In this document: piece after piece, positions 1-64,000 of the stretch | Position numbering within the stretch: the first letter of the stretch is position 1 | Layout: every line of letters starts with the position of its first letter | Source of the DNA: an uncultured Candidatus Saccharibacteria bacterium | Lineage (GTDB): Bacteria; Patescibacteriota; Minisyncoccia; Phycocordibacterales; CAIZLB01 | Length of the DNA: 64,000 bases | NCBI GenBank assembly: GCA_964620475.1 | Contig: CAZUJN010000001.1 | Location: 83,497-147,496 of the forward strand | Reading direction: 5' to 3' | Program-made: the position numbers and the translations under genes | The notes under the pieces: generated by a model | Told to the model about the DNA's origin: nothing | What the model saw: only the letters and a program-made list of their open reading frames with translations | Database searches by the model: none

Positions 1-836
1 TCTATATTTTGTGATCCTGAAACATCAAGTAAACTATTAGATATATTATAGGTCGGACTACTGTATATATTGGATATTTTAACGGTATCTTTTTTTTGAA
101 ATAGGGGATTATTAACGTTTTTTGATAATATTGATCGGGCGGGGTATGAATATATGTAAGTATTATCTATAAAGGACTGATTGTCATAGTTATCAGTTTT
201 TAATCTAAGCTTACTTTTAAATACGTTATAAATATTCGAGTTGTCTTTTTTTATTGGTTTTATTCTTTTTACTTCAACTATTGCGAAATCAAATTCACCT
301 GTTGAGTTTTGATCAGGGTCTCCTATTATGTATTGATTATTTTTATTTAGCCAAAAAGATGGTATGTATCTTAGTGTGACCGTGTGTGTTGTTGTTGTTG
401 GACTTTTTGTTCTACCTACACATTTTTTGTTTGAGTCTAATATATGCCTTGCTACATGTGCGTTTGTTAACACTACACCAGTATCTTCATCCGGGTCTGA
501 TAAGAAAACGCCGCTACCACTTGCTACCTTTATATATTTATTTGTTGTTTCTGAACAAAAAATATTTATCAAATAATTGTTTATATATGATGTATTCTCT
601 AAAAGAGATTTTGTTGAAATATTTTGATTTATAATTATATTTTTTAGAATTTCTGTTTGAGGAGAGTTGTTGAGATTTATCAGAGGTGTTGTCTGAATAT
701 TTTTATCAGATATGGTATAACCTAAAGAAATTGGTTTTTTCTCGTATGTGGTTATATTGTTAGTGTTTAAACAGTATATAGACGTAATTAGAAGGAAAAA
801 TAATAAAAAAGTTTTTAAAATTCTGTAGTTGTGCAT
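1..836 (-). CDS. secreted trypsin-like (S1/HtrA-type) serine protease, N-terminal part only (gene runs off the left edge)
   Basis: Absent from the ORF track because there is no stop inside the window. My minus-strand translation from the ATG at 836 gives a signal-peptide-like start (MHNYRILKTFLLFFLLITSIYC...), then GSGVFLSDPDEDTGVVLTNAHVA (catalytic His motif) and GEFDFAIVEV (catalytic Asp motif). The frame stays open to position 1. Confidence 0.6.
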   Translation of the reverse strand, partial: MHNYRILKTFLLFFLLITSIYCLNTNNITTYEKKPISLGYTISDKNIQTTPLINLNNSPQTEILKNIIINQNISTKSLLENTSYINNYLINIFCSETTNKYIKVASGSGVFLSDPDEDTGVVLTNAHVARHILDSNKKCVGRTKSPTTTTHTVTLRYIPSFWLNKNNQYIIGDPDQNSTGEFDFAIVEVKRIKPIKKDNSNIYNVFKSKLRLKTDNYDNQSFIDNTYIYSYPARSILSKNVNNPLFQKKDTVKISNIYSSPTYNISNSLLDVSGSQNI

Positions 837-868
837 ATATATTATATCTGTTATTATAGCATAAGCAT

Positions 869-939
869 GCGGGATTGGTTTAGTGGTAGAATGACTGCCT
901 TCCAAGCAGTAGACAAGAGTTCGATTCTCTTATCCCGCA
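869..939 (+). tRNA. tRNA-Gly (anticodon TCC)
   Basis: Acceptor stem gcgggat/atcccgc, anticodon arm actgc-cTTCCaa-gcagt, T arm aagag-ttcgatt-ctctt. Length 71 nt; no encoded CCA. Confidence 0.85.
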
Positions 940-958
940 CATTATATTAATAAAAATA

Positions 959-996
959 AAAACATCGCATAAATTAATATTCGATGTTTTTATTTT
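959..996. terminator. rho-independent terminator, bidirectional (after tRNA-Gly and after hup)
   Basis: Hairpin aacatcg ... cgatgtt flanked by an A-run upstream and a T-run downstream. Confidence 0.5.
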
Positions 997-1017
997 CTTT
1001 AGTTAGAATTGAGTTAA

Positions 1018-1290
1018 TTATTTAACTGAATCTTTCAAAGCTTTTGCTGCACGGAATTTTGGAACGTTAGTTGCAGGAACTTTTACAGTCTCTCCAGTTT
1101 TTGGGTTTCTAGCCATTCTTGCTGCTCTTTTTTTAACAGAGAATATACCTAGACCTGCTATTGAAACTTCGCCACCTTTTTTAAGTGTTGTTACTATAGA
1201 ATCTACTACTGTATCAACAACTTGTTCTGCTTGAACTTTTGTTGTTCCTAATAATTCATGAATTTTTTCAACCAATGCTGCTTTGTTCAT
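1018..1290 (-). CDS. hup: HU family DNA-binding protein
   Basis: 90 aa. MNKAALVEKI...RNPKTGETVKVPA...: canonical HU/IHF fold signature with the RNPKTGE arm motif. Confidence 0.9.
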   Translation of the reverse strand: MNKAALVEKIHELLGTTKVQAEQVVDTVVDSIVTTLKKGGEVSIAGLGIFSVKKRAARMARNPKTGETVKVPATNVPKFRAAKALKDSVK

Positions 1291-1417
1291 ATTTTTATTT
1301 TTTATTTTTTTATGTAAATAATAATGATTAATCTTTATTACCGAAGTAATATAATAATTTTAGATAGAAAATCCATATTTTGCAATAGATTTTCTGAAAT
1401 TAAGTATTAGGGTATTA

Positions 1418-1987
1418 TTATATAACTTTGTCAATCATACCATATTTCTTAGCTTCTTCTGCTGACATGAAGTAGTCACGGTCTGCATCTTTAACTATTT
1501 TGTCATATTTCTGACCTGTATTCTTAACTAACATCTTGTATAAGTCTTCTTTCATCTTAAGCATTCTCTTTGATCTTATTTCAATATCGGAAACCTGGCC
1601 TTCATATCCACCTAGGGGTTGATGAATCATTACCTCTGAGTTTGGTAGGGCAAACCTTTTTCCTTTTGTCCCTGATGATAAGATCATAGCCCCCATTGAA
1701 GCAGCCATACCTACACATATTGTAGATACATCATTTTTAATATGATTCATGGTGTCTATAATGGCTAAGCCGTCTACTACAGACCCTCCAGGCGAGTTTA
1801 TGTATAATTTTATATCTTTATTTGGATTTTCTGAGGCTAAAAATAGTAGCTGAGCTATAACTATATTGGCTGAGTCTGAATTAACCTCTCCGTTTAAGAA
1901 AATAATGTTTTCACGAAGTAGTCTAGAGTATATATCATAAGCTCTATCTCCTTGTGGTGATTTTTCTATTACTGTTGGTATTAACAT
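1418..1987 (-). CDS. clpP: ATP-dependent Clp protease proteolytic subunit
   Basis: 189 aa. YINSPGGSV... GMAASMGA (Ser active site), IHQPLGG (His). Confidence 0.9.
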
Positions 1988-2041
1988 AGGTATCTATTAT
2001 AACAGACTATGCAAGTTTTTGTATTATGTTATATTTAACAT

Positions 2042-2743
2042 ATGAGATTACACCGTTTTTATCTAAAAGATATTGAAAAACAAGGAGATTTATGGATTAC
2101 CAATGATATTGGATTCATTCATCAATTGAAAAACGTGTTTAGGGCTAAAATTGGGCAAAATATTCTTGTCTTTAATGAATTAATAGGGGAGGTGGAGCTT
2201 AAACTTGAAAACATTAGTAAAAAAGACATGTCTTTTGTGTTTATAAGACAATCAAGAGAGGTAAAAATTAGTAAAGGTAATAAAAGACAGGTGTGTTTGT
2301 ATATGTCTATTATAAAAAATCATAATTTTGAACTGGTTCTTGAGAAGGCTGTTGAATTAGGTGTTGATAAAATAATACCAATAATCACAGAAAGAACTAT
2401 AAAAAATAATCTTAATATGGATAGATTAAATAAGATCATTATAGAAGCTACTGAACAAAGTTGGAGAATGGGTCTATTAAAAATAGAAAAACCTGTTAAT
2501 TTAACAGATGTCGAATTTAATAACGCAAATGAGAAGGTCTTTGGTTCCATAGAAGGTAAGGTAAATTTATTTAATCATGACAGTAAAAATGATATTGATA
2601 TATTTGTTGGACCAGAAGGTGGTTTTTCTGATCAAGAAATTTCTCTGCTTACTAAAAATAACGTTAAAGCGGTTTGTATTAATGAAAACGTTTTACGCGC
2701 TGAAACTGCAGCTATCGTTTTTTGTGCCGCCTATAATCTATAA
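2042..2743 (+). CDS. rsmE: 16S rRNA (uracil1498-N3)-methyltransferase RsmE family
   Basis: 233 aa. RsmE-like layout with a C-terminal GPEGGFSDQE motif and ending LRAETAAI. Confidence 0.7.
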   Translation: MRLHRFYLKDIEKQGDLWITNDIGFIHQLKNVFRAKIGQNILVFNELIGEVELKLENISKKDMSFVFIRQSREVKISKGNKRQVCLYMSIIKNHNFELVLEKAVELGVDKIIPIITERTIKNNLNMDRLNKIIIEATEQSWRMGLLKIEKPVNLTDVEFNNANEKVFGSIEGKVNLFNHDSKNDIDIFVGPEGGFSDQEISLLTKNNVKAVCINENVLRAETAAIVFCAAYNL

Positions 2744-3838
2744 TTATAGAAACTTCCTTATAGGCCAGATAATTATTTCTGATATTTTAAGAATAATATT
2801 TCTTTTGCCCCAGGATTTTTCGGTGAAAGAAAAACCTTTAGATATTAAAAATTCAGAGTATGTTTGTAAATCGTTTATGCATTGCTGATTGTAAATTAAC
2901 ACCCCTGATTCGTAATTATATTTTAGGCTCAAGTTGTCTAAATTCATTGTACCTATGAATGCTGATTTATTGTCAAATATTGCAAACTTACTATGTATCA
3001 TTTTTTCTATGAAATAAATATTTATTTTGTGTTTTATAAAAGTTTTTATAAAGGTGTTTCTTGCTATATCTGCAACAAGCCAATTTGATTTTATCGGCAA
3101 TATTATATTTACGACAACACCTTTTTTTGTGGCCTGTTTGAGCTGTCTGGTTAATTTAAAGTCTGGTATAAAATACGGTGCTACCAGGGTTATATTTGTC
3201 TTAGAGTTTTTTATATATTTTAAATATTCTTTGTAAATGTGTCTTTCAAATTGTAAAGGTGATTGTGTTATATAAGAAAAATCTCTTTCTTCTTTTGATC
3301 TCAAATACTTTTTACTAGATCTGCCTATTCTAAAGGTTGGATAATATACTCTATTCCATGTGCTATTAAAAATTTTTCTAACTTTATCATTTAGATTTTT
3401 ATCCTTAATTAATATACATAAATCTAACCAATGTATCATCTGATCAGACAGGCATACACTGCCCGTGAATACATATTCATTGTCTATAATGATGCTTCTT
3501 CTATGGTTTCTCAAAAATAGAAAAGTTTTTCTGTTTTTTGTAAAAGGTAATATTGAATTAAAAAAACGTATCTCAATATTGTGTTTTTGTAAATCTTTTA
3601 TGATAGATGTTTTATCAAAACGGAAACTACCTACATGATCCAACAATAATCTAACTTTAACACCTTCAGATGATTTTTGTTTCAATAGGTTTATTATATC
3701 GCTACCAATGTTATCAGGAGTAAAATAGTATATCTCAATATCTATACTTTCTTTTGCGGACAATATTTTAGACCTGATTGCTTTTATACAATCTTTTGAT
3801 GTGAAGAATAATTTGTAATTTAATATATTATTAATCAT
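2744..3838 (-). CDS. phospholipase D / cardiolipin synthase-like protein
   Basis: 364 aa. C-terminal HKD motif HSKFAIFDNKSAFIGTMNLD. The first motif is degenerate (HRRSIIID). Overlaps pilB by 8 nt. Confidence 0.55.
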   Translation of the reverse strand: MINNILNYKLFFTSKDCIKAIRSKILSAKESIDIEIYYFTPDNIGSDIINLLKQKSSEGVKVRLLLDHVGSFRFDKTSIIKDLQKHNIEIRFFNSILPFTKNRKTFLFLRNHRRSIIIDNEYVFTGSVCLSDQMIHWLDLCILIKDKNLNDKVRKIFNSTWNRVYYPTFRIGRSSKKYLRSKEERDFSYITQSPLQFERHIYKEYLKYIKNSKTNITLVAPYFIPDFKLTRQLKQATKKGVVVNIILPIKSNWLVADIARNTFIKTFIKHKINIYFIEKMIHSKFAIFDNKSAFIGTMNLDNLSLKYNYESGVLIYNQQCINDLQTYSEFLISKGFSFTEKSWGKRNIILKISEIIIWPIRKFL

Positions 3839-5570
3839 TTGCGACTCTCAATACTTCTTCTATACTAGTCAAACCCTGTACCGCTTGAAATATTCCATCC
3901 TCTATCATTGTAAGCATACCTTCTTTTTTTGCTTGTTCTTCTATCTCGTCTGATGTTGCATTTTTAATTATTAGGTCTTTAATAGTTGCTGTAACTTTTA
4001 GTGATTCGTGTATACCGATACGTCCTTTATAACCATCTGTATTTTCATCTATGGGATTTGCCTTATAAAAATTAATATTAGTCCAATTGCTATTTTCTGG
4101 TACAATTTTCTCTCTTTTTAAGAATGTTAATATTCTATCCATATCAACCTTCTTATTTAATTGGTCTATTTCATCTTGTGAGGGTGTGTATTTTACTTTA
4201 TTATCATCTAATCTTCTTACGAGTCTCTGGGCTATTACTAATTTTATTGTGGAAACCAATAGAAATGGTTCACATTTCATATCCATTAATCTTGGTATTG
4301 CCCCAGCTGCTGAGTTTGTGTGAAGTGTAGATAAAACAAGGTGACCAGTCAATGCCGCGTTGATGGCAAGAGATGCTGTTTCATTGTCACGAATCTCACC
4401 AACCATGATAATATCAGGGTCTTGTCTAAGAAGTGATCTAAGTCCGTTTGCGAAAGTAAAACCTATATCTGATCGTATCTGAGTCTGATTTATTCTTTTT
4501 ATTTGATACTCTATAGGATCTTCAACTGTTGATATGTTAACGTCTGGTGTGTTTAATATATCCAACATTGTATATAAAGTTGTTGTTTTACCTGAACCGG
4601 TTGGTCCTGTGGTCAATATCATACCTTCTGAATAATTTAAAGCTGCATGCATATCATCTAATGCGTGACCATGAAAACCTAGACCCTCCAGTGTAAAACC
4701 AGACACATTTTCTCTCAATAGTCTCATAACTATCCTTTCACCATAATATGTTGGTAAAACAGAAACACGAAAGGATATTTTTTCACCATTAAGGTCTATT
4801 TTAAAACGTCCATCTTGTGGCAATCTTTTCTCGTCTAGTTTTAGATTTGCTAATACTTTTATACGAGCAGTTATACTTGGACCTGTGGTCTTTGGTAATA
4901 ACATGGCATCATGCAATATGCCGTCTATTCTATATCTTATAACAGTATTTTGATCTGTATGCTCTATGTGTATATCAGAAACCCCTTGTATAACAGCATG
5001 GTTTAATAAAGTATCTACTATTTTGATGATTGGTAAATCATCGGCCATTTTTTTTAAATCGTCTATATTTTCAGCATCTATATCACCGTTTACATTCTTG
5101 GCCTCTTTTTGTATTATATCTCCAAAATCGGCCTTAAGACTCTTTTGATATTGTAATAAAAGGTTTTTTATTGAGGCTGAGTTAGTAAGTCTTGGCAATA
5201 CCTTTAATCCTGTTTTCTTTTTTATAAAATCAATTGCATTTAAGTCGTCTCCGTCCATCAATGCGACTTCTAATGTATCCTCCGTTTTTTTAAATGCTAC
5301 TATGTTGTGTTTTCTGGCAATAGGTTCTGGTATAAGTGATAATATATCCAATGATACTTTTATGTTTGTTAAATCTACAAACGGTATACCCACTAGATAT
5401 GCTTGTATACGCAAAAAATCATCCTCACTGATTTTACCCATATCAATCAATGTTTTTTGTATAGCTTCTCCTTTTTCCTCAGCTTTTTTCTTTATGATTT
5501 CATATTCATCTGCTGAAATTAAGCCTGAATCTATAATAAATTTATATAATTGATCTTGGTCTATATGCAT
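3831..5570 (-). CDS. pilB: type IV pilus / type II secretion assembly ATPase (GspE/PilB family)
   Basis: 579 aa. Walker A GPTGSGKTTT, Asp/His boxes, N-terminal GspE_N-like domain. Confidence 0.85.
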   Translation of the reverse strand: MHIDQDQLYKFIIDSGLISADEYEIIKKKAEEKGEAIQKTLIDMGKISEDDFLRIQAYLVGIPFVDLTNIKVSLDILSLIPEPIARKHNIVAFKKTEDTLEVALMDGDDLNAIDFIKKKTGLKVLPRLTNSASIKNLLLQYQKSLKADFGDIIQKEAKNVNGDIDAENIDDLKKMADDLPIIKIVDTLLNHAVIQGVSDIHIEHTDQNTVIRYRIDGILHDAMLLPKTTGPSITARIKVLANLKLDEKRLPQDGRFKIDLNGEKISFRVSVLPTYYGERIVMRLLRENVSGFTLEGLGFHGHALDDMHAALNYSEGMILTTGPTGSGKTTTLYTMLDILNTPDVNISTVEDPIEYQIKRINQTQIRSDIGFTFANGLRSLLRQDPDIIMVGEIRDNETASLAINAALTGHLVLSTLHTNSAAGAIPRLMDMKCEPFLLVSTIKLVIAQRLVRRLDDNKVKYTPSQDEIDQLNKKVDMDRILTFLKREKIVPENSNWTNINFYKANPIDENTDGYKGRIGIHESLKVTATIKDLIIKNATSDEIEEQAKKEGMLTMIEDGIFQAVQGLTSIEEVLRVAND

Positions 5571-5650
5571 AATTTTAAAATTGACTTTCTATACTATATA
5601 GTATAATATATAAAACACAGTAAATCTATTTTACAGACAGATCTTAACAG

Positions 5651-5681
5651 AAGTCGCTCTTTATCAGGCGACTTTTGTCTT
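5651..5681 (+). promoter_or_regulatory. hairpin plus T-run in the pilB/nusA divergent intergenic region (leader or attenuator-like)
   Basis: aagtcgc-tctttatcag-gcgactt followed by ttgtcttt, about 45 nt upstream of nusA. Confidence 0.25.
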
Positions 5682-5725
5682 TAATAAATTTACTTTATAA
5701 AAAATAATTAGTAAAAATAAAATTT

Positions 5726-6883
5726 ATGTTCGATTTAAAGACAATAAATCTTGTGATAGACCAGTTACAAGAAGAAAAAAATATCTCAAAAGATAAGATT
5801 ATAGATGCTATAGAGGCATCTCTGGCCACTGCTTATAAAAAAGAATATTGCAGAAGATCTCAGTTTGTTAAGTGTAACTTTGATTTGTCTTCTGGAAAGA
5901 CAGAGTTCTTTCAGATTAAAACTGTAATTGACCCTGTGGATATATTAACAGAAGAAGATCTTGAAGAAATAAAATATAATAATGAGCATGGAATAGAGAA
6001 TGATTCATTCTTAGATAAAATAAAGTTCAATGATGATCAGCATATATTATTGCCCGTTGCTCAAAAAATCAAAAAAGATGTTGTTCCTGGAGAAGAATTA
6101 GTTTTTCCTTTAGAACACAAAGATGATTTTGGTCGTATAGCCGCTCAAACCGCAAAACAGATAATTATGCAAAAGATTAGAGAGGCTGAGAAAGTTAATC
6201 TTATAGATGAATTTGGTAATAAAACAGGGGAAATAATATCAGGCACAGTAGAGAGAGTTGATAGAGGGGCTATATTTATAAATGTAGGAAAAGCTGTTGG
6301 TATCATGCCTTATGATGAACAAATCAAAAATGAAAAGTTCAAACAAGGTGAAAGAGTAAGAGCTTATCTAGTAGAAGTTGATGACTCTGGTCGTGGTGTT
6401 TTCTTAAAGTTATCTAGATCACACCCAAAATTCTTAGCAAAATTATTTGAATTAGAAGTACCTGAAATAAAATCAGGGTTAGTTGAAATAAAATCTATAG
6501 CAAGAGAATCAGGTTCAAGATCTAAGATAGCTGTCTTCAGTAATGATGAGACTATAGATCCCGTGGGCGCTATGGTCGGTCAAAGAGGAACAAGGGTAAA
6601 TGTTATTATGTCTGAATTGCATGGAGAAAGAATAGATATAATAGAATACGTTGAAGATATAAATGAATACATAGAAAGATCATTATCACCTGCTAAAATA
6701 TTGGGTGTAGATGTTGATCAAGAAAATAAAGTTGCTCATGCAGTTGTTACAGAGGATCAACAGTCATTGGCTATAGGTAAAGGTGGTCAAAATGTGAGAC
6801 TTGCTGCAAAATTAACGGGTTATAGAATAGATATAAAAGCTGTTACAGCAGAAGAGGGTGAAGAATATTCTGAAGAAGAATAG
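5726..6883 (+). CDS. nusA: transcription termination/antitermination factor NusA
   Basis: 385 aa. NusA N-terminal domain, an S1 domain and two KH domains (IGKGGQN). Confidence 0.85.
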   Translation: MFDLKTINLVIDQLQEEKNISKDKIIDAIEASLATAYKKEYCRRSQFVKCNFDLSSGKTEFFQIKTVIDPVDILTEEDLEEIKYNNEHGIENDSFLDKIKFNDDQHILLPVAQKIKKDVVPGEELVFPLEHKDDFGRIAAQTAKQIIMQKIREAEKVNLIDEFGNKTGEIISGTVERVDRGAIFINVGKAVGIMPYDEQIKNEKFKQGERVRAYLVEVDDSGRGVFLKLSRSHPKFLAKLFELEVPEIKSGLVEIKSIARESGSRSKIAVFSNDETIDPVGAMVGQRGTRVNVIMSELHGERIDIIEYVEDINEYIERSLSPAKILGVDVDQENKVAHAVVTEDQQSLAIGKGGQNVRLAAKLTGYRIDIKAVTAEEGEEYSEEE

Positions 6884-6925
6884 AAATATAAATTATAAAT
6901 TTAAATAAATATAAAAAATAAAAAT

Positions 6926-7456
6926 ATGACAATGAATTTATGGCACGATATAAAACCAGGTAATAAAGATGAGATGACTGTTATAGTTGAGATAAATAAA
7001 GGCTCTCATAATAAATATGAAGTTGATAAAGAGACAGGTTTGATAGCTTTAGACCGTGTATCACACACATCACAAAATTTTCCATTTGATTATGGTTTTG
7101 TACCTCAATCATTGTGGGCTGATGGAGATCCTCTAGATGTTGTATTGCTTACAACATACCCGTTAACTCCTGGTATATTGGTTAAAGCTAGACCTGTAGC
7201 TATATTGAATATGACAGATTCAGGCGACAGTGATGCAAAAATCATAGCTGTTCCTGTTGAAGATCCTAGATTTGACGATGTGACAGATATAGAACATGTA
7301 AATAAACATACATTAAAAGAAATAGAGCATTTTTATCAGACATATAAAAAAATACAAAATAAAGTTGTTGAAACTCACGGTTTTGATAATGCTGCTAAAG
7401 CTAAAGAAGCCTTTGATATTTCAATGGAGAATTATAAAAATAAATTTAATAAATAA
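6926..7456 (+). CDS. ppa: inorganic pyrophosphatase (family I)
   Basis: 176 aa. EINKGSHNKYE, DGDPLDVVLL signature. Confidence 0.9.
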   Translation: MTMNLWHDIKPGNKDEMTVIVEINKGSHNKYEVDKETGLIALDRVSHTSQNFPFDYGFVPQSLWADGDPLDVVLLTTYPLTPGILVKARPVAILNMTDSGDSDAKIIAVPVEDPRFDDVTDIEHVNKHTLKEIEHFYQTYKKIQNKVVETHGFDNAAKAKEAFDISMENYKNKFNK

Positions 7457-7464
7457 AATTCAAT

Positions 7465-8517
7465 ATGTCAGATTATAAGATAAAGAAAATAAATACAGAT
7501 GTGGATTGTGAAATATCTATAGAAGTAGAATTAAAATCTAAAGCTATAGAGGAAAATAAATCAGAAGCATTGAAGAGGATAAATGAAAATGTAAAAGTGG
7601 ATGGTTTTAGACCTGGTCATATACCTGAAAAAGTTCTTATAGAAAAAGTTGGCGATTATGCCATAACAGAGGAAGCTTGTAGAATATGTATAGATAAAAA
7701 TTTCTTAAACATAATACAGGATTCAAAACATTTACCTATAAATCAGCCCAGTATATCTATAACTAAATTAGCTGTAGGTTCAGATGCTGATATAAAAATA
7801 GAATTTGCTATACAACCGGTTGTTGATTTGGCGGATTATAAAAAGATAGCCAAGAAGCATAATTCTGAAAAAGAAAAAGAAAAAATAGAAGAGGTTTCTG
7901 ATGAAGAAATAGAAAAAGTTTTAACAAATCTACGAATGGAGGTAGCGCACTTTGAATATCATCAAAATCATCATGATCATGATCATAATCACGGTGAGCT
8001 TGAGCCTGTAGAATTAAATGATGAATTTGCAAAGAAAGTCGGTCCATTTGAAAATGTTGATGATCTTAAAAAAGCAATAAGAGAAAATCTTTCTCAAAGT
8101 AAAAATCAAAAAACTATAGAGAAAAACAGAATAAAACTTGTTGATGAAATAATAGAAAAATCAAAAATAAAATATCCTGAATTATTATTGCAATCAGAAT
8201 TGCAAATAATGATAGAGGAATTAAAGGCAGATTTAAATCAAATGGGTCAAACTTTTGATGAATATCTGAAGGTGATAAATAAAACAGAGGCCGATCTTAG
8301 AGAAGAAAGAAAAGAAATGGCGGCTAAAAGAGTTAAAACACAGTTGGTTTTAAGTAAAATAGCTGGAGAAGAAAAACTTAAGGCTGATGAAAATCTAGTG
8401 AACACCCAAGTTGATCAAATACTTAAAACTCATGTTGGTGCCGATAAAGAAAATGTGAGAATGTTTGTTGAAAGATTTGAATTAAACAAAATGGTTTGGG
8501 AGTTGTTGGAGATATAG
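7465..8517 (+). CDS. tig: trigger factor lacking the FKBP/PPIase domain, with a His-rich insert
   Basis: 350 aa. N-terminal ribosome-binding signature VDGFRPGHIPEK (GFRxGxxP). The C-terminal arm domain aligns with E. coli TF. The PPIase region is replaced by HFEYHQNHHDHDHNHGE. Confidence 0.6.
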   Translation: MSDYKIKKINTDVDCEISIEVELKSKAIEENKSEALKRINENVKVDGFRPGHIPEKVLIEKVGDYAITEEACRICIDKNFLNIIQDSKHLPINQPSISITKLAVGSDADIKIEFAIQPVVDLADYKKIAKKHNSEKEKEKIEEVSDEEIEKVLTNLRMEVAHFEYHQNHHDHDHNHGELEPVELNDEFAKKVGPFENVDDLKKAIRENLSQSKNQKTIEKNRIKLVDEIIEKSKIKYPELLLQSELQIMIEELKADLNQMGQTFDEYLKVINKTEADLREERKEMAAKRVKTQLVLSKIAGEEKLKADENLVNTQVDQILKTHVGADKENVRMFVERFELNKMVWELLEI

Positions 8518-8532
8518 TGTATAATTATAGAT

Positions 8533-8778
8533 ATGGAAATATTGGCACTCATTCTTAATTTCATTGTATATATATTTACTTCGGAAGCTGTTCTTGTGGC
8601 ATTAATTATTGTCGGCACACTCTCTGTTGTTTCATCGTACGGTCAAAAAAATGAGTTAGCAAAATATAAAATAAGGATAACTGGATATTTGTTAATATGT
8701 GTATCTATCGTTTTACTGTATATTTTATATATCTCAGATCCAACAGGTTTTATATATTTCTTTGATGTATTGCTTTAA
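8533..8778 (+). CDS. small membrane protein, hypothetical
   Basis: 81 aa with two hydrophobic helices, followed by a terminator. Confidence 0.3.
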   Translation: MEILALILNFIVYIFTSEAVLVALIIVGTLSVVSSYGQKNELAKYKIRITGYLLICVSIVLLYILYISDPTGFIYFFDVLL

Positions 8779-8795
8779 TTAAATAAGAATAAAAA

Positions 8796-8817
8796 CACCC
8801 GAAAGGGTATTTTTTTA
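8796..8817 (+). terminator. rho-independent terminator
   Basis: cacccgaaagggt followed by T7. Confidence 0.6.
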
Positions 8818-9002
8818 TGTACCCCTATCTATTCCCACACATCCATGTTATACTCAACGCACAAGGGTAGTATTCCCACAGACTTTGAGAGAATAGTTAG
8901 AGTTTGATTTATAACGAGTGCAGTGACTTTCATTTGAATAAATCATATAGATTACAAAGTAGTGTTTGTCAGATTAATGAAAAAAATAAGTAAATAAATA
9001 AA

Positions 9003-9383
9003 ATGGATACAACAGTAAACAACAAAAGATTATACGTAGGAAACCTATCATGGGGAGTAAATGATGATTCATTAAGAGCTGCTTTTGCAGAATGTGGTGA
9101 AATCGATAATGCACAAGTTGCAATCGATAGAATGACAGGAAGATCAAAAGGCTTCGCATTCGTAGAATTTAAAAACGAAGAAGATGCACAAAAAGCAGTT
9201 GAAAAATGGAATGGTCAAGAACTTGATGGTAGACCACTTAGAGTAAACATCGCTCAACCTAAAACAGAAGGTGGTGCTCCAAGAAGATCATATGATAACA
9301 ACAGAGGTGGTTATGGTAGATCAAATGATAGAGGTGGATACGGAAGATCAAATGATAGAGGTGGATACAATAGAGGATACTAA
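9003..9383 (+). CDS. RRM-domain RNA-binding protein with a C-terminal RGG/RGGY repeat tail
   Basis: 126 aa. RNP2 LYVGNL and RNP1 KGFAFVEF. The tail is NDRGGYGRS repeated (27-nt DNA repeats at 9297-9378). Confidence 0.85.
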   Translation: MDTTVNNKRLYVGNLSWGVNDDSLRAAFAECGEIDNAQVAIDRMTGRSKGFAFVEFKNEEDAQKAVEKWNGQELDGRPLRVNIAQPKTEGGAPRRSYDNNRGGYGRSNDRGGYGRSNDRGGYNRGY

Positions 9384-9411
9384 TCTGATATACATATCAA
9401 CAAAATAAAAC

Positions 9412-9444
9412 AAAAAACACAAGACAAAATTGTGTTTTTTGTTT
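9412..9444 (+). terminator. rho-independent terminator
   Basis: aaaacaca-agacaaaat-tgtgtttt followed by tttgttt. Confidence 0.55.
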
Positions 9445-9451
9445 ATTATAT

Positions 9452-10675
9452 ATGTATATGAAGTTTATCTATACAGCAAAGAGAATTGATAATTCCACTT
9501 ATGATGCTATTTTAGTTGCTGATTCGAAAACAGATTTATTTGATAAAGTAAAACAGAATGGCGATACTTTGATTTCTTATAAAATAGAAAAGGGTATTAA
9601 CTGGAAGGATAAAATAGATAATTATTTGATGTCTTTATCTAAAATAAAAACTGTAGATAAGATTATTTTTGCTAGAAACTTGGCTAATATGATAGAGGCG
9701 GGTCTATCTTTAACCCGTGCTATATCTGTAATGGAAAAACAGATTAAAAATAAAAAATTAAAAAATATATATAAAGAGATTAATCAAGATATAGCAAGTG
9801 GAAAGAGCTTTCATGAGGCTTTATTGAAGTTTAACAATGTTTTTCCTGCTGTATTTATATCTATGGTTAAGGCAGGTGAAGAAAGTGGTAATCTTGCAGA
9901 TTCTTTAAGGTCTATAGCCACTCAAATGGAAGCAACCTATAAATTACAGAAGAAGATTAAGGGTGCTATGATATATCCTGGTGTTATTATGACTGTTATG
10001 TTGATTATTGGTGTTATCATGATGATGTTTGTGGTTCCAAAGTTAACCGCTACATTTAAAGATATAGGTGCTGATTTGCCCGGATCTACAAAGTTTATTA
10101 TTTGGTTAAGTGATACCTTAAGAAATCATTTCTTTATATTTACAATAATCCTATTGATAATAATGATTGTTATTTATAAGTTAATGCACACAAGAGGCGG
10201 TAAGGATTTGTTTGATAGTATAATAATAAAATTACCTGTATTTGGGCAAATAGTTAAAGAATCTAATTCAGCTAAGACCGCAAGAACTATGTCTTCTCTG
10301 ATAGGTTCTGGTGTAAATCTTATACAATGTGTTGAAATAACCAATGAGGTTATACAAAATAATTCATATAGAAAAGTTCTTGATCAAGTAAAAATAAATG
10401 TTGAAAAGGGTAAGCCTATGTCAGAGGTATTTTCTAGAAATGAAAATCTATATCCAATATTTGTTGCTGAAATGGTAAATGTAGGCGAAGAGACAGGAAA
10501 ATTATCAAGTATGTTGCAAGGTGTTGCGACCTTTTATGAGAATGAGGTTGAACAAAAGACGAAAGATTTATCAACCATAGTAGAACCTCTGCTCATGGTT
10601 ATAGTGGGTAGCGCTGTTGGTTTTTTTGCTATATCAATGATTACACCAATGTATTCAGTAATGAATAATTTATAA
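9452..10675 (+). CDS. pilC: type IV pilus / T2SS inner-membrane platform protein (GspF/PilC family)
   Basis: 407 aa, two T2SF repeats and three TM segments. Confidence 0.85.
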   Translation: MYMKFIYTAKRIDNSTYDAILVADSKTDLFDKVKQNGDTLISYKIEKGINWKDKIDNYLMSLSKIKTVDKIIFARNLANMIEAGLSLTRAISVMEKQIKNKKLKNIYKEINQDIASGKSFHEALLKFNNVFPAVFISMVKAGEESGNLADSLRSIATQMEATYKLQKKIKGAMIYPGVIMTVMLIIGVIMMMFVVPKLTATFKDIGADLPGSTKFIIWLSDTLRNHFFIFTIILLIIMIVIYKLMHTRGGKDLFDSIIIKLPVFGQIVKESNSAKTARTMSSLIGSGVNLIQCVEITNEVIQNNSYRKVLDQVKINVEKGKPMSEVFSRNENLYPIFVAEMVNVGEETGKLSSMLQGVATFYENEVEQKTKDLSTIVEPLLMVIVGSAVGFFAISMITPMYSVMNNL

Positions 10676-10677
10676 TT

Positions 10678-11112
10678 ATGATTAAAATAAATTTAAAAAA
10701 TCGAGGATATACTTTTATAGAAATAATGGTGGTTTTATTTATAGTTTTTACAATATTAGGTATAACTGTAATATCATTTCATTCATTACAAAATAAACAA
10801 AGTCTTGATAAACAGGTCGATTTTATAAAATCCCTAATAATCGAAGCTAGACAGTCTGCTTTAAATTCTAAAAACGGCCGAGATCAGAAAATTATATTTT
10901 CAACTTCTTCTATTGCTTTAAATGAAAAGGTTTTTGATTTAGAAAATAATATACAATTAAGATCTTATTCTATGGCAACAAATACTATTATTTTTTATAG
11001 GGTTACAGGATTAGCCTCTGCTACTGGAACTATAGAATATGTTATTAGGAGAGATGATAAAGATTTCGCCACATCATCTATTATGATAAATGCTTTAGGT
11101 ATTATAGAATAA
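10678..11112 (+). CDS. prepilin-type N-terminal cleavage/methylation domain protein (pseudopilin / minor pilin)
   Basis: N-terminus NRG|YTFIEIMVVLFIV with Glu at +5. Confidence 0.7.
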   Translation: MIKINLKNRGYTFIEIMVVLFIVFTILGITVISFHSLQNKQSLDKQVDFIKSLIIEARQSALNSKNGRDQKIIFSTSSIALNEKVFDLENNIQLRSYSMATNTIIFYRVTGLASATGTIEYVIRRDDKDFATSSIMINALGIIE

Positions 11113-11119
11113 TAATAAG

Positions 11120-11605
11120 ATGCTTAAATATAAAAAAAATAAATTAGGTATATCTATAGCAGAAGTTATAGTTGCCTCGGCTATAATATCTGTTTTTATG
11201 TTAAGTATTGCAAATGTCTACAATAATTTAGTTAAGTTGTCGGTTGAAAATACGTATAAAACCCAAGCGGTTTTTCTGTTGGATGAAGGTGTGGAGGCGA
11301 TGAAAATGATGAGATCTTATTCTTGGAGTGATATAGCTAGTTCAACCCAGGGTGTTGATTATTATCTTATTTGGCAAAACAATAGATGGCAAGCCACAAC
11401 CACCCTAGTTATATCAGATGATGTTTTTATTAGAAAATATAATGTACAAAATGTTTATAGGGATGCTAATACATTAAATATTGTTTATAGCGGTGGTGTG
11501 TCTGATAATAATAGTAAGATTATAAATATGAAAGTTGAATGGAATTATAAAAATGCCACGAATACAAAAGACACAAGTTTTTATTTAATCAATATTTATG
11601 AGTAA
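11120..11605 (+). CDS. prepilin-type minor pilin/pseudopilin
   Basis: KLG|ISIAEVIVASAII with Glu at +5. Confidence 0.55.
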   Translation: MLKYKKNKLGISIAEVIVASAIISVFMLSIANVYNNLVKLSVENTYKTQAVFLLDEGVEAMKMMRSYSWSDIASSTQGVDYYLIWQNNRWQATTTLVISDDVFIRKYNVQNVYRDANTLNIVYSGGVSDNNSKIINMKVEWNYKNATNTKDTSFYLINIYE

Positions 11606-12110
11606 TATGAAATATTTAAAAAAACAAAAAGGTTTTTCATTAATAGAGATTGTTATATATTTATCTTTGTTGATAATTGTGTCTGTGCTTGTTATACAGA
11701 GTTTGCTTTCATTGTTTAAAAACTATAATGTAGTTAGAGCTAATCAAGAATTAGAATCAACAGCAGTAAATATAATAGATAAAATAAACCGCGATGTAAA
11801 AGATTCTCAGGGTGTATTAATAGAACAGAGTTTGTTTCTTATTCCACAAGGTGTATTGACATTAAATAATTCTTCTACATCCACTACAAAATTTTCATAT
11901 GAGAATAATAGAATAAAATATTATAAGAATGATAGTTTTATAGCTAATCTTTCAAATAAAAGTATAAATGTTAATAATTTTAAAGTATATTTAATACAGA
12001 GTACTAGTACAAAAGCGGTTAGGATTGATTTAGGTTTAGATGTAAAACCCCATCTCTCACAAGAGGTTTTTAATAAAACTTTTCATACAACAATACAACT
12101 TAGAAAATAA
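11598..12110 (+). CDS. prepilin-type minor pilin/pseudopilin
   Basis: KQKG|FSLIEIVIYLSLL with Glu at +5. Confidence 0.6.
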   Translation: MSNMKYLKKQKGFSLIEIVIYLSLLIIVSVLVIQSLLSLFKNYNVVRANQELESTAVNIIDKINRDVKDSQGVLIEQSLFLIPQGVLTLNNSSTSTTKFSYENNRIKYYKNDSFIANLSNKSINVNNFKVYLIQSTSTKAVRIDLGLDVKPHLSQEVFNKTFHTTIQLRK

Positions 12111-12128
12111 TTAATATATAATGATTGT

Positions 12129-13889
12129 ATGAAGATTAAAAATACTCAAAAAGGAGCTATCATGATAGTAATGGTGTTATTTCTTATAATAATATCTTCG
12201 GCCATGTTGATTGGTATATCTTATCCAGTGTCTAATCAAGTAAAGGGCACAAGTGAGTATTTAAAATCAAAAGAAACTTTTGATATAGCAGATAGTCAGA
12301 TAGAAAATTCTCTATATAGATTTAATAAAGGTAAAAATGATGCACCCACTGATATATACCTCATGGGCGCAACAGCTACAGCAGAACTTGTTGAAATAGG
12401 TGGAGATAAAAGTGTCACCGTGAAGGGCAGTAAGAATATTTTTGAAAGATATATACAATCTGTTTTTACTAAAGGTGAAGGAACTTCTTTTAATTATGGA
12501 TTACAGGTTGGTAGCGGTGGTTTATATATGGATGGTTCTGCTAAAGTAATAGGTAATATATATGCAAATGGTGATATTGTAGGTCTAAGTGGCACACAAT
12601 GGTCTCAACAAAATGAAATAACAGGTACAGCTATCGCCGCTACTTTATCCAACCCTGTAGAGTCTATATCTATATATAATAATAGTGCAGGAACTACATT
12701 TGATATAGGGAGAACAAATTCAAATCAAGATATAGCCCAATCCTTTGTTGCGGCAACCACAACATCTATAAATGAAATACAGATATATATAAAAAAGACT
12801 GGTTTGCCAGCAAATGCTACGGTTAAAATAGTTAATAACGATAACGGTAATCCAGGATCAACTGTATTAACTTCAGGAACATTAATATCTACTTTAACAA
12901 CAAATTCATTTGCATATGTTCCTGTTGTGATGAACACATCTGTTAATCTGGTAAATGGAAATACATATTGGATTGTCATTGATGTATCATCAAATGATAA
13001 TAATGATTATTACTCTTTGAGGGTTTATGATAATCAATTTCCAGATTTTGTTTCCAAGCAAGGTAGATTTGTTAATAATCTAATAGATACAACTCCAAAT
13101 ACTTTGGATTTTGATATGAAAATATTGGTTGGTGGAGATAAGGGTATAATATCCGGAATTAAAGCAACCGAAGCTTGGGCAAATGTTGTTAATAACTCAA
13201 CTGTGTCTGGTACCATATATTGTCAAATAGGTAGTGGAAATAATAAATCATGTAATACATCAAAATCTGATCCTGTAACAGCTCCTTATCCTGTATCTGA
13301 TGCAAATATTTCTGAATGGAAATCATGGGCTGAATCTGGTGGTGCCACTTCAACAGTAAATATAGACTCATCTGATACTGTTTATCTTGGCCCTATGCGT
13401 ATTAATGGCGATTTAAATATATCTCAATCGGGTAAGTTATATATAACGGGTCCTATTTATGTGACAGGCATGGTAAGTGTAACAGGTTCAGGTAAAATAT
13501 TTGTTGACCCTTCATTGGACTCAGCTAGCGGTTTGATAATATCTGAGGGTTTAATCAATATAGGCGGATCTGGCGGTATATATGGATCAGGTCAACCCGG
13601 TAGTTATGTATTATTAAATTCTATGAGATCATGCACAGATTATACTAATTGTAATAATAACCCTGCTATATCTATATCAGGTTCAGCAGGTTCTGTTGTT
13701 CTAAATACACCAAATGGTGCTATTAAACTCTCTGGTTCAGCCAAAATAAAGGCCGGATCATCGAAAATGCTTATAATGGATGGTTCTACATCTGTGGAAT
13801 ATGAGACTGGTTTGACTAATATCAATTTCACCACTGGTCCATCAGGTTCATGGATTAAAAAGTTATGGTCAGAGGTTTTGGGACTGTGA
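12129..13889 (+). CDS. large pilus-associated protein (PilX/ComGG-like N-terminus, Gly/Ser/Thr/Asn-rich ectodomain)
   Basis: 586 aa. The N-terminal hydrophobic helix KGAIMIVMVLFLII resembles a pilin but lacks Glu5. It lies in the pilin operon. Confidence 0.4.
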   Translation: MKIKNTQKGAIMIVMVLFLIIISSAMLIGISYPVSNQVKGTSEYLKSKETFDIADSQIENSLYRFNKGKNDAPTDIYLMGATATAELVEIGGDKSVTVKGSKNIFERYIQSVFTKGEGTSFNYGLQVGSGGLYMDGSAKVIGNIYANGDIVGLSGTQWSQQNEITGTAIAATLSNPVESISIYNNSAGTTFDIGRTNSNQDIAQSFVAATTTSINEIQIYIKKTGLPANATVKIVNNDNGNPGSTVLTSGTLISTLTTNSFAYVPVVMNTSVNLVNGNTYWIVIDVSSNDNNDYYSLRVYDNQFPDFVSKQGRFVNNLIDTTPNTLDFDMKILVGGDKGIISGIKATEAWANVVNNSTVSGTIYCQIGSGNNKSCNTSKSDPVTAPYPVSDANISEWKSWAESGGATSTVNIDSSDTVYLGPMRINGDLNISQSGKLYITGPIYVTGMVSVTGSGKIFVDPSLDSASGLIISEGLINIGGSGGIYGSGQPGSYVLLNSMRSCTDYTNCNNNPAISISGSAGSVVLNTPNGAIKLSGSAKIKAGSSKMLIMDGSTSVEYETGLTNINFTTGPSGSWIKKLWSEVLGL

Positions 13890-13901
13890 TATAATTCTTT
13901 T

Positions 13902-14711
13902 ATGATTTCTAAAAAACCTATTGTTGTTGCGAATTGGAAAGCATCACAAAATAATTATAAATTAACAGAGAAAAAAATAGGTTCTCTTTTAAAGAATTTA
14001 AATAAAGACAAAACGAAAGTTGATCTAATAATAGCTCCTAATTTTTTATTTTTACAAAATTTAAAAAAGATTTTTAAAAAAAGTATAGGCCTATCTGCAC
14101 AAGACGCTTCTGTATTTGAAGATGGTTCACACACAGGAGAAACAACCTCAGAATCAATAAAGGATGTGGGTATAGATTATGTGATAATCGGTCATAGTGA
14201 AAGGAGAGATCAAGGTGATACACAGGATATGATTATTAAAAAAATACAGAACTCTTTAAAAAATGATTTAAAAGTTATATATTGTATCGGTGAAAAAGAA
14301 AGAGATAATGGTGTAAAATATTTAAAATTGATAGAAGATCAAATAGTTTCTGTGTTCAATAATGTAGACAAGAAGAAGTTTGAAAATGTCATATTAGCAT
14401 ATGAACCTGTTTGGGCGATTAATAATAAAGATAATTTATCTATAGATGCACATTCATTGCATAGCATGGTGATTTATATTAGAAAAATATTATTAGAAAA
14501 ATATGGTGATAATATTTCTAAAAATATAAATATACTTTATGGCGGATCTATCACAAAAGAGAATGCTCAAGATATATTATGGAACGGTGAAGTGCAAGGT
14601 TTACTTATAGGTCGAGCATCATGGGATAATGATAGCTTAGCCTCTATAATAAAAAATATAATTATTAATCCAAAGAAAAATATACTAAAAGTTTATGGAA
14701 ATAAAAAATAA
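13902..14711 (+). CDS. tpiA: triosephosphate isomerase
   Basis: 269 aa. VVANWK, IIGHSERR, YEPVWAI, GGS... motifs. Confidence 0.85.
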   Translation: MISKKPIVVANWKASQNNYKLTEKKIGSLLKNLNKDKTKVDLIIAPNFLFLQNLKKIFKKSIGLSAQDASVFEDGSHTGETTSESIKDVGIDYVIIGHSERRDQGDTQDMIIKKIQNSLKNDLKVIYCIGEKERDNGVKYLKLIEDQIVSVFNNVDKKKFENVILAYEPVWAINNKDNLSIDAHSLHSMVIYIRKILLEKYGDNISKNINILYGGSITKENAQDILWNGEVQGLLIGRASWDNDSLASIIKNIIINPKKNILKVYGNKK

Positions 14712-15861
14712 AAGAGTCTTTTTAAGAGCTGATTTTAATGTACCTATTCAAGGGGGAATTGTAAAAGATGATTATAGAATAAAAACTACAATTGATACTT
14801 TAAAGATTCTAAAAGATGGTAATAATAAGACATTATTGGTTTCTCATATAGAAACAAAAGACATTGAAAAATCTACTTTAAAACCAGTTTTTGAATATTT
14901 GAAAAATAATTTCACAGATTTCACTTTTCATTTTTTGGAGAATGTCGGATGTTTAGATGATATAAAAAATGCTTTCGAGGGTGTAAAAGAAGGTGAATTT
15001 CTATTGTTGGAAAATATTAGAAATTTATCTGGAGAGAAAGATAATGATATAGAGTTAGCTAATTTCTTTCACTCTATAACTGATTTTTATATAAATGATG
15101 CTTTTGCGGTTTCTCATAGGAATCATATGTCTGTGTCTGCTTTGCCTAAAATATTTACAAGAGAAAATAAAATGTTTGGAGTTCAGATGCAAAAAGAAAT
15201 AGATAATCTATCTAAAATAATAAATCCGAATACACCTGTCGCTGTTATATTATCTGGAGCAAAATTTTCCACTAAACTTCCCCTAATACAAAAATATTTA
15301 AATACCGCTGATAATATTTTTATAGGTGGTGCATTGTATAATAATATTTTAAAATCTCTGGGATATAATGTCGGTTCATCATTAATAGATAAAGACGCAT
15401 CGTATATAGATGAGATGATTAAAACTGATAATTTTAAAAATAAAGTTTATATATCTGAATATGTTGTTGTTAAGGATATTAATACAGGGGAGATAAAAAT
15501 TAAAAATATAAAAGAGGTTTTAGAATCAGAAACAATACAAGATATAGACAATCAAAGTGTGTATGAGTTTATTAATACTATAAAAAATAAAAATGCACAG
15601 ACTATAATTTGGAATGGCCCTCTTGGAAATTATGAAATAGATGATTTTAAAAAAGGAACAAGGTTTTTAGCTGAAGAGTTAATAAAGTTTGTTAATGAAT
15701 CATCTGCAAGTTTGTATATAGGTGGAGGTGATACTGTTGCTTCTATAAACGATATGAATATTGTTAATAACAAAATATTTGTATCTACTGGAGGTGGAGC
15801 AATGCTTGAATTTTTGGAAAAAGATGGAAAAATTCCTGGGGTTGTTAATGTGACTATGTAG
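14695..15861 (+). CDS. pgk: phosphoglycerate kinase
   Basis: 388 aa. RADFNVP N-terminus and a GGGD... C-terminal hinge (IGGGDTVA). Overlaps tpiA. Confidence 0.8.
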   Translation: MEIKNKRVFLRADFNVPIQGGIVKDDYRIKTTIDTLKILKDGNNKTLLVSHIETKDIEKSTLKPVFEYLKNNFTDFTFHFLENVGCLDDIKNAFEGVKEGEFLLLENIRNLSGEKDNDIELANFFHSITDFYINDAFAVSHRNHMSVSALPKIFTRENKMFGVQMQKEIDNLSKIINPNTPVAVILSGAKFSTKLPLIQKYLNTADNIFIGGALYNNILKSLGYNVGSSLIDKDASYIDEMIKTDNFKNKVYISEYVVVKDINTGEIKIKNIKEVLESETIQDIDNQSVYEFINTIKNKNAQTIIWNGPLGNYEIDDFKKGTRFLAEELIKFVNESSASLYIGGGDTVASINDMNIVNNKIFVSTGGGAMLEFLEKDGKIPGVVNVTM

Positions 15862-15936
15862 GGTTGACTTAAAAAAACAAAGTTGTATAGTTATTACATG
15901 CTCGTTGGATAGTCCCTCGAGTGAACCAAAAACCTC

Positions 15937-16161
15937 ATGAAAACTTTGCTTCTGACCGCAATGTCGGCCGCTGTTTTCACCGCATCGTCTGTTGCGGATA
16001 ATGTGCCGGTTGAAAAGCTGGCGGTAACAAGCGTTCAAAACCAAATCCCTGGACCTCAAAAGGACAACGGTGTCCCTTGGTGGTTAGTCGGAGGAATCAT
16101 GTTTTGGTTGATCATCGATCTCACCACTGAAACTTCTCGGTACCGTGAGACTGACGATTGA
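15937..16161 (+). CDS. small exported/membrane-anchored protein on a GC-rich (~50%) patch
   Basis: 74 aa. Signal peptide MKTLLLTAMSAAVFTASSVA and a C-terminal TM helix PWWLVGGIMFWLIIDL. The local GC is far above the 30% background. A terminator hairpin follows at 16183-16216. Confidence 0.35.
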   Translation: MKTLLLTAMSAAVFTASSVADNVPVEKLAVTSVQNQIPGPQKDNGVPWWLVGGIMFWLIIDLTTETSRYRETDD

Positions 16162-16406
16162 CCCTTGCGACACCTCTATTTCTCGGTATCCTGCCTAACG
16201 GCGGGACCCGAGATTTTTATTTTTTGTTGTGATATAAATTATCTGTATGACCTTAAGACGTATTATAATATTTCTACTCATTCTTATAACTATCTACATC
16301 CTAACCTGTTACCACCGATGAGTAATCAAGAAATAACAATTGCCATTCTAATTATTTCTCTCCTGATAATTTTGAGAGATAAACGAGAGGGAAACACGCC
16401 ATAACA

Positions 16407-16437
16407 AAACCCCAGCCTAACGGCCGGGGTTGGTTTA
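16407..16437. terminator. bidirectional terminator between convergent genes
   Basis: ccccagcc-taac-ggccgggg flanked by A/T runs. Confidence 0.5.
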
Positions 16438-16440
16438 TTA

Positions 16441-16818
16441 TTATTTTTTAGATTTTATTAATGGATCACACGGTTTTACCGCGAATCTTCCACTACCAGA
16501 CAAGAATAATACTATAGAGCCTATAAGTAATACTATTGCACTACTGTCACCTTTACTGTAATAAACTGCACCTGACATTATTATGACAGCACCCAATGCA
16601 GCAAGTTTTGTCCAAACCCCAAATAGTATTCCTAAGCCCGTTAATAATTCGCCTATAGCAACAGCCCAAGCTGTAGTTGTACTCAAACCAAACACTGTAT
16701 TAAACATAGATACAGCCTGATCCATATTTGATAACTTCATGTATCCGGCTAGTATCAACATTGCACCAACTATTATTCTTATAATTAATAAAATTGTATT
16801 TGTTATTTTGTTTTTCAT
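16441..16818 (-). CDS. DoxX family membrane protein
   Basis: 125 aa with four TM helices and a DoxX-like pattern (IVGAMLILAGYMKL). Confidence 0.65.
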   Translation of the reverse strand: MKNKITNTILLIIRIIVGAMLILAGYMKLSNMDQAVSMFNTVFGLSTTTAWAVAIGELLTGLGILFGVWTKLAALGAVIIMSGAVYYSKGDSSAIVLLIGSIVLFLSGSGRFAVKPCDPLIKSKK

Positions 16819-16825
16819 ATATAAA

Positions 16826-17269
16826 TTATAACACCTCTATTATTTTTTGTGCTACCTCTTCCATCTCGCCGGCTATATATGTATATTTACTATCTTCGAA
16901 ATCATTATATTTGGGTATTACATGTATGTGAGAATGAAATATATCTTGTCCTGCACCACTTTCATTATTCATCAATATATTTATACCATCAGCACTTAAA
17001 CCATTTTTGATAGCTATAGCTATTTTTTGTGCAGTGATATTTATATGACACCAAGTCTCAACAGGGGTGCTGTATATATTTTCAAAATGACTTTTAGGTA
17101 TTATCAGGGCATGTCCTCGGGTTTTAGGTTTAATGTCTAGAAAAACTAAACTATTATCATCTTCATAGATTTTTACCGCTGGTATCTCATTTCTTATTAT
17201 TTTACAAAACACACAATCAGCTTCTATTTGGGCATCATCATGTATTTCTCTGTTGTCATTTGTATTCAT
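16826..17269 (-). CDS. HIT (histidine triad) family hydrolase
   Basis: CVFCKII plus the HSHIHVIPK triad motif. Confidence 0.85.
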   Translation of the reverse strand: MNTNDNREIHDDAQIEADCVFCKIIRNEIPAVKIYEDDNSLVFLDIKPKTRGHALIIPKSHFENIYSTPVETWCHINITAQKIAIAIKNGLSADGINILMNNESGAGQDIFHSHIHVIPKYNDFEDSKYTYIAGEMEEVAQKIIEVL

Positions 17270-17292
17270 GAAAGTATGATATCATATATGCC

Positions 17293-19059
17293 ATGTTAGA
17301 GACCATAGATAATAACTTCGCTAAGAAGATACTGAGAGATAGGGGTTTTACAAAAGGTGAGATAGAGGATTTTCTTAACCCTGTATATATAGAAGATAAA
17401 GCGGGTTTGTATGATGCTAAAAAGATGAAGGATATAGATAAAGCCATAAGTCGTGTCTGGGAAGCTGTAGATAACAATGAGAAGATTTGTATATATTCTG
17501 ACTATGACGCTGATGGAGTTCCTGGTGCTGTGATATTACATCAATTTTTTAAGAAAATAGGTTTTGAGGAAAATGTGATAGTTAAGATACCTCATAGACA
17601 TCGTGATGGTTTTGGTTTACATAAACATCTTATAGATGAGGTTAAGAAAGAGGGGGTGAGTTTACTTATAACTATAGACTTAGGAATATCAAATGTTAAA
17701 GAAGTTGATCATGCAAATGATCTGGGTATAGATGTGATAATAACAGATCATCATCAACCGCATGAAGAATTGCCAAGAGCGTATGCTATCCTAAATTCAA
17801 AACAAGATGATTGTAATTATCCAGAGAAGAATTTGTGTGGTGCAGGGGTGATATTTAAATTAATACATCTTTTAATAGAGGGAGCTAAAAGTAGAGGTTA
17901 TAAGATAACTCAAGGTTTTGAAAAATGGCTATTGGACATGGCGGGTCTGGCTACCATATCAGACATGGTACCTTTGATCGGTGAAAACAGAATACTGGCT
18001 TTTTATGGTTTAAAGGTCTTACAGAAAAATCGTCGGCCTGGCCTTTATCATTTATTAAAAAAAATGAAAATAGATGAAAGATATTTAGATGAGGGTGATA
18101 TAGGTTTCTCTATATCACCGTGTATAAATGCTGCTTCACGCATGAATCACGCTGATGATGCTTTTATGCTACTTTCTTCGGATGATGAGAATGAAACAGT
18201 AAAACTTGCTGATCAACTTATAGGTTTGAATAAATTAAGAAAAGATTCTGCAAATGAATTGATTAATGATATAAAAAATAAAATCGACTCATCTAAAATA
18301 GGTGACATTATAGTAATAGGTGATGAAAATTGGTCCCCCACTATCTTAGGTCCTGCTGCTTCACAGCTGGTAAGACAGTTTCAGGTTCCGGTTTTTATCT
18401 ATGCAGCTGACGGCGGTGAAATGTTTCGTGGATCATGTCGATCTGTAAAAGACATCTCTTTAACTGAAATCATGCATCATGTGTCTCCAGGTTTTTTTAC
18501 AGAGTTTGGTGGACATCATGCATCAGGAGGTTTTGCTTTTATCAAAGAAAAGAAAGATTTATTTGAAAATGAAATTAAAAATGCATTTCAAAAATATAAA
18601 AGTCAAAGACAACATATTGTCGAAGAAGATGAAGCTTTAGAAAAAATTTACAATATCTCACATGAGCATATAACAACTATTGTAAGTCATTTGAAACAGA
18701 TGAAGCCATTCGGGATGAATAACCCAAATCCTCTCTTCTGTATAAGAAACGTTTCATTGTCTGAGATACGATATTTTGGTAAACAAAAAGAACATATAGA
18801 GTTCCTATTAAAAGACTATATGAAAGAAGATGGAAGTATAGAAAATGTTACACCAGAATTGTTTAGAGATGTATATAAATATTCTGAAAAATTTTCTAAA
18901 AAAGACATTGTAAGGTACATTAGTTTCTTTGCTGAAAATCATTTACAAGATGTTTCAAAGGATGTTAGACATGATATATATGGTCGTATAGAAGAAAGTT
19001 ATTTTTTGGGTAAAAGAGAAATTCGTGTTAAAGTTGAATATATAAATGTTTCAAAATAA
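17293..19059 (+). CDS. recJ: single-stranded-DNA-specific exonuclease RecJ
   Basis: 588 aa. DHH motifs (YSDYDADGV, ITDHH) and a DHHA1 GGHHASGG motif. Confidence 0.85.
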   Translation: MLETIDNNFAKKILRDRGFTKGEIEDFLNPVYIEDKAGLYDAKKMKDIDKAISRVWEAVDNNEKICIYSDYDADGVPGAVILHQFFKKIGFEENVIVKIPHRHRDGFGLHKHLIDEVKKEGVSLLITIDLGISNVKEVDHANDLGIDVIITDHHQPHEELPRAYAILNSKQDDCNYPEKNLCGAGVIFKLIHLLIEGAKSRGYKITQGFEKWLLDMAGLATISDMVPLIGENRILAFYGLKVLQKNRRPGLYHLLKKMKIDERYLDEGDIGFSISPCINAASRMNHADDAFMLLSSDDENETVKLADQLIGLNKLRKDSANELINDIKNKIDSSKIGDIIVIGDENWSPTILGPAASQLVRQFQVPVFIYAADGGEMFRGSCRSVKDISLTEIMHHVSPGFFTEFGGHHASGGFAFIKEKKDLFENEIKNAFQKYKSQRQHIVEEDEALEKIYNISHEHITTIVSHLKQMKPFGMNNPNPLFCIRNVSLSEIRYFGKQKEHIEFLLKDYMKEDGSIENVTPELFRDVYKYSEKFSKKDIVRYISFFAENHLQDVSKDVRHDIYGRIEESYFLGKREIRVKVEYINVSK

Positions 19060-19570
19060 TCAAATAACAATATACACAGATGGTTCATCAAGAGGTAATC
19101 CTGGTCCAGGAGGCTTTGCTTCTATTGTAGTTATTCATGGTCAAAGGGTTATAGAGCTTGGTGGACATGATACACATACAACAAATAATAAGATGGAATT
19201 ATCTGGGGTTATAGAAGGATTAAAAGTTTCATTGAATAACATTGATGCAGGTGTAAAAAATATTAAAGTTTATTCTGATTCAAAATATGTTTTGAATGGT
19301 ATAACATCATGGATACACGGTTGGAAAAAAAATAATTGGCGAACTTCAGCTAAAAAAGAGGTGTTAAATCAAGATCTGTGGCAGGAATTAGATAAACTAG
19401 TTGAAACAGTTTCACAAAAAGATATAAAGATAGAATGGAATTATGTTAAAGGACATGCAGATAATCCGTATAACAACAGAGCGGACATTATAGCGACAAC
19501 ATGTGCCGATGAAGGTTACACAAAAGTCCTATATGATGGCGATATGGATAGTTGGAAGAAAACTTTATAA
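19046..19570 (+). CDS. rnhA: ribonuclease HI
   Basis: 174 aa. IYTDGSSRGNPGPGG, catalytic D/E/D, and HADNPYNNRAD near the C-terminus. Confidence 0.85.
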   Translation: MFQNNQITIYTDGSSRGNPGPGGFASIVVIHGQRVIELGGHDTHTTNNKMELSGVIEGLKVSLNNIDAGVKNIKVYSDSKYVLNGITSWIHGWKKNNWRTSAKKEVLNQDLWQELDKLVETVSQKDIKIEWNYVKGHADNPYNNRADIIATTCADEGYTKVLYDGDMDSWKKTL

Positions 19571-19613
19571 AGTCTTTATCAAAAGTTTAAGGTAAAAATG
19601 GCACAATGTCTGG

Positions 19614-20957
19614 ATGAAGAATTGGGTCTTTTTATTTTTATTAACTATGTCTATTGTGTCGGTGTTTTTGGGTTTGAAAAAGTTTCGTGAAAACTCTGAC
19701 TCTCTACAACAGAGATTCGGAGATAAAAAGTTTTTGAAGTTGGATACTGTGATTAGGGTTCAGGGTGAGATTAATCAAAAAGATTATAAAAATATTTTCA
19801 TCGGTGAGGGTAGTGAAAAGTATAAAGTAACAGTTCGTGGTGATATAGAGTCAGGTGATTGTCTTCAGGTCTCGGGTAATGTTTCTATTCCAGAGAATAA
19901 GAAAGGCTCTGAAACTTTGTATGACTTTCCCTACAGAGAATATCTTGCTAAAGATGATATTTATCTTTTGTATAATGTCACCAAGTTTAAGAAAGTTGAT
20001 AGTTGCCGAGCTTTGAGTTTTTATGAAAATGTTAAATTATATTTTCTTAGACAAAAGATAAAAATTACAAAAGTGTTCTTAGAAAAATACGAACAACCTT
20101 ATGCCGGGTTAGTAGCTGGAGTGCTGATCGCGGGTAAGGGGTTGATGAGTGCTGAAACACTTGAATTGTTTAAAAGAGTGAGTTTGTCACATGTGGTGGT
20201 TTTGTCTGGATCAAATGTTTCGATAATAATTTTTTGTATAAAATATTTTTTTGATAATTTATTTTTGATTTTGAGACTTAGGAAAAATTTTATAACAGAA
20301 TTTTTGAAAAAGATTTTAATGATAGTTTTGATTTCTGTTTTTGTTTTGTTGACGGGTGGAGGTGCTCCTATATACAGAGCTTTTGTTTCTTCTGTTTGTG
20401 GTTTGTTAATTTTTAATAATAAAGTTTCTCAACTTTATGCTTTGAATATTGTTGTGATGATTATGACAATCATCAACCCACTTGGAACTTTATATGATCC
20501 ATCATTTCATCTGACATGTTGTGCAACTTATGGACTTATAATGTTTACTGATAGATTTGATAAGATGATAATTTTTTCTAGATTAAATTTTATTCCAAAT
20601 TTTTTAAGAGAGATTATTTCTGTAACTTTAGCAACTCAAGTATTTGTATTTCCATATATTATGTTTATGAGTGGAAGTTTTTCATCGGTGTTTTTGTTGA
20701 GTAATGTTTTTGTTTTACCTTTGATTCCATTTGTGATGTTGTTAGGGTTTATGAGTCTGTTTTCATGGGTTAGTGATTTGTCGGTTTTTATAAATAATAT
20801 AATTCTGAAGATAATATTTTGGGTGGTTGATTTTTTGAGTAAGGTGCCGGGAGGGTATGTTGTGTTTGATAAAAAAGTTTGTGTGGTGATACTTGTGGTT
20901 TATGGGATATTTGTGTTGGGGTTGTTTTGGAAAATGAAAAAGTCCGGGGCTGTGTAG
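19614..20957 (+). CDS. comEC: ComEC/Rec2 competence channel, membrane part (DUF4131 plus Competence domain) without the MBL domain
   Basis: 447 aa. An N-terminal OB-like region, then a polytopic segment with SHVVVLSGSNVSIII (ComEC signature). Confidence 0.7.
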   Translation: MKNWVFLFLLTMSIVSVFLGLKKFRENSDSLQQRFGDKKFLKLDTVIRVQGEINQKDYKNIFIGEGSEKYKVTVRGDIESGDCLQVSGNVSIPENKKGSETLYDFPYREYLAKDDIYLLYNVTKFKKVDSCRALSFYENVKLYFLRQKIKITKVFLEKYEQPYAGLVAGVLIAGKGLMSAETLELFKRVSLSHVVVLSGSNVSIIIFCIKYFFDNLFLILRLRKNFITEFLKKILMIVLISVFVLLTGGGAPIYRAFVSSVCGLLIFNNKVSQLYALNIVVMIMTIINPLGTLYDPSFHLTCCATYGLIMFTDRFDKMIIFSRLNFIPNFLREIISVTLATQVFVFPYIMFMSGSFSSVFLLSNVFVLPLIPFVMLLGFMSLFSWVSDLSVFINNIILKIIFWVVDFLSKVPGGYVVFDKKVCVVILVVYGIFVLGLFWKMKKSGAV

Positions 20958-20985
20958 CTCCGGACTGAGGGGGGGGTGGGGTCTT
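20936..20985 (-). repeat. GC-rich terminator-like repeat, copy H0 (G8 tract plus hairpin), 3' of the minus-strand ORF 20984..21244
   Basis: Read on the minus strand: ccccaccccccccc-tcagtccgg-agctacacagcc-ccggact-tttt. Related to the copies at 43757-43801 and 45017-45069. Confidence 0.5.
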
Positions 20986-21244
20986 ACAAAAATACTCGAT
21001 AGACGGTTATACCAGCCATAATTGGTGGCACGAATACCCAGAAGAAGGCAAGAAATCTTCTGCGGCCTGTGCTGCTAGGAAATACTTTCATTCCCACAGT
21101 GAACACAAATGCGTTTACACATAGCTGTGTGACGGCTGCCGCCCATGTACAACTACCGAAGACTTTCATGTGTATCAATATGAAGACGGATAAACCTGCC
21201 GCTCCTGAGAGTTTCATCCACAAATCTTTTTGTTCAATGTTCAT
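20984..21244 (-). CDS. small membrane protein, hypothetical, with GC above background
   Basis: 86 aa with two or three hydrophobic helices, followed by the H0 element. Confidence 0.3.
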   Translation of the reverse strand: MNIEQKDLWMKLSGAAGLSVFILIHMKVFGSCTWAAAVTQLCVNAFVFTVGMKVFPSSTGRRRFLAFFWVFVPPIMAGITVYRVFL

Positions 21245-21343
21245 AACTATATTATATAATAATAAAATAGTTATGTCAAATAAACAAAACTCTAAAAACC
21301 ACCCAAAACAAAAACCTCGGCTCTCACCAGGGTTCTTGATTGA

Positions 21344-21931
21344 TTAATACCTCCCCTCAACCACACTCCAATTAACGTTCTCAAAAAAGGCTTCTATATA
21401 TTTCTTTTTCTCTGATGGCGGTACGTCCAACATATATGAATGTTCCCACATATCAAGTGCGAGTACAGGTTTAAGACCTGTTAGATGACCTTCATGTTGT
21501 TCTCCAATCCAAGTGTTTATTAGATTACCTGTTTTCTCATCTAAGTATAAGAATGCCCAACCTATACCACGAGTCATCGCCAGGGTTTTAAACTCTGATA
21601 ACCATTTATCATAAGATCCCCAAGTCTCAACAATCTTTTTGTATAGATTAGACTCTGTATTGTTGGTTACAGGCCCCCCTTCAAATTGTGTGAAATAATA
21701 TTCATGATTTCTCATACCTCCAAATTCAAAACCAAGCCTTCTTTTAAGTTCACCTATAGTATATAGATTTTTCTCTGTATCTTCTGATAATTCAGCTATC
21801 TTTTGTAAGATTAAATTTGTATGTTTAACATATCCAGCATAAAGTTTTAGATGCTCTTCTATAGTTTTAGATGAGATATTTTTTAACTCTCCTATATTAA
21901 ACTGTTTTTCTATATATGTATTGTAATTCAT
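21344..21931 (-). CDS. sod: Fe/Mn superoxide dismutase
   Basis: 195 aa. DMWEHSYMLD and GWAFLYLD motifs. Confidence 0.9.
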   Translation of the reverse strand: MNYNTYIEKQFNIGELKNISSKTIEEHLKLYAGYVKHTNLILQKIAELSEDTEKNLYTIGELKRRLGFEFGGMRNHEYYFTQFEGGPVTNNTESNLYKKIVETWGSYDKWLSEFKTLAMTRGIGWAFLYLDEKTGNLINTWIGEQHEGHLTGLKPVLALDMWEHSYMLDVPPSEKKKYIEAFFENVNWSVVEGRY

Positions 21932-21988
21932 TTCTTTATTATTTCTTTTGATTTATTTGATATAATTTATGTTTATAATTATATAACA

Positions 21989-22894
21989 ATGAAAAATTTA
22001 TTCTATAAATATAACATCTTTCATGTCATTATAGCATTTTTGTTTATTTTAGATGTGCTTTTGATTGTCTTTGTGTATCAGAATAAAGATTGTAAGACTA
22101 ACATCAACAGAGTTTCCTTCTTAGATGTTGGTCAAGGTGATGCTATTTATATAGAGAATGATAAAGGCCAAAATATGCTTATAGATACAGGGAATAAAGA
22201 TTCTGATGTTTTGAATCAGATCAGAAAAGTTGAAAACTGTTCTCGTGTAAATATAGACTATCTAGTTTTAACTCATCCAGACCAGGATCATATAGGTGAA
22301 GCTTATAATCTCATATCAAAAGGTTTTGTTAAAAAAGTTATACATAATGGTTTTTTAGATATAGATCAGCCAGGAGAGAGTCAAACTGAGAATGATTTAG
22401 AAAATATCATAAATACACATCATATAACAAAACAAAATATAGTAGATTTAAATACTATTGATTTTCCGGGCTTTAATATAAATGTTATATTTCCTTGGTC
22501 CAAAGTTTATGAAGGTAAGGATAAAAAGAAAGATGACAATTATTATTCTATAGTTATTAAGGTCGAGAAGGGTCAAAAAAGTTTTCTGTTAACAGGAGAT
22601 GCCTCTATGAAAAGTGAAAGGGACATATTGGATAAATATTGTTTTAAGAAAAAACCTTGTCCAGAGTTAGAGTCAGACGTGTTGAAGTTAGGTCATCATG
22701 GATCTAAGACATCCAGTAGTTATGATTTTTTGAAAATTGTTAATGCGACAGAATATATAGTATCAGCTGGTAAAAACAACAGATATCATCATCCAAGTCA
22801 GGAAACTCTAGATAATATAAATCTATTAAACAAAAAAGACTCTCATAGCAGAGAGACTTCTTTAGAGGGAAATATAGTTTATGTTTTAGATTAG
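21989..22894 (+). CDS. metallo-beta-lactamase fold protein, ComEC C-terminal-domain-like (ComEC encoded in two pieces)
   Basis: 301 aa. N-terminal TM helix, FLDVGQGDAIYIE and LVLTHPDQDHIGE (HxHxDH) motifs. Confidence 0.7.
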   Translation: MKNLFYKYNIFHVIIAFLFILDVLLIVFVYQNKDCKTNINRVSFLDVGQGDAIYIENDKGQNMLIDTGNKDSDVLNQIRKVENCSRVNIDYLVLTHPDQDHIGEAYNLISKGFVKKVIHNGFLDIDQPGESQTENDLENIINTHHITKQNIVDLNTIDFPGFNINVIFPWSKVYEGKDKKKDDNYYSIVIKVEKGQKSFLLTGDASMKSERDILDKYCFKKKPCPELESDVLKLGHHGSKTSSSYDFLKIVNATEYIVSAGKNNRYHHPSQETLDNINLLNKKDSHSRETSLEGNIVYVLD

Positions 22895-23133
22895 ATTAAA
22901 CCAGCTTTCTTCAAAGTTTGGAAAGCGCCGTTTTTTTGTATAGTTTTTAAACCTCTTGCTGATACAGTTATAGATACTGTTTTGTTCAACTCAGGAACAA
23001 AAACTTTTTTCTTTTGTAGATTTGGATATCTTCTCCTTGTACCTGTAGGGTTAAATTTCTCAGCACGTGTTCTGTTAGAATACCCACCTCCAATTATAGA
23101 TCCTCTTTTTGTTATTTCGCAGATTTTAGCCAT
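22891..23133 (-). CDS. rpmB: 50S ribosomal protein L28
   Basis: MAKICEITKRGS...RRYPNLQKK. The true start is at MAK; the ORF-track start at 23169 is an upstream extension. Confidence 0.8.
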   Translation of the reverse strand: MAKICEITKRGSIIGGGYSNRTRAEKFNPTGTRRRYPNLQKKKVFVPELNKTVSITVSARGLKTIQKNGAFQTLKKAGLI

Positions 23134-23201
23134 GGGGGATATATTAGCATAAATATATAATTGTGGCAATATAATAGTCTTCTATGTTATATTAAATAAA
23201 T

Positions 23202-23663
23202 ATGATCAAAAAAAGTGATAAGAAACTTATAAATAAACCTTTTGAGGAGAGAATAGCTACTTGGGTTGGATCAACTAGTTCATTATATATACATACAGCC
23301 ATGTTCTTGGCTGCGTTTATATTGATATTGCTTGGGGTGTCTGAAGAAAGAGTATTGCTTATACTAACCACTTTAGTTTCTTTAGAGGCTATATACTTAG
23401 CTATATTTATACAAATGTCTGTAAATAAAAACACTGAATCCCTAGAAGAGGTTGAAGAGGATTTGGGAGAGATTCAAGAAGATATTGAAGATATTCAAGA
23501 AGATGTTGATGAGATCCAAGAAGATATTGATGAGATTGAAGAGGATGTTGATGATATTGAAGAAGGTGACAATAAACGTGATAAACAAGTTGATGATAAA
23601 TTTAGAAGCATAGATAGACAACTAGAGATAATTTTACAAGAAATAAAAAATCTGAAACAATAA
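23202..23663 (+). CDS. two-TM membrane protein (DUF1003-like?) with an acidic coiled tail
   Basis: 153 aa. The tail EDIEDIQEDVDEIQEDIDEIEEDVDDIEE is encoded by 21-nt tandem repeats (about 23463-23567). Confidence 0.45.
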   Translation: MIKKSDKKLINKPFEERIATWVGSTSSLYIHTAMFLAAFILILLGVSEERVLLILTTLVSLEAIYLAIFIQMSVNKNTESLEEVEEDLGEIQEDIEDIQEDVDEIQEDIDEIEEDVDDIEEGDNKRDKQVDDKFRSIDRQLEIILQEIKNLKQ

Positions 23664-23667
23664 TATC

Positions 23668-24255
23668 ATGACAATAATTTCTTTACTTATACTTATATTA
23701 TCGATAGTGGCTCATGAAGTTGCACATGGTATAGCCGCTTTATGGCAAGGAGATAGAACAGCAAAAGAGGCAGGCAGACTTACTTTGAATCCTATGGCAC
23801 ATATAGATCCTATAGGATCTGTGATATTACCACTAACTATGTTTTTTATAGGTTCTCCTTTTTTATTCGGTTGGGCAAAACCCGTACCAGTTAATCCTTA
23901 TTATTTTAGAAATGTAAGATACGGTGAGACTTTAGTTGCATTTGCTGGTCCATTAGTGAATCTTATATTCGTAGCTGTATTTACCTTGTTGATAAATTTT
24001 GGAAATTTCGGACAAAACTTTATTGATGTAGCTTCAATGATTGTTTTGATAAATCTAGTTTTAGCTTTCTTTAATTTGATGCCAATACCTCCACTTGATG
24101 GTTCTAAAATATTTTTTACACTTATACCACAAAGGTTTTATAAACTTAGACAATCATTAGAATCAAAATCGTTTATATTTTGGTTTATTGCAATAATAAT
24201 TATTTGGCAATTTTTCTATCCTTTAGTTTGGTGGTTGTATGGCGTGTTGGTGTAG
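23668..24255 (+). CDS. site-2 protease family (peptidase M50) membrane metalloprotease
   Basis: 195 aa. HEVAHG (HExxH) in TM1 and a second motif LNLVLAFFNLMPIPPLDG. Confidence 0.7.
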   Translation: MTIISLLILILSIVAHEVAHGIAALWQGDRTAKEAGRLTLNPMAHIDPIGSVILPLTMFFIGSPFLFGWAKPVPVNPYYFRNVRYGETLVAFAGPLVNLIFVAVFTLLINFGNFGQNFIDVASMIVLINLVLAFFNLMPIPPLDGSKIFFTLIPQRFYKLRQSLESKSFIFWFIAIIIIWQFFYPLVWWLYGVLV

Positions 24256-26175
24256 CAACATACCGACTTCACCCTCAAATTCCTTTCTGTATTGTTTCCA
24301 GCCAATAAAATTTCCTATTCTTGTTTCAGAGTCTAAGGCCTTAGCAGCATGTTCAAAAGGACTCCAGTGTCCAGATGATGATAGTTTTGTATACAGTTTA
24401 AGATCATTGTCTATGTTTGATGTTTTACCGTCAAAGGTTGAATAACTAACCCTGGCACATCTAGCGACGCTTATCTTTTTCTTTATATCTAAGTTTAAAC
24501 TTTCTTCCTCTTTTAATATAAAAGGTAAATGCCATTCATTGGTTTTTAATATTGTGGGTTTAATTGATTTTAATAATGAATCTATTTTTCGCGCCACCAG
24601 CCTAGTCTCTGGTTGGGCATCTTCTTTTGTTCTTAGGTTTAAGAAGTTATCCCATTCTGTTGATGTTATTATTATGTCTATCATTAACCACGGCTCTAAT
24701 ATTCTATTTAATATCTCTTTGTGTAAATTAATTTTCTCTCCAAAGAAGTGAAAAATAATTGGAATATATCTAGACCACAACCATATCTTTTTTGATATAA
24801 GTAATCTTATGCCAATTAATTTTTCTCCAGATTGCATACCTGGTTTATTTTCACCGAAGTAAATTGGTAGATATGGATTTGATATAACAGATTGTCTTAT
24901 TTTTTTTGCGGGTATTGCACGACTCGACGCCGAATTTCTTGATAAAAGTCTGTGGCTTATTATATGACCCCATACGAATTTCGGTATAGTTATTTTAAAG
25001 GTAGATATTCTTTTTCCTGTTTGCTCTGATTGAGAGTATTTTAGTATCTCAACCTTAATCTGTTCTTTATTTTTTTGAATTTTAGATTTGAGGTCTATAT
25101 CTATAAATTTATTTTCTGTATCAAAGGATAATATAGATGCTGATAAAACTGATTTATACAATACTGAGATAGTATTTTCTATTTCTTGAGGGGTAGATTC
25201 AAAAGCATTACCTCTAAAAGTAATAGGAAAACCGTTATTTATAAGTATTATATTATCTTTTTGTATATCTGTATGTGGTCCTATATTTATTTGATTATTT
25301 CTAAAATACAAAGAATCGAATTCTCTGTCAGATGAAGACATGCTTATTAGAAATAGTTTATCAATTATATTTTTGTTTATATAGTCAAGCTGATTTTTAC
25401 TTAGTATGTGTTTTCCAACACAACCGACCACAAGATTGATTCTATTTCTGATAATCACATCTACAATATTTTCTCTTTCATTATTTTTAATATCATACCC
25501 AACACAAAAATATTTTTTATCTAATTCTTTTTTTATTGATGAGCCTATAGGGCCAAGTCCTGATATTAATATTCTTGGTTTTATATTGTATTGATTTATA
25601 GTCTCATTGATTCTTTTTGTGCCTATTTTAGCTATGATTGGACTTTCTTTTTTTAATTTAGTGTTTGATCTCGCTACATTAAATATAGGAAATAATAATT
25701 TTTCATCTTCTAATTTTCTAAAACCAGAAGATGTTTGCTCAACACCAACTGTTATCATGTTGCTATTATTAGTCTTAAAATATTCTAAAGCAGTTTTTAT
25801 TAATTCACCGCCATCATCTAATAATATTAGCCTTGAATTGGGTCCAAGCAATTGCTTTATTCTACAGAATTCTTTATCGCAGTTTTCTTTGTGTTGTATA
25901 TCGAAATATTTATTTTGGTTAAATTCATGTTCTATGATATCAAAACCTTTGGTTTTTAAATCATTCAATACTATTTTATTTGTAGAATAAATTTTACCAA
26001 ATATGTGTATATTTTCTTTTGGTATACCTGATTTATTAATCATATCAAACATGAAAGCCTGGGGTGACAATATATGCTGACAGGCCAATATATGAACATT
26101 TGTAAAATCACCCTCAATTTTTTTGAAGATTTTATGAATCTTTTGTATTTTTGGATAATTATATTGATTGTTCAT
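24223..26175 (-). CDS. two-domain protein: N-terminal Rossmann-like (GLGPIGS) domain fused to a ThyX-like (flavin-dependent thymidylate synthase fold) domain with permuted motif order
   Basis: 650 aa. C-terminal half: TFKITIPKFVWGHIISHRLLSRNSASSRAI aligns with ThyX ...[21 protein letters not shown] (RHRx7S motif). EWDNFLNLRTKEDAQ aligns with ThyX SLMNFLNLRADSHAQ. ISVARCARVSY...SSGHWSPFEH aligns with the ThyX N-terminal AVRAARVSF...HGHETPFEH segment but lies at the C-terminus. Confidence 0.6.
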   Translation of the reverse strand: MNNQYNYPKIQKIHKIFKKIEGDFTNVHILACQHILSPQAFMFDMINKSGIPKENIHIFGKIYSTNKIVLNDLKTKGFDIIEHEFNQNKYFDIQHKENCDKEFCRIKQLLGPNSRLILLDDGGELIKTALEYFKTNNSNMITVGVEQTSSGFRKLEDEKLLFPIFNVARSNTKLKKESPIIAKIGTKRINETINQYNIKPRILISGLGPIGSSIKKELDKKYFCVGYDIKNNERENIVDVIIRNRINLVVGCVGKHILSKNQLDYINKNIIDKLFLISMSSSDREFDSLYFRNNQINIGPHTDIQKDNIILINNGFPITFRGNAFESTPQEIENTISVLYKSVLSASILSFDTENKFIDIDLKSKIQKNKEQIKVEILKYSQSEQTGKRISTFKITIPKFVWGHIISHRLLSRNSASSRAIPAKKIRQSVISNPYLPIYFGENKPGMQSGEKLIGIRLLISKKIWLWSRYIPIIFHFFGEKINLHKEILNRILEPWLMIDIIITSTEWDNFLNLRTKEDAQPETRLVARKIDSLLKSIKPTILKTNEWHLPFILKEEESLNLDIKKKISVARCARVSYSTFDGKTSNIDNDLKLYTKLSSSGHWSPFEHAAKALDSETRIGNFIGWKQYRKEFEGEVGMLLHQHAIQPPN

Positions 26176-26286
26176 ATAATAGGTGAGTCATATTGACTTG
26201 ACACTATTATAACTTTATGTCACTATAATATATACAGTTCGGCGAATTGCGAATATTTATATAATATAATACAATTTAGATAAATT

Positions 26287-27081
26287 ATGACAAACAACAC
26301 TTTAAATATAGATCAAATATGCCAGGTTTTAGATATTAAACCTGTTACGAAACGCATATTATTATCATTGATAGAGAAAGGTAATATGACCGTAGCTGAT
26401 ATATCATCCCATCTTAAAATACCCAAATCTACCATATATGACTCATTACAAGAGCTTATGGATAAAAGCATTGTCATAGAATATATGGATGGTAGGGCAA
26501 AGTCTTTTGGTATATCTAATCTGTCTCATTTAGAAGAGATATATAAAAAACAGATAAATAAACTTGATAATGCTCATAAATCACTGATTTCATATATACA
26601 AGAAAATTTAAATAAAAGTGACAATACAGGAGTGTCTCGTCCAAAGATTAAATTTTATTATGGCGTAGATGGTATGAAGCAGGCTTTTCGCGATACGCCC
26701 TGGGTCGAAGAACATAAAGAGACATATCTTATGTGGCCTATGGTTGAAATGGTTCAATTGTTCGGAGAAGATTTTTTGATACATCATGGAACTCCTAGAT
26801 TGCACTATAAAATAAACATGTATGTGGTTCAAAAGGATAGCGATAGAAATAATGTACCAGAGTCTTTTAAATGGAAAAAATATGATGAAAATGAGAGTTT
26901 AACTCATATAAAATATGCTCCTAAAAATATGGATTGGTCTATAAGTTATTGGATATACAGGGACCAAGTATTGTTTGCTGGATCAGGAGAGGAGAAATAT
27001 GCTTTTGTGGTTTATAGTAGAGAGTTTGCGCAACTAATGAAGCTTATGTGGCAACAGATGTATAGTGTGGCAGAGGAATAA
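26287..27081 (+). CDS. TrmB-family winged-helix transcriptional regulator
   Basis: 264 aa. N-terminal HTH (ILLSLIEKGNMTVADISSHLKIPKSTIYDSLQEL). Divergent from the ThyX-like gene. Confidence 0.5.
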   Translation: MTNNTLNIDQICQVLDIKPVTKRILLSLIEKGNMTVADISSHLKIPKSTIYDSLQELMDKSIVIEYMDGRAKSFGISNLSHLEEIYKKQINKLDNAHKSLISYIQENLNKSDNTGVSRPKIKFYYGVDGMKQAFRDTPWVEEHKETYLMWPMVEMVQLFGEDFLIHHGTPRLHYKINMYVVQKDSDRNNVPESFKWKKYDENESLTHIKYAPKNMDWSISYWIYRDQVLFAGSGEEKYAFVVYSREFAQLMKLMWQQMYSVAEE

Positions 27082-27159
27082 TTAATTTATTGACATTCGT
27101 CTATAAATAAACAAATATATACTAAGGTTTGGATAATTTCCCCGAACCAGCACATTGTT

Positions 27160-27915
27160 ATGTCATACGCTCAAGCTAAAGTCACGATTTACTTTGTCAA
27201 AGCCACCGCTTTCATGCATATCTTGTTCCACAAGGTTTCTGATGAGCTTCGTTTCGGACATCTCGTTGGGAGTTTTTTCGTGTATCCGATTAGATCAATT
27301 CCTCTGGCCTATCTTGCTCAGGTCACACCCGAGAAGACAGGGGGCGTTTCCGCTAAGTTATGTGCCGGTGATACAGGAAAAAGTGTTCATATTTATCCAG
27401 GTGATCAGTACATTGCTCTCATATCGGAACCGGCTCAGGATTCGGTTGCTCCTCAGATTGTATCTATGATGCCACGTTATGATTATGTGAGTATCATGGA
27501 ATCTATGAAGCCGATGCATATCGAATTCTCTCCTGACACGGTTTTTGAACTTGATATTCCTGCATGGTCCAGGAAAGTGACAGGTACCATGTTGATGATT
27601 ATCGACAAACTTATCGGACATGTAGGATCCGAAGTTCGAAGTGTCATCAAAAACCCTGATAACAAATGGTGGACTAAGCTTGAGGGTGAAGAGGAATACA
27701 CTCAGGTGTGGCCAATTATTCCGGAAATCACCCAAGACTACATAGCGTCCGCCATGGAACATCCGGTCAAACCATCTATCCCTAAGCCTTCTGAGAAGAA
27801 GGTCATGAAGGGTGCCAGGCCTAAACCGCCCAAAAAACTCACTACAACCGAGAAGGTTCCGGTGAAAACGGCAAAAAAGGTGGCAAAAAAGGCTGCCACC
27901 AAAAGAAACGGTTGA
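27160..27915 (+). CDS. hypothetical protein on a GC-rich (~48%) patch, with a Lys/Pro/Ala-rich histone-H1-like C-terminal tail
   Basis: 251 aa. Tail PKPSEKKVMKGARPKPPKKLTTTEKVPVKTAKKVAKKAATKRNG. The whole 27100-27975 segment is well above background GC, and the start codon is uncertain. Confidence 0.35.
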   Translation: MSYAQAKVTIYFVKATAFMHILFHKVSDELRFGHLVGSFFVYPIRSIPLAYLAQVTPEKTGGVSAKLCAGDTGKSVHIYPGDQYIALISEPAQDSVAPQIVSMMPRYDYVSIMESMKPMHIEFSPDTVFELDIPAWSRKVTGTMLMIIDKLIGHVGSEVRSVIKNPDNKWWTKLEGEEEYTQVWPIIPEITQDYIASAMEHPVKPSIPKPSEKKVMKGARPKPPKKLTTTEKVPVKTAKKVAKKAATKRNG

Positions 27916-27942
27916 TATTGCACCGTTCGACAGTTCAGGTAA

Positions 27943-27971
27943 CCCGATTCGAAAGAATCGGGCCCTTTTTC
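27943..27971 (+). terminator. rho-independent terminator
   Basis: cccgattc-gaaa-gaatcggg followed by ccctttttc. Confidence 0.6.
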
Positions 27972-28029
27972 ATATAAAAGACAGGCTAAACTCTTGCAAA
28001 ACCTTTAAAAATATAGTACATTATGCTGC

Positions 28030-28446
28030 ATGCCTACATTAAATCAATTAGTAAAAAGAAATCGTTCAAAGGCAAAAAGAAAGAGTAAAGCTATTGCACT
28101 TACTCGTGGTTTCAATTCATTATTAAACAAACCTATATATTACAATTCACCACAAAAAAGAGGTGTTTGTACAAAGGTTACAACAAAGACACCTAAAAAA
28201 CCTAACTCAGCTGTTCGTAAGATTGCTCGTGTTAGATTAACAAACGGTATTGAGGTTACAGCCTATATCCCAGGTATGGGTCATAACCTACAAGAACACT
28301 CAGTAGTATTACTACGTGGTGGTCGTGTGAAGGATGTTGGTCTTCGTTATACTATTGTTCGCGGTAAACTTGATACAGCGGGTGTAGATAAAAGAAGAAA
28401 AGGACGTTCATTGTACGGTAGAAAGAAACCAAAAGAAGCAAAATAA
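28030..28446 (+). CDS. rpsL: 30S ribosomal protein S12
   Basis: [12 protein letters not shown]...PNSAVRK...LLRGGRVKD. Confidence 0.9.
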
Positions 28447-28566
28447 TCTTTGAACGAGATTTTTAAAAAGCAAAAAAATCCAATTGGAGTACTCTCATTT
28501 GAGGAATAATACTTACAACGATTGGTAAATTTATAAAAATTAATAAATTATTAAAAAAATAAAAAT

Positions 28567-29037
28567 ATGAGAAGAAAAGTAAAGAACCGTAATATAGCTG
28601 GAGTAGATCCACGTTATAACTCATTAACACTTGGTAAATTTATCAACTATGTTATGTGGGACGGTAAAAAAAATACGGCAAGAAATGTTGTTTATGACAT
28701 GCTTGACGTTTTGAAAGATAAAACAGGAAATGAAAACCCTATAGAAGTTTTTGATACAGCTATAAAAAATGTATCTCCACAAGTAGAGGTTAGATCAAGA
28801 AGAGTCGGTGGTGCAAACTATCAGGTTCCTTATGAAATAAGACCAGAAAGAAGAACTTTTTTAGCTATGAACTGGATTATCGGTGCAGCTCGTAATAAAA
28901 AAGGTAAACCAATGCACTTAAAATTGTCAGATGAAATATTAGCTGCAGTTAAAGGTGAAGGTGAAGCTATGAAGAAGAAAGAGAATACACATAAGATGGC
29001 TGAAGCTAACAAAGCTTTCGCTCATATGGCTTGGTAA
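28567..29037 (+). CDS. rpsG: 30S ribosomal protein S7
   Basis: 156 aa. The S7 signature region ...SRRVGGANYQVP... is present. Confidence 0.9.
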   Translation: MRRKVKNRNIAGVDPRYNSLTLGKFINYVMWDGKKNTARNVVYDMLDVLKDKTGNENPIEVFDTAIKNVSPQVEVRSRRVGGANYQVPYEIRPERRTFLAMNWIIGAARNKKGKPMHLKLSDEILAAVKGEGEAMKKKENTHKMAEANKAFAHMAW

Positions 29038-29083
29038 TTATTAATAAGAACTTTAAAAATATAAATATAAAATATAAAAATAT

Positions 29084-31225
29084 ATGCAACGCGATTATCC
29101 ATTAGAAAAAACAAGAAACTTTGGTATTATTGCTCACATTGATGCTGGTAAAACTACTACATCAGAACGTGTGCTTTTCTATACCGGTATCACCCACAAA
29201 ATCGGTGAAGTGCATGAAGGTGAAGCTGTTACAGACTGGATGGAACAAGAAAGAGAAAGAGGTATTACTATTACTGCGGCTGCTATTACATGTTTTTGGA
29301 ATCCAACATACATGGGTACAGATACATCTAATAAACATAGATTTAACATTATTGACACACCAGGACACGTGGACTTTACAGTAGAAGTAGAAAGATCACT
29401 TAAAGTTCTTGACGGTGCTGTTACAGTTTTTGATGGCGTTGCTGGAGTAGAGCCTCAATCAGAAACAGTTTGGAGACAAGCTGATAAATATCATGTTCCA
29501 CGTATTTGTTTTATCAACAAACTTGATAGAACCGGTGGATCATTCGAAAGATCATTTAAATCAATCATAGATAGATTGAATAAAAATGCTATAAGAATGC
29601 AAATCCCTATGGGAGAAGAAGAAAACATGAAGGGTGTTATTGATCTTCTAAAAATGAAAGCATATACATTTGAAGGAGACATGGGTAATAAAGTTGTTGA
29701 AAGTGAAATCCCTGCAGAATTTCTAGAAGAAGCTACAAAACATAGAGCAACTCTAGTTGAAGCTGCTGCTTCACAAGACGATGATATGATGAATACATAT
29801 CTAGAAGGAGGTGAATTTACTATAGATCAACTTAAAGCCGCAATAAGAAAAGGAACATTGGCTAACAAAATATTCCCAGTATTTACAGGTACAGCTTTGA
29901 AAAACAAAGGAGTACAACTCGTTCTTGATGCTGTTATAGATTATCTACCATCTCCACTTGATGTACCACCAATAAAAGGTGTTGATCCAGAAACAGGTGA
30001 AGAAATAGAGAGAAAAGCATCAGATACAGAACCTTTTGCTGCCCTTGCTTTCAAATTACAGACAGATCCATTCGTAGGTCAGCTTACATTCTTCCGTGTT
30101 TATTCAGGATCAATAGAAGCTGGTTCATACATATATAACTCAACTACAGGTAATAAAGAGAGACTTGGACGTATAGTTAGACTACAAGCAAACAAAAGAG
30201 AAGAGGTTAAGAAAGTTTTTGCTGGAGAGATCGCGGCTGCTGTAGGTCTTAAAGAAGCCCTTACATCACATACTTTCTGTGATGAAGCTCATCCAATAAT
30301 ACTTGACCCTATAACTTTCGCAGAGCCAGTTGTGTCTCTATCAATAGAGCCAAAAACAAAAGCTGATCAAGAAAAAATGGGTATCGCTCTACAAAAACTT
30401 TCAGATGAAGATCCAACTTTCCGTGTTACTTCAAACCCAGAAACAGGTCAAACATTGATCGCGGGTATGGGTGAGTTACATTTGGAAATCATGATCGATC
30501 GTATGAAAAGAGAGTTCAATGTAGAAGCTAATGTTGGTCAACCACAAGTTGCTTACAGAGAAACTATTACAGGTCAAGCTGAAGCAGAACATAAATATGC
30601 AAAACAATCAGGAGGTAAAGGTCAATACGGTCACGTACGTATTACTATTAAACCACTTGAAGAATTAGCGGAAGGTACAAAACTTCCTAAAAATGTTCAT
30701 AGAGAGGCAGGATATGAATTTATCGATTCTATTAAAGGAGGTATTATCCCAGGTGAATTTATACCGGCTGTACAAAAAGGTGTTAAAGAAGCTATGGATA
30801 GAGGTATAGTTGCAGGATTCCCATTAACAAATGTATCTTGTGAATTAACATTCGGTTCATATCACGATGTGGACTCATCAGAAATAGCATATAAGATTGC
30901 TGCATCACAGGCTTTCCAAGAGGCAGCTCAAAAAGCTAGACCAGTTATCTTGGAACCAATCATGAAAGTAGAGGTTATAGTTCCAGAAAAATTCATGGGT
31001 GATGTAACAGGATCATTATCATCAAAGAGAGGTCAAATAGAGGGTATGGAAGATAGAGGTTTGAACAAAGTTATTAGAGCACTTGTTCCATTGTCAGAGA
31101 TGTTTGGTTACACAACACAACTTCGTTCTATGACAGAAGGTCGTGGTTCAAATACTATGGAATTCGCTAAATATGACATAGTTCCACCAAACGTTGAAAA
31201 ACAAATCGTTGACTCAAGAAAATAA
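29084..31225 (+). CDS. fusA: elongation factor G
   Basis: 713 aa. [17 protein letters not shown] and NKLDR GTPase motifs plus EF-G domains II-V. Confidence 0.95.
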
Positions 31226-31248
31226 TTAATATAATATAAAGAAACAAT

Positions 31249-31518
31249 ATGCCAATAACAAAATCAGCCAAAAAAGCCTTAAGACAAGGTGAAAGAAAAA
31301 AAGTTTTCAATCTAAGACGTAAGAAAAAAGTTGAAGACGTAGTAAAATCTGTAAAAAGATTAGTAAAAGAAGGTAAAGCCAAAGAAGCTAATGCTCTTTT
31401 ACCAAAAGCTTATTCAGCACTTGATAAAGCTGCAAAAGGTAACACTATAAAGAAAAATACTGCTGCAAGAAAGAAATCAAGATTAAACGCTATAGTTAAA
31501 AAAGCTGCTACAAAATAA
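31249..31518 (+). CDS. rpsT: 30S ribosomal protein S20
   Basis: 89 aa. MPITKSAKKALRQ...KNTAARKKSRL; basic, helical, S20-like. Confidence 0.8.
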   Translation: MPITKSAKKALRQGERKKVFNLRRKKKVEDVVKSVKRLVKEGKAKEANALLPKAYSALDKAAKGNTIKKNTAARKKSRLNAIVKKAATK

Positions 31519-31525
31519 TCATTAA

Positions 31526-31562
31526 AATAAAAATCCTCGTCATAACGAGGGTTTTTATTTTT
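31526..31562. terminator. bidirectional rho-independent terminator
   Basis: cctcgt-cataa-cgagg flanked by A and T runs. Confidence 0.6.
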
Positions 31563-32161
31563 TATCTACGATGATCTCTGTGCTTAATTGAAGCGTTCAT
31601 TATTTTATCTTTAACTATTATAGGGTCCGGTATTTCTTCAAATAAAAAGCGTTGTGAACTTCCGGCGGTTTGTATTTCTAGGTTTCCAAAATCAAAATAA
31701 GATTGAAGCACACCATTAACATGAACAGATATATCTTCTATGGAACTTAGATGTAACTCAGATACTTTTCTTTGAAAGAAACCTATTTGAGATATATCTA
31801 TAACTCTTTCGGTGGTAACAATCCATGTATCCAATGAGTGCATGGTCAATGTGTGAAATAAGTATGCCCAAAGAATCATTATGTATAAAGACCAAGCTAG
31901 GGTGAACATTGGTGCTAATTGGTATTTTATTAATAGTGGTGCAGCTACAACTATGATCAGAAAAGGTAATACTGATGCTATGATAGCTGTAAATATCGGT
32001 CTTATTAAAATAATCCAATGACGTCTGGTAAATACCAACATCTCTTCATTGTCTTTTTTTCCTTCAAAATGCATATTTGATTTCATCAAAAAATCAAACA
32101 TACCTCTTGTTTGAGATTTTATTTCACCATCTACTGTTTTTATTATTTCTTGATTATTCAT
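31562..32161 (-). CDS. membrane protein with a bacterial PH (YdbT/DUF304-like) domain
   Basis: 199 aa with two TM helices followed by a PH-like beta region; hypothetical. Confidence 0.4.
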   Translation of the reverse strand: MNNQEIIKTVDGEIKSQTRGMFDFLMKSNMHFEGKKDNEEMLVFTRRHWIILIRPIFTAIIASVLPFLIIVVAAPLLIKYQLAPMFTLAWSLYIMILWAYLFHTLTMHSLDTWIVTTERVIDISQIGFFQRKVSELHLSSIEDISVHVNGVLQSYFDFGNLEIQTAGSSQRFLFEEIPDPIIVKDKIMNASIKHRDHRR

Positions 32162-32162
32162 A

Positions 32163-32366
32163 TTAATTAACTGTGTATAATAACATTATTGTTAATGCGG
32201 TTAATACGATTGAACCCATCAACATTAAAAAAGCCACACGTCTCGGATGTGTTCCTATTCCAAAACGTATTAGATGATATAGTAATAGAAATATAACTGT
32301 CCAAAAACCCAATAAAAACAATACCACCACCACATTTATGATTTCAGGCATAGGTGTAATAAGCAT
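32163..32366 (-). CDS. small two-TM membrane protein, hypothetical
   Basis: 67 aa, hydrophobic. Confidence 0.25.
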   Translation of the reverse strand: MLITPMPEIINVVVVLFLLGFWTVIFLLLYHLIRFGIGTHPRRVAFLMLMGSIVLTALTIMLLYTVN

Positions 32367-32384
32367 AATCTAATTATAACAAGA

Positions 32385-32792
32385 TTATTCTTTGTTTGCT
32401 ATTTCTTGTTTTATTTTGTCTAATTCAATCTTTATGTGTTTTAAGGTTATTTCTTCTTCAGTTACAAGATCCTCTGTTCTTTCTTCTATCTTTTTCTCTC
32501 TTTTAAGTCCAGATATTAGTATTCTGTCTCCTATAAAATTAGATACCATTAAACCTGTTATAAGTAATATACCCATAGATACAAATATTTGAACTGGGGG
32601 ATAGAAGAACCAATTGAAAAATGCTATGTCAGATTTCCATAACATGTCTATAGATTCCCATATAGCTCTCCAAAACATGACAACTGCTGTTCCTGATATG
32701 AATGCATATACAAAAGGGTGATGACTTAATCCTTCTCTAGTTTTATCTTCTGTCTTATCGAAAAATTTTACTATTTTTTTTAATGTTGGCAT
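32385..32792 (-). CDS. membrane protein, hypothetical
   Basis: 135 aa with two TM helices and a charged coiled C-terminus. Confidence 0.3.
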   Translation of the reverse strand: MPTLKKIVKFFDKTEDKTREGLSHHPFVYAFISGTAVVMFWRAIWESIDMLWKSDIAFFNWFFYPPVQIFVSMGILLITGLMVSNFIGDRILISGLKREKKIEERTEDLVTEEEITLKHIKIELDKIKQEIANKE

Positions 32793-32797
32793 ATTTT

Positions 32798-33427
32798 TTA
32801 TTTTAAATTAATTTTTTGTATTTCTTTTTTTATTTTTCTACCATCTTGATCTACATCAAATATTATAATTTCATCAAAATCAAATTCAATATCAGCTATA
32901 TCTGTATCTGAAATATTCTCTATGTATTTTAATAAAGATCTAAGTGAGTTTCCATGGCCAACGACTAATACATTTTTACCCTTATTTAACAAAGGTAAAA
33001 TCTCTTTTTTATAATAAGGTATAACTCTATTGTATACCATTTCCAATGATTCACCTTTTGGTGGAATAAAATCCCAAGATCTACGTAATTTATGAAATTT
33101 ATCTTCTCCTAGAAGTTTCTCCATTTCCCATTTATTGTTTCCTGTGTACTCACCATAATCTCTTTCATTTAATTCTGATGCATGTTTAGTTGGAACATCA
33201 TAAAGCTCGCAACTATTTAATACGCATGAAAGTGTCTCTATGGTTCTAACCTCCATCGATGCAAAAGCATTATCTATACTAATATTTAAGTCTTTTATAA
33301 AAAGACCTGCTTTATTTGATCTATCAAAACCATCTTCACTAAGATGTATATCTCTTTTTCCAGTCCAACGACCAACCTTATTCCATTCTGATTCTTGATG
33401 TCTTATCAATATAAGTTTTCCTGTCAT
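32798..33427 (-). CDS. gpm: histidine phosphatase family phosphoglycerate mutase
   Basis: 209 aa. LIRHQESEWN (RHG-type motif) and HGNSLRSL. Confidence 0.7.
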   Translation of the reverse strand: MTGKLILIRHQESEWNKVGRWTGKRDIHLSEDGFDRSNKAGLFIKDLNISIDNAFASMEVRTIETLSCVLNSCELYDVPTKHASELNERDYGEYTGNNKWEMEKLLGEDKFHKLRRSWDFIPPKGESLEMVYNRVIPYYKKEILPLLNKGKNVLVVGHGNSLRSLLKYIENISDTDIADIEFDFDEIIIFDVDQDGRKIKKEIQKINLK

Positions 33428-33453
33428 AATATGCTTATATTAACATATTATTT

Positions 33454-34584
33454 TTATTTTATACCACTACCTATAGCCTCTTTTATGTTTTTGAATCCTT
33501 TTTCTTTTAATAATTGTGCTAGTTCTTGATTGATTTGAGATATTGCTTGAGGTCCTTCGAAGATCATACCTGTTATCATTTGTACGAGGGAGGCACCGTT
33601 TATTATTTTTTCATAGGCATCTTTTCCTGAAGATATTCCTCCAACTCCTATAAGGAGGTATTTATTATTAGTTTTTTTGTAAATATTAGCTAAAAGTTTA
33701 TTTGATAAATCTTCTACAGCCTTACCACTGATACCACCTTTTTCAGTTATATTTTTTTCCTCGTCATCTATTTTTGGATTATTTCTATTTTTGGTTAAAT
33801 TACTGCAGATGATTCCATGTATTCTGTGTTTATCCAATATATCTAATATGGTATTAGTTTCTTCTTCATTTATATCAGGGGATAATTTTATGAAAATTTT
33901 CTTGTCAGTATCTATTTTATCTATATTTTCCAATAGTTTTTCTAAGTTCTCCGGTTTTATAAAAGGTTGACCGCCTAGAGCATTAGGACATGATATATTG
34001 ATGGTTATATAGTCACCATATTCTTTCATTATGTTAAATGCTTTTATATAATCGTTTATAGCATTGTCTATTTCTAAGTTTTTATAACAATTTGTCATTG
34101 CTATATTTATACCTAAGGGTATTTTTGAGATAGATGATTTTATTGTATGAGATATTCTTTCAGCCCCTTTGTTTTTAAGACCATAATATACTATAAGACT
34201 TTTTGATTTTGGCATACGCCATAATCGGGGTTTTGGGTTACCATCACAATATTCACCAGTTATTGATCCTACCTCTATAAATCCAAAACCCACAGCCGGT
34301 AATATGTTTATAAGTTCTGCATTTTTGTCAAAACCCGCTGATAAACCTATGGGGTTTTCATATTCTTTTTCAAATATATTTTGATTTAATATAGGGTTTT
34401 TGTAATAGAAAAAAGCTTTAGTTATAAGTCTAAATAAGGAATATTTACCTAAAAATGCACCAACTTTTGTCATCTGATCATGTATATCTTCAGGATCCAT
34501 AAGGAAAAATATGGGTTTAAGGAGATATTTATAAAGAATGGATATTATAAGATTTCTTATTTTTATAAAAAGCTCATATATCAT
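33454..34584 (-). CDS. pyrD: dihydroorotate dehydrogenase (class 2, quinone-dependent type)
   Basis: 376 aa. NPIGLSAGFDKNAE, GFGFIEVGSIT, an N-terminal membrane-association extension and a C-terminal LIGVGGISSG. Confidence 0.8.
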   Translation of the reverse strand: MIYELFIKIRNLIISILYKYLLKPIFFLMDPEDIHDQMTKVGAFLGKYSLFRLITKAFFYYKNPILNQNIFEKEYENPIGLSAGFDKNAELINILPAVGFGFIEVGSITGEYCDGNPKPRLWRMPKSKSLIVYYGLKNKGAERISHTIKSSISKIPLGINIAMTNCYKNLEIDNAINDYIKAFNIMKEYGDYITINISCPNALGGQPFIKPENLEKLLENIDKIDTDKKIFIKLSPDINEEETNTILDILDKHRIHGIICSNLTKNRNNPKIDDEEKNITEKGGISGKAVEDLSNKLLANIYKKTNNKYLLIGVGGISSGKDAYEKIINGASLVQMITGMIFEGPQAISQINQELAQLLKEKGFKNIKEAIGSGIK

Positions 34585-34588
34585 ATTG

Positions 34589-34660
34589 TGCTCCCGCTAG
34601 GAATCGAACCTAGATTTAGAGTTCCGCAAACTCTTGTCCTATCCATTGAACGACAGGAGC
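34589..34660 (-). tRNA. tRNA-Arg with anticodon GCG (unusual)
   Basis: 72 nt. Acceptor gctcctg/cgggagc with one G-U pair, anticodon arm agagt-ttGCGga-actct, T arm ctagg-ttcgatt-cctag, 4-nt variable loop, no CCA. Confidence 0.75.
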
Positions 34661-34687
34661 ATGCTAAACACTATACAACAAAATAGC

Positions 34688-35173
34688 TTAAAAACCAAGA
34701 TATTCCAATATAGTATGGAAAATAGACTCTTTCATTCTTTCTTCCGGCAATATTTTTACCAATTCTTCATGTATGCTGTGTATGTCTTTTCCTGTAACTT
34801 CTATAGGCAGGGTCAATATTAACAAAGGATCATATAAATCACCGGTTTTACTAAATAATATACGAGAACTAATGTGATTTTCTCTATTATCTTCTATCCA
34901 AAATGATCTTAGTTCTGAGAAATTCCATGTTTTTTGATTTATACGAACCCCTGTTGTGTTTATCTCAAAACGTAATATTCTAGGCTCTTTAAATGCATGT
35001 AATAGTAATACCAATGTAGATACAATAACCAAAATACCAAAAGTTAAATTACTGAACATAAAAGATATTAAGGCTATTGTTACAGAAATTATACCAACAG
35101 ACCATTTCCAATCTTTGTCCTTAGTAAAATACATATAGTTGTACTCTTCCCATATCATTGGTAATTTACTCAT
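34688..35173 (-). CDS. membrane protein, hypothetical
   Basis: 161 aa. Two TM helices, then a PH-like domain. Confidence 0.35.
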   Translation of the reverse strand: MSKLPMIWEEYNYMYFTKDKDWKWSVGIISVTIALISFMFSNLTFGILVIVSTLVLLLHAFKEPRILRFEINTTGVRINQKTWNFSELRSFWIEDNRENHISSRILFSKTGDLYDPLLILTLPIEVTGKDIHSIHEELVKILPEERMKESIFHTILEYLGF

Positions 35174-35187
35174 GATATTATTATACT

Positions 35188-38100
35188 ATGTTTCTAATCA
35201 TAATTGTAGTGATAGGTATTATTTTTTATCTAGCACAAATAAATTCTAGAATAAATATCTTAGAAGAAAAATTAAAAGGTAATTTTATTAAAGAGAGTGC
35301 TCCTGTTGGGGTATCTGAGATTAAACCCACAGTTGAACCCGTGATAGAACAATCTCAATTTACAGAGTATAAAAAACCTGAGATTGCTGTATCTCATCAG
35401 GATACATTTGCAAAAAACCTGGCACGTTTCGGTATAACTATATTAGTATTAGGAATAATATTTTTCTTAAAGTATATAGACAGTCAAGGATTAATCGGTC
35501 CAGTATTCAAATACGTTTCAGGGTTATCTCTAGGAGTAATATTATTAGGTATTGCTGAGTATCTACGTAGTCAAAATAAGCATTATACAAATCTTCTTCG
35601 TGGAGGAGCATTTATAATAATGTATATAACAGCATTTGTTGGTTATATATTGTTCCATATAGTTTCTTTGCCGGTAACTTTAACTTTGATTTCTATAGTA
35701 CTTATAATCTCAACAATTATTTCATTTAAAGAAAATGATTTTATACCTTTTACTGTTGGTGTTGGTGGCGCCTATTTAACAACATTCTCACTACTTGCTG
35801 ATATAGGTGTAAATAAAGATACATATATAAGTGTATTGTTATATTTATTTATATTAAATATAGCTATATTATTTGTATCTTTGTATAAGACTTGGATTAA
35901 AGATGTGGTTATTGGATTTGTCTCAACATGGATTATTTTCTCATCTATCTTCTATGTAAATGAATTCAATAAAAATATATTATTTATATTTGCAACTCTT
36001 TATGGTCTGCAATATCTAATAGTATTTTTAATACAAGATTTTAAAAATGCCAGAGAAAAAGTATTTGAATTAGTAGACAGTACTGTGTTTTTAACTGTTA
36101 TAAATACTCTGGTATATACAACTTTATTGTATCAATTGATTGTGAAAACATTTTGGTTTGATTATGTAGGCTATATAGTGGCTTTATTGGGTGTATTCCA
36201 TCTTGCTATTTATGCTCTATTGCGATCAGTTAAAGATAAACAAAATAATATAATAGACTTAACTCACTTTGTTGTCGGTGTATTGTTATTATCAGCATCA
36301 GTTTCATTACAATTCGATGGGCCTGCTGTTACCATGATATGGTTCCTTGAAGGAGTGGTGTTGTCATTTATGACAGTGTTAAGAGATTTTAAAGATAAAT
36401 CTTTGATGTATATTTTAGGATTTTCTGCTGTTGTAGCTGGTATCATGCATATGATAATTGTAGGTGACTATAAGACAGTTATGGATAATGGATTGATGTT
36501 TATAAATCAAGGTTATATTGTGTGGTTTGCTGTGTTCTTGTTGATAAATCTTGTTGCATATATATGGTATGGATCAGTTTCTGATTCTGTTGATGAGTTG
36601 TTTAAAAAAGATATACACAAGATATCATTTGTGTTGATAATAATTGGCCAAGTTTTATTTGTCGGGTTAACTTCATTTGAAATACAAGAATTTGGTAGTT
36701 ATAGAAGTCAAAAAGAGTATACAAGAATAAATCAGCAAGATGAGATGAATTTTAAATTAGATGTATCAAATAATTTTGCTCACAAATATGATGAAATACA
36801 AAATATAGAAAGAGAGACTACATTTATGCAACTTGTATTATTTATTATAATGACCATTATATATTTCTTAATTGGTTTGATAAGAAAGAATAGGGTGGTT
36901 AGAAATATGGGTATTATTACATTGATTATAACCACAGCACTTTTGATTGGTTTAACATGGGAACTTGGTCCAGTATATAGGATTATAACTTTTGTTGGAT
37001 TTGGTATAGCGCTATTGATAGTGTCTTACTTATATATTTCTAAAAATAAAAAAATAGATATTGCCAAGACTTTAATTCTATTTATGTTATTAACATTTGC
37101 TGTAAACATACAAGCGAAAGTTATAGATATAAAAGAATGGTCAAGTATATCTCAAATAAAATCATCTGAAATATCAGTTAGCACATCAAGTGATAATCAT
37201 GGTTTATATATATTACCTATAAAAAAAGATATATTAGATAGATCAAAGAAAAATGATTTATCTGATATAAGGATAATAGATAAAGATAATAATGAAATAC
37301 CTTATATAATTGTAAAATCAAATCAAAATACCCAAACTGTAAATCAAGAAAATTTTCAGGCAAAGATTTTAGAAAATAGTCTAAGTGGGGGTGGTAAGAA
37401 GGTCGTTGTAATAGATACCGGTAGAGAAGGTTTGCTTTATAATAAAGTGATTTTTACACATGATATAAAAGATATAAATTTCAGAAAGACTGTTAAAGTC
37501 TATATATCTGATGTATCTATAAGATCAGGTTCAACAGCTTGGAAAGAGTTGGAACAAAAGAGTGTTATATATAATTATACAGATAAAGATAATTTTTCTG
37601 TAGAAAAAACATATATAGATTTGAATGATATATCTTCTAGATATATAAAATTTGAATTAACCGATGATGATGAATTTTCAAAAGACATAAAAGTTAATAA
37701 TAAGGTAAATATAAATAAGGTTGAAATACAATATCAAAAAGATGAAGAAAAAGATCTGGGTGTTAAGGTAAAAGATTATCTGTCTGGAAATTTTCAATTT
37801 GATAGTGCAGAAGTATTTCAAGATGTAAAATTATTAGATAATAAAAGTGAGAATAATAGATCATCGTATATTTTTGAAGGGGGAATAAATATAGAAGAAA
37901 TAACTCTCAATATAGATTCAGCAGATCTAAATTTTAACAGAAATGTTGTTATACAAGGATCAAATGATGATATCAATTGGTCAGATATAGGTAATGGAAA
38001 TATATATCGTATAGATTCCCCTCTTTACACAGGAGAGAAAACATCTATAAAAACAAATATCTCTACATATAAGAAAATAAAAGTTATTATTCAAGATAAT

Positions 38101-38451
38101 AATGATAAACCTCTAAATCTTAAAAAATATTCCAAAATAAAATTACAAAATAATGGTTTATTGTTTAAGTTGGAAAATGTTAATCCTGGGGAAATACGGG
38201 TTATTATAGGTAATAATACAGAGCTGGCACCGGTTTATGATATGAGAAATATTATAAATTATTTCGAAGATGTTACTCCAAAAATAGTTGATTATGATGA
38301 AGTTGTTAAAAATCCGAAACATGATCCGGCTCAAACTATACCTTTTGGTGAAAGAAATAAAGTTCTACTAAATATTGGCTTAATCATATTTATAGTTATA
38401 ATAGGTATATTCGGATTCTTTTGGATGAAGAAGGATAAAATAAATGAATAA
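35188..38451 (+). CDS. very large polytopic membrane protein (about 18 TM helices, DUF2339-like) with a ~440-aa extracytoplasmic C-terminal domain and a terminal anchor helix
   Basis: 1087 aa, judged from the hydrophobicity pattern; no catalytic motif recognised. Confidence 0.45.
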   Translation: MFLIIIVVIGIIFYLAQINSRINILEEKLKGNFIKESAPVGVSEIKPTVEPVIEQSQFTEYKKPEIAVSHQDTFAKNLARFGITILVLGIIFFLKYIDSQGLIGPVFKYVSGLSLGVILLGIAEYLRSQNKHYTNLLRGGAFIIMYITAFVGYILFHIVSLPVTLTLISIVLIISTIISFKENDFIPFTVGVGGAYLTTFSLLADIGVNKDTYISVLLYLFILNIAILFVSLYKTWIKDVVIGFVSTWIIFSSIFYVNEFNKNILFIFATLYGLQYLIVFLIQDFKNAREKVFELVDSTVFLTVINTLVYTTLLYQLIVKTFWFDYVGYIVALLGVFHLAIYALLRSVKDKQNNIIDLTHFVVGVLLLSASVSLQFDGPAVTMIWFLEGVVLSFMTVLRDFKDKSLMYILGFSAVVAGIMHMIIVGDYKTVMDNGLMFINQGYIVWFAVFLLINLVAYIWYGSVSDSVDELFKKDIHKISFVLIIIGQVLFVGLTSFEIQEFGSYRSQKEYTRINQQDEMNFKLDVSNNFAHKYDEIQNIERETTFMQLVLFIIMTIIYFLIGLIRKNRVVRNMGIITLIITTALLIGLTWELGPVYRIITFVGFGIALLIVSYLYISKNKKIDIAKTLILFMLLTFAVNIQAKVIDIKEWSSISQIKSSEISVSTSSDNHGLYILPIKKDILDRSKKNDLSDIRIIDKDNNEIPYIIVKSNQNTQTVNQENFQAKILENSLSGGGKKVVVIDTGREGLLYNKVIFTHDIKDINFRKTVKVYISDVSIRSGSTAWKELEQKSVIYNYTDKDNFSVEKTYIDLNDISSRYIKFELTDDDEFSKDIKVNNKVNINKVEIQYQKDEEKDLGVKVKDYLSGNFQFDSAEVFQDVKLLDNKSENNRSSYIFEGGINIEEITLNIDSADLNFNRNVVIQGSNDDINWSDIGNGNIYRIDSPLYTGEKTSIKTNISTYKKIKVIIQDNNDKPLNLKKYSKIKLQNNGLLFKLENVNPGEIRVIIGNNTELAPVYDMRNIINYFEDVTPKIVDYDEVVKNPKHDPAQTIPFGERNKVLLNIGLIIFIVIIGIFGFFWMKKDKINE

Positions 38452-39682
38452 TAAGATATATGATGTGATTATAATAGGTGGTGGGGCAGCGGGCATGATG
38501 GCTGCTGCTTCTATTGATCGTGGAAATAAAGTTCTGCTTATAGAGAAAAATGAAAATCTCGGTAAAAAACTTCTGATAACTGGAGGAGGAAGATGTAATG
38601 TGACTAATGCTGAATTTGACCTAAGAAAACTTTTGAAAAATTATAAAAAAGCTGAACCATTTCTGTATTCAGCTTTTACTCAATATGGGGTTGAAGATTC
38701 TCTAAAATATTTCAATGATAGAAATATGCCAACTAAAGTAGAAGAATATGGTCGTGTGTTTCCGGTATCTGATTCCGCTAAAAGTGTTTTTAATGTTTTA
38801 TTAAACGATATAAAGAAAAATAAAAATCTAGAAATACTAAGTAATGCCCCGGTTAAAGATATATTATTTTCTAATGGAAAAATAGATGGTGTTAAAATCC
38901 AAAAAGAAATATATAAGGCAAGAAGATATATATTGGCAACCGGTGGGACATCTCACCCTGAGACTGGATCAACAGGTGATGCATATATATGGCTCAAAAA
39001 TATGGGTCACACTGTTCATAATCCAAAACCATCTCTAGTTCCACTTCGTTCTCATGATAAATGGATAAAAGACATACAGGGTTTAACCTTACAAGGTATA
39101 AAAATAAACTTATATGCTGGGGACAAAAAGATAGATTCTAAAAAAGGTAAGATATTGTTCACTCATTTTGGTGTATCTGGTCCAACTATATTAAACATGA
39201 GTAAACAAATTAGCGATCTCTTAGATAAAAAAGAAAAAGTGTATATAGGTATAGACCTTATGAATCAATATGATCACGGAAATCTTAATAAGTTTTTAAA
39301 TGAAATATTGCAAAATAATCCAAGAAAAAAAGTTGTAAATATTTTATCTGATATTTTAAATAAAAATTTAGTAAATATTATTTTGGAGAATTCCAAAATA
39401 GATAAAGATTTAAATGGAAACAGTATAACAAAGGATATGCGAATTTCTCTTATAGAAAATATTAAAAATCTGAAAATAAATATAAATGGTTTACTTGATG
39501 AAAATGATGCAATCATAGCAGATGGTGGAGTAGATCTTAAAGAGATTGATTTTAAAAATATGCAATCTAAGGTTATTAAAAATCTTTATATAGTCGGTGA
39601 TCTTTTGAATATTGATAGACCTTCGGGTGGATATAGTTTACAAATATGTTGGACTACTGGGTATTTGGCAGGGAGGGGGTAG
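38444..39682 (+). CDS. HI0933/YhiN-like FAD-dependent oxidoreductase (aminoacetone oxidase family)
   Basis: 412 aa. DVIIIGGGAAGMMAA dinucleotide fold, and GGGRCNVTN. Confidence 0.75.
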   Translation: MNNKIYDVIIIGGGAAGMMAAASIDRGNKVLLIEKNENLGKKLLITGGGRCNVTNAEFDLRKLLKNYKKAEPFLYSAFTQYGVEDSLKYFNDRNMPTKVEEYGRVFPVSDSAKSVFNVLLNDIKKNKNLEILSNAPVKDILFSNGKIDGVKIQKEIYKARRYILATGGTSHPETGSTGDAYIWLKNMGHTVHNPKPSLVPLRSHDKWIKDIQGLTLQGIKINLYAGDKKIDSKKGKILFTHFGVSGPTILNMSKQISDLLDKKEKVYIGIDLMNQYDHGNLNKFLNEILQNNPRKKVVNILSDILNKNLVNIILENSKIDKDLNGNSITKDMRISLIENIKNLKININGLLDENDAIIADGGVDLKEIDFKNMQSKVIKNLYIVGDLLNIDRPSGGYSLQICWTTGYLAGRG

Positions 39683-40235
39683 ACTTTCTATTTATAAAAA
39701 CACTCATTAGAGAGTTTAATAATATCATTACTATTGAATGTAATGATGTAGCTATATTATGAGTTTGCAATGTTAATAAAGTTAATATATGCCTAGTCAC
39801 ATTCATTTCATATAATATAGATTTTTCACTTTTTGGATCTTTATATGTTTTGATCAGTGTTGGTATAAAGGCAATAAAATCTATACTTACAACAGTGATG
39901 ACTGATATAGTTGGATCTTTTGTTAATATCCAAGGTATTAAACCCAATAATGCCAAGGCTAAAAAATAATGATCGATTTTTCTAACATGATTAAAGCCAT
40001 ATTGTAATGAGAATAAGAATATTATTATTGTAAATATCTCTGCTGTGGCGGTTGGTATAACACCAATACCACCACCTTTTACCAAAGCCCCAAAGAATGT
40101 AACCGCTGAAACTATACTCCATATAAACCAGGTATAAGGATGAGGCTTGATTTTCTTTTTGATTATATCTATGAGATAGGGGATATTACCTATTATCGCC
40201 ATTATTACAGCTACAATTACCAAAGATTCTTTCAT
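39654..40235 (-). CDS. membrane protein, hypothetical
   Basis: The likely start is MKESLVIVAV (Met46 of the track ORF). The upstream 45 codons run through the terminator of the neighbouring GC-rich gene. Six TM helices. Confidence 0.4.
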   Translation of the reverse strand: MKESLVIVAVIMAIIGNIPYLIDIIKKKIKPHPYTWFIWSIVSAVTFFGALVKGGGIGVIPTATAEIFTIIIFLFSLQYGFNHVRKIDHYFLALALLGLIPWILTKDPTISVITVVSIDFIAFIPTLIKTYKDPKSEKSILYEMNVTRHILTLLTLQTHNIATSLHSIVMILLNSLMSVFINRKSTPSLPNTQ

Positions 40236-40272
40236 GATTATAATCTTATCATAAAAAACACCCCAGCCGCTT

Positions 40273-40512
40273 TCACGGCTGGGTGGAGATTGCTTCTTCA
40301 AGTAGTCGGTCGAATCCATCGTTAACGACAACGATAACCTGAATGTATTGCACTTGTATGAACGTGCCATCAGGTGTAAATGAAGCCTTTGTGCTAGCGG
40401 TGTTTAACTGATCCCGCGCGAGTTGTTCTAACTGTTGTCTCTCCGCTTCGGTCTCTGGTATCAACACCATAAGGCAGAGTCCGTTTTGGGATTGTGGTGT
40501 TTCGATTCTCAT
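40273..40512 (-). CDS. small soluble hypothetical protein on a GC-rich (~50%) patch
   Basis: 79 aa (MRIETPQSQNGLCLMVLIPETEAERQQLEQLARDQL...). Followed on the minus strand by the hairpin cccagccg-tgaaa-cggctggg plus T6. Confidence 0.35.
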   Translation of the reverse strand: MRIETPQSQNGLCLMVLIPETEAERQQLEQLARDQLNTASTKASFTPDGTFIQVQYIQVIVVVNDGFDRLLEEAISTQP

Positions 40513-40586
40513 GTAGGTGAGGGTTTAACTTCTTGAAAATACCATAAAGGTATGGTTTTGTAAACTACTATGATAAAATATTATTC

Positions 40587-41423
40587 ATGATAAAAAAGAC
40601 ACTTTTATTTATATTAAAAATATTAGTAATACTTATAATATTACTTCTAATTTTTATATTTTCTATATATTCATTTATAAAACCTTCAAATAATAGAGAT
40701 TGGAATAATGATCAAAAAGTTTTATCAACAGCAACAGTGAAAGGTGATATTGTTTCCATAAAAAACATCAGAGATTTTAGATATGCATCTACAACATCTT
40801 ACACGGAACATTATTATGATAAAGATTATGATTTAAATAAATTAAAAAGAGTTTGGTATATAGTGGAACCTTTTTCTGGTATCGCTGGATCCGCTCATAC
40901 TTTTTTGAGTTTTGAATTTGAAGATAATGTGTTTTTATCTGTGTCTGTTGAGATAAGAAAAGAGAAAGGTGAATCTTTTCATCCTATAAAAGGATTATTT
41001 AATAAATATGAACTCATGTATGTTTTAGCTGATGAAAAAGATGTTGTTGATCTTCGTATTAATCATAGAAAAGATCAAGTGTTTATTTATCCAATAAAGA
41101 TTTCAAAAGAGAAAAATAAAGAATTGTTTATGAGTATAATTGATAGAGTAAATAAACTATATAATAAACCAGAATTTTACAATACAATTACAAATACATG
41201 TACTACAAATATAGTTAAACATGTAAATGACATAAGTCCTCATAAAATACCTTGGTATGATAAGAGAATAATGTTTCCTGCAGATTCGGATGAATTAGCT
41301 TATAGTTTAGGGCTTATAGATACGGATTTACCTTATGATAAAATAAGGGAAAAATTCAATGTTAATAAGAAGGGTGAGATGTATAAGGGTGATGATGATT
41401 TTTCGGTGAAGATAAGGGAGTAA
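40587..41423 (+). CDS. DUF4105-like exported protein
   Basis: 278 aa. N-terminal TM/signal helix, and an ...YNTITNTCTTN... Cys motif typical of the DUF4105 / Lnb N-terminal domain. Confidence 0.5.
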   Translation: MIKKTLLFILKILVILIILLLIFIFSIYSFIKPSNNRDWNNDQKVLSTATVKGDIVSIKNIRDFRYASTTSYTEHYYDKDYDLNKLKRVWYIVEPFSGIAGSAHTFLSFEFEDNVFLSVSVEIRKEKGESFHPIKGLFNKYELMYVLADEKDVVDLRINHRKDQVFIYPIKISKEKNKELFMSIIDRVNKLYNKPEFYNTITNTCTTNIVKHVNDISPHKIPWYDKRIMFPADSDELAYSLGLIDTDLPYDKIREKFNVNKKGEMYKGDDDFSVKIRE

Positions 41424-41458
41424 AACAAAAAACCTATCAACGGCTGATAGTTTTTTTG
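41424..41458. terminator. bidirectional terminator
   Basis: ctatca-acggc-tgatag between an A-run and a T7-run. Confidence 0.6.
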
Positions 41459-41465
41459 TCTATTA

Positions 41466-42047
41466 TTATCTGAATGTGTGTCTAAACCAATTCAACATCT
41501 TATGGAACATACCGTTCGCATTTGGATTCGTTGAAGATGCATTCATCATTCTTCTATCAACATCTCTGTTTCTTAGGTTTGGATCTATTATCGTTACACT
41601 CTTAGCACTTATAGACTTAGTTGTAGTTGATAATTCTCCTGCAACCATAACATGTTGACCTGTTGTTAATGATGAGAAGGGTACAGTAGATGTACCATTT
41701 CTATATGTTGTACTCGCATCTGTATTTACAGTATATGTAGTAGTAGCATTGTTTCTACCGATATTATCTATTGTAAATGTACTTGATGAAATACTTGATA
41801 CAACACCACCTATACCCATCATGTTTTGCATCATTGGTCTTGTAGAAGTTGAATGATTTCTCGGTTGCATCATTCTAGTTGATGTACCGTTTCTATAATC
41901 ATCATCTCTTCTTGGTCCTTGCATCATAGCACCTCGGTTATCAGCACTTGATATTGTTGGTATTACCGCAACAATAAAAGTTGATATTAATAAACCAGAT
42001 ATAATCTTATTATTTTTCATGTTAAGTTTTTTATTATTATTTTGCAC
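41466..42047 (-). CDS. secreted low-complexity protein rich in Met/Asn/Thr/Ser
   Basis: 193 aa. Signal peptide, then MMQGPRR..MMQPRN..PMMQNMMG repeats. Confidence 0.4.
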   Translation of the reverse strand: MQNNNKKLNMKNNKIISGLLISTFIVAVIPTISSADNRGAMMQGPRRDDDYRNGTSTRMMQPRNHSTSTRPMMQNMMGIGGVVSSISSSTFTIDNIGRNNATTTYTVNTDASTTYRNGTSTVPFSSLTTGQHVMVAGELSTTTKSISAKSVTIIDPNLRNRDVDRRMMNASSTNPNANGMFHKMLNWFRHTFR

Positions 42048-42107
42048 TTAACTATATATACGTAGAGTTGGGGAGTTTTATTACAGATAAGGTGATAGAA
42101 TATAAAT

Positions 42108-42806
42108 ATGTCACAAGAATCTTTTAATGCAACAGAAAATAAAATAGAAATCAGTGAGTCTACCTATGACTCTGAAAATGAATCGATTAAACCTGTTGAT
42201 AATGTTAAAAAACAAGAAGAAATAGTCAGAAGGGAACAAAACAGATTAAATCAACTTAATGAAGTCAGGGAAAAACTTGGTCTTTTAAATAAAGATTCTA
42301 TACAACCTACTGGTATCAGAAAAATTATCTCAGATAAGGTTAACGCGGGGGAAGAATTATCAATGTTGGAGAGAATAAAATCAGGAAGAGATAGAGTGTA
42401 CACGGGTAATGACATTGAAGGAATGAATATAAAACCAGATCATGCATATCGTGCAGTAGATTTAAATACATTGAAAAAGTATATATATCATGGAAATGTT
42501 GAAGGTGAACATGAAAAGCCTGATGTATGGAAAGAAGGTGATAATCGTGGTGTTGATTGGTACCTCGGTGGTGTCGCCCCAAAGTACGGTGAATATATTA
42601 TTGAAGCACCTGCTAATCCTGATAAATTCACAATCGCTGATTTACATGATAATAGTATTCTGTCATCAGATCTATCTGTAAGACATATAAAATCAGAGGG
42701 TGGTACAAATAACTCTGTTGATTTATCTGATACCAATTTATATAAATTAAATAAAACTGAAGAAGGTAAGTTGAGAGCAGAATCGGTAGATGTTAATAAT
42801 ATATAA
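42108..42806 (+). CDS. hypothetical protein
   Basis: 232 aa, acidic N-terminus, no recognisable motif. Confidence 0.35.
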   Translation: MSQESFNATENKIEISESTYDSENESIKPVDNVKKQEEIVRREQNRLNQLNEVREKLGLLNKDSIQPTGIRKIISDKVNAGEELSMLERIKSGRDRVYTGNDIEGMNIKPDHAYRAVDLNTLKKYIYHGNVEGEHEKPDVWKEGDNRGVDWYLGGVAPKYGEYIIEAPANPDKFTIADLHDNSILSSDLSVRHIKSEGGTNNSVDLSDTNLYKLNKTEEGKLRAESVDVNNI

Positions 42807-42808
42807 TT

Positions 42809-43309
42809 ATGTATAAAATTCATTTTCCTGATATAAGAGATTTTGAAGAGATGACTGCTATAGGTGAGCAGATCTTTAAAACTGAGGGTGATGACACACA
42901 GTCTAAGGCTTCTGTAGAAAATTGTTTGAGTATTTCTAAGATAGATAAATACTGCTATCTATCTGTAAAAGATGGTGACATAAATATAGCGTGGACTATA
43001 GTTTTACCTACATCTAAGGAAAATATGGATAAATTTCTAAATAAGGAAATAACAGAAGCCGAGTTGTCTGAATATTCAAAAGTCAATCCGTGTTCTGAGT
43101 GTTTGTATTTTATGGTTGCGGTAACGGTGCCAGAATATAGAGGTAGGGGATTAGCAACTTTTTTATTTGAAGAGCAGATTAAATATTTTATTGGTAAATA
43201 TAAAATAAATAATTTTTTTGGATGGATATTTAGCGAAGAAGGTAAAGCTTTGGCTCAAAAATTAAAACAAAAAGTTTCTGGAGTTAACGTTTTTATTTTG
43301 GATAGGTGA
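42809..43309 (+). CDS. GNAT-family N-acetyltransferase (probable)
   Basis: 166 aa. YRGRGLATFLFEE resembles the acetyl-CoA binding motif A. Confidence 0.5.
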   Translation: MYKIHFPDIRDFEEMTAIGEQIFKTEGDDTQSKASVENCLSISKIDKYCYLSVKDGDINIAWTIVLPTSKENMDKFLNKEITEAELSEYSKVNPCSECLYFMVAVTVPEYRGRGLATFLFEEQIKYFIGKYKINNFFGWIFSEEGKALAQKLKQKVSGVNVFILDR

Positions 43310-43728
43310 TTACATCGCCATTAATATAGCTCCAACAACTATTGCAAGAGCACCTATACTCTTTAATATTGTTAATGATTCGCTTAAGAATAATACTGAT
43401 AATACAAATACGAACACTATACTTGTTCTATCTATAGCCGCTACGGCAGTTACAGGACCAAGTTTTATAGCTAGAAAATAAAATAACCAGGATAATGCCC
43501 CAGATATACCTGAGAGTATTATGAATAATATTGCTTTATTATCTATAGTATTTAGAAAATTAAATTTACCTAATGAGAATGCTGTGATTATTAAAAATAC
43601 AGCCATGACAACAGAGCGTATTGTTGTCGCTAAAGTTGAGTCAATATTTTTTAAACCCATTTTACCGAAGATCGCAACAAGTGCTGCGAATATTGCGGAG
43701 AATAGGGCATAGATGGTCCAGTTCATGA
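43310..43728 (-). CDS. EamA/DMT-superfamily small membrane transporter
   Basis: The likely start is MNWTIYALF (139 aa, four TM helices). The track ORF extends upstream into the GC-rich neighbour's 3' element. Confidence 0.5.
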
Positions 43729-43756
43729 GGTTTATTATACACCTGAAGTTTGGAAA

Positions 43757-43801
43757 ATAAAAAACCGCTGGGACCTTTGTGGGTCCCGAGCGGGGAAGTG
43801 G
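43757..43801 (-). repeat. GC-rich terminator-like repeat, copy H1
   Basis: Minus-strand reading: cccacttccccgctcgggaccc-acaaa-ggtcccagcgg-tttttt. Lies 3' of ORF 43815..44333. Confidence 0.55.
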
Positions 43802-43814
43802 GAAAAGCCGAACA

Positions 43815-44333
43815 TCAATCTTCGTCGAACATCTCCATGAATTCTTTGAGGCGGGATTTGAGATCTTTTCCGACTCGGATTGAAACATTGGCGTCGCCGT
43901 CTTGTCCGTGACCTGGGCCTGGAATGCAAAGGAATTCTTCAAAGCGGATGTATTTGCCATTCTTGGCAGCATCACCGCCGTAGAGGTCGATCAGACCCTG
44001 GCCATCTTCGGCCTCGCACTCACCTGAGAGACCGAAAGCTGTCATCAGATCTTGGGTAGTCATGATAATGAATCCTTCGGTCCAGGTACGAATCAGGCCG
44101 TGGTCCATCTTGTATTTGATCAGCCATTCGCCACCTTCCTTGTCTTGGGGGTGATGGTTTTTGGCAATGGTCATGTTGAGATGTTTGATAGACCCGATGA
44201 CTAATTCTCTGTTTGGAGTGGTGACACTGTTGTATCCACGGATCATCACTTTGTTACCCCCTGGGTGATACCAGATTGGATACCCGGCCAAGGTTCTTCG
44301 AGGGGTGGAGGGTGTGATTTGGTTTGTCGTCAT
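43815..44333 (-). CDS. hypothetical protein encoded by a GC-rich (~50%) gene
   Basis: 172 aa. GC is about 20 points above background. No motif recognised. Confidence 0.4.
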   Translation of the reverse strand: MTTNQITPSTPRRTLAGYPIWYHPGGNKVMIRGYNSVTTPNRELVIGSIKHLNMTIAKNHHPQDKEGGEWLIKYKMDHGLIRTWTEGFIIMTTQDLMTAFGLSGECEAEDGQGLIDLYGGDAAKNGKYIRFEEFLCIPGPGHGQDGDANVSIRVGKDLKSRLKEFMEMFDED

Positions 44334-44430
44334 TGCAATGTTTGTTGAGGTTTCTGACTTTTACAGGTTACAATAAAATGTTGTTTGTGTAAACCATATA
44401 GAATGTGTGTTAAATGTGACACATCTATTT

Positions 44431-44988
44431 TTATTTGATTTGAAAATTAAATTGCCCAGCTATATCTTTTACAAATTCTTCAACTGATACTCCTTTTTTA
44501 TTGGCACTATGCTCAGCTTGCTCTTTATTGTTTACTGAAATTATTTTATCCATTATTGATTTTATCCCTATATCACCAATAACTTTATTATTTGTAACAT
44601 CATAAACTATAGATTGAACATTTAAAGGGGTGCCTGATAGGAAATTTTCTATAGTTGGTTCAAGACCTCGTCTGAGTATAGAGTGTATGCTTTTTAATGG
44701 TATATAATCTATTTCATATTTTGGTCCTATAAGTTTAGGGTTTCCATAACTGTTAACATCCATACTCCATCCGTCAGGTAGAGATATAGGTTGTTCCTCT
44801 TCAACTATAAAATCAAGATCGACATCTTTTGATACAGGTGTTCCATACATCTCTTGTATTATAGAGCGACAAACAAAACCACCTATTAGATATATATTTC
44901 CTTTAGAATTTGATTTTACTATTTCTATAGATTCTTTAAATTCAGGGAAGGTGTTTGCAATTTTTAAAAATGATTCGGTGGGGGACAT
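44431..44988 (-). CDS. minimal nucleotidyltransferase (Pol-beta superfamily) fold protein, probable
   Basis: 185 aa. LIGGFVCRS...SKDVDLDFIV resembles the G[GS]...DhD NTase motif. Confidence 0.35.
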   Translation of the reverse strand: MSPTESFLKIANTFPEFKESIEIVKSNSKGNIYLIGGFVCRSIIQEMYGTPVSKDVDLDFIVEEEQPISLPDGWSMDVNSYGNPKLIGPKYEIDYIPLKSIHSILRRGLEPTIENFLSGTPLNVQSIVYDVTNNKVIGDIGIKSIMDKIISVNNKEQAEHSANKKGVSVEEFVKDIAGQFNFQIK

Positions 44989-45016
44989 GGGATTATTGTA
45001 GCATTGTGTTTAGAGA

Positions 45017-45069
45017 AAATAAAAAACCGCCGGGACCTTGTGTGTCCCGAGCGGGGGGGGCGATTGGGG
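45017..45069 (-). repeat. GC-rich terminator-like repeat, copy H2 (contains a C8 tract on the coding strand)
   Basis: Minus-strand reading: ccccaatcgccccccccgctcgggac-acacaa-ggtcccggcgg-tttttt. Lies 3' of ORF 45079..45603. About 80% identical to H1 over ~40 nt. Confidence 0.55.
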
Positions 45070-45078
45070 ATGTTAATC

Positions 45079-45603
45079 TCATGCAGCATTGGTATCGATT
45101 TTTAATGCGGTTGCCAGCCGTATGAATCTAGCCCAGGCTGTGTTCAATGTGCTAGTCCCGTAGTCGATCAATACTAGCTTACCGTCGATTTTACGCCAAT
45201 TTGATGCGGCTGGGTCATGAGAACCAGAATCACTGAGTAGCTCTTTGAGTTCAGATGGAAGTTTGTCATAAAATTTTTGTATTTCTTCTTGTGTGACATT
45301 TTCTTCCCCTCTGTATCTCTGAAAGTTGATTATACCAATTGTAAATACCGGTTCGATAAACTGTTTGAATGACATGACTTTTGTTACATACCAAGATAGC
45401 ATGCATTCTGATATATTGGATGCCATACCATAAAGTATTGATTCATAAAAGTTTGCAGGGATTGATCGTAAGAATTTCCAAAAACCTCGTCTGAATTCAA
45501 ATGATCTTTTATATTTATCAATACGAAAAGACGGAAACTTGATGACCAATAAGTTGAATAAGATGAGAGCTGTTCTAGAATTACCAAATCTGATTTTGAG
45601 CAT
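45079..45603 (-). CDS. small protein-kinase-like-fold protein (Kdo/lipopolysaccharide-kinase-like catalytic loop)
   Basis: 174 aa. C-terminal SHDPAASNW...LVLIDYG resembles the HxDxxxxN catalytic loop plus a DxG/DYG motif. Only the 3' ~170 nt encoding these motifs is GC-rich. Confidence 0.35.
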   Translation of the reverse strand: MLKIRFGNSRTALILFNLLVIKFPSFRIDKYKRSFEFRRGFWKFLRSIPANFYESILYGMASNISECMLSWYVTKVMSFKQFIEPVFTIGIINFQRYRGEENVTQEEIQKFYDKLPSELKELLSDSGSHDPAASNWRKIDGKLVLIDYGTSTLNTAWARFIRLATALKIDTNAA

Positions 45604-45672
45604 GGTTTTGTTATGTTAGGTTTAACTCAAATACAATACATAAAATATCTAGGTGTGTAAATAGGTGAGATT

Positions 45673-45754
45673 TGACCATTACATGGTCAGTACACCTTTG
45701 CTATTTTTTCAAATTCTGCGAATTTTCGAAAATAAGGTAAAGCTTTTCGAATCT
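45673..45754 (+). repeat. hairpin-containing repeat, copy A (family A/B/C)
   Basis: tgaccattacatggtcagtacacc...gaattctgcgaatt...aagcttttcgaatct. About 80% identical to copy B. Confidence 0.5.
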
Positions 45755-45810
45755 TTAAAAATTCAATAAGTTGAGAGCTCCACAAAGATTGTTTATGATA
45801 TAATCGTTAA

Positions 45811-46317
45811 ATGAATAAGATAATAATTATTGGTTGTCCCGCTTCAGGTAAGTCAACTCTAGGTAATAAACTTGCAAATATTCTAGATATACCTATTTTC
45901 CATTTGGATAAGATATTTTGGATACAACCTGGAGGAATCAAACAAGATATATTTTTTGCTAAACAAAAGGAGATAATTAAGGGTAACGAAAAATGGATTA
46001 TTGATGGTGATTTTGTAAGATCAAAATCGTTTGATTTTCGCGTTGAGAATTCTGATTTGATAGTTATATATGAATTATCAAAGATCTTAATTTATTGGAG
46101 ATTATTTAAAAGATTTGTGAAGGATTATGGAAAAACTCGTTCAGATATGCCTGAAAATAGAAAGGAGACATTTAAAACGATGTTCGGTGTTATCAAATAT
46201 ATATGGTCTTATAATAACGATTTTGCAGTGGAAAAGATCGATAAGGTTGGTATGAAGGATAAGATTGTTTTAATAAAATCAACTGAAGATGAAATAAATT
46301 TTTTAAGAAGATTTTAA
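45811..46317 (+). CDS. P-loop NTPase of the FlaR / topology-modulation, adenylate-kinase-like family
   Basis: 168 aa. MNKIIIIGCPASGKSTLGNKLA (Walker A) and IFHLDKIFW. Confidence 0.6.
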   Translation: MNKIIIIGCPASGKSTLGNKLANILDIPIFHLDKIFWIQPGGIKQDIFFAKQKEIIKGNEKWIIDGDFVRSKSFDFRVENSDLIVIYELSKILIYWRLFKRFVKDYGKTRSDMPENRKETFKTMFGVIKYIWSYNNDFAVEKIDKVGMKDKIVLIKSTEDEINFLRRF

Positions 46318-46338
46318 AATTTATTAATTAATATCATC

Positions 46339-46359
46339 TCATCACAGGTGATGATTTTT
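46339..46359 (+). terminator. rho-independent terminator
   Basis: tcatca-cagg-tgatga followed by ttttt. Confidence 0.5.
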
Positions 46360-46410
46360 AAAGTTTTATCTTTCGAAAGCTACGCTTTCTCTACACTATA
46401 ATATGTCATT

Positions 46411-46431
46411 GCGGAGGAGGTGAGATTCGAA
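46411..46431 (-). mobile_element. 21-nt duplicate of the tRNA-Ser 3' end (att-type direct repeat; left boundary of the integrated element)
   Basis: gcggaggaggtgagattcgaa is identical to 61977-61997 inside the tRNA-Ser gene. Confidence 0.6.
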
Positions 46432-46524
46432 GCTTACAGCTTCAGTACCACAAGGGCATTTCTCAGAAATAAAGGAGAACCTTTTCGAATCTCTCGAGGA
46501 AGTGCATAGTTGCACTTCCTCTCC
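46429..46524 (+). repeat. hairpin-containing repeat, copy C (tRNA-Ser-like remnant) of family A/B/C
   Basis: gaagcttacagcttcagtacca...ccttttcgaatctc-tcgaggaagtgcatagttgcacttcc-tctcc. Its 3' block matches copy B. Confidence 0.5.
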
Positions 46525-46695
46525 TTACAAAAACAAAAACACCCTTTCGAATGTTTTGTTTTTTGTGGAGGATCGTAGAGTCTATTCGAACTTATTATAT
46601 TAAAAACAGCGCATAACTATGTAAAGTTAATACGCTGTGGTTGAAAGTTTTAAGAGAGTTGAATTCTACGGTTACTTCACCGAGTGGGTATACCA

Positions 46696-47115
46696 CTATT
46701 TAAACAAGTCTTCACCGGCTAGAAACTTGGGGGTTGTCGGCTCGGAGGTGTAGAGCTTGACCGAGTTTTTGAAGATGCTTGTACCTAACTCCTCACCTTC
46801 AATGCCGATTATCGAGAATGCCAGGATACTTTGATCGAAACCAAAGTTGGCATAGGCGACATACCGTTTGCCGTTTAACTCGACAGTTAGCTTTTCTCCT
46901 AGTTTAAACTGGCCTGTAACTGTCATCTTTTTCGACCGAAAAAGATTATTTTCTGGGATCTTATGCCACAACGAACCCTCAACCCTTCCTGATATGTAGG
47001 CACCACTTACAGGACAACGGGTTATTCTATAGAAAGGGAAATCTTTCCAGAGGGTGGAAATTCCGTCAAATCCAACGAGTGAAAAGTGGGTGAGTGTAAA
47101 GGTCTTGGTTTTCAT
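46696..47115 (-). CDS. hypothetical protein encoded by a GC-rich (~45%) gene
   Basis: 139 aa, no motif recognised. Confidence 0.35.
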   Translation of the reverse strand: MKTKTFTLTHFSLVGFDGISTLWKDFPFYRITRCPVSGAYISGRVEGSLWHKIPENNLFRSKKMTVTGQFKLGEKLTVELNGKRYVAYANFGFDQSILAFSIIGIEGEELGTSIFKNSVKLYTSEPTTPKFLAGEDLFK

Positions 47116-47270
47116 AATGATTGGTGTTTGTTTTGGTTTAATGTGCTTTTCTGTCAGTCACTTGACCAACTGGGTAAAGTATATCATGATATTATATATT
47201 GATATTTTTATAAAACAAACTATATAAATAAATACTTATAAATAAAGGCTATATTAATTTTATATTAATT

Positions 47271-48107
47271 TTGTTCGTAAAAATTGACAAAATTAAATCA
47301 AAAATATACACTATCTACATGAATAACCAAGATCTAAAAACCAAAGTTGAGCGAGCAGGCTTAACTGATAAAGAATCGGCCACATATAGTGCACTTATTG
47401 AGCTGGGCGGAGCTTTTCCTTCCAAAATAGCCGAATATACAAAACTTAATCGAAGTACTGTATATAAGGTATTATTAGATCTTTCTGTAAAAGGGTTGGT
47501 TAGTGAGATAAAGAAGAAAAATAAGTTGTATTATCAGATTGAAAACCCTACTCGACTTGTAAGATATGCAAAAGATAAGGTAAAGATAGCAGAAGAACAG
47601 TTGGAGTACATGTCTAAACTGGTTCCTCAAATAGAAGGATTATATTCATTACTTTCAAATAAGCCAAAGATTTCATATTTTGAAAATATAGACGGCATCC
47701 TTTCTATATATGAGGATCAAATATCGGGAACCAAGAAATATGAAATGTTAGCATTTTCTAATACAACAGAAATAGAGAATGTTTTTCCGAAAGATTTTTT
47801 CACCAGATATAGAAGAGCAAAAGAGAAAATAGGTATTACAACAAGGGGTCTTATTCCTGATACTGAAAGGGATGAATCATTTGTAAATAGAATGTATGAC
47901 GGATATAAAAAAGAGGTTATTCCTCAGGTAAAATATGTTCCAGCAAAAGATTTTCCATTTAAAGGTGAGATTACTATTTATGGAGATAAAAAAGTTTCTA
48001 TTGTAAATCTAAATAAAGAATATTTTACTGGTCTAATTATTGAAGACCAAACAATTCATAACATGATGAGAATGATATTTGAATTGTCTTGGAAAGGGGT
48101 TAAGTAG
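47271..48107 (+). CDS. TrmB-family winged-helix transcriptional regulator (paralogue-like of 26287..27081)
   Basis: 278 aa. N-terminal HTH ESATYSALIELGGAFPSKIAEYTKLNRSTVYKVLLDL. Confidence 0.5.
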   Translation: MFVKIDKIKSKIYTIYMNNQDLKTKVERAGLTDKESATYSALIELGGAFPSKIAEYTKLNRSTVYKVLLDLSVKGLVSEIKKKNKLYYQIENPTRLVRYAKDKVKIAEEQLEYMSKLVPQIEGLYSLLSNKPKISYFENIDGILSIYEDQISGTKKYEMLAFSNTTEIENVFPKDFFTRYRRAKEKIGITTRGLIPDTERDESFVNRMYDGYKKEVIPQVKYVPAKDFPFKGEITIYGDKKVSIVNLNKEYFTGLIIEDQTIHNMMRMIFELSWKGVK

Positions 48108-48118
48108 GGAAATAGATT

Positions 48119-48235
48119 CGGTCCTTACAGGATCAGTACACCTTTTCTCGTTTTATCGAATTCTACGAATTCTCAAAACATAGAAAAGCTTTTCGAATCT
48201 CCCACGGAAGCAAAGCGGTTTGCTTCCTCTTCTCC
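48119..48235 (+). repeat. hairpin-containing repeat, copy B (family A/B/C), followed by a terminator
   Basis: cggtccttacaggatcagtacacc...gaattctacgaattc...aagcttttcgaatctc-ccacggaagcaaagcggtttgcttcc-tcttctcc. Confidence 0.5.
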
Positions 48236-48240
48236 TAATT

Positions 48241-48271
48241 AAAAACAATCACCTGGCGGTGATTGTTTTTC
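48241..48271 (+). terminator. rho-independent terminator
   Basis: caatcacc-tggc-ggtgattg followed by ttttt. Confidence 0.55.
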
Positions 48272-48446
48272 CTAGCGGGCCATGTGAGTTAAGTACCCAC
48301 TGGTACAAGCAGTATAAGGCTTTTTGAGGGGTTTTAGAAGCACCTCCCTGAGGTAAGTGAGTTGGGTATCTAAATGCCAACAAATGCCAATTTTAGAGAG
48401 AATCGGGGTTATTAGAAAAAAGGATAAAAAATGGTAAAATGAGGCC

Positions 48447-49628
48447 ATGATTGAGGATTTAAACAAACACCTAACAGATCAAGAATTCTTCACCTATGCG
48501 AAGTTTTTTGACATGGTTATAAACAAAAAGAACCTCGCTGATGAAGACCAAAGAGAAATTGGTGTATATCAGTTTTCTATTGGCGAAGATGAGTCATATA
48601 GACGATTTCGTAGACTTTTCAATTTCATCAAATACCAAGACTTGCCAGTCAAAATCTCTGAATCAAGATACAACAAACTGGAAGAAATGATTGGTTCGTA
48701 CGCAAAAGGAAAAGACGCGAAAGGTGCAGGAATGCCGACAAAAGAAGATCTAGATACTATTTGCGAAAAGATAAATAACGGTAAGCCTATAAAATTTTCA
48801 GAGACAGGAATGCTGTCATGGGCATGGTTTGAGGTGTATGACTCCACTCATTTTTTGCCACATCAATACGAGATTTCTAATGAAGTAAAATCGAATGTTA
48901 AAAAAGAATTTGATACATATCTAGAGAATCTCATAAACGGCAAGCTCTCTATCGCTAAGGATAACTACTACAAGTTCAACATCCTAAAAGAAGCGTTCAT
49001 CCAAATGATTGAGCGAAAGGGTGTTTTGAAATTATTTGGCAAAAACTTTGTCATCAAAGAAGAATTAAACAATGAAGGAAACCTAAAGAGTGACCCTAAC
49101 TTTTGCATTGTGCAAACGGTATATGCCTTACAACACCTAGGATACCTGACGGTGAACAATATCTGGAGAGATGACGAGTACAAAGAACAATACAGTAGTT
49201 CGAGCAATATCCGATATTTCATATCAATCAATGTGACAATTGAGGATAGTTTCATTTCTGAAATAAACGACAGATACAAGAAAGCGAATCCAAAAAACGT
49301 GATCGAAGGATTCGACAAACCGAAAGGAATCTTAAAATTCGCAGGTGAGGAAATAATCCTTTCACTCAAAGGTAAAGAAACGGATGCATCCCTCCTTATG
49401 AATACCTTGTACAAAAAAGAAGATACGGAATGGATCTATAACGACGAGATTTTTGAGGATTGGAAGTTTAACCAAGCTGACATCCTGAAAAGTCCTAAAA
49501 ACAAGATATATTTCGCTGCCAAAAAGATAAATGAAAAGGTAGCGATGAAGACCAAAATCGAGGATTTTATTGAATTTACCACTGAAAAAGCAAGGATAAA
49601 TCCTCGCTACAACAAAGTTGACGAATAA
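48447..49628 (+). CDS. hypothetical protein (island cargo)
   Basis: 393 aa, GC about 40%, no motif recognised. Confidence 0.4.
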   Translation: MIEDLNKHLTDQEFFTYAKFFDMVINKKNLADEDQREIGVYQFSIGEDESYRRFRRLFNFIKYQDLPVKISESRYNKLEEMIGSYAKGKDAKGAGMPTKEDLDTICEKINNGKPIKFSETGMLSWAWFEVYDSTHFLPHQYEISNEVKSNVKKEFDTYLENLINGKLSIAKDNYYKFNILKEAFIQMIERKGVLKLFGKNFVIKEELNNEGNLKSDPNFCIVQTVYALQHLGYLTVNNIWRDDEYKEQYSSSSNIRYFISINVTIEDSFISEINDRYKKANPKNVIEGFDKPKGILKFAGEEIILSLKGKETDASLLMNTLYKKEDTEWIYNDEIFEDWKFNQADILKSPKNKIYFAAKKINEKVAMKTKIEDFIEFTTEKARINPRYNKVDE

Positions 49629-49719
49629 TATATAAATCGCAATAAATTTTTATAAATAGCCATCATATATCCTGAAGTCATCCTTCGGGATTTATTAATT
49701 AGCTAAATATAAAAGTTAT

Positions 49720-51015
49720 ATGCAAAAGCAAAAACTCATATGGTCAGTTACAACCCGCAAAGTGAGTGATCTGACAAAAAACGGATACAATCCGAGAAAG
49801 ATAAGCGAGAGCGAAAAGAGAGACTTGGAAAAGTCTATTAAGGAATTCGGGACGGTCGTTCCTGTAATCCTTAATATTGGTTTGAGAGCCAATGTCATTA
49901 TCGGCGGTGAGCAAAGAGTAAAGATATATGCTGATCTCGGTATGGAAGAGATCGAGTGTATGGTACCCTCTCGGGAACTGACACCTAAAGAAGAAAAAGA
50001 GCTTAACCTCCGTTTGAACAAAAACACAGGGTCATGGGATGAAAACCTTCTCAAGGAATTCGATATGGACATGCTCCTTGGTGTAGGTTTTGGCGATGAA
50101 GAATTGCAAAGCCTGTTTGATGATGTAGATATGGTCGAGGATGACTTTGATATTGAAAAAGCTGTCAAAGAAACCATAACTGCTAAAGTGAAGACTGGAG
50201 AAATCTGGGAACTCGGAAAGCATAGGTTGCTTGTTGGGGATTCTACTGATGTCACATCCGTACAAAAACTTATGGATGGAAAACTTGCAGACATCGTGTA
50301 CTGCGATCCGCCATACAACATTGGACTCGACTATTCAAAAGGTGTCGGCAACAAAGAAAAATATCAAGGGTCATATTCCGCAAAGGATGATTCGAAAAAG
50401 GATACTGACTATCTCGATTTCATAGATAAAAGTATTGATGTGGCAAAGACCGTAGCCAAGAAGGATTCCCACTTCTTCTACTGGTGCGACTCTTCGTATA
50501 TTTGGATCACACAGAATCTATACCAAAAGCACGGTATAGATAGTAAACGTGTCTGCATGTGGATCAAGAATAATCAGAATCCCACTCACAAGATTGCGTT
50601 CAATAAAGTATATGAACCATGCGTATACGGAACTATCGGCAAGCCATATCTCAATTCAGCAATGAACAATGTTAATGAGATTCTCAATCAGGAAGTGACC
50701 ACCGGCAATCAGGTACATGATGAGATTCTAGACATGATAGATATTTGGATTGAGAAAAGAGACAACGCTCAAACATATCAACATCCAACTCAAAAGCCTG
50801 TAACGCTCAATGAAAAACCACTCAAAAGATGCAGTGCTCCGCTTCATATTGTGTATAGCGGATTTGCGGGTAGCGGTAGTGATTTGATTGCTTGCGAAGA
50901 ATTAAATCGTGTTTGGTATGGAGTCGAAAAGGATTTGATTTTCGCAACCATCGTTATAGACCGATGGGAAAAGTTTACTGGCCTTAAAGCAAAGAAAATA
51001 TATGAAAATAACTAA
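49720..51015 (+). CDS. ParB/Srx-like nuclease domain fused to an N6-adenine/N4-cytosine DNA methyltransferase (DPPY class)
   Basis: 431 aa. N-terminal NPRKISE...IIGGEQRV (ParB-like). Methyltransferase motif IV VYCDPPYNIG and motif I GFAGSGSDLIACEELNR. Confidence 0.85.
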   Translation: MQKQKLIWSVTTRKVSDLTKNGYNPRKISESEKRDLEKSIKEFGTVVPVILNIGLRANVIIGGEQRVKIYADLGMEEIECMVPSRELTPKEEKELNLRLNKNTGSWDENLLKEFDMDMLLGVGFGDEELQSLFDDVDMVEDDFDIEKAVKETITAKVKTGEIWELGKHRLLVGDSTDVTSVQKLMDGKLADIVYCDPPYNIGLDYSKGVGNKEKYQGSYSAKDDSKKDTDYLDFIDKSIDVAKTVAKKDSHFFYWCDSSYIWITQNLYQKHGIDSKRVCMWIKNNQNPTHKIAFNKVYEPCVYGTIGKPYLNSAMNNVNEILNQEVTTGNQVHDEILDMIDIWIEKRDNAQTYQHPTQKPVTLNEKPLKRCSAPLHIVYSGFAGSGSDLIACEELNRVWYGVEKDLIFATIVIDRWEKFTGLKAKKIYENN

Positions 51016-51751
51016 AGGAGATATTTTCAAGATCGGCAATCATATTATCGGTTGTGGTGATTCTACCGACAGAGAATTTGTAGCTAAAGTAATCGGGAAG
51101 AACAAGATACGAGCCATCATTTCTGACCCACCTTATGGAGTTGCATATGTTGAAAACAAGAAAGGCTTTGCGAAACTTGGTGTTAAGGACGAGAAAATAA
51201 TTGTCGGCGATCATTTGCAGAGCGAATCTGAATATGAAGATTTCACCAGAAAGTATCTTGGTGCCGTTATTCCATATCTCGATGACTACAATGCATGCTA
51301 CATATTTAACGCCGATCCGATGTTTCCATCTCTCCGTAAAGGCATGAAAGATGCGGGTTTCTATTACAGCCAGATGATTATTTGGATTAAGAATCAACCT
51401 GTCATGAGTAGAAAAGACTACCTTTCGCAATATGAACTAATTGCATATGGATGGTTTGGCAAGCACAAAATGGAAAGATCTAAATCAAAGAATGTTATTT
51501 ATCACCCACGACCAAACAGATCAAGACTTCACCCTACACAAAAGCCGATAGGGCTACTTAGAAAGATAATTCCAGACGCAACATGCGTCGGTGACTTTAT
51601 CTATGATCCGTTTCTCGGAAGTGGATCAACTGCTATTGCATCGGAACATTTAGGTCGAAAATGTATCGGTATAGAAATAGATGAAGTGTATGTTTCCGTC
51701 GTTCTACAAAGACTTGAAAAGCTAACTGGTCAAAAACCAATAAAGATATAA
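51002..51751 (+). CDS. N6-adenine/N4-cytosine DNA methyltransferase (DPPY class)
   Basis: 249 aa. ISDPPYGVAY and DPFLGSGSTAIASEHLGRKCIGIEID. Confidence 0.85.
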   Translation: MKITKGDIFKIGNHIIGCGDSTDREFVAKVIGKNKIRAIISDPPYGVAYVENKKGFAKLGVKDEKIIVGDHLQSESEYEDFTRKYLGAVIPYLDDYNACYIFNADPMFPSLRKGMKDAGFYYSQMIIWIKNQPVMSRKDYLSQYELIAYGWFGKHKMERSKSKNVIYHPRPNRSRLHPTQKPIGLLRKIIPDATCVGDFIYDPFLGSGSTAIASEHLGRKCIGIEIDEVYVSVVLQRLEKLTGQKPIKI

Positions 51752-51755
51752 CAGT

Positions 51756-52130
51756 ATGAACGAGGAAGACTTCATAAAAGATCCATACAAAAAGCAAACA
51801 TACGATACGTATGCTCTTTGGAAGTCTCTGCCCTCATTTCTCAAGGGACAGCCGAGAGTTGCTCTCGAAAAGTTTGGTATTAATGAAGAAATTGTATTTG
51901 AGTTGCTATCCATAAAAAATCAAACTGAGTTCTCAAAAATATACAAAACAGATGTCGGCACATTGACCGACTGGAACAAGAGACTTGAGAAAGATGGATT
52001 GACTAAAGACATCAACAGCTGGGCAAGAAAGCTTACTCCTAACGTCATATTTGCCCTGTATAAAAATATCACAAAGCATGGTCGAGCTCATGAGGTGAGA
52101 GCATGGTATGAATTAATTGAAAACAACTAA
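51756..52130 (+). CDS. hypothetical small protein with a possible HTH
   Basis: 124 aa. TEFSKIYKTDVGTLTDWNKRL is HTH-like. Translationally coupled to the methyltransferase genes. Confidence 0.35.
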   Translation: MNEEDFIKDPYKKQTYDTYALWKSLPSFLKGQPRVALEKFGINEEIVFELLSIKNQTEFSKIYKTDVGTLTDWNKRLEKDGLTKDINSWARKLTPNVIFALYKNITKHGRAHEVRAWYELIENN

Positions 52131-52326
52131 TATGAAAAACATTGATCTAAAAGAAATAAATATCATTCTCTCTGACACATTGCAAAAAGTTGTGAATAGA
52201 GAGATCTCACATAAACAAGCGAACATGGTCGCTAAGCTTGCCTCTACACTTTCTAAAAACATTGTGAATACCGAACTCAAAGAGCGAGTTGAATTTTTGG
52301 AGCAAGCACTTAAAGGAAAGAAATAA
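52117..52326 (+). CDS. hypothetical small helical protein
   Basis: 69 aa. Overlaps its neighbours by 14 nt upstream and lies 3 nt from the next gene. Confidence 0.3.
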   Translation: MKTTNMKNIDLKEINIILSDTLQKVVNREISHKQANMVAKLASTLSKNIVNTELKERVEFLEQALKGKK

Positions 52327-52328
52327 TT

Positions 52329-53813
52329 ATGAAAAATCTAGCAAACCTATTAAGAAAAGCAGACATCACTCCAAGAGAAAGAATGATAACCTTGGTGCAA
52401 AATAGTGTTTATAAAGAAAAGGACGGCAAGAGTATTCTTTCCGAATCGGAGATATATTCTTTGACGGAGGGGTGGAAGCCGAAAACTTCTCAGGAAGTAA
52501 GGGAGTATAACAAGTACTTGGAACTGTCTAAACTAGAAGCTTCGATGAGATTAGATGCTCAAATGTTTGCGTGTAGATCCGAGAATCTGCTACTACGAAG
52601 TCATATACTGATTGAGGGAATAAAAAGTGATATAGGAAAAACTCATGATGCAATTTTAGATAAATATGTATCAAAAGAAGATGCCCTGAACTTTGTCATA
52701 CAAAATACTTATCTCGACTATTCAACGCTTGTTCACATACTCACTTTCAACAACCTACCGAAAGATATTCAGGATGATTTGATTATGTTAGATGAGTATG
52801 TAGCACATGATAAAAAGTATTTGGAAGATGAGGTCTTTCTTTATGAATTGTTCAAAGATTCAAGTACTCTAAATACAAAAGATAAAAATATCTTGATAGA
52901 CCGTATCTATTCGTGTATGTATCACGATGGTTTTAGAAAGATTAAAAATGGAACAGAAAAAGATGGTTTCTTGCCACTCCATTTCTTTGCTGAGTTACCA
53001 ATGGATGCTGTGCTGAAAAAATGGGCAGAATACAGCCAGACAGATATCGAGGGGAAAGATAATGGTTATATACTAGATAAATTTGAGGAGTACGCAAAAA
53101 GTAGAGGTAAAACCATGGAGATATTTGTAAAGGAAACACTATCGAAGTGGATAGATGAAGGTTTGTTTGTGTCGGAATATACCCCAGTATTTTTTAGTAA
53201 TAAACACAATACATGGAATGGTGATACTAAATTTATACACAAAGAGATTTTTACCAAATGGCACGAAGAATTACAGAAGACCAAAACATCGATAGACAAA
53301 ATGGGTGCTAATGGAGATTTGGTTGTGGAGCAATTTGATAAGGAAATTTTTGGAACCACAGAGAAGGTTCAGATAGTTACTGGGGAAAGTTTGTATAGAT
53401 GCAAATCTGATATTGACTTTGTGAATGAATACAAGGAGCAGGTGACTGTACTCCTACCTATCGCAGGGACGTGTTTGTTTATGAAGAAATATAATAAGCC
53501 GTTAGATAATCTTGAAACACTAAAATGTTTTTACGAATTATCTAAAACATTTTCGGATGTATTTGAAATTGATATGTCAGATAAATATGATGATTTTGTG
53601 AGTTCGTTTGAACAGGAGATCAAACTCATCAATCATTCAATATCCATTGCATTAGATAATGTGAGTGGTTTTATATATACAAAAATGAACAAAAAATACC
53701 CAATAGAGATCATCGAGAATAATTTTACTTTTGATATTGATACAGAATCAGAAAATAAAGCCGATGGTATTATTGAAAGTTATAAAGGAGCATTTCAGAA
53801 AATTGGGTTTTAA
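52329..53813 (+). CDS. hypothetical protein (494 aa), island cargo
   Basis: No Walker, nuclease or HTH motif recognised. Last gene of the plus-strand methyltransferase operon. Confidence 0.4.
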   Translation: MKNLANLLRKADITPRERMITLVQNSVYKEKDGKSILSESEIYSLTEGWKPKTSQEVREYNKYLELSKLEASMRLDAQMFACRSENLLLRSHILIEGIKSDIGKTHDAILDKYVSKEDALNFVIQNTYLDYSTLVHILTFNNLPKDIQDDLIMLDEYVAHDKKYLEDEVFLYELFKDSSTLNTKDKNILIDRIYSCMYHDGFRKIKNGTEKDGFLPLHFFAELPMDAVLKKWAEYSQTDIEGKDNGYILDKFEEYAKSRGKTMEIFVKETLSKWIDEGLFVSEYTPVFFSNKHNTWNGDTKFIHKEIFTKWHEELQKTKTSIDKMGANGDLVVEQFDKEIFGTTEKVQIVTGESLYRCKSDIDFVNEYKEQVTVLLPIAGTCLFMKKYNKPLDNLETLKCFYELSKTFSDVFEIDMSDKYDDFVSSFEQEIKLINHSISIALDNVSGFIYTKMNKKYPIEIIENNFTFDIDTESENKADGIIESYKGAFQKIGF

Positions 53814-53815
53814 GA

Positions 53816-54568
53816 TTATTTACCCTTCCAGTGCACCGCTCGATTTTCGATAAACATCATTATTTTGTTGAGAGCAAAACCAATCACACCAGTCATGAGG
53901 ATGGCGGCATACATATCTGCTGTTTGATAGACTAATTGTGCATCAATAATGCGTTTTCCAAGCCCAGCATTGGTCCCAATAAACATTTCAGTCACGATGA
54001 CAATTATAAGTGAGAGTGAAATTGCCACACGAAAACCTGAAAAGATTTGTGGTAATGCTTCTGGAAAAATCACTTTGCGAAAAAGTTCGAATCCTTTTAC
54101 TTTCATTGTTTTAGCGACACGCACTCGTAATTCCTTGCCGAGATGTACCCCATACATGGAGTTTATGAGAATGACCAATCCTGCACCCCAAGCAGTGACA
54201 GCAAATTTAGCCTCATCGCCGATTCCAAAGACAAGGAGAAACAGTGGGAAAAGCGCAGTCGTTGGAATACCTCGAAAAAACTCGACAGTAAATTCAAGAG
54301 CGTTATAGACTTTGCTTGAGTAACCCATCAGAAGACCAAGTGGGACTCCGATAATAGTTGCAAAAATAAAACCAACAAGAACACGATACAGGGTGTGTCC
54401 GATGTCGCTTAACATTGATCCATTCAGTAGTGAATCAATGAGGTGATTGGAAACATCATATGGAGATGCCAAGAATAAAGGACTGACAAGTTTGAAATAT
54501 GAAATGATCCACCAGAGGCAGAGTAAAATTGTCGGTATGAGTATGTAATATAATTTCTTATTTTTCAT
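53816..54568 (-). CDS. ABC transporter permease (NitT/TauT, SsuC/TauC/ThiX-like)
   Basis: Likely start MKNKKLYYILIP. Six TM helices and an EAA-like loop. Confidence 0.75.
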   Translation of the reverse strand: MKNKKLYYILIPTILLCLWWIISYFKLVSPLFLASPYDVSNHLIDSLLNGSMLSDIGHTLYRVLVGFIFATIIGVPLGLLMGYSSKVYNALEFTVEFFRGIPTTALFPLFLLVFGIGDEAKFAVTAWGAGLVILINSMYGVHLGKELRVRVAKTMKVKGFELFRKVIFPEALPQIFSGFRVAISLSLIIVIVTEMFIGTNAGLGKRIIDAQLVYQTADMYAAILMTGVIGFALNKIMMFIENRAVHWKGK

Positions 54569-55310
54569 ATTCGAAGGTATTAAGAATTGCGTTTCGAAGT
54601 TCAGTAAATTCAGGACTTGAAAGCATATCAAGTGTTCGAGGACGAGGGAGTTTTACTTCAAAAATCTTTTTAATTTTTGCTGGTCGTGGAGACAGAACAA
54701 TCACTCTATCAGCGAGAAATATAGCTTCGTCAATATCATGACTTACAAACAAAGTTGTTATTTTTTTCTCTTGCCAGATATCAAGAAGCTCCAACTCCAT
54801 TTTTCTAGTAGTTGAATAATCAAGAGCAGAAAATGGCTCATCCATGATCAGAATGTCAGGATCATAAGCAATTGAACGACATATAGAAACAAGTTGACGT
54901 TGTCCCCCAGAGAGTTCATAGACAAATTTATCCTTTGAATTAAGCAAACCCACTTTATTTAAAAGATGCTCGGCAATTTTGTATTGTTTTTCTTTATCTA
55001 CTTTTGCTATTTCAAGCGGAAATATAATATTTTCTAAAACGGTTCTCCAAGGAAAAAGACTTTCGTTGTAATTCTGAAAAACAAAACCTACTTGTGCATC
55101 CTTTGGGTTTTTACCGCTAACCATGACTTCACCTGATTCAGGAGTTTCAATACCAGCGACGATATTAAGTAGCGTTGTTTTACCTGATCCATTCGGACCA
55201 AAAACAGTTACAAATTCTCCTTTATTAACTTCAAGATTAATACCATCAATAACCCTGGTGTCGCCAGAATCTTTTTTAAAGGTTTTAGTTATTCCAACAA
55301 GTGAAATCAT
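54558..55310 (-). CDS. ABC transporter ATP-binding protein
   Basis: 250 aa. Walker A GPNGSGKTTLL, signature LSGGQRQ, Walker B ILIMDEPFSALD. Confidence 0.85.
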   Translation of the reverse strand: MISLVGITKTFKKDSGDTRVIDGINLEVNKGEFVTVFGPNGSGKTTLLNIVAGIETPESGEVMVSGKNPKDAQVGFVFQNYNESLFPWRTVLENIIFPLEIAKVDKEKQYKIAEHLLNKVGLLNSKDKFVYELSGGQRQLVSICRSIAYDPDILIMDEPFSALDYSTTRKMELELLDIWQEKKITTLFVSHDIDEAIFLADRVIVLSPRPAKIKKIFEVKLPRPRTLDMLSSPEFTELRNAILNTFEYEK

Positions 55311-55316
55311 TACCGT

Positions 55317-56273
55317 TTATTTGTAATATGCGTTAGTTAAATCTGGTTTTGATTTGAACTCTCCAGAAGCCACTAAAATATCAAGCAACTTATTGGTTAA
55401 AGTTTTATCAATCTGTTGTGAATTTCTAAAATATGTCATTCCGAGAACGTCGACAACTTTCTGGTCTAGCTTAAAGATTGTTTTTGTCATACCCCTAACA
55501 TCTTTGTCGTTGGTACGTAGATAATCAAAGGCCTTATCAAAAGCATTAACTACTTTTTTTGCTTCACGTGGATACTTATTTACAAACTGAGTGCTTACAA
55601 GTGCTACCCCCAATGGGCTGTGATCTAACTGTTCAGAATAAACAGAACCATAGACCTTCCTTATTCCACCGCTTGTAAGTGCGATAGATATTGTTGGTTC
55701 ATATGTGAATAAAGCATCAATCGATCCTGCGGTAAGTGCTGTGAGATGTTGTGGTGGTGGTAATTGCACAAACTGAATAGTAGAAGAATCAATGCCTTTA
55801 TCTTTTAGAAAAAGTTTAAACATATTTGAAGCACTTGTACCTGGGAATACTCCGATTTTTTTACCTTTCAAATCCTCAAGGGTCCTAATAGGAGAGCTTT
55901 CCTTTACCAAAAGAGAATCAAATGGAACGTCACTTGTAATGTCAGTTAAAGCGATAATTTTCATTTTTCCAGGATCAACCATTTCTGCGTTTAAATATGG
56001 AAGTATAGAAATTTCGGGAGTAACATCTATATCACCTCGTGCAAGTGCATCAACAATTTGATTTGAGGTTTGAAGTAGTGTGGTTTGAACAGTAATGCCC
56101 TGATCCTCAAAAAACTTTTTTTGCTGAGCAATCTCTAAAGGAAGTTGGCTTGCTGTAATCGGTAAATACCCGATTTTTACAACATAATCAGACGGTTTAT
56201 TAGATCTTAAAAAAAATACGCTGAGTATAACTAAAATTATAAGTGTTCCGATGATTAAAAATGGTTTTTTCAT
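55317..56273 (-). CDS. ABC substrate-binding protein (NMT1/THI5-like, SsuA/ThiY-like)
   Basis: Likely start MKKPFLIIGTLIIL (signal anchor), then a periplasmic-binding-protein type 2 fold. Confidence 0.65.
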   Translation of the reverse strand: MKKPFLIIGTLIILVILSVFFLRSNKPSDYVVKIGYLPITASQLPLEIAQQKKFFEDQGITVQTTLLQTSNQIVDALARGDIDVTPEISILPYLNAEMVDPGKMKIIALTDITSDVPFDSLLVKESSPIRTLEDLKGKKIGVFPGTSASNMFKLFLKDKGIDSSTIQFVQLPPPQHLTALTAGSIDALFTYEPTISIALTSGGIRKVYGSVYSEQLDHSPLGVALVSTQFVNKYPREAKKVVNAFDKAFDYLRTNDKDVRGMTKTIFKLDQKVVDVLGMTYFRNSQQIDKTLTNKLLDILVASGEFKSKPDLTNAYYK

Positions 56274-56422
56274 AGTAATAAAAATTAAGTTATTAATAAA
56301 ATTTCCTGTTTTAAAAGATGGTCTCATTGTACCATAAAAAATGACTTTTCCATAATTAAAATACGCCCAAAATAAATTTAAGCGTCATAACCCCTATTCA
56401 AATTACTAACTATTAAAAATAG

Positions 56423-57121
56423 TTACAAAACATTGTTCTCCTTACCCAAAACCACCCGATTAAGATACATGAAAGGAATGTTTATTAGTCCGACTAACCA
56501 TTTGACAGCAGTTTGTCCAATTATAAGGGGCATTATTGGTAAGGCTCCCAAGAAAGCTATTGGAATAAATATTAGACTATCCAGAAGTAGTGCTGGTATC
56601 GAACTGAAGACATTTCTTGCCCATAAATGTTTGCCTTTAGTAAATTTTTTGAACCAAGCATACACATATGCATCAAAATTCTCAGTTATAAGGAAGGCAA
56701 TCCAGCTAGCAATGGTAATCCTTGGTACTAGATTGAAAATTTGTTCCCATGATCCCTGCATTGTCCAAAATGGTGCCGCAGGCAATTTTACACCAAGCCA
56801 AAAGAAAAACACCATTGCGATTTGAGATACAAAAGCAATGAGAATCATTTTTGATACTTCCTTTCTACCAAATTTTTCATTTACAATATCTGTAAAAAGA
56901 TACGTGATAGAGAAAACAAGTACTCCACTCGGACCAAAGAATGTGCTGAATCCCAGATCGAAAGCAGAGATCTTGGCGGCTAAGACTTGGGCTACAAGAA
57001 CAAACGTGACGTATAATCCAATAAGTAAATCCGATCGGTTATATTTTCGAGCATACAAACTCCCGAGAAGTGTAAAACTAGTGATACCTACAATCCAGAT
57101 AATTAATAAGTATAAGCTCAT
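56423..57121 (-). CDS. yhhQ: YhhQ/COG1738 (VUT family) transporter, a queuosine-precursor (preQ0/preQ1) transporter family
   Basis: 232 aa, about six TM helices. YLFTDIVNEKFGRKEVSKMI matches the conserved YhhQ TDxxNExYG motif. Confidence 0.65.
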   Translation of the reverse strand: MSLYLLIIWIVGITSFTLLGSLYARKYNRSDLLIGLYVTFVLVAQVLAAKISAFDLGFSTFFGPSGVLVFSITYLFTDIVNEKFGRKEVSKMILIAFVSQIAMVFFFWLGVKLPAAPFWTMQGSWEQIFNLVPRITIASWIAFLITENFDAYVYAWFKKFTKGKHLWARNVFSSIPALLLDSLIFIPIAFLGALPIMPLIIGQTAVKWLVGLINIPFMYLNRVVLGKENNVL

Positions 57122-57128
57122 ATATTAT

Positions 57129-57848
57129 TTATAATAACTTAATTCTATAATTTATCCAAATAAAACCCCGCTCGTTTCTCTCTTGTTTTGTTTCTATCTT
57201 GTATCCGTACTCGGTCATCATTTTTTCTAGAACTTCAAAATCATATCGGGGTTGAGAAGTTCCTGCACTCTGTAAATTTGCATGGGGTAAGGTAATAATA
57301 CCGTCATTATGTAAAAAATCTTTTGCATCATTAAGAAATCTTTTATGTACAGTGAAATTGTTATCATAGAGCGCCCGATCAATTAAGTCGTTTCCACCAT
57401 CAAAATTGACAAAGGGTAAATTTGCGATAATCAGATGGTATTTTTTATCAGATGGAAATTTTGAAAAAAGATCAGAATAGAAGGTTGATATTTTATTTTG
57501 TAAACCGTTTAATGAAACATTGTGTTCAGTGCATTTAATTGCTTCCATGTTAATGTCGGCAGAGTCAACGTGCTTTGCGCCTGCAAGAGAAGCAACTATT
57601 GACTGTACACCTGTACCACAACCTATATCTGCAACTTCTAAATCACTTAAATTTCCAAATGCTTCAAAAACAGATTTTGAACTGGGGGTATAATCGGGTG
57701 GAAAGACGCTGGGAAAAACATCGATAGGAACAATCTTGTCTCCAATATTCAAGCTTATTCTGTAAATTCCATCCTTACTTTTATTTTTCAAAAAAGAAAG
57801 AAATTCTTGAGTATGTTTTGGATTGATTTTTTCTATGTGTGTAATCAT
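57129..57848 (-). CDS. SAM-dependent methyltransferase, small-domain (RsmC/RlmG/PrmC-like) type
   Basis: 239 aa. VADIGCGTGVQSIVASLAG (motif I), HLIIANLPFV (NPPY-like motif IV), preceded by VFPPDYTPSS. Confidence 0.55.
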   Translation of the reverse strand: MITHIEKINPKHTQEFLSFLKNKSKDGIYRISLNIGDKIVPIDVFPSVFPPDYTPSSKSVFEAFGNLSDLEVADIGCGTGVQSIVASLAGAKHVDSADINMEAIKCTEHNVSLNGLQNKISTFYSDLFSKFPSDKKYHLIIANLPFVNFDGGNDLIDRALYDNNFTVHKRFLNDAKDFLHNDGIITLPHANLQSAGTSQPRYDFEVLEKMMTEYGYKIETKQERNERGFIWINYRIKLL

Positions 57849-57853
57849 ATTTT

Positions 57854-58174
57854 TTAATCCTCAATCCAAACCTGTGCTGGACGATGTGCATCAGAATGTT
57901 TTATGTCAATAAATATTTTTAGATATTTAGGTTTAATAGATTCTTTTACTTGCAGATAAATTTGATGGGCCAACTCTTCAGCAGTAATTTTATTTTTAGC
58001 AATTTCATTTACAGCTCGCTCAGCATCGACATATTCAAGAACTTTCTTCTTGGGATAGTACTCAACGATAACATCACCAGAAAACTCTTTATCCGTAACC
58101 GAACAAATTGCCTTAAACGGTAAAAATATCTTTGTGCCACTGATCTTGAAATTTAATGAGATTGTTTTAATCAT
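57854..58174 (-). CDS. T-fold protein, QueF-like
   Basis: 106 aa. LPFKAICSVTDKEFSGDVIVEYYPKKKVLE aligns with QueF [30 protein letters not shown] (Cys conserved). The QueF E(S/L)K(S/A)hK(L/Y)(F/Y/W) motif is not preserved. C-terminal LKIFIDIKHSDAHRPAQVWIE is a T-fold-type strand. Confidence 0.4.
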   Translation of the reverse strand: MIKTISLNFKISGTKIFLPFKAICSVTDKEFSGDVIVEYYPKKKVLEYVDAERAVNEIAKNKITAEELAHQIYLQVKESIKPKYLKIFIDIKHSDAHRPAQVWIED

Positions 58175-58175
58175 T

Positions 58176-59081
58176 TTATTGTAAGTTATGTTTGATAATA
58201 AAAATTCTAAAATTTGCAGGGATACTCCTTACTTTTGTCATATTGAGTTCATGTTTTTGTGCAAATTCGGACATTTTTTTGTATATAAAATCTCTATCCT
58301 CAGAACTTAAACCTGCACTGAACACATTATACGTTCCTTCTTTTATTGAATAAAGAAGGTCATTGAGTTGATATTTTCTTTTCCATGATAGTGCTTTATT
58401 TGAAATAATCTTGAACAAAGTAAATTTTTTATCTGCACAGATATATTCCACAGCTTTTGTAGCATCGCCTGCGGGATACTTTCTTTGAACAAAAGGCTTT
58501 TTGAGATTAACTCTTAAAGAAAAATAATATTCAAAAAGAAGCTCTAGGTCCTTATCTATAATTGGGCTATTAAAAATTTGTTCAATCCTATCTTCTATCT
58601 GACTATTTTCATCGCCAGTAATAATATAACCACCAGGCTTAGATAAAGATTTTATCTTATTCAAAGCTTTTTCTGGAGAATTAAAACAATGAAGAATTGC
58701 TTTGAAGTGCACAATACTATACTGTCCTTTAAATTTAAGAACGTCTCCCAAAATTATTCGGGTTTTATCTTTAACATATTTAGACACAGCCTCATACATT
58801 TTTTCACTATAATCTATTCCATAAATCTCAGCCTTTGAATTTAAATTCAAAAGGGGTATTAAAAACAAGCCAGACCCAAAGCCAACATCTAGAATGTTGT
58901 CACCGTCTCGTGTTAAACCAATGGCTTGAGATGCATATTCTTTCTGTATAGATTTTGGGAATAATCGCAAAATCTCGTACTGTTGTTGGTTTATTTTTTT
59001 GTAGGTATCCCGCGTAGACATAAAAGTACTGTACCATAAAATTATCCTTTTGTGTAGCCATTTAAATATTTTTTCTATCAA
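58176..59081 (-). CDS. class I SAM-dependent methyltransferase
   Basis: 301 aa. ILDVGFGSGLF (motif I) and GGYIITGDE. Confidence 0.55.
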   Translation of the reverse strand: MIEKIFKWLHKRIILWYSTFMSTRDTYKKINQQQYEILRLFPKSIQKEYASQAIGLTRDGDNILDVGFGSGLFLIPLLNLNSKAEIYGIDYSEKMYEAVSKYVKDKTRIILGDVLKFKGQYSIVHFKAILHCFNSPEKALNKIKSLSKPGGYIITGDENSQIEDRIEQIFNSPIIDKDLELLFEYYFSLRVNLKKPFVQRKYPAGDATKAVEYICADKKFTLFKIISNKALSWKRKYQLNDLLYSIKEGTYNVFSAGLSSEDRDFIYKKMSEFAQKHELNMTKVRSIPANFRIFIIKHNLQ

Positions 59082-59147
59082 AAGTTACCAACTCCTGCCG
59101 TGTGAGACGCCTAGACTTCCTCAGGGGTTTGCGTCATCAATGTAGGT

Positions 59148-60473
59148 ATGAAAACAACAGCACCAACAGGCTATGAAATGGCCCAAACAACACAATTAGT
59201 AGCAAGTTTGAAATACTGCCTTTATGCACGTAAATCGACAGAAAGCGAGGAACGGCAAGTCCTCTCTATAGACAGTCAGATTAAGGAGATGTTACAACTG
59301 GCAGAACGAGAGAATCTGGATATCGTGACAATGAAGCGAGAAAGTCACTCGGCAAAAGAAACTGGACAAAGACCAGTATTCAACGAGATAATCGATGAAT
59401 TAAGAGCTGACAAATACAACGCAATCCTCACATGGGCACCCGACCGTATCTCAAGAAACGCAGGAGACTTAGGAAAAATCGTTGACTTGATGGATGCGGG
59501 TAAACTACACCAAATCAGGACATTCGGACAGACATTTTCAAACAATCCGAATGAAAAATTTCTTCTAATGATTCTTGGATCACAAGCAAAGCTTGAGAAC
59601 GACAACCGAGGGATTAATGTAAAACGAGGACTGCGAACAAGAGTAGAGATGGGATTGTGGCCAGGAGTTGCACCTCTTGGATATTTGAATCAAAGGGATA
59701 TCGACAAGAAGTGTCAGCTCATAGTCGATCAATTGAGAGCACCACTGGTAAAAAAAATATTTGAAAAAGTGGCATATGAAAAATTAAGCGGAAGAAAGAT
59801 ATATAATTGGCTTCGATTTGAAGCCAATTTCTATACCAGAGGAAACAAACCTCTGACACTCGCAGGAGTATATAGGATCATAGAAAGCCACTTCTACTAT
59901 GGGATGTTTGAATATCCAAAAGACAGCGGTAACTGGTATACAGGAAAACATGAACCATTGATTACCAAAGAATTATTTGATCAGGCTCAAGCCCAAATGA
60001 AGCGTGACAACATACAACGAGAGAATAAAGAATTTGCATTCACTAAATTATTTACATGCGGATACTGTAGTAGTGGAATATCAGCAGAAGAAAAATGGAA
60101 GCAACTCAAGGATGGAACGCATGCAAAATATGTATACTACTCATGTGCGAGATCGAGAGACAGGAACTGTAAGAACAAATATATACGAGAGGAGGATTTA
60201 ATTATCGAGATGTTAAAAATACTGGACAAGGTAAATATAAACGAGCTAGGCATGAGGCAAAAGCTTGAGGACGAGATAGCAAGATTCAACATATTCCAAA
60301 GGTCGGTGCTCGGAAGTACTGACAAGGTTGGCAACAGAAAAGATACTGATATACGAAACTATGCGAAGTATATTCTCAAAGAGGGAGCGGTTACTGAAAA
60401 GCGAGAATTGCTAGCGAACTTGAGATCGAGAATAGCATATAAAGACAAAGAGCTGACATTAATCGAAGAATAG
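59148..60473 (+). CDS. large serine recombinase (resolvase N-domain, recombinase domain and zinc ribbon)
   Basis: 441 aa. YARKSTESEERQVLSIDSQ (Ser nucleophile), GLWPGVAPLGY, CGYCSSG...C. Confidence 0.8.
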   Translation: MKTTAPTGYEMAQTTQLVASLKYCLYARKSTESEERQVLSIDSQIKEMLQLAERENLDIVTMKRESHSAKETGQRPVFNEIIDELRADKYNAILTWAPDRISRNAGDLGKIVDLMDAGKLHQIRTFGQTFSNNPNEKFLLMILGSQAKLENDNRGINVKRGLRTRVEMGLWPGVAPLGYLNQRDIDKKCQLIVDQLRAPLVKKIFEKVAYEKLSGRKIYNWLRFEANFYTRGNKPLTLAGVYRIIESHFYYGMFEYPKDSGNWYTGKHEPLITKELFDQAQAQMKRDNIQRENKEFAFTKLFTCGYCSSGISAEEKWKQLKDGTHAKYVYYSCARSRDRNCKNKYIREEDLIIEMLKILDKVNINELGMRQKLEDEIARFNIFQRSVLGSTDKVGNRKDTDIRNYAKYILKEGAVTEKRELLANLRSRIAYKDKELTLIEE

Positions 60474-60482
60474 ATTTTAATA

Positions 60483-61871
60483 CTACTTGTACTGTGCGTG
60501 AATGTTTTTAACATAATCATCCGCAATTTGTAGTATTTCACTGAAAGTAAGTATTTCGATGTTTTGTAGAGAATTGCGAAGTTTTGTGAAGTCTCTTTTG
60601 AGACTTTTTTCTTTTATCTTATTTAGCTTACTTTTTGTCAGTTTGTGATCTGAGGAGATTATAATAATTCCCCTTGGGTGGTAAAGGTTTTCTTCTTCAG
60701 TCATATTGGTAATCTTATTTTCATCAGAATTATTTTGAAATCGTTTTTGAACGATAGCGTCCATGTAATTCATGGTCTGAATTACAGCCCTGCTTAATTC
60801 AGAAGAAAAACTAAAATTCTTATGAGAGGAATCCCAAGTCACAGCATTTTTTAAATGTGTCTTAATCTCAATAATATCGAGACCGTTGTAGTGATTAATT
60901 CCAATAAAATCTGGGTATTTTTTGTCGCCATCAATGTCTTTGAATTCAATTTTTGGATATATTCTTTTATACGAGAAAACAAGATAAAGAAGATATTTTT
61001 CAAAATACTTTTGCCAGAGATTTTCCAGCTGTTTTATTTCAGAGTTGTTATCTGTAATTTTTGAGATTATTTTCTTCGCTTTCTCTGTCTCCATATCAGT
61101 AGTTCCCAGAGTTAGAATTTCTCTACCTAAAGCAATAATATCTTTAAGTTTTTCCTTGATAAAATACTCATCTAATGCTCTTAAAAAATCAGGGGAAAAT
61201 ACTTCGTCTTTAATTAGCTTATCCGTAAAATACTCAAGATTTTTTATATCTTCTATATCTAGAAAGTTATCATAATCTTTCTTTTTGTTCTTATTTTTAA
61301 GATTAAATCGTTCAACCATGAAGGAGAAATCTCCTTTGCCAATAGTTGTAACTTCTTTGGGTGCTTTACTGGTATATTTTAGCTTAAGCTTGTTTATCAA
61401 AAAAGTTTCAATACGATCCCTACTAGATTTACCTTTCTTAAAAACATCGTATGAATCACTTAAAATATCAATCAAAATTGGTTCAGGTATTTGAAGCATC
61501 TTTTCATTGGTTTTTCGTAGAATCTTTTTGCCAGTATTTAAAACTTTAATCTTTGAAAATGTGTCATCAATACCTAGAATAAGTTTTATGTATTGAAACC
61601 ACGGGATATTATAATCACTACCATATCTGGTTCTTAATACATTATCTATGTTTACCTTATCTGAAATAATCAATGACTGTCTATTGTTTGTTTTTTCATA
61701 ACTGTTTTGTTGGCGATTGTAATAATGAAAATCAATAAGCACATCTTTCTTATTAAAAATAACCACATCACCAGAAGGGCATAAAATTTTATTGTCTTCA
61801 AAAATCATCCCAGGCCAATTTAGAGATTGAAAAAATTCGACTATTTTCTCCTTTTGTGTTTTTTCTTCCAT
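60483..61871 (-). CDS. Shedu/DUF4263-like PD-(D/E)xK nuclease-fold protein (candidate antiphage defence)
   Basis: 462 aa. C-terminal YPDFIGINHYNGLDIIEIKTHLKN is a PD...(D/E)xK motif. Located between the recombinase and tRNA-Ser. Confidence 0.4.
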   Translation of the reverse strand: MEEKTQKEKIVEFFQSLNWPGMIFEDNKILCPSGDVVIFNKKDVLIDFHYYNRQQNSYEKTNNRQSLIISDKVNIDNVLRTRYGSDYNIPWFQYIKLILGIDDTFSKIKVLNTGKKILRKTNEKMLQIPEPILIDILSDSYDVFKKGKSSRDRIETFLINKLKLKYTSKAPKEVTTIGKGDFSFMVERFNLKNKNKKKDYDNFLDIEDIKNLEYFTDKLIKDEVFSPDFLRALDEYFIKEKLKDIIALGREILTLGTTDMETEKAKKIISKITDNNSEIKQLENLWQKYFEKYLLYLVFSYKRIYPKIEFKDIDGDKKYPDFIGINHYNGLDIIEIKTHLKNAVTWDSSHKNFSFSSELSRAVIQTMNYMDAIVQKRFQNNSDENKITNMTEEENLYHPRGIIIISSDHKLTKSKLNKIKEKSLKRDFTKLRNSLQNIEILTFSEILQIADDYVKNIHAQYK

Positions 61872-61882
61872 TACTGCATTTT

Positions 61883-61914
61883 ACCAAAAAACAGCAGATT
61901 AATCTGCTGTTTTA
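61883..61914 (-). terminator. terminator hairpin downstream of tRNA-Ser
   Basis: aacagcagatt/aatctgctgtt palindrome with T6 on the minus strand. Confidence 0.45.
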
Positions 61915-61974
61915 GGGCAATCGGGTCGCACTACTTGCTCAGGCAAGTGGGTTGACGCCGATAAAAAATTGTGT

Positions 61975-62064
61975 TGGCGGAGGAGGTGAGATTCGAACTC
62001 ACGGGACCCGTAAAGGCCCTCCTGTTTTCAAGACAGGTGCAATCGACCTCTCTGCCACTCCTCC
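61975..62064 (-). tRNA. tRNA-Ser (anticodon TGA) with encoded CCA
   Basis: 90 nt. Acceptor ggaggag/ctcctcc, anticodon arm cctgt-cTTGAaa-acagg, long variable arm, T arm gtgag-ttcgaat-ctcac. Confidence 0.85.
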
Positions 62065-62109
62065 ATACTGTATACGTCGATATACCTTTATGATATTATC
62101 AGATTATCT

Positions 62110-62568
62110 ATGAAATATCTAGGGGTAGACTATGGACAAAAAAAGATCGGTATAGCTGTCAGTGATATTGACGGAAATATGGCTTTTCCACGTGAAATTA
62201 TCAAAAATGATAGTCTGGAAAATAAGCATATAAAATATATAAATGATTTATGTAATAAAGAGGGTATAAGGGATATAGTTATTGGTAAATCTATTGATTT
62301 TGAAGGTAAAGACAATAAGATAGAATCTAAAGTATTAGAATTTATAAATATTTTAAATAGAGACAATAAATATACAATACATCGTATCGATGAAAGATTT
62401 ACTACGAGTTTAATAGCCTCAGAAAACAGATTTCATTTTCAAAAAATACAAAATTCTAAGAATTTTTCTAAAAACGCTAAAAGTGTCAGAGATAATTCAA
62501 AAGACGATGACGCTAAAGTTGCAACAATAATTCTACAAAACTTTCTCGATTCAAAGACAAAAATATAG
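62110..62568 (+). CDS. ruvX: YqgF/RuvX Holliday-junction-resolvase-like putative pre-16S rRNA nuclease
   Basis: 152 aa. MKYLGVDYGQKKIGIAVSD (RNase H-like first strand with Asp). Confidence 0.8.
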   Translation: MKYLGVDYGQKKIGIAVSDIDGNMAFPREIIKNDSLENKHIKYINDLCNKEGIRDIVIGKSIDFEGKDNKIESKVLEFINILNRDNKYTIHRIDERFTTSLIASENRFHFQKIQNSKNFSKNAKSVRDNSKDDDAKVATIILQNFLDSKTKI

Positions 62569-62582
62569 TATAATCATTTCAT

Positions 62583-62906
62583 ATGATTACATTTGACGAA
62601 TTCAAAAAGGTTGAGCTAAAGGTGGGTAAGATACTGCAAGCCGAGCCGGTAGAAGGATCTGAAAAATTATTAAAATTAGAAGTTGATTTTGCTGAAGATA
62701 AGCCAAGAACAGTAGTTTCAGGTATAGCAGGTCACGTAGATATGGATACATTTGTAGGAAGTAAGAAAATATTTGTTACAAATCTAGAGCCAAGACCTAT
62801 ATTAGGTATAGAAAGTCAGGCCATGATTTTAGCAGGTAAAGATGGACAAGGTTTAGCTTTAGTTGAAACAACAAGAGATTTACCAACGGGTACATTATTA
62901 TCTTAA
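62583..62906 (+). CDS. tRNA-binding domain protein (CsaA / EMAP-II-like OB fold)
   Basis: 107 aa. FKKVELKVGKIL...KLLKLEVD...VVSGIAG. Confidence 0.75.
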   Translation: MITFDEFKKVELKVGKILQAEPVEGSEKLLKLEVDFAEDKPRTVVSGIAGHVDMDTFVGSKKIFVTNLEPRPILGIESQAMILAGKDGQGLALVETTRDLPTGTLLS

Positions 62907-63912
62907 TAAAATGAGTACATTTTTAGAAAAAATAAAACAACAAATACCTGTGCCAAAAATGATACGTTTTGATCATGCAGGATTTGATATTGGTTCTGAC
63001 CATATTCGATATATATTTTTAGAAAAAACTGAAAACACAACTTATGTTAAAAGTTTTGGAACCGAAAGAATACCTCATACAATAGATAAATCTCTTGGAA
63101 TATCTGAGAATCAGGAGGTTGTAGATATTTTAAAGAAAATTCAAAAAGAGAATAAATATAAGTATGTAGAAGTATCTTTGCCTGAAGAGTTGGCTTATAT
63201 ATATACTCAAGAAGTAGAGGGGGATAATGATATATCTATACGAAGTCAAATAGAATTTAAAATAGAAGAAAATGTGCCTCTAAAACCAGATGAAGCTGTT
63301 TTTGATTATGTAAAAGTAAAAGATATAGACAATAATAAGAAATTAATAACTGTCTCTGTTGTATCACAGAAGGTTATAGAGGACTATGTTAAGACATTTG
63401 AAAAGGCAAATATGCAAATAGTTTCTTTTTTGGTACAAAATCAGGCATTATCTAAATCTCTGATTAGTAAAGATGACACAAATTCATATTGTATAGTGGC
63501 TATAGAGAAGAAATATATAGTTGTATCTATAGTATCAGCTGGTATGGTTTTATATACTTCAACTATCAATAAAACTTTGTTTGACGATGAGTTAAATTTG
63601 CAGAGAAAAGAAATATTGGAGGAGGTGATAAAAGATATATATAGAATACTTATTTATTGGACATCATATACAGAGAATAATAAACAATATGGGTTTGGTA
63701 AAATAAAGTCAATAATAATTTCATCAACACATTCAAATATAATAGAATCTGATTTTATTAATATGATGATTAATAAATTAGCTATACAGATAGATAAACC
63801 AAATGTATGGATAAATGCTATAGATTTGAATAAAGAGATACCACCTATTAATAAACTCGATTCATATCAATACGCTACAGCTATCGGTTTAGCTCTACCT
63901 AAGTTAAAATAA
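62863..63912 (+). CDS. pilM: type IV pilus assembly protein PilM (actin-like ATPase fold)
   Basis: FDHAGFDIGSDHIRYIF at the N-terminus and ATAIGLALP at the C-terminus. The true start is probably an internal Met (MSTF..., 62911). Confidence 0.6.
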   Translation: MKQQEIYQRVHYYLNKMSTFLEKIKQQIPVPKMIRFDHAGFDIGSDHIRYIFLEKTENTTYVKSFGTERIPHTIDKSLGISENQEVVDILKKIQKENKYKYVEVSLPEELAYIYTQEVEGDNDISIRSQIEFKIEENVPLKPDEAVFDYVKVKDIDNNKKLITVSVVSQKVIEDYVKTFEKANMQIVSFLVQNQALSKSLISKDDTNSYCIVAIEKKYIVVSIVSAGMVLYTSTINKTLFDDELNLQRKEILEEVIKDIYRILIYWTSYTENNKQYGFGKIKSIIISSTHSNIIESDFINMMINKLAIQIDKPNVWINAIDLNKEIPPINKLDSYQYATAIGLALPKLK

Positions 63913-63916
63913 ATAT

Positions 63917-64000
63917 ATGCTTTTCTTAATGAATAAAAAACAAAAAGAAAAAATACTTGATCAATATTATGCGTCATTGATTAATATATTTTCTATTTCA
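63917..64000 (+). CDS. partial ORF running off the right edge (possibly pilN)
   Basis: ATG at 63917; MLFLMNKKQKEKILDQYYASLINIFSIS... stays open to the window end. Confidence 0.25.
   Translation, partial: MLFLMNKKQKEKILDQYYASLINIFSIS

Follow-up and report, generated by a model that had tools for sequence, protein, structure and literature searches.

A rare fusion of an AHCY-like domain to a circularly permuted ThyX domain, merged from a two-gene operon of Patescibacteria

The window, by which we mean the whole 64-kb stretch of DNA analyzed here, carries an intact open reading frame for a 650-amino acid protein, running from ATG to stop at 24223–26175 on the minus strand (-), in which a domain resembling S-adenosylhomocysteine hydrolase (AHCY) is joined through a short linker to a circularly permuted domain of the flavin-dependent thymidylate synthase ThyX. 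It represents the rare merging of two operon genes rather than a new catalytic architecture. The interpretation that we favor, and consider rather probable, is that it unites an operon pair of the Patescibacteria (CPR), a permuted ThyX acting as dTMP synthase and an NAD enzyme of the AHCY superfamily, in a one-carbon/methylation housekeeping module. The initial annotation held that the combination is not a described enzyme, and we likewise found no paper describing AHCY-like proteins combined with permuted ThyX. The literature available to us made no mention of a permuted branch of the ThyX family, and we found no published biochemical data on members of the permuted ThyX or AHCY-like families.

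The same protein, without a single difference, is found on three further public contigs, which come from independent assemblies, and orthologous fusions with conserved linkers occur at 93, 60, and 58% identity (P0001–P0003); the 650-residue protein therefore owes its length neither to a frameshift nor to an assembly artefact. A single indel could in principle merge two such genes, which in most relatives are separate with an 8-nt overlap, and a chimeric assembly could join them; however, the identical copies, the orthologues with their linkers, and an independent fusion in the reverse order (permuted ThyX followed by the AHCY-like domain, P0004) leave this explanation with almost no credence. 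The Lys-rich linker (about residues 352–372; 25060–25122, -), where pLDDT is low at the end of the N-terminal model and at the start of the C-terminal one, matches the 8-nt stop/start overlap between the separate genes of relatives (loci L012–L014). We regard the gene as a genuine and selected fusion derived from the two-gene operon that some Patescibacteria relatives carry.

The C-terminal domain (residues 365–650; 24226–25083, -) is a true circular permutation of ThyX and not a pair of repeats, since collinearity is obtained only with a doubled ThyX sequence. Using hhalign against T. maritima ThyX, the domain broke into two pieces (q194–283 to 11–97, 93.7%; q22–193 to 57–213), whereas the doubled sequence gave one collinear alignment (q2–286 to 30–322, probability 97%, E=1e-10). 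The order is [ThyX 57–213][ThyX 11–97], with residues 386–557 (24505–25020, -) corresponding to the first segment and residues 558–647 (24235–24504, -) to the second, which here lies after the C-terminal part. Pfam Thy1 (PF02511) matched residues 372–540 on profile positions 40–190 (E=1.3e-13) with 51.6 bits, above the gathering score of 24.8. The NCBIfam thyX equivalog TIGR02170 scored 49.3 bits, below its cut-off of 87.9, in three non-collinear stretches, one of which placed residues 567–611 on profile positions 15–59; the family profile likewise met ThyX in the PDB in non-collinear pieces (196–240 to 33–74, 20–48 to 76–104, and 131–171 to 175–215). Each catalytic motif is present in a single copy, accompanied by a vestigial overlap over T. 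maritima positions 57–97, and this overlap of roughly 40 residues points to a duplication intermediate. The permuted family probably came from canonical ThyX by tandem duplication and subsequent loss of both outer ends.

The initial annotation had proposed the permutation from three ThyX blocks that follow each other as RHR-like, NFLNLR, and HWSPFEH rather than in the canonical N-to-C order, and all the motifs it quoted are indeed present: TFKITIPKFVWGHIISHR (residues 392–409), LLSRNSASSRA (410–420), EWDNFLNLRTKEDAQ (507–521), SVARCARVSY (569–578), and SSGHWSPFEH (600–609). The loss of the first Arg that it reported is also real, with SHR (407–409) standing where ThyX has RHR; in place of RHRx7S the domain has SHRLLSRNSAS, in which Ser replaces the first Arg but the His, second Arg, spacing, and final Ser are unchanged. 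Elsewhere in the first segment, S417/S418/R419 align with Ser88/Gly89/Arg90, N490-R491 with Arg147, and NFLNLR (510–515) with Arg174. The second segment contains ARCARVSY, then GHWSPFEH (equivalent to His53...His59), and finally the vestigial second strand/helix copy, where GWKQYR aligns with QWFRHR.

Structure prediction gave the same assignment. The AlphaFold2 model of the C-terminal domain (pLDDT 91.7) has the ThyX fold, and all of its 50 best Foldseek matches in the PDB were ThyX or PolB (probability 1.00, ~152 collinear columns); viral proteins matched it at near full length (TMq 0.86 for the best viral model). The dUMP- and FAD-contacting residues His53, Arg80, Ser88, Arg90, Arg147, and Arg174 of T. 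maritima ThyX correspond to H603, R409, S417, R419, R491, and R515, which vary little or not at all among 48 family members. The equivalents of Glu58, His59, His79, and Asn169 are conserved as well, and those of the first Arg of RHR, Glu86, and Tyr91 are replaced. The ThyX half would most likely be an ordinary dTMP synthase, converting dUMP to dTMP by FAD-mediated reductive methylation with 5,10-methylene-tetrahydrofolate and NAD(P)H.

Neither the permutation nor the loss of Arg is peculiar to the fusion protein or to its lineage, which overturns the earlier suggestion of an unusual, lineage-specific ThyX variant. The phage family PHROG 85 matched residues 365–637 (E=1.6e-60), and the permuted family comprises 5179 clusters at 50% identity (2303 of them at E<1e-30). 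Its 1033 phage records are mostly named ‘thymidylate synthase’, and 980 cover at least 80% of the domain. The permuted order and the T/S-H-R motif are common to thousands of stand-alone proteins of ~275 residues, mostly from phages, and T or S at the first Arg position is family-wide. The gene of an N4-like phage is close to one for dCTP deaminase, and some members of the family contain inteins, which are typical of essential replication enzymes. An AHCY-like gene was never found in phages with permuted ThyX, so the synthase appears to work without this partner.

The ThyX-like half could also be taken, as the initial annotation suggested, to make the fusion a novel pyrimidine C5-modifying enzyme (for hydroxymethylation, hypermodified-nucleotide, or salvage chemistry) and not a thymidylate synthase. 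The subthreshold TIGR02170 score, SHR for RHR, and the replaced Tyr91 and Glu86 equivalents are compatible with altered chemistry, and a ThyX paralogue of altered specificity, the UMP/dUMP methylase PolB, is among the structural matches. However, the same deviations run through the whole family (~5000 clusters, including ~1000 phages from a wide range of hosts), the residues that contact dUMP and flavin are retained, dCTP deaminase is the phage gene context, and glycosyl-, amino-, or kinase-type hypermodification genes adjoin in none of the loci examined. In other lineages canonical ThyA fills the permuted ThyX slot beside the AHCY-like gene, from which we argue that the product is plain dTMP. 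Hypermodified-nucleotide chemistry, raised in the initial annotation, finds no footing in these observations, and we regard C5 modification as very unlikely.

The N-terminal part (residues 1–364; 25084–26175, -) is, as first annotated, a separate dinucleotide-binding, AHCY-like domain, with nucleoside-binding and NAD Rossmann subdomains. NCBIfam AHCY models matched residues 7–175 weakly (19.8–21.3 bits against curated cut-offs of 275–498, TIGR00936), and the Pfam AdoHcyase models (PF05221 and PF00670) had no match in the fusion protein. The family profile reached AHCY in the PDB at E=1e-12, and the AlphaFold2 model (pLDDT 90.7) has the two-domain AHCY fold with its NAD Rossmann domain, AHCY accounting for all 50 of the best Foldseek matches (E=1.6e-14, TMq ~0.72). 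The libraries searched hold no dedicated family-level model, and a few members have weak or partial matches to AdoHcyase_NAD or HcgC. We rejected an assignment to the HcgC-type SAM methyltransferases (PF06690): only the Rossmann half was matched (model positions 11–152 of 248), with a best score of 34.6 bits in P0395; the fusion protein had no HcgC match, and PDB sequence and fold searches returned AHCY and no HcgC.

Some 35 putative active-site residues show little or no variation across 87 members of the AHCY-like family, whatever the neighboring gene. ACQHIL (residues 31–36; 26068–26085, -) places H34, found in 85 of the 87, on the catalytic His55 of human AHCY, next to Q33 (84/87). LLDDGGE (118–124; 25804–25824, -) aligns with DDGGD of AHCY (Asp131), and VEQTSSGF (145–152; 25720–25743, -) with EETTTG, the second Glu (Glu156) being a near-invariant Gln (86/87). 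In NVARSNTKLKKES (166–178; 25642–25680, -), which aligns with AHCY NVNDSVTKSKFDN, K173 takes the place of the catalytic Lys186 and E177 that of Asp190. The dinucleotide-binding loop GLGPIGS (206–212; 25540–25560, -) is followed at the end of the next strand by an invariant Asp228 (25489–25503), which suggests NAD rather than NADP as the cofactor. At the position of AHCY GH(F/A)D.E lies the family-specific, invariant MSSSDREF (279–286; 25318–25341, -), with Ser for His301. A further invariant motif, NNGFPITF (313–320; 25216–25239, -), appears by eye to occupy the N346...G-H353-P position with Phe for His353, the tool alignment ending near profile position 297. The family is ~375 residues long and its alignments stop near AHCY residue 340; the C-terminal AHCY tail, which covers the NAD of the neighboring subunit, may be absent.

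The catalytic set, in human numbering, is thus only partly retained: His55, Asp131, and Lys186 are kept, and Glu156, Asp190, and His301 are changed to Gln, Glu, and Ser. We consider the AHCY-like half a probable NAD-dependent hydrolase of the SAH type. It retains the NAD loop of SAH hydrolase together with its catalytic and ribose-binding core, where a tightly bound NAD+ most likely oxidizes the 3'-OH of a nucleoside ligand transiently, and our best guess for this ligand is SAH or a close relative. The positions aligned with the adenine contacts Thr57 and Glu59 are Leu36 and Pro38, and because these two residues, Glu156, and His301 (and, by eye, His353) are replaced, the ligand may not be SAH itself.

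The AHCY-like family occurs in CPR, DPANN, Simkaniaceae, and Rickettsiales and is absent from phages. Where it is paired with permuted ThyX in metagenome loci, the genes come either way round. At two loci (L059 and L091) canonical ThyA directly follows the AHCY-like gene with a 4-nt overlap, and these two ThyA proteins share only 31% identity. One member is fused to a methyltransferase (P0461), and SAM methyltransferase genes adjoin the AHCY-like gene in at least 10 loci as well as in Rickettsiales Ac37b, an adjacency only ~2-fold above rough expectation. Most loci (~70 of 80) have neither a thymidylate synthase nor a methyltransferase adjacent, and the association with thymidylate synthases is scattered over at least seven clades of the family tree. 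This recurrent link of the family to thymine synthesis for DNA in small symbionts is undescribed. Because the AHCY-like family recurs with methyl-transferring enzymes, we read the fusion as a hard-wired ‘one-carbon/methylation housekeeping’ module, in which the two halves would be coupled physically or metabolically; members are repeatedly co-transcribed with or fused to SAM methyltransferases, ThyA, and permuted ThyX, in many cases with a TrmB-type regulator gene facing them.

A TrmB-like regulator was initially annotated as divergently paired with the fusion gene, and a TrmB-family winged-helix protein of 264 residues is encoded there (26287–27081, +). TrmB-type regulators also lie opposite the AHCY-like gene in L006, L007, L014, and L098, and AsnC/TrmB-type regulators lie opposite the ThyA versions in L059 and L091. 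The 111-bp divergent intergenic region (26176–26286) holds promoter-like hexamers on both strands, in numbers no greater than expected by chance. Within the 64-kb window there was no thyA, canonical thyX, or SHMT motif.

The Rossmann NAD domain could alternatively mark the AHCY-like half as a redox or cofactor helper, either an NADH-dependent flavin reductase or an analogue of dihydrofolate/folate reductase that replaces DHFR/NADPH supply. FolA was detected in no locus, and bifunctional DHFR-TS sets a precedent for reductase-thymidylate synthase fusions. ThyX, however, works without DHFR and without a separate flavin reductase, the NAD of AHCY-type enzymes is buried and non-exchanging, the conserved motifs belong to an AHCY ribose site and not to a pterin site, and the methyltransferase fusions and neighbors would be left unexplained. 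We hold a helper role to be highly improbable.

Hydrolysis of SAH offers no obvious reason for the close tie to thymidylate synthases, enzymes that neither make nor use SAH. The AHCY-like domain might instead apply 3'-keto chemistry to a pyrimidine (deoxy)nucleoside or nucleotide, feeding thymidylate synthesis (by supplying dUMP or deoxyuridine, for example) or following it (by processing dTMP or thymidine), and the pair would then form a two-step route devoted to thymidine nucleotides in host-dependent microbes. Several observations are consistent with this proposal: two unrelated synthases, ThyA and permuted ThyX, are associated with the family, with translational coupling and fusions in both orders; the association spreads across the whole family tree; the residues that read adenine and those that contact the 2'-OH (Glu156 to Gln, Asp190 to Glu) differ, and by eye His353 also looks replaced by Phe, with the 3'-OH/NAD machinery intact; and the family is limited to organisms that must make dTTP from imported ribonucleotides. 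Against it, members fused or adjacent to SAM methyltransferases, with no thymidylate synthase nearby, have the same invariant active site, the synthase evidently manages without an AHCY-like partner in phages, and we know of no AHCY-type reaction on pyrimidine nucleotides. We judge it unlikely on balance.

A bolder interpretation, doubtful but worth keeping in sight, is that thymidylate synthesis in reduced-genome symbionts (CPR, DPANN, Simkaniaceae, and Rickettsiales) has in the AHCY-like family a hitherto overlooked, almost obligatory partner, one performing new NAD-mediated 3'-keto chemistry on pyrimidine deoxynucleosides or nucleotides, or coupling the SAM/SAH cycle directly to dTMP synthesis. 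Either activity would account for fusion and translational coupling to two unrelated thymidylate synthases, and the fusion protein would then be a Rosetta stone for a missing nucleotide or one-carbon step. If the N-terminal domain is simply the SAH hydrolase of these organisms, the finding closes a hole in their metabolic reconstructions; otherwise, new enzymology awaits discovery. The family is confined to CPR, DPANN, and intracellular bacteria, organisms that cannot be cultured on their own, and the fusions, operons, and non-orthologous displacement that tie it to thymidylate synthases and methyltransferases give a concrete, testable way into their one-carbon and nucleotide metabolism. ThyX serves both as an antimicrobial target and as a textbook example of non-homologous enzyme replacement; a very large, mostly phage-borne branch of it is circularly permuted, the footprint of the duplication intermediate still being visible. 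The finding affects annotation, since this branch falls short of the thyX equivalog model, and it bears on structure-based inhibitor work and protein-evolution studies.

Among known systems, the bifunctional DHFR-TS of protozoa and plants likewise combines a thymidylate synthase with an NAD(P)-binding one-carbon partner, the two being encoded by separate, adjacent genes in other organisms. Its folds differ from those of our fusion on both sides, the AHCY-like fusion exists in both domain orders, and we found no sign of folate reduction by the AHCY-like domain. The N-terminal domain shares its two-domain fold (TM ~0.72) with AHCY/SahH (PDB 6GBN, 1LI4), the inosine-specific archaeal form (7R3A), and the inactive AHCYL1/2 (3MTG, 3GVP), and keeps GxGxxG with the acidic NAD residue and equivalents of His55, Asp131, Glu155, Thr157–159, Asn181, and Lys186. 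Its family, however, is only 15–18% identical to AHCY, is shorter (~375 versus 410–495 residues), and has its own invariant motifs GKxYS, SSSDREF, and NNGFP. Canonical ThyX (T. maritima TM0449, PDB 1O26/1KQ4; PF02511) has the same fold and set of sequence blocks as the C-terminal domain, which differs in being permuted (57–213, then 11–97), with the vestigial 57–97 duplicate at its C-terminus and an extra N-terminal strand, in having S/T-H-R for RHR, Ala for Tyr91, and no conserved Glu86, and in falling below the TIGR02170 cut-off. PolB, the C5-methylase of polyoxin biosynthesis (PDB 4P5A), is collinear with ThyX, unlike the fusion domain, for which we saw no antibiotic-cluster context. The PHROG 85 proteins of phages (for example, those of Shigella virus Moo19 (gp44), Myxococcus phage Mx1, Achromobacter phiAxp-3, and N4-like Schitoviridae) are collinear with the whole 286-residue domain at 36–42% identity and share its permuted order and T/S-H-R motif. 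The phage proteins stand alone, without an AHCY-like partner. In the CPR clade, by contrast, the domain bears the distinctive signature PKF.WGHI.SHR and shares an operon with the AHCY-like gene or is fused to it.

The fusion gene (window 24223..26175, minus strand) is an open reading frame that runs from ATG to stop without interruption and encodes a 650-aa protein, composed of an AHCY-like N-domain (residues 1-364) and a ThyX-like C-domain (residues 365-650). A motif check of this ORF recovered every motif quoted in the initial annotation at its position. Because an identical 650-aa protein is called on three further public assemblies, and three orthologous fusions (P0001-P0003) share 93, 60, and 58% identity with it, the fusion is real and old and unlikely to be an artefact. 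Each of its halves belongs to a known superfamily.

The window has a G+C content of 27-39% and includes genes for ComEC, ribosomal proteins, and type IV pilin-like proteins; homologues come from sources named Paceibacterota, Parcubacteria, and Patescibacteria. By this gene content and these source names, the window belongs to the candidate phyla radiation (CPR). Rfam and ARAGORN identified three tRNAs as the only RNA genes, all far from the fusion locus, where a scan for promoter and terminator signals gave counts no higher than in shuffled controls. A motif scan for thyA, canonical thyX, serine hydroxymethyltransferase (SHMT), DHFR, dCMP deaminase, dUTPase, AHCY, Pfs, and MetK produced no matches in the 64-kb window, a result that says nothing about the whole genome. 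At its 3' end (24223-24255), the fusion gene runs 33 nt into the 3' end of a peptidase-M50 gene (23668-24255) that is convergent with it, and the last ~20 residues of the fusion protein have low pLDDT and are not conserved in P0001, the 93%-identical orthologue. On the syntenic contig carrying the 60%-identical orthologue, the fusion gene is separated from the M50 peptidase gene by genes for SHMT, a supplier of methylene-THF, and a phage-like ORF6N/pRha protein (L006:4673-5854); both of these are absent from the matching place in the window. The TrmB gene next to the fusion is neighbored by a 251-aa ORF (27160-27915) that has no Pfam match and whose C-terminal tail is Lys/Ala-rich and histone-H1-like; it is overlapped by several ORFs in other frames, local G+C is elevated (0.365), and the gene is also called in L007, a relative's locus.

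Elsewhere, the window encodes a class-2-like dihydroorotate dehydrogenase (33454-34584; PF01180, E=2e-69), an enzyme of de novo pyrimidine synthesis believed to be uncommon among CPR genomes. A possible mobile or foreign segment (47271-53813 and 59148-60473) includes a pair of DNA N6/N4 methyltransferases, of which one (49720-51751) is fused to a ParB N-terminal domain, several ORFs without Pfam matches, and a large serine recombinase (59148-60473) beside a tRNA-Ser (61975-62064). A small minus-strand cluster (57129-59081), in which two uncharacterized ORFs flank a 106-aa QueF/GTP-cyclohydrolase-I-fold protein (57854-58174), may be 7-deazaguanine-related.

The initial annotation had proposed that the C-domain is a circularly permuted ThyX, and both profile and structure searches bear this out. 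Pfam Thy1 matched the fusion protein above its gathering score (E=1.3e-13), with residues 372-540 covering profile positions 40-190, and TIGR02170 matched residues 567-611 to positions 15-59. A profile built from 48 C-domain sequences and searched against the PDB matched T. maritima ThyX in three segments that are not collinear: profile 196-240 with chain 33-74, 20-48 with 76-104, and 131-171 with 175-215. The T. maritima ThyX sequence used for hhalign matches the PDB alignments of this profile in its N-terminal, RHR, and C-terminal blocks, and its middle part is to be taken as provisional; in the numbering of the 286-aa C-domain (q), q194-283 aligned to ThyX 11-97 (93.7%) and q22-193 to ThyX 57-213. 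Aligned to a doubled ThyX, the C-domain followed a single collinear path (q2-286 to 30-322, probability 97%, E=1e-10), the classical signature of circular permutation. Two tandem ThyX repeats were ruled out, as the C-domain amounts to ~1.1 ThyX equivalents and contains each catalytic block once. Residues 57-97 of ThyX are represented twice, as a functional N-terminal copy (SHR...SSR) and a vestigial C-terminal copy in which AAKAL...GWKQYR aligns on IVFTF...QWFRHR of ThyX; such double representation is what a duplication-then-truncation route to permutation predicts. An AF2 model of the C-domain (pLDDT 91.7) retrieved only ThyX and PolB structures from the PDB with Foldseek, over ~152 aligned columns, which correspond to the collinear core that a sequential aligner can reach. 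Our literature searches found nothing relevant describing a permuted ThyX.

The initial annotation raised the possibility of an unusual ThyX variant of this lineage. Instead, the permutation and the altered RHR motif are traits of a large family. HMMER, run exhaustively with the 286-aa C-domain as query, returned 5179 clusters (50% identity level), 2303 of them at E<1e-30; almost all are stand-alone proteins of ~260-300 aa aligned across the whole query. With tblastn we obtained 1033 phage records, 980 of which covered at least 80% of the domain. These records are mostly named thymidylate synthase, and the hosts include Escherichia, Pseudomonas, Vibrio, Klebsiella, and Caulobacter. PHROG 85 matched the C-domain at E=1.6e-60, the best viral model superposed on it over 269 columns (TMq 0.86), and in the N4-like Shigella virus Moo19 the permuted ThyX gene lies a few genes from a dCTP deaminase gene. 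The family consensus reads T/S-H-R where ThyX has RHR. Among the columns that never vary are those matching T. maritima Arg80, Ser88, Arg90, Arg147, Arg174, His53, Glu58, and His59; Ala is invariant at the Tyr91 position, and the Glu86 position shows no conservation. Four longer homologues (P0175, P0213, P0241, and P0269; ~600-730 aa) carry LAGLIDADG homing-endonuclease domains, probably as inteins inserted in the synthase. A scan of genome contigs with the C-domain found only three loci. Across all fetched loci, tblastn searches that took E. coli FolA and T. maritima ThyX as queries detected no DHFR and no canonical ThyX besides the permuted genes.

The N-domain, described in the initial annotation as a dinucleotide-binding, possibly AHCY-like domain, indeed proved to be a divergent AHCY. 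Queried alone it matched AHCY weakly, and a profile of 37 family members matched AHCY structures in the PDB at E ~1e-12 (profile 7-297). Its AF2 model (pLDDT 90.7) gave a Foldseek list whose top 50 entries were all AHCY (E=1.6e-14, TMq ~0.72, identity 15-18%). HcgC, a SAM methyltransferase, was rejected as an identity: its Pfam matches were weak, partial, restricted to the Rossmann half, and present in some members, and PDB searches all led to AHCY. In the alignment of the profile with AHCY structures (human AHCY numbering), the AHCY-like family, hereafter AHCYL, has CQH for CLH (His55 retained), DDGG for DDGGD (Asp131 retained), EQTSSG for EETTTG (Glu155 retained, Glu156 replaced by Gln), and NVARS..K...E for NVNDSVTKSKFD (Asn181 and Lys186 retained, Asp190 replaced by Glu). 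The NAD loop GxGxxG and its acidic residue appear as GLGPIG and Asp228, GH.D.E becomes SSSDREF (His301 replaced by Ser), and Leu and Pro take the place of the adenine contacts Thr57 and Glu59. The profile alignment stops near position 297, and the placement of NNGFP at the N...GHP position of AHCY (His353 replaced by Phe) is a reading by eye. Across 87 family members ~35 positions are invariant or nearly so, which argues that AHCYL is an active enzyme with a single conserved activity.

Stand-alone homologues of the two halves were listed from many source contigs of equal size, including ones of just 2.2-4.4 kb. At all three of the loci fetched from the ThyX side (L012, L013, and L014), AHCYL lies directly upstream of the permuted ThyX gene with an 8-nt overlap; AHCYL also precedes permuted ThyX at L017-L019 and L022 and follows it at L024-L026, L029, and L086. 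Of the metagenome loci fetched from the AHCYL side, 9 of 80 had the permuted ThyX gene as an adjacent gene; the gene in the window thus represents a rare fusion of operon genes. An independent fusion in reverse order, P0004 (L004:1401-3728), joins a permuted ThyX (50% identity), a ~90-aa linker, AHCYL (33% identity), and two C-terminal TM helices; on its contig, genes for a SET-domain protein and AdoMet decarboxylase adjoin the fusion. A phage origin of the pair was ruled out, as AHCYL was not found in phage genomes or IMG/VR. All-versus-all clustering of ORFs from 86 loci revealed no third conserved neighbor beyond antisense shadow ORFs, and an early impression that TrhO is linked (L001 and L003) did not hold generally across loci.

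We consider the wider neighborhood pattern of AHCYL to be the main new result. Examining the tightly coupled neighbors of stand-alone AHCYL genes with Pfam, we found canonical ThyA (PF00303) directly downstream, with a 4-nt overlap, at two loci, L059:5947-7910 and L091:5980-8078, the second of which belongs to a Pacearchaeota (DPANN) archaeon; identity between the two ThyA proteins is just 31%. Overall, thymidylate synthase (TS) was adjacent to AHCYL in 11 of 80 loci, in addition to the fusions, against the ~0.3% roughly estimated for chance adjacency of a single-copy gene in genomes of ~700 genes; these counts come from metagenome contigs and include some near-duplicates. In a neighbor-joining tree of 87 AHCYL sequences, those linked to TS are spread over at least seven separate clades, and the distribution of the family as a whole spans CPR, DPANN, Simkaniaceae, and Rickettsiales. 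Three kinds of class-I SAM methyltransferase lie beside AHCYL in at least ten loci and in Rickettsiales bacterium Ac37b, an adjacency only ~2-fold above a similar rough expectation. P0461 (L098:6841-8745) is a 634-aa fusion of a weakly class-I methyltransferase-like N-terminal region to AHCYL. The divergent TrmB-like regulator reported in the initial annotation belongs to the TrmB family, and divergent TrmB/AsnC-type regulators recur at L006, L007, L014, L098 (beside the P0461 gene), L059, and L091, in the last two as a double winged-helix protein encoded upstream of AHCYL. An SDR gene lies 3' of AHCYL twice, in L083 and on a Simkania plasmid. Literature searches found nothing relevant on a ThyX-AHCY fusion or a ThyX/AHCY link in CPR, and the fusion, the operon, and the ThyA/ThyX/methyltransferase neighborhood of AHCYL appear to be undescribed.

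Two loci show that AHCYL is also present in intracellular bacteria. In Rickettsiales bacterium Ac37b, AHCYL is followed by a methyltransferase-like gene (L096:7001-8953), and on the 132-kb plasmid of Simkania negevensis it is followed by the SDR gene and an EamA-family transporter gene (L097:6657-9610).

Judging from sequence, the ThyX half likely makes dTMP by the ordinary ThyX mechanism, because the ThyX catalytic residues are retained, the same family occurs in many lytic phages beside dUMP-generating enzymes, and ThyA is interchangeable with permuted ThyX in the same operon slot. The retained residues and the ThyA in that slot also make it unlikely that the fusion is a hypermodification enzyme with novel pyrimidine C5 chemistry, as the initial annotation had suggested. 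That AHCYL serves the synthase as a reductase helper is also unlikely. The AHCYL half would perform AHCY-type chemistry on a nucleoside ligand, since it retains both the NAD site and a Lys/Asp/His core for oxidizing the ribose 3'-OH. We tentatively suggest SAH or a relative as this ligand, because methyltransferase fusions and neighbors fit and because SSSDREF has an invariant Arg and acidic residues that could hold an amino-acid moiety. Against SAH, the family no longer has the adenine and 2'-OH contacts, and the TS link would stay unaccounted for. The main alternative, that AHCYL works in the dTMP pathway with a pyrimidine deoxynucleoside or nucleotide as its substrate, seems to us rather improbable.

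Compared with known systems, the ThyX half falls within a family that is already annotated and whose permutation is undescribed as far as we could find; it reaches the Pfam threshold, fails the thyX equivalog model, and departs from both the strict RHR motif and the canonical block order. AHCYL shares the AHCY fold and, from its retained motifs, probably works like SAH hydrolase, but we do not file it as one because it fails the curated models of AHCY and because three or four residues for catalysis or recognition are missing (His353 by eye only).

Follow-up and report, generated by a model that had tools for sequence, protein, structure and literature searches.

Why should three short ORFs that encode mutually unrelated proteins be followed by hairpins that resemble one another? 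The question is raised by the window, the 64,000-nucleotide stretch of DNA analysed here as a whole, in which the elements H0, H1 and H2 lie on the minus strand behind ORF_0, ORF_C and ORF_A, respectively. A preliminary description had reported all three elements and the unrelatedness of the three proteins, and on both counts it holds. We suggest, with a probability of roughly 0.8, that the sequences are Rho-independent terminators that make up a small paralogous family on accessory ORFs, and that the units to which they belong are exchanged without a dedicated site-specific recombinase.

The anatomy of the elements is that of intrinsic terminators. H1 (43753..43814) is predicted to terminate the 172-aa ORF_C, H2 (45015..45078) the 174-aa ORF_A, and H0 (20931..20983) the 86-aa ORF_0. 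In H1, a pyrimidine-rich, G-poor spacer (43814-43794) that ends in CCCaCTTCC leads into the stem-loop CCGCT-C-GGGACC/cacaaa/GGTCCC-AGCGG (43793-43765) and the U-tract T6-A-T4-C (43764-43753). H2 follows the same plan with a CCCC...C8 spacer (G8 on the plus strand, 45053-45060), the stem-loop CCGC-T-CGGGAC/acacaag/GTCCCG-GCGG (45054-45027) and the U-tract T6-A-T4-C (45026-45015), as does H0 with a CCCC-A-C8 spacer (G8 on the plus strand, 20969-20976), the stem-loop GTCCGGAGCT/acac/AGCCCCGGAC (20965-20942) and the U-tract T5-C-A-T4 (20941-20931). Each stem is GC-rich, with 9-11 pairs, a loop of 4-7 nt and one bulged base, and each is preceded by a C-rich spacer that lacks G or, in H1, is poor in it. 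The T5 or T6 begins 0 nt past the stem and is followed by (A/C)ATTTT. The stems start 17-24 nt past the stop codon on the coding strand, rather than immediately after it as had been described. RNAfold gives -20.7 kcal/mol for H1 (z = -3.4), -18.6 kcal/mol for H2 and -15.7 kcal/mol for H0 (z = -5.8), with z between -2.7 and -5.8 across the three hairpins, and an independent terminator scan flagged H1 and H2. We infer from these features that the elements would terminate transcription in vivo. A C8/G8 run had been attributed to every copy; H0 and H2 do carry it, while H1 has C3 and C4 instead. No G8/C8 runs occur in the window other than the two adjoining H0 and H2, against about 0.05 expected by chance, and the C8 run of H2 is the same in three independent assemblies.

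Similarity among the three elements extends beyond a shared anatomy. H1 and H2, which are 1.26 kb apart, match at 40 of 43 positions (93%, BLAST E ~4e-10), a likeness that had been noticed before and put too low, at about 80% over 40 nt. The claim that all three copies align is likewise borne out, since the local alignment of H0 with H1 exceeds those of dinucleotide shuffles (p = 0.001) and that of H0 with H2 was matched by 0 of 2000 shuffles. The stem of H0 differs from those of H1 and H2, and the features that it shares with them are a C4-N-C8 spacer, an ACAC loop and T5-N-ATTTTCCAAA. Across the family, the C-run and TTTTT-N-ATTTTCC(AAA) are conserved outside the stem, and the frame is kept while the stem sequence varies. 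Two further strong terminators, at 16181-16213 and 27938-27965 of the window, bear at most a marginal likeness to the H elements (p 0.03-0.88), and native AT-rich genes there have other hairpins, flanked by A-tracts. Run over the 64 kb with filters off, a covariance model of the family recovered only H2 (77 bits), H1 (75.4 bits) and H0 (55.4 bits), the next match scoring 13.8 bits. Neither the hairpins nor the neighbouring repeats correspond to an Rfam family. H0, H1 and H2 are thus real elements, with H0 a weaker but significant relative. H0 lies 23 kb from the other two, behind an unrelated ORF, and its likeness to them is not accounted for by generic terminator constraints or by local gene conversion.

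The ORFs themselves share little. ORF_C (43815..44333, minus strand) is a real gene whose differences between relatives fall mostly at the third codon position (88 at position 3 versus 18 at position 2). Its family is large, with 440 clusters at 50% identity, and lacks annotation; ORF_C has no Pfam match. With 5 sequences the AF2 model was poor (pLDDT 50); with 50 sequences it reached a pLDDT of 93, and Foldseek found no PDB fold match to it. No relative of ORF_C turned up in the viral collection. ORF_A (45079..45603, minus strand) is an orphan that retrieves only itself and one fragment among 5.8 billion proteins; the idea that it might be a frameshifted copy of ORF_C was tested and rejected. 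ORF_0 (20984..21244, minus strand) is likewise an orphan, in a one-member cluster, and is probably a small membrane protein, with a TATAAT 6 nt upstream of its ATG. ORF_B (44431-44988, minus strand) sits between H2 and ORF_C and lacks a family hairpin. Searches of Pfam, PHROGs, PADLOC and PDB sequences returned nothing usable for any of these four ORFs. In a window that averages 32% GC, the 45-52% that had been claimed for the three hairpin-bearing ORFs fits ORF_C (49.7%, and 47-50% in four relatives) and does not fit ORF_A (36.8%, with only its 3' end reaching 47-50%); ORF_0 has 43.3%. ORF_C is compositionally odd, as its description as foreign-looking implied, but it has been inherited vertically together with its hairpin in this lineage, down to 67% amino-acid identity.

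Comparison with relatives indicates what is kept at the ORF_C locus. A hairpin with a T-run occupies the matching place in all five related contigs that carry the 172-aa ORF (L004, L005, L006, L138 and L139), at -19.1 to -21.5 kcal/mol, so that the seven family members together span -15.7 to -21.5 kcal/mol. L004 and L005 share a compensatory change from T-A to G-C in the outer stem, and the stem that L006 carries there is altogether different; this hairpin nevertheless scores 35.6 bits with the covariance model, although it was absent from the training set. These changed stems at an orthologous site suggest that structure rather than sequence is kept, as far as so few independent sequences can indicate. 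H1 is about 80% alike to its L004 orthologue, against 93% for H1 and H2. The L138 orthologue of H1 bears H2-type features, namely a C8 run and the GGTCCCGGCGG arm, and L004, which lacks ORF_A, still has the T-run of H2 and its 3' arm in degenerate form. Downstream of H1 lies a gene for an EamA-family transporter (43310..43726, minus strand; PF00892, E = 1e-19), with TGTATAAT 7 nt upstream of its ATG, and the order of H1 and this gene is the same in L005, L006 and L138. The -10 box of the next gene lies 3' of H1, as it does of H2, and H1 may insulate the promoter of the EamA-family gene against read-through.

The ORFs and hairpins come and go together. Between sod and comEC, a strain-specific insert of about 400 nt (20931..21343, minus strand) holds a new sod terminator (CCCTGGT/gaga/GCCGAGG + T5), an AT-rich promoter, ORF_0, a C-run and H0, and the last 9 codons and the stop codon of comEC are the antisense strand of H0. 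In three relatives that are 96.5-97% identical (L135, L136 and L137), this slot is empty, with sod and comEC overlapping and 10 nt in place of the insert. The 3' edge of the insert is the last T of the H0 U-tract, which abuts a CCAAAA that is also found in relatives without the insert, and the identity of comEC drops from 0.96 through 0.88 to about 65% as the junction is approached. At the second slot, upstream of ORF_C, a 1268-bp segment comprising ORF_A, H2 and ORF_B (44386..45661, minus strand) is bounded by an 8-bp direct repeat, TTTACACA, whose copies (45661-45654 and 44393-44386) overlap the -35-like TTTACA of two promoters, one being the promoter-like match TTTACA-17-TATTGT at 45661-45633. 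L138, a 92.5% relative, and L139 both lack this segment. The slot is empty in L138, holds ORF_B in L006, ORF_B with a gene of 79 aa in L004, and both ORF_A and ORF_B in the window. Neither slot carries a mobility gene inside it, and the indel junctions show 6-8 bp of microhomology. Each of these indels may represent either a gain or a loss. A 5' flank shared by the ORF_A and ORF_C units, as in a cassette with two conserved ends, was considered and is not significant (p = 0.18); an apparent link between these flanks in L138 is the junction at the 8-bp repeat.

Taken together, these observations suggest a simple scheme. Each H element would end the transcription of a short accessory ORF through a GC-rich RNA hairpin and the U-tract behind it, and H1 and H2 would in addition shield the following gene, whose -10 box and near-leaderless start lie 20-30 nt beyond. 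The hairpins would be inherited or exchanged with their ORFs as self-contained promoter-ORF-terminator units occupying strain-variable slots of an AT-rich, Parcubacteria-type genome that is presumably naturally competent; comEC and type IV pilus/T2SS-type genes are present. Units would probably be gained and lost by homologous or microhomology-mediated recombination, and the near-identity of H1 and H2 would be best explained by duplication or by gene conversion within the locus. The preliminary description had allowed for a lineage-specific terminator family that travels with its ORFs, and that suggestion fits the terminator anatomy, the orthologous hairpins in five contigs, and the presence and absence of whole units. 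The one detail that falls outside this scheme is the C-run, as intrinsic terminators are not known to require one directly 5' of the stem.

The alternative that survives best concerns only the origin of the likeness, as it too would treat the hairpins as terminators. The accessory ORFs could have come from one GC-richer pool, such as the mobile elements of the lineage, in which a terminator style is shared. An element common to three unrelated ORFs that are GC-richer than the genome would be expected from such a donor, as would the resemblance of H0 to H1 and H2 across 23 kb and the arrival of ORF_0 and H0 as a single unit, and in L138 the 172-aa ORF lies directly beside island genes homologous to window positions 49275-52372. 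However, across the window's own island region (48-62 kb) the covariance model detects no H-type element, and the vertical descent of ORF_C with its hairpin also speaks against such a pool. Nor did the collections searched yield further copies. Exact and degenerate searches with the H1/H2 core gave one match in GTDB genomes, an ordinary bidirectional terminator in Paenibacillus at about chance level, and nothing in JGI metagenomes or IMG/VR. A metagenome scan for the frame C8-N24-30-T5NATTTTC returned at least 120 loci, and among the matches listed all were low-complexity noise without a comparable hairpin. We therefore regard a common donor pool as possible but unlikely.

A more ambitious proposal gives the element a role in insertion. 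The C-run, hairpin and T5-N-ATTTTCCAAA might form the 3' signature of lineage-specific promoter-ORF-terminator modules that circulate among Parcubacteria, the conserved 3' end providing homology or recognition for insertion in a cassette system without an integron integrase. Pointing to this proposal, the ORF_0 insert stops exactly at the U-tract, and the CCAAA tail of the family coincides with the CCAAAA at the target. We nonetheless consider the module proposal improbable.

We think it likewise improbable that the element is itself a REP- or MITE-like mobile repeat, as the preliminary description had allowed, a palindrome of about 50-60 nt that inserts itself 3' of genes and for which termination is a secondary role. 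At the density of three copies in 64 kb, a megabase would hold tens of them, and the conserved flanks outside the stem, like the frame kept around varying stem sequences, are in keeping with such a repeat, as is the general resemblance to REP/BIME, Correia and RUP repeats, which are also repeated palindromes 3' of genes with a terminator-like fold. The three copies are, however, all tied to ORF units; we see no solo copies in the 64 kb, no independent insertions, and no terminal inverted repeats or target-site duplications around the hairpins. H0 would have been gained with an ORF and promoter in a single indel, and in the five related contigs the hairpin remains a stable, orthologous companion of ORF_C. 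About 45 kb of relatives' DNA yielded no copy outside the ORF_C locus by the covariance model, and no further copies were found in two contigs that extend past the window ends, one from the same sample (by about 1.4 kb) and one from a 96.5% relative (by about 4 kb).

It is very unlikely that the C-run and GC-rich stem are kept as a dual-purpose structure, with a G-quadruplex on the opposite strand or variation in homopolymer length modulating transcription, replication, or the expression of convergent or downstream genes. When loops of up to 20 nt are allowed, the two strands of the window contain just three G4-type motifs, on the plus strands of H0, H1 and H2, but long loops are needed and the G-runs are hairpin arms, so that the pattern may be a by-product. 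Run length does vary, from C4 in the window's H1 to C8 in its 92.5%-identical relative; the run lies between stop codon and stem, however, where a change has no obvious consequence, and the spacers of L004, L005 and L006 are mixed C/T without C-runs. Finally, integron attC sites, which the preliminary description had also proposed, share with H0, H1 and H2 an imperfect hairpin with one bulged base behind unrelated short ORFs and the presence or absence of units between strains, yet this reading fails on the features that define such sites and is highly improbable, as no R/L core boxes, whether R'' (RYYYAAC) or R' (GTTRRRY), occur at or near any copy on either strand, the element, with a length of only some 45 nt, is of the wrong size and has a U-tract at its end, each ORF has a -10 or -35-like sequence of its own, the ORFs form no contiguous promoterless array (H0 being 23 kb off), no IntI, attI or cassette array is seen in the window, the indel junctions show microhomology rather than attC x attI products, and Pfam scans or precomputed annotation of about 55 ORFs there reveal no integron integrase or other tyrosine recombinase, the sole recombinase found being a large serine recombinase 14 kb away (59148-60473).

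If the terminator-family reading is true, the finding is a routine one. It would document the style of intrinsic terminators in one lineage of the candidate phyla radiation (CPR) and show that small accessory genes are exchanged at fixed slots in the form of insulated promoter-ORF-terminator units, which would help modestly in the annotation of CPR genomes and in working out how such reduced, competent genomes acquire genes. It would amount to the discovery of a mobile element only if insertion turned out to be directed by the shared C-run and tail.

Two further known systems bear comparison, one with the hairpins and one with the units. With intrinsic terminators, the H elements share a GC-rich stem-loop near the stop codon, an interrupted U-tract directly 3' of it, and a structure that is kept while its sequence changes. 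Bidirectional terminators have an A-tract 5' of the stem; the H elements differ from intrinsic terminators in general by a G-free C-run (C4-C8) in that position, and by the sequence that three copies behind unrelated ORFs share outside the stem. For the units, a parallel is offered by the minimal mobile elements of Neisseria, which are summarised in PMC2784325 (citing Snyder et al. 2007) as variable genes between conserved flanks, exchanged by transformation and homologous recombination. Measured against that summary, the units described here are similarly small, lack mobility genes, and occupy fixed slots (sod/comEC and the tRNA-Ser region/EamA) that vary between close relatives, in a genome that has competence genes and in which divergence rises toward one junction. 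They differ in that each is a single ORF of 86-174 aa that comes with a promoter of its own and a family-type terminator, and in having junctions with 6-8 bp microhomologies, transformation being assumed in our case.

The three GC-rich hairpin elements on the minus strand, H0 (20931-20983; ccccaCCCCCCCCtcaGTCCGGAGCTacacAGCCCCGGACtttttcattttccaaaac), H1 (43753-43814; ttcccacttCCCCGCTCGGGACCcacaaaGGTCCCAGCGGttttttattttccaaac) and H2 (45015-45078; ccccaatcgCCCCCCCCGCTCGGGACacacaagGTCCCGGCGGttttttattttctc), follow an 86-aa ORF (ORF_0, 20984-21244), a 172-aa ORF (ORF_C, 43815-44333) and a 174-aa ORF (ORF_A, 45079-45603), respectively, and judging from their sequence they are most likely intrinsic terminators. 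Each consists of a G-free, pyrimidine-rich spacer, a GC stem-loop, and a T5-6 run followed by (A/C)ATTTT, with the stem starting 17-24 nt after the stop codon and the T-run beginning directly at the stem end. The stem-loops fold at -15.7 to -20.7 kcal/mol (z -2.7 to -5.8), and H1 and H2 were independently flagged by a separate terminator scan. TGnTAtAAT boxes lie ~20-25 nt 3' of H1 and H2, and the next ATGs, those of an EamA transporter after H1 and of the 185-aa ORF_B (44431-44988, minus strand) after H2, fall 6-7 nt past these boxes, so the hairpins sit where a terminator would insulate the downstream promoter. The native AT-rich genes of the window also end in hairpin and T-run terminators, but these are A-tract-flanked and of a different kind. 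GC-richer ORFs at 15937-16161, 27160-27915 and 46696-47115 have strong GC hairpins of their own, outside the H family. The ORFs in these regions (15937-16213, 27160-27965 and 46607-47115; GC 49%, 45% and 44%) lack a family assignment, and each has its GC hairpin and T-run after it; two adjoin TrmB-type regulator genes (26287-27081, 47271-48107).

The window has a GC content of 32%, and its genes include RecJ, RNase H, ComEC, Fe/Mn-SOD, ribosomal proteins and type IV pilus/T2SS-type genes. Along with a homologue of one local gene that is labelled 'Parcubacteria group bacterium', these features indicate a candidate-phyla-radiation (Patescibacteria) genome that was assembled from a metagenome. 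Many genes have a TATAAT-type or TATAAT-like box 6-9 nt 5' of the ATG (e.g. 1987, 13902, 16818, 17293, 21244, 43726, 44988), and near-leaderless starts look normal in this genome. Across the whole window, no Shine-Dalgarno sequence is evident at the start codons with such boxes, a combination suggestive of leaderless or near-leaderless transcription on a wide scale. Several accessory ORFs and the EamA gene share an AAACCTC motif just 5' of their ATG.

A preliminary description had noticed three similar elements behind unrelated ORFs, and this observation is real and mostly right, with corrections. H1 and H2 share 93% identity across 43 nt; H0 has a different stem, and it aligns with both better than dinucleotide shuffles do (p = 0.001 against H1; 0 of 2000 shuffles against H2). 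Compared with the H elements, two further strong terminators of the window reach marginal similarity at most (p 0.03-0.88), and a family covariance model, applied to the window with filters off, recovers H0, H1 and H2 at 55-77 bits, with the next match at 13.8 bits. Comparison bears out that the three upstream proteins are unrelated to each other. The C8/G8 tract ascribed to all three elements is present at H0 and H2 but not at H1, which has C3+C4, and the high GC ascribed to all three ORFs holds for the 172-aa ORF (49.7%), roughly for the 86-aa ORF (43.3%), and not for the 174-aa ORF (36.8%). The runs beside H0 and H2 are the only G8/C8 runs in 64 kb, where ~0.05 are expected; the C8 of H2 recurs unchanged in three independent assemblies and so is not an artefact of assembly.

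Close homologues of ORF_C occur on five other contigs from related genomes, with 67-74% amino acid identity on L004, L005 and L006 and 94% on L138 and L139. Purifying selection on the gene shows in the differences among relatives, 88 at third codon positions versus 18 at second. Downstream of ORF_C on each contig come a CT-rich spacer, a hairpin (-19 to -21.5 kcal/mol) and a T-run. On L004 and L005 the outer stem pair has changed from T-A to G-C, and on L006, which was not in the training set, a wholly different stem (CTGCGCAG...CTGCGCAG) scores 35.6 bits with the covariance model. Across these copies the hairpin's structure and position are kept and its sequence is not, the pattern expected if a working terminator is passed on together with its gene. 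The L138 orthologue has C8 in place of the C4 of H1, so the run length varies between 92.5%-identical genomes. The ORF_C family is large and unannotated (440 clusters at 50% identity); an AlphaFold model from 50 sequences (pLDDT 93) is a mixed beta-sheet with a C-terminal helix, and neither a Pfam match for the protein nor a PDB fold match for the model (Foldseek) was found. ORF_C GC is held at 47-50% in ~30% GC genomes despite near-saturated synonymous divergence.

The ORF-plus-hairpin units are mobile in a loose sense. On L138 and L139, ORF_C comes directly after a structured repeat, SR, and the 1268 bp with ORF_A, H2 and ORF_B are missing; in the window the segment has the direct repeat TTTACACA at both ends, overlapping a -35-like TTTACA in two promoters. 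L006 has ORF_B without ORF_A. L004 has ORF_B and an extra 79-aa gene, and upstream of its ORF_B a T-run and the 3' arm of an H2-like hairpin, now degenerate, remain, with the 5' arm and ORF_A missing. This remnant implies that H2 predates the split from L004, yet H2 is more similar to H1 than H1 is to its own L004 orthologue, a pattern that favors gene conversion, or else repeated exchange, between the neighboring copies.

At the second slot, three contigs 96.5-97% identical to the window (L135-L137) have convergent, overlapping sod and comEC genes, with 10 nt at the place where the window has a ~400-nt segment that contains, in order, a new sod hairpin terminator, an AT-rich promoter, ORF_0, a C-run and H0. 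The segment's 3' edge is the last T of the H0 U-tract, abutting a CCAAAA found in both forms; the consensus tail of the H family is also ATTTTCCAAA, which places the junction within microhomology. The last codons of comEC are encoded by the antisense of H0. Over the last 500 nt of comEC, identity between the two forms drops from 0.96 to 0.88, and it is ~65% across the last 19 codons before the junction, a gradient that fits import of a divergent tract.

Other parts of the window also vary. Where the window has 23174-23183, its 96.5% relatives (L135, 2441-3883) have a TrmB-like gene and a 132-aa ORF between the L28 gene and the next, and at 8510-8859 an 81-aa AT-rich ORF stands in place of their 195-aa GC-richer ORF (L132, 2727-3477). 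A genomic-island-like block (48447-62064) adjoins tRNA-Ser (61975-62064, minus strand) and contains a Shedu SduA-type defence gene (60483-61871), a large serine recombinase (59148-60473), a ParB-N6/N4 methylase with a second methylase (49720-51751), and several unassigned ORFs of 36-40% GC. ORF_B lies almost directly after tRNA-Ser on L006, making ~16 kb extra in the window, and on L138 a version of the methylase block with 66% identity lies next to ORF_C. The ~110-130-nt SR repeat (45660-45760, 46410-46530 and 48105-48235 in plus-strand coordinates; L006 234-392; L138 7832-7942) directly follows tRNA-Ser on L006, and in the window its copies separate small gene blocks between the island and ORF_A. 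Its minus-strand 3' end copies that of tRNA-Ser(tga) (TTCGAATCTCACCTCCTCCGC), nearly exactly in SR2 and L006. The copies have a common three-stem fold, with 7 pairs showing compensatory changes, and no Rfam match; probably they represent att/tRNA fragments displaced in serial integrations, or else an RNA of another kind.

A lineage-specific cassette signature or small mobile repeat has a small probability as an explanation of the H elements. H0 resembles H1 and H2 despite a distance of 23 kb and an unrelated upstream ORF, a C-run directly 5' of the stem is common to H0, H2 and the L138 copy, and ORF_C stays at 47-50% GC in every lineage, among neighbors of 29-33%, with no sign of drift to genome composition. 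Likewise, the only three G-quadruplex-type motifs on either strand of the 64 kb (loops up to 20 nt; 20946-20981, 43770-43802 and 45032-45069, plus strand) each correspond to the antisense strand of an H element, and these may be a by-product of a C-run beside a GC stem. Set against such a reading, no hairpin was seen as a solo copy, and neither inverted-repeat termini nor target duplications flank the hairpin by itself; similarity between the ORF_A and ORF_C units in their 5' flanks falls short of significance (p = 0.18), leaving no two-ended cassette frame. No wider H family was found in GTDB genomes, JGI metagenomes (among the matches listed) or IMG/VR, where the lineage is so barely represented that absence is weak evidence. 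The attC-like and MITE-like readings of the preliminary description are not supported. Evidence against attC sites comprises no RYYYAAC or GTTRRRY boxes in or beside any copy, elements too short for an attC site and ending in a U-tract, promoter-like sequences upstream of the ORFs themselves, and no tyrosine recombinase among ~55 ORFs scanned or annotated, the large serine recombinase being the only recombinase.

The same description had offered a terminator family co-transferred with its ORFs, and this is supported by the anatomy, the retention of the hairpin in relatives, and the presence or absence of whole units. As terminators, the hairpins would end transcription of small accessory genes and shield adjacent promoters, and the units would be gained and lost at fixed intergenic slots via homologous or microhomology-mediated recombination, a route made plausible by the organism's ComEC and pilus genes. 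Gain and loss of this kind would parallel the minimal mobile elements of Neisseria (PMC2784325).

Follow-up and report, generated by a model that had tools for sequence, protein, structure and literature searches.

Foldback repeats at a tRNA-Ser gene with collected foreign DNA: probable marks of a small mobile insertion module

Three repeats in the window (the whole 64-kb stretch of DNA that was analysed), copies A, C and B, were found to belong to an apparently undescribed foldback family, here called E, whose hairpin-rich members measure about 135 bases. About 45 contigs of Patescibacteria (candidate phyla radiation) carry members of E at a distance of 15-50 nt downstream of a tRNA gene, in most cases tRNA-Ser. 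In the window, where foreign DNA has collected at a tRNA-Ser gene, the repeats are most likely the marks of a small mobile insertion module. The explanation that we favour for E itself, though only tentatively, is that it may be a DNA-level, miniature and cargo-poor insertion module, aimed at the 3' ends of tRNA genes and selected for its own propagation. No description of an element like E was found in the literature, and no Rfam 15 family matched it: the gathering score returned only three true tRNAs, and E-values of up to 10 brought nothing relevant.

A structured family with arms that copy the adjacent tRNA

E is about 130-150 nt long. In its 5' arm, the final 21-24 nt of the adjacent tRNA gene recur as their reverse complement. 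Next comes the core, with a 5-bp hairpin carrying a TTACA loop (P2), then CAGTAC and then a long hairpin (P3); it is conserved and has no obvious tRNA derivation. The 3' arm, which is the copy nearer the tRNA, repeats the T-loop, T-stem and acceptor strand, and a 9-bp hairpin (P4) divides it. The two tRNA-end copies are inverted and pair as the outer stem of E, which includes the T-loop TTCGAA, the 3' strand of the T-stem, the 3' strand of the acceptor, G73 and C74. Both arms, T-loop copy included, follow the neighbouring tRNA; beside tRNA-Arg, the T-loop copy is TTCGATTCC. Exact identity to the tRNA spans 21 nt, from GC to TTCGAA, in copy C of the window and at L002, L016, L021, L023, L024 and L053. 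On the 3' side of E come an A-tract, a hairpin and a T-tract, and beyond these lies the tRNA gene, encoded on the other strand.

The helices of E are supported by covariation. Helix cells were paired in 86% of cases, compared with 34-53% when the partners were slid. Cells changed on both sides numbered 158 against 52 in shuffles, none of 500 shuffles reaching 158, and 28 of the 37 pairs had changed on both sides, with a covariation score of 0.478 against 0.14 when shuffled. The folds are stable (z -4 to -8). In a structure-based alignment of about 2000 cells, G·T/T·G pairs numbered 67 and A·C/C·A mismatches 68; the corresponding counts in the seed alignment were 27 and 29, and the P2 and P3b pairs were almost purely Watson-Crick. 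Since wobble pairs were only as frequent as A·C mismatches, no RNA strand signal was seen. Both strands fold about equally well, the summed folding energy being -1610 kcal/mol for the tRNA strand and -1548 kcal/mol for the other, with 58 and 35 G·U pairs, respectively, in the minimum-free-energy folds. A hammerhead or other small ribozyme was rejected, as the junction strands misfit the hammerhead core on inspection and no ribozyme family matched. P2 was also considered as an anticodon-arm mimic (tRNA-Val UAC or tRNA-Tyr GUA, depending on the strand), but its loop has 5 nt only and this gave no lead.

A single pattern scan gave 45 matches, 41 of them in Patescibacteria; the remaining four were not matched by the covariance model, which gave 60 matches in total. 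Nearly all single copies converge with a tRNA gene and are 15-50 nt away from its 3' end; this gene is tRNA-Ser at most loci and tRNA-Arg, Val, Thr, Ala or Gln at others. The commonest state, seen at about 40 loci, is one element separated from the tRNA by the hairpin only and without an island. Across the 45 loci the neighbours of E were housekeeping genes, with no conserved protein among them. No copy was found in the viral contigs scanned, and ARAGORN reported no tmRNA or permuted tmRNA. A count of hairpins around 53 copies of E was too noisy for use.

Copies A, C and B and their surroundings in the window

The covariance model, R1, was built from relatives and matched the window at these three copies only (E-values 6e-17 to 3e-24), all on the + strand and near where the preliminary description had placed them. 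With filters off, the rest of the window gave nothing above 11.3 bits (E-value 0.86). Copy A (45657-45785, +; 76.6 bits, 6e-17) is truncated, with an intact portion at about 45664-45756. It retains a partial 5' arm GGTGAGATTTGA, P2 (gacca-TTACA-tggtc), CAGTAC, a long P3 and CTTTTCGAATCT; its 3' arm and P4 hairpin are degenerate, and its fold is weak (z -2.3). Copy C (46411-46528, +; 86.8 bits, 2e-19) is a complete element with a short P3. Its P2 is gaagc-TTACA-gcttc, its 3' arm consists of TTCGAATCTCTC, P4 (ggaagtgca-tagt-tgcacttcc) and TCTCC, and it folds at -44.3 kcal/mol (z -4.2). Copy B (48102-48236, +; 106 bits, 3e-24) scores highest; its 5' arm is degenerate and retains AGATTCG alone, while P2, P3, the 3' arm and P4 (ggaagcaaa-gcgg-tttgcttcc) are all intact (fold z -4.9). 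B is also the window copy nearest to the lone element of the syntenic relative L009 (89.7% over 136 nt by BLAST).

The three copies are only 66% alike. The shared repeat that the preliminary description had proposed is confirmed: R1 matched all three copies, they align across the whole core, beyond the shared ttcgaatct, and the recurrence of the architecture in about 45 independent contigs is more than chance. The 12-mer CTTTTCGAATCT occurs exactly three times with zero mismatches, once per copy. The 5' hairpins with a TTACA loop that had been described are present (tgacca/tggtca, gaagc/gcttc and ggtcc/ggatc), with AGTAC(A)CC on their 3' side in each of A, B and C. The terminal GC hairpin and tctcc are confined to B and C, as had been stated. 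The gaattctRcgaatt palindrome had been ascribed to all copies and is found in A and B but not in C.

The 5' arm of C (46411-46431) is an exact, 21/21-nt reverse-complement copy of the 3' end of tRNA-Ser and is identical to 61977-61997, a repeat whose chance expectation is 0. It had been described as a tRNA-Ser fragment abutting C. The fragment is indeed exact, but it is the 5' arm of C itself and pairs with the 3' arm. The view that the reverse complement of C is a decayed tRNA-Ser holds for the two arms and fails for the rest. The gene concerned is tRNA-Ser(tga) (61975-62064, -; ARAGORN, Rfam tRNA and the exact repeat), the last 21 nt of which are copied by the element arms. Unlike the exact repeat of C, those of A and B are degenerate.

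The interval from A to C carries an ORF for a 168-aa P-loop (AAA-type) kinase-like protein (45811-46317, +), with weak Pfam AAA_18/AAA_28 matches. On the 3' side of C, an A-tract, hairpin and T-tract, terminator-like in both directions, were read from the sequence (46528-46566) and are followed by a degenerate reverse-complement tRNA 3' end, gtggaggatcgtagagtctattcgaac (46565-46591, +; by alignment), which occupies the place of the tRNA gene in intact loci. The gene block from C to B (46696-48107) holds a 139-aa ORF (46696-47115, -) and a TrmB-family regulator (47319-48107, +; Pfam TrmB, 8e-13), the stop codon of which extends into the degenerate 5' arm of B. Another A-tract, hairpin and T-tract lies 3' of B (aaaaacaatcacc-tggc-ggtgattgttttt, 48240-48271); a terminator scan of the window called neither of the two hairpins. 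No recombinase was found between A and C, between C and B, or adjoining E in the 45 loci, and no tyrosine recombinase in the window ORFs at 42.8-53.8 and 56.4-61.9 kb or among the sampled neighbours of E. A 7-nt duplication (TAGATTS) flanks the 4.4-kb block between EamA and B, and is too weak for any claim.

Between the hairpin of B and tRNA-Ser lies a 13.7-kb island (48279-61974), supported by Pfam matches, by recombinase contexts and by synteny with L009, which is without it. In L009 one element stands right beside the tRNA-Ser, and the window carries about 18 kb extra there; by this comparison the tRNA-Ser locus of the window has indeed accreted. The island contains a large serine recombinase (59148-60473, +) with Resolvase, Recombinase and zinc-ribbon domains by Pfam, near one island end, and Shedu (60483-61871, -; Pfam). 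Its further cargo comprises two DNA methylases, an ABC transporter, a queuosine-precursor transporter and methyltransferases. The distal end, GCGG|GCCATGTGAGTTAAGTACCCAC (48275-48300, +), is common to L003 and similar to the tRNA half-site GCGG|AGGAGGTGAGATTCGAACTCAC. The tRNA-proximal end (61925-61974, -) is conserved 3' of tRNA-Ser genes in seven insertions at six other recombinase-bearing loci. The two junctions share GCGG only, with no long repeat, and the island ends bear the inverted motif GTGGGT...ACCCAC. In its domains, short junction identity and conserved ends, 48279-61974 agrees with a large serine recombinase island on every point tested.

Signs of mobility and the explanations for E

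Tandem arrays of E occur at L012, L015, L020, L045 and L053. At L053, an additional element and hairpin unit sits precisely at ...ctcgt|GCGG, the position taken up by the tRNA in L052 and by an island in L054. The elements of L005 and L032 are 98.7% identical and their flanks unrelated. In one metagenome-assembled genome, two or more copies are identical over a 92-nt core, and three contigs break inside that core. E has been gained and lost at orthologous loci, being patchy, with decayed copies, at those of tRNA-Ser, tRNA-Arg and tRNA-Val; at tRNA-Ser(tga) there was synteny in all four close relatives, which were sampled independently of E. Genes between copies of E were found in the window and at L007, and these cargo genes point both ways. 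B and the second element of L007 have their junctions with cargo at different positions within the 5' arm, which argues against a single precise crossover site unless the copies have decayed. No excised or circular form of E was seen, nor a short target duplication at its GCGG/CCGC ends. At tRNA-Arg(tct) there was no clean filled/empty pair, L054 and L055 having a different sequence of about 170 nt.

Signs that E acts as DNA are the equal counts of wobble pairs and A·C mismatches, the similar folding of its two strands and the constant 21-nt extent of exact tRNA identity. If E is an insertion module, it would enter the 3' end of a tRNA gene, with its crossover probably in or beside the T-loop TTCGAA; the crossover is placed there because exact tRNA identity stops at that point. 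After integration, E would lie between the tRNA end and a direct repeat of that end, and copies of E could carry genes between them or receive genes inserted there. In the window, B looks like the resident copy. The serine-recombinase island would have been inserted after B, at GCGG, between the hairpin of B and tRNA-Ser. C (complete, with the exact repeat) and A (decayed) adjoin small gene blocks. We infer that E moves by site-specific recombination and that its hairpin matters as folded DNA. Gene conversion or template switching inside the hairpin, by which both arms could be adapted to a new tRNA species, are only suggestions. Several findings count against the insertion module: no recombinase is tied to E, with none encoded by the A-C and C-B blocks; the GCGG junction of the serine-recombinase islands leaves the 21-nt repeat of E unexplained; and deep conservation of the helices and of the unpaired TTACA and CAGTAC is equally expected of a functional RNA. 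The absence of excised or circular forms, of copies in the viral contigs scanned and of a clean filled/empty pair at tRNA-Arg(tct) weighs in the same direction.

Each of the three readings offered by the preliminary description accounts for part of what was seen. That E encodes a structured, small tRNA-like RNA is possible though doubtful, and it is the serious rival. On the tRNA strand, the product would be a minihelix RNA with an acceptor-like stem bearing the exact 3' end of the neighbouring tRNA, with P4 in place of the D, anticodon and variable arms and with P3 and P2 enlarging the loop of the T-stem; read-through would join it to the tRNA in one transcript, which tRNA enzymes would process. 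Read from the opposite strand, the RNA would have a 5' arm antisense to the tRNA 3' end. Such an RNA might serve to titrate, or to guide, a factor specific for the acceptor and T-arm of the tRNA in question. The preliminary description had raised a small structured RNA family, and its multi-hairpin structure is conserved: four helices covary strongly, the unpaired bases of the P2 loop and junction are conserved, and the folds are stable. The topology of the tRNA strand is tRNA-like, with an unbroken 3' strand and a hairpin at the 5' junction, and this strand folds slightly better and with more G·U pairs. The A- and T-tract hairpins flank E as they would a short transcription unit, and a promoter-like TCGAAA-18-TATAAT before C is placed to start transcription at its first base. 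An RNA product itself is not confirmed by the data, which gave no wobble excess, strand preference or Rfam match. No consistent promoter was found for E, with promoter-like sites in the window at the level of chance in a consensus scan (15 against 13.9 expected), and at many loci a hairpin and T-run, on either strand, ends 2-8 nt before the element. E is also absent or decayed at orthologous tRNAs of related genomes, and GNRA or UUCG tetraloops were not evident in the loops seen.

Two further readings are both very unlikely. Successive islands at tRNA-Ser could have left the copies as passive att scars, the shared 100 nt being an attP arm with no function of its own. The exact tRNA-end repeat at C, the degenerate tRNA fragment 3' of it, the decayed arms of A and B, the accretion relative to L009 and the use of this tRNA as a target by islands all fit. 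Tandem accretion of att/tRNA remnants had been suggested for the locus before, and the accreted locus and the exact repeat speak for it, but E is a widespread covarying family with a core not obviously derived from a tRNA. The commonest state is a single element and hairpin without an island, and compensatory changes keep the helices across deep lineages, as they would not in protein-binding attP arms. In addition, the tRNA-nearer arm is an inverted tRNA-end copy that co-varies with the tRNA, which integration scars do not yield, and the islands here use serine recombinases and left no long direct repeat. It is just as improbable that E works as host DNA for the benefit of the tRNA gene, either as a two-way transcriptional insulator or as a decoy or landing pad that spares the tRNA from integrases by presenting a second copy of its 3' half-site. 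Its constant position and orientation relative to the tRNA, the A/T-tract hairpins on both flanks, the exact copy in E of the serine-recombinase island half-site GCGG|AGGAGGTGAG... and the synteny at tRNA-Ser(tga) in all four close relatives would suit this role. The islands insert at the tRNA end and not at the copy within E, the element is patchy or decayed in more distant relatives, and the core (TTACA loop, CAGTAC) has no role in such a host element.

A large part of bacterial diversity belongs to Patescibacteria, whose non-coding DNA and mobile elements are little described. E is a widespread, strongly structured, tRNA-linked element that is undescribed as far as the Rfam and literature searches show. 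As a recombination module, it would explain the piling up of foreign genes, defence islands included, at tRNA-Ser in tiny genomes and would add a new kind of hairpin attachment site; as an RNA, it would be a new tRNA-mimicking class. Under either reading E is a useful marker for delimiting islands, and it is a source of contig breaks in metagenome assemblies of Patescibacteria.

Comparison with known systems

The attB/attP sites of large serine recombinases resemble the 13.7-kb island only, with its GCGG-only junctions and one half-site resembling the tRNA end. E differs, since these enzymes leave no 21-nt repeat. A serine recombinase was ruled out as the mobiliser of E because the 5' arm is an exact tRNA half-site and the end nearest the tRNA is no mirror of it.

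tRNA-like RNAs provide another comparison, namely the tRNA-like domain of tmRNA, the YrlA Y RNA and viral tRNA-like structures. Like E, they have an acceptor-like stem stacked on a T-stem-like helix and a 3' strand identical to a real tRNA. E differs in having no T-loop hairpin, Rfam match or preferred strand and in a paired stem that includes G73 and C74. Its helices have the compensatory support expected of such RNAs, but not the tolerance of wobble over A·C pairs.

Bacterial MITEs (Correia, RUP, ERIC, Nezha) are, like E, small, non-coding and multi-copy, with inverted-repeat ends and a long hairpin; they also break assemblies and show no preference for wobble pairs. A MITE was among the earlier interpretations, and the copy number, tandem arrays, insertion polymorphism and inverted-repeat arms of E accord with it. 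The ends of E are not identical terminal inverted repeats with the usual short target duplication; they copy the neighbouring tRNA and differ by locus. E also has no parent transposon, stands strictly 15-50 nt after a tRNA and is deeply conserved with covariation. To our knowledge, no described MITE has arms that copy a neighbouring tRNA.

Integron attC sites, and likewise the attP of CTX phage in its folded single-stranded form, share several features with E. They are imperfect inverted repeats of about 60-140 nt that fold into hairpins, their stem imitates a double-stranded recombination site, their structure is conserved above their sequence, and they are located between small gene cassettes in arrays. 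E differs from attC in having no GTTRRRY core and no link to IntI or Xer, in a stem that imitates a tRNA gene end, and in a centre that is conserved in sequence rather than variable; cassettes at E are rare, with genes in both orientations. No attC boxes (RYYYAAC ... GTTRRRY) were found in E, whose ends are GCGG...CCGC and whose inner boxes are TTCGAA, and E does not fit a promoterless cassette array beside intI/attI, as the window ORFs scanned and the sampled neighbours gave no tyrosine recombinase and the cargo genes point both ways. By analogy, the tRNA genes of Patescibacteria might be integron-like capture platforms, in which E would be a folded-hairpin site that rebuilds the double-stranded tRNA 3' end, and a recombinase would insert and excise small, mostly empty cassettes with the tRNA preserved; we regard this as unlikely.

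The attL/attR repeats of tRNA-targeting islands, including the tandem arrays of Prochlorococcus tycheposons, differ from E in that the unit of E is only about 190 bp, usually without genes or an integrase. E also adds an inverted tRNA-end copy that pairs with the repeat and a two-hairpin core kept by compensatory changes. A recombinase that would account for the repeat was not found in the A-C or C-B intervals or beside E at the 45 loci. The direct repeat expected of integrase-type att sites is present in C (21/21 nt) and degenerate in A and B, and the GC...TTCGAA block is exact in seven other loci. With these island repeats E shares an exact repeat of the tRNA 3' end, covering everything from the T-loop to the gene end, and at both, foreign genes accrete at one tRNA and the older copies are decayed.

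Three copies of a hairpin-rich element and their relatives

The window carries three copies of the foldback element E, a hairpin-rich family of ~130-150 nt described here in its window orientation: A (45657-45785), C (46411-46528) and B (48102-48236), all on the + strand. The preliminary description had reported hairpins with a TTACA loop in all three, and our reading of 45400-48500 with a three-copy alignment bore this out, as each has a self-complementary 5-bp stem of differing sequence. Its other features were also recovered: AGTAC(A)CC 3' of this hairpin and the 12-mer CTTTTCGAATCT in all three copies (the only mismatch-free occurrences of the 12-mer in the window), the internal palindrome in A and B, and a 9-bp GC-rich hairpin followed by TCTCC in B and C. 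The 21-nt tRNA-Ser fragment noticed beside copy C (46411-46431) is exactly 61977-61997, the end of tRNA-Ser(tga) (61975-62064, - strand). A covariance model built from relatives matched exactly these three copies in the window, with scores of 106 (B), 87 (C) and 77 (A) bits; with filters off, no further place in the whole window exceeded 11 bits.

The pattern TTACA-N4-CAGTAC-N25-55-TTTCGAATCT, derived from the three copies, was searched in one genome per prokaryotic species and gave 45 loci, of which 41 were in Patescibacteria (Paceibacteria, Parcubacteria, Nomurabacteria and genomes labelled Saccharibacteria). The remaining four were chance matches that the covariance model did not recognise. 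No E copy was found in the viral contigs scanned, no family in Rfam 15 matches E, and a description of it was not found in the literature.

Anatomy, covariation and the neighbouring tRNA

In E, the final 21-24 nt of a tRNA gene appear in reverse complement as the 5' arm, e.g., GCGGAGGAGGTGAGATTCGAA. One subclass has a small extra hairpin in this arm (GCG-AGTA-CGC, with covarying variants). The TTACA-loop hairpin, P2 (5 bp), is followed by CAGTAC, and the long hairpin P3, which starts with ACCTTTTCC and ends with GGAAAAG, is followed by CTTT. The 3' arm repeats the T-loop and the 3' strand of the T-stem of the tRNA in sense orientation (TTCGAATCTCAC), continues with the 9-bp hairpin P4, whose loop is often GCAG, and then copies the acceptor 3' strand together with GC. 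Pairing between the arms gives P1a and P1b. An A-tract, a hairpin and a T-tract lie 3' of E. Since the real tRNA gene follows in reverse complement 15-50 nt past E in nearly all single-copy loci, E sits just downstream of the tRNA. In four other loci (L010, 7545-7800; L012; L032, 640-729; L040), the tRNA's usual place 3' of E is taken by a conserved non-coding stretch (tGCGGTGTTTGTTGGACAAAGTTCGAA ... GGGAAAGGATTCG ...), whose L032 and L010 versions are 87% identical. It matched nothing in Rfam or ARAGORN and may be another RNA gene.

The neighbouring tRNA is Ser, with any anticodon, in most loci, and also Arg, Val, Thr, Ala or Gln. Both arms vary with it; beside tRNA-Arg, the 3' arm is CTTTTCGATTCCTAC and the 5' arm is GTGATCCCGGTAGG. 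In intact 5' arms, exact identity to the tRNA always spans the 21 nt from GC (G73, C74) to TTCGAA, and imperfections fall mostly in the 3' arm. Among the tRNAs of the compared loci, ARAGORN called a tRNA-Ser with anticodon ACT (loop TTACTAA) in L014, L017, L020, L022, L025, L029, L043, L049 and L050, often beside a normal tRNA-Ser(GCT). A at position 34 is unusual for a Ser tRNA. L054 has an ARAGORN 'tRNA-Stop' with anticodon TTA at 15747-15831, where L053, L055 and L058 have tRNA-Leu(gag); this is possibly a suppressor-type tRNA or a miscall.

Covariation was tested on a MAFFT alignment of 22 E copies over five named helices. Paired cells made up 86%, vs 34-53% with partners slid by 1-3 columns, and 158 cells had changed on both sides, compared to 52 ± 5 after shuffling (none of 500 shuffles reached 158). 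Compensatory changes occurred in 28 of the 37 pairs, and single E sequences folded 4-8 standard deviations better than shuffles. Therefore, the structure is real and maintained. This maintenance comes without an RNA signature. The seed alignment held 27 G·T/T·G pairs and 29 A·C/C·A mismatches; with 59 distinct copies aligned, these were 67 and 68 in ~2000 cells, and nearly all pairs of P2 and P3b were Watson-Crick. The two strands folded about equally, the tRNA strand being slightly ahead. In the window, promoter-like sites were not in excess over the chance level and a simple scan called no terminators. At many loci, a T-run hairpin on either strand stops a few bases before E, so that E has no space for its own promoter.

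Arrays, signs of mobility and the adjacent island

Two or three units of E stand in tandem at one tRNA in L012, L015, L020, L045 and L053. When relatives were sampled through the housekeeping gene RuvX, independently of E, all four close relatives had E beside tRNA-Ser(tga), degenerate in one. More distantly, L059 had a core-less remnant and L058 a decayed 3' end; in L060, which has a serine-recombinase gene nearby, a search up to 6 kb from the tRNA found no E. Some of these sampled genomes have E at tRNA-Arg(tct) and tRNA-Val(tac), and others lack it or have different sequence in its place. In L053, one additional E with its hairpin is inserted precisely at ...ctcgt|GCGG, the point where L052 has the tRNA and L054 an island. 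The E copies of L005 and L032 are 98.7% identical over 155 nt within unrelated flanks, and an identical 92-nt core with differing arms breaks three contigs of one metagenome-assembled genome. Both the window and L007 have genes between E copies; that of L007 is a small ORF that reads as cupin-like. No conserved protein family or tyrosine recombinase was seen among the neighbours of E. In the remnant of L059 (5745-5830, beside tRNA-Ser(tga)), the 5' arm GGAGGATGTGAG is joined straight to CTTTTCGAATCTCACAC, followed by P4 and TCTCC, which suggests that the two hairpins of the core can be gained or lost together. L055 (13900-14100, beside tRNA-Val(tac)) retains the arms and P4 with the core swapped for unrelated sequence, and there may be more than one core type.

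The syntenic relative L009 has EamA, ~500 nt, a single E, a hairpin, tRNA-Ser and RuvX in order. Its E is 89.7% identical to copy B, which was therefore taken as the resident copy. Upstream of copy B are a TrmB regulator and a 139-aa ORF, followed toward EamA by a degenerate tRNA 3' fragment, copy C (complete, with the exact repeat), a kinase-like gene and the truncated copy A. The block between EamA and copy A, absent from L009, includes a 185-aa ORF (44431-44988, - strand) whose GGF...DVDLDF looks like a nucleotidyltransferase motif; it had no Pfam match. Elsewhere in the window, 21-nt tandem repeats (GATATTGAAGAKATTCAAGAA-like) run over 23439-23593, with a related stretch at 50119-50168, and probably encode an acidic 7-residue protein repeat.

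Between the hairpin of copy B and tRNA-Ser sits a 13.7-kb island (48279-61974; ends at 48275-48300 and 61925-61974), which encodes a large serine recombinase (59148-60473), Shedu, methylases and transport functions. Across Patescibacteria, this recombinase has thousands of homologues of >80% identity, located 1-2 kb from tRNA-Ser of any anticodon in every context fetched, and the 50 nt 3' of the tRNA are conserved among the insertions. The end at 48275-48300 is common to the window and L003, the junctions share only GCGG, and L054 carries a second serine-recombinase family at the same insertion point. Related recombinase or island loci are L003, L046, L048-L051, L054 and L060. The cargo is mostly defence, with Shedu and methylases in the window and type I restriction-modification elsewhere. 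Inside the window's island, at 56423-58174, methyltransferases flank a queuosine-precursor transporter (Vut_1/YhhQ family) together with a small protein of QueF/GTP-cyclohydrolase-I fold, and these may form a 7-deazaguanine-related module. The islands with this recombinase look like a highly successful family targeting tRNA-Ser. The window's island is a separate, ordinary serine-recombinase insertion at the very end of tRNA-Ser and does not account for E, since serine recombinases leave no 21-nt repeat.

Readings of E and comparison with known elements

The features that point to E acting and spreading as DNA are as follows: the repeats have exact boundaries, G·T and A·C are equally frequent, the two strands fold equally, hairpins insulate E on both sides, units stand in tandem, L053 has its precisely placed extra unit, cores are identical at different loci, the distribution is patchy with decay, and genes lie between copies. 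Deep conservation of the helices and of loop bases shows selection on the fold itself. A miniature insertion module directed at the 3' ends of tRNA genes fits most of the facts, and we favour it tentatively, with somewhat less than even confidence. Its hairpin would be required for its own propagation, and the folded single strand would perhaps imitate the double-stranded tRNA end, much like attC sites and the CTX phage attP, which imitate their own targets. This reading has serious weaknesses: no enzyme, excised form or clean empty site was found for E, and the fitting of both arms to a new tRNA is without a mechanism. Gene conversion from the adjacent tRNA or template switching within the hairpin could refit the arms, but these are only guesses.

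The main rival is a structured RNA. The tRNA strand has the topology of a minimal tRNA, with an acceptor stem, a T-stem with an expanded loop and one hairpin in place of the D, anticodon and variable arms, and its 3' strand is exactly that of the neighbouring tRNA. We consider this rather unlikely. That the copies are pure scars is very doubtful, and a host insulator or decoy is equally improbable. It is also quite unlikely that E constitutes a capture system of the integron type based on tRNA genes.

E matches no Rfam family and none of the known kinds compared. tRNA att repeats, attC sites, MITEs and tRNA-like RNAs each share features with E, but E fails a defining test of each. We file it with small tRNA-targeted insertion elements.
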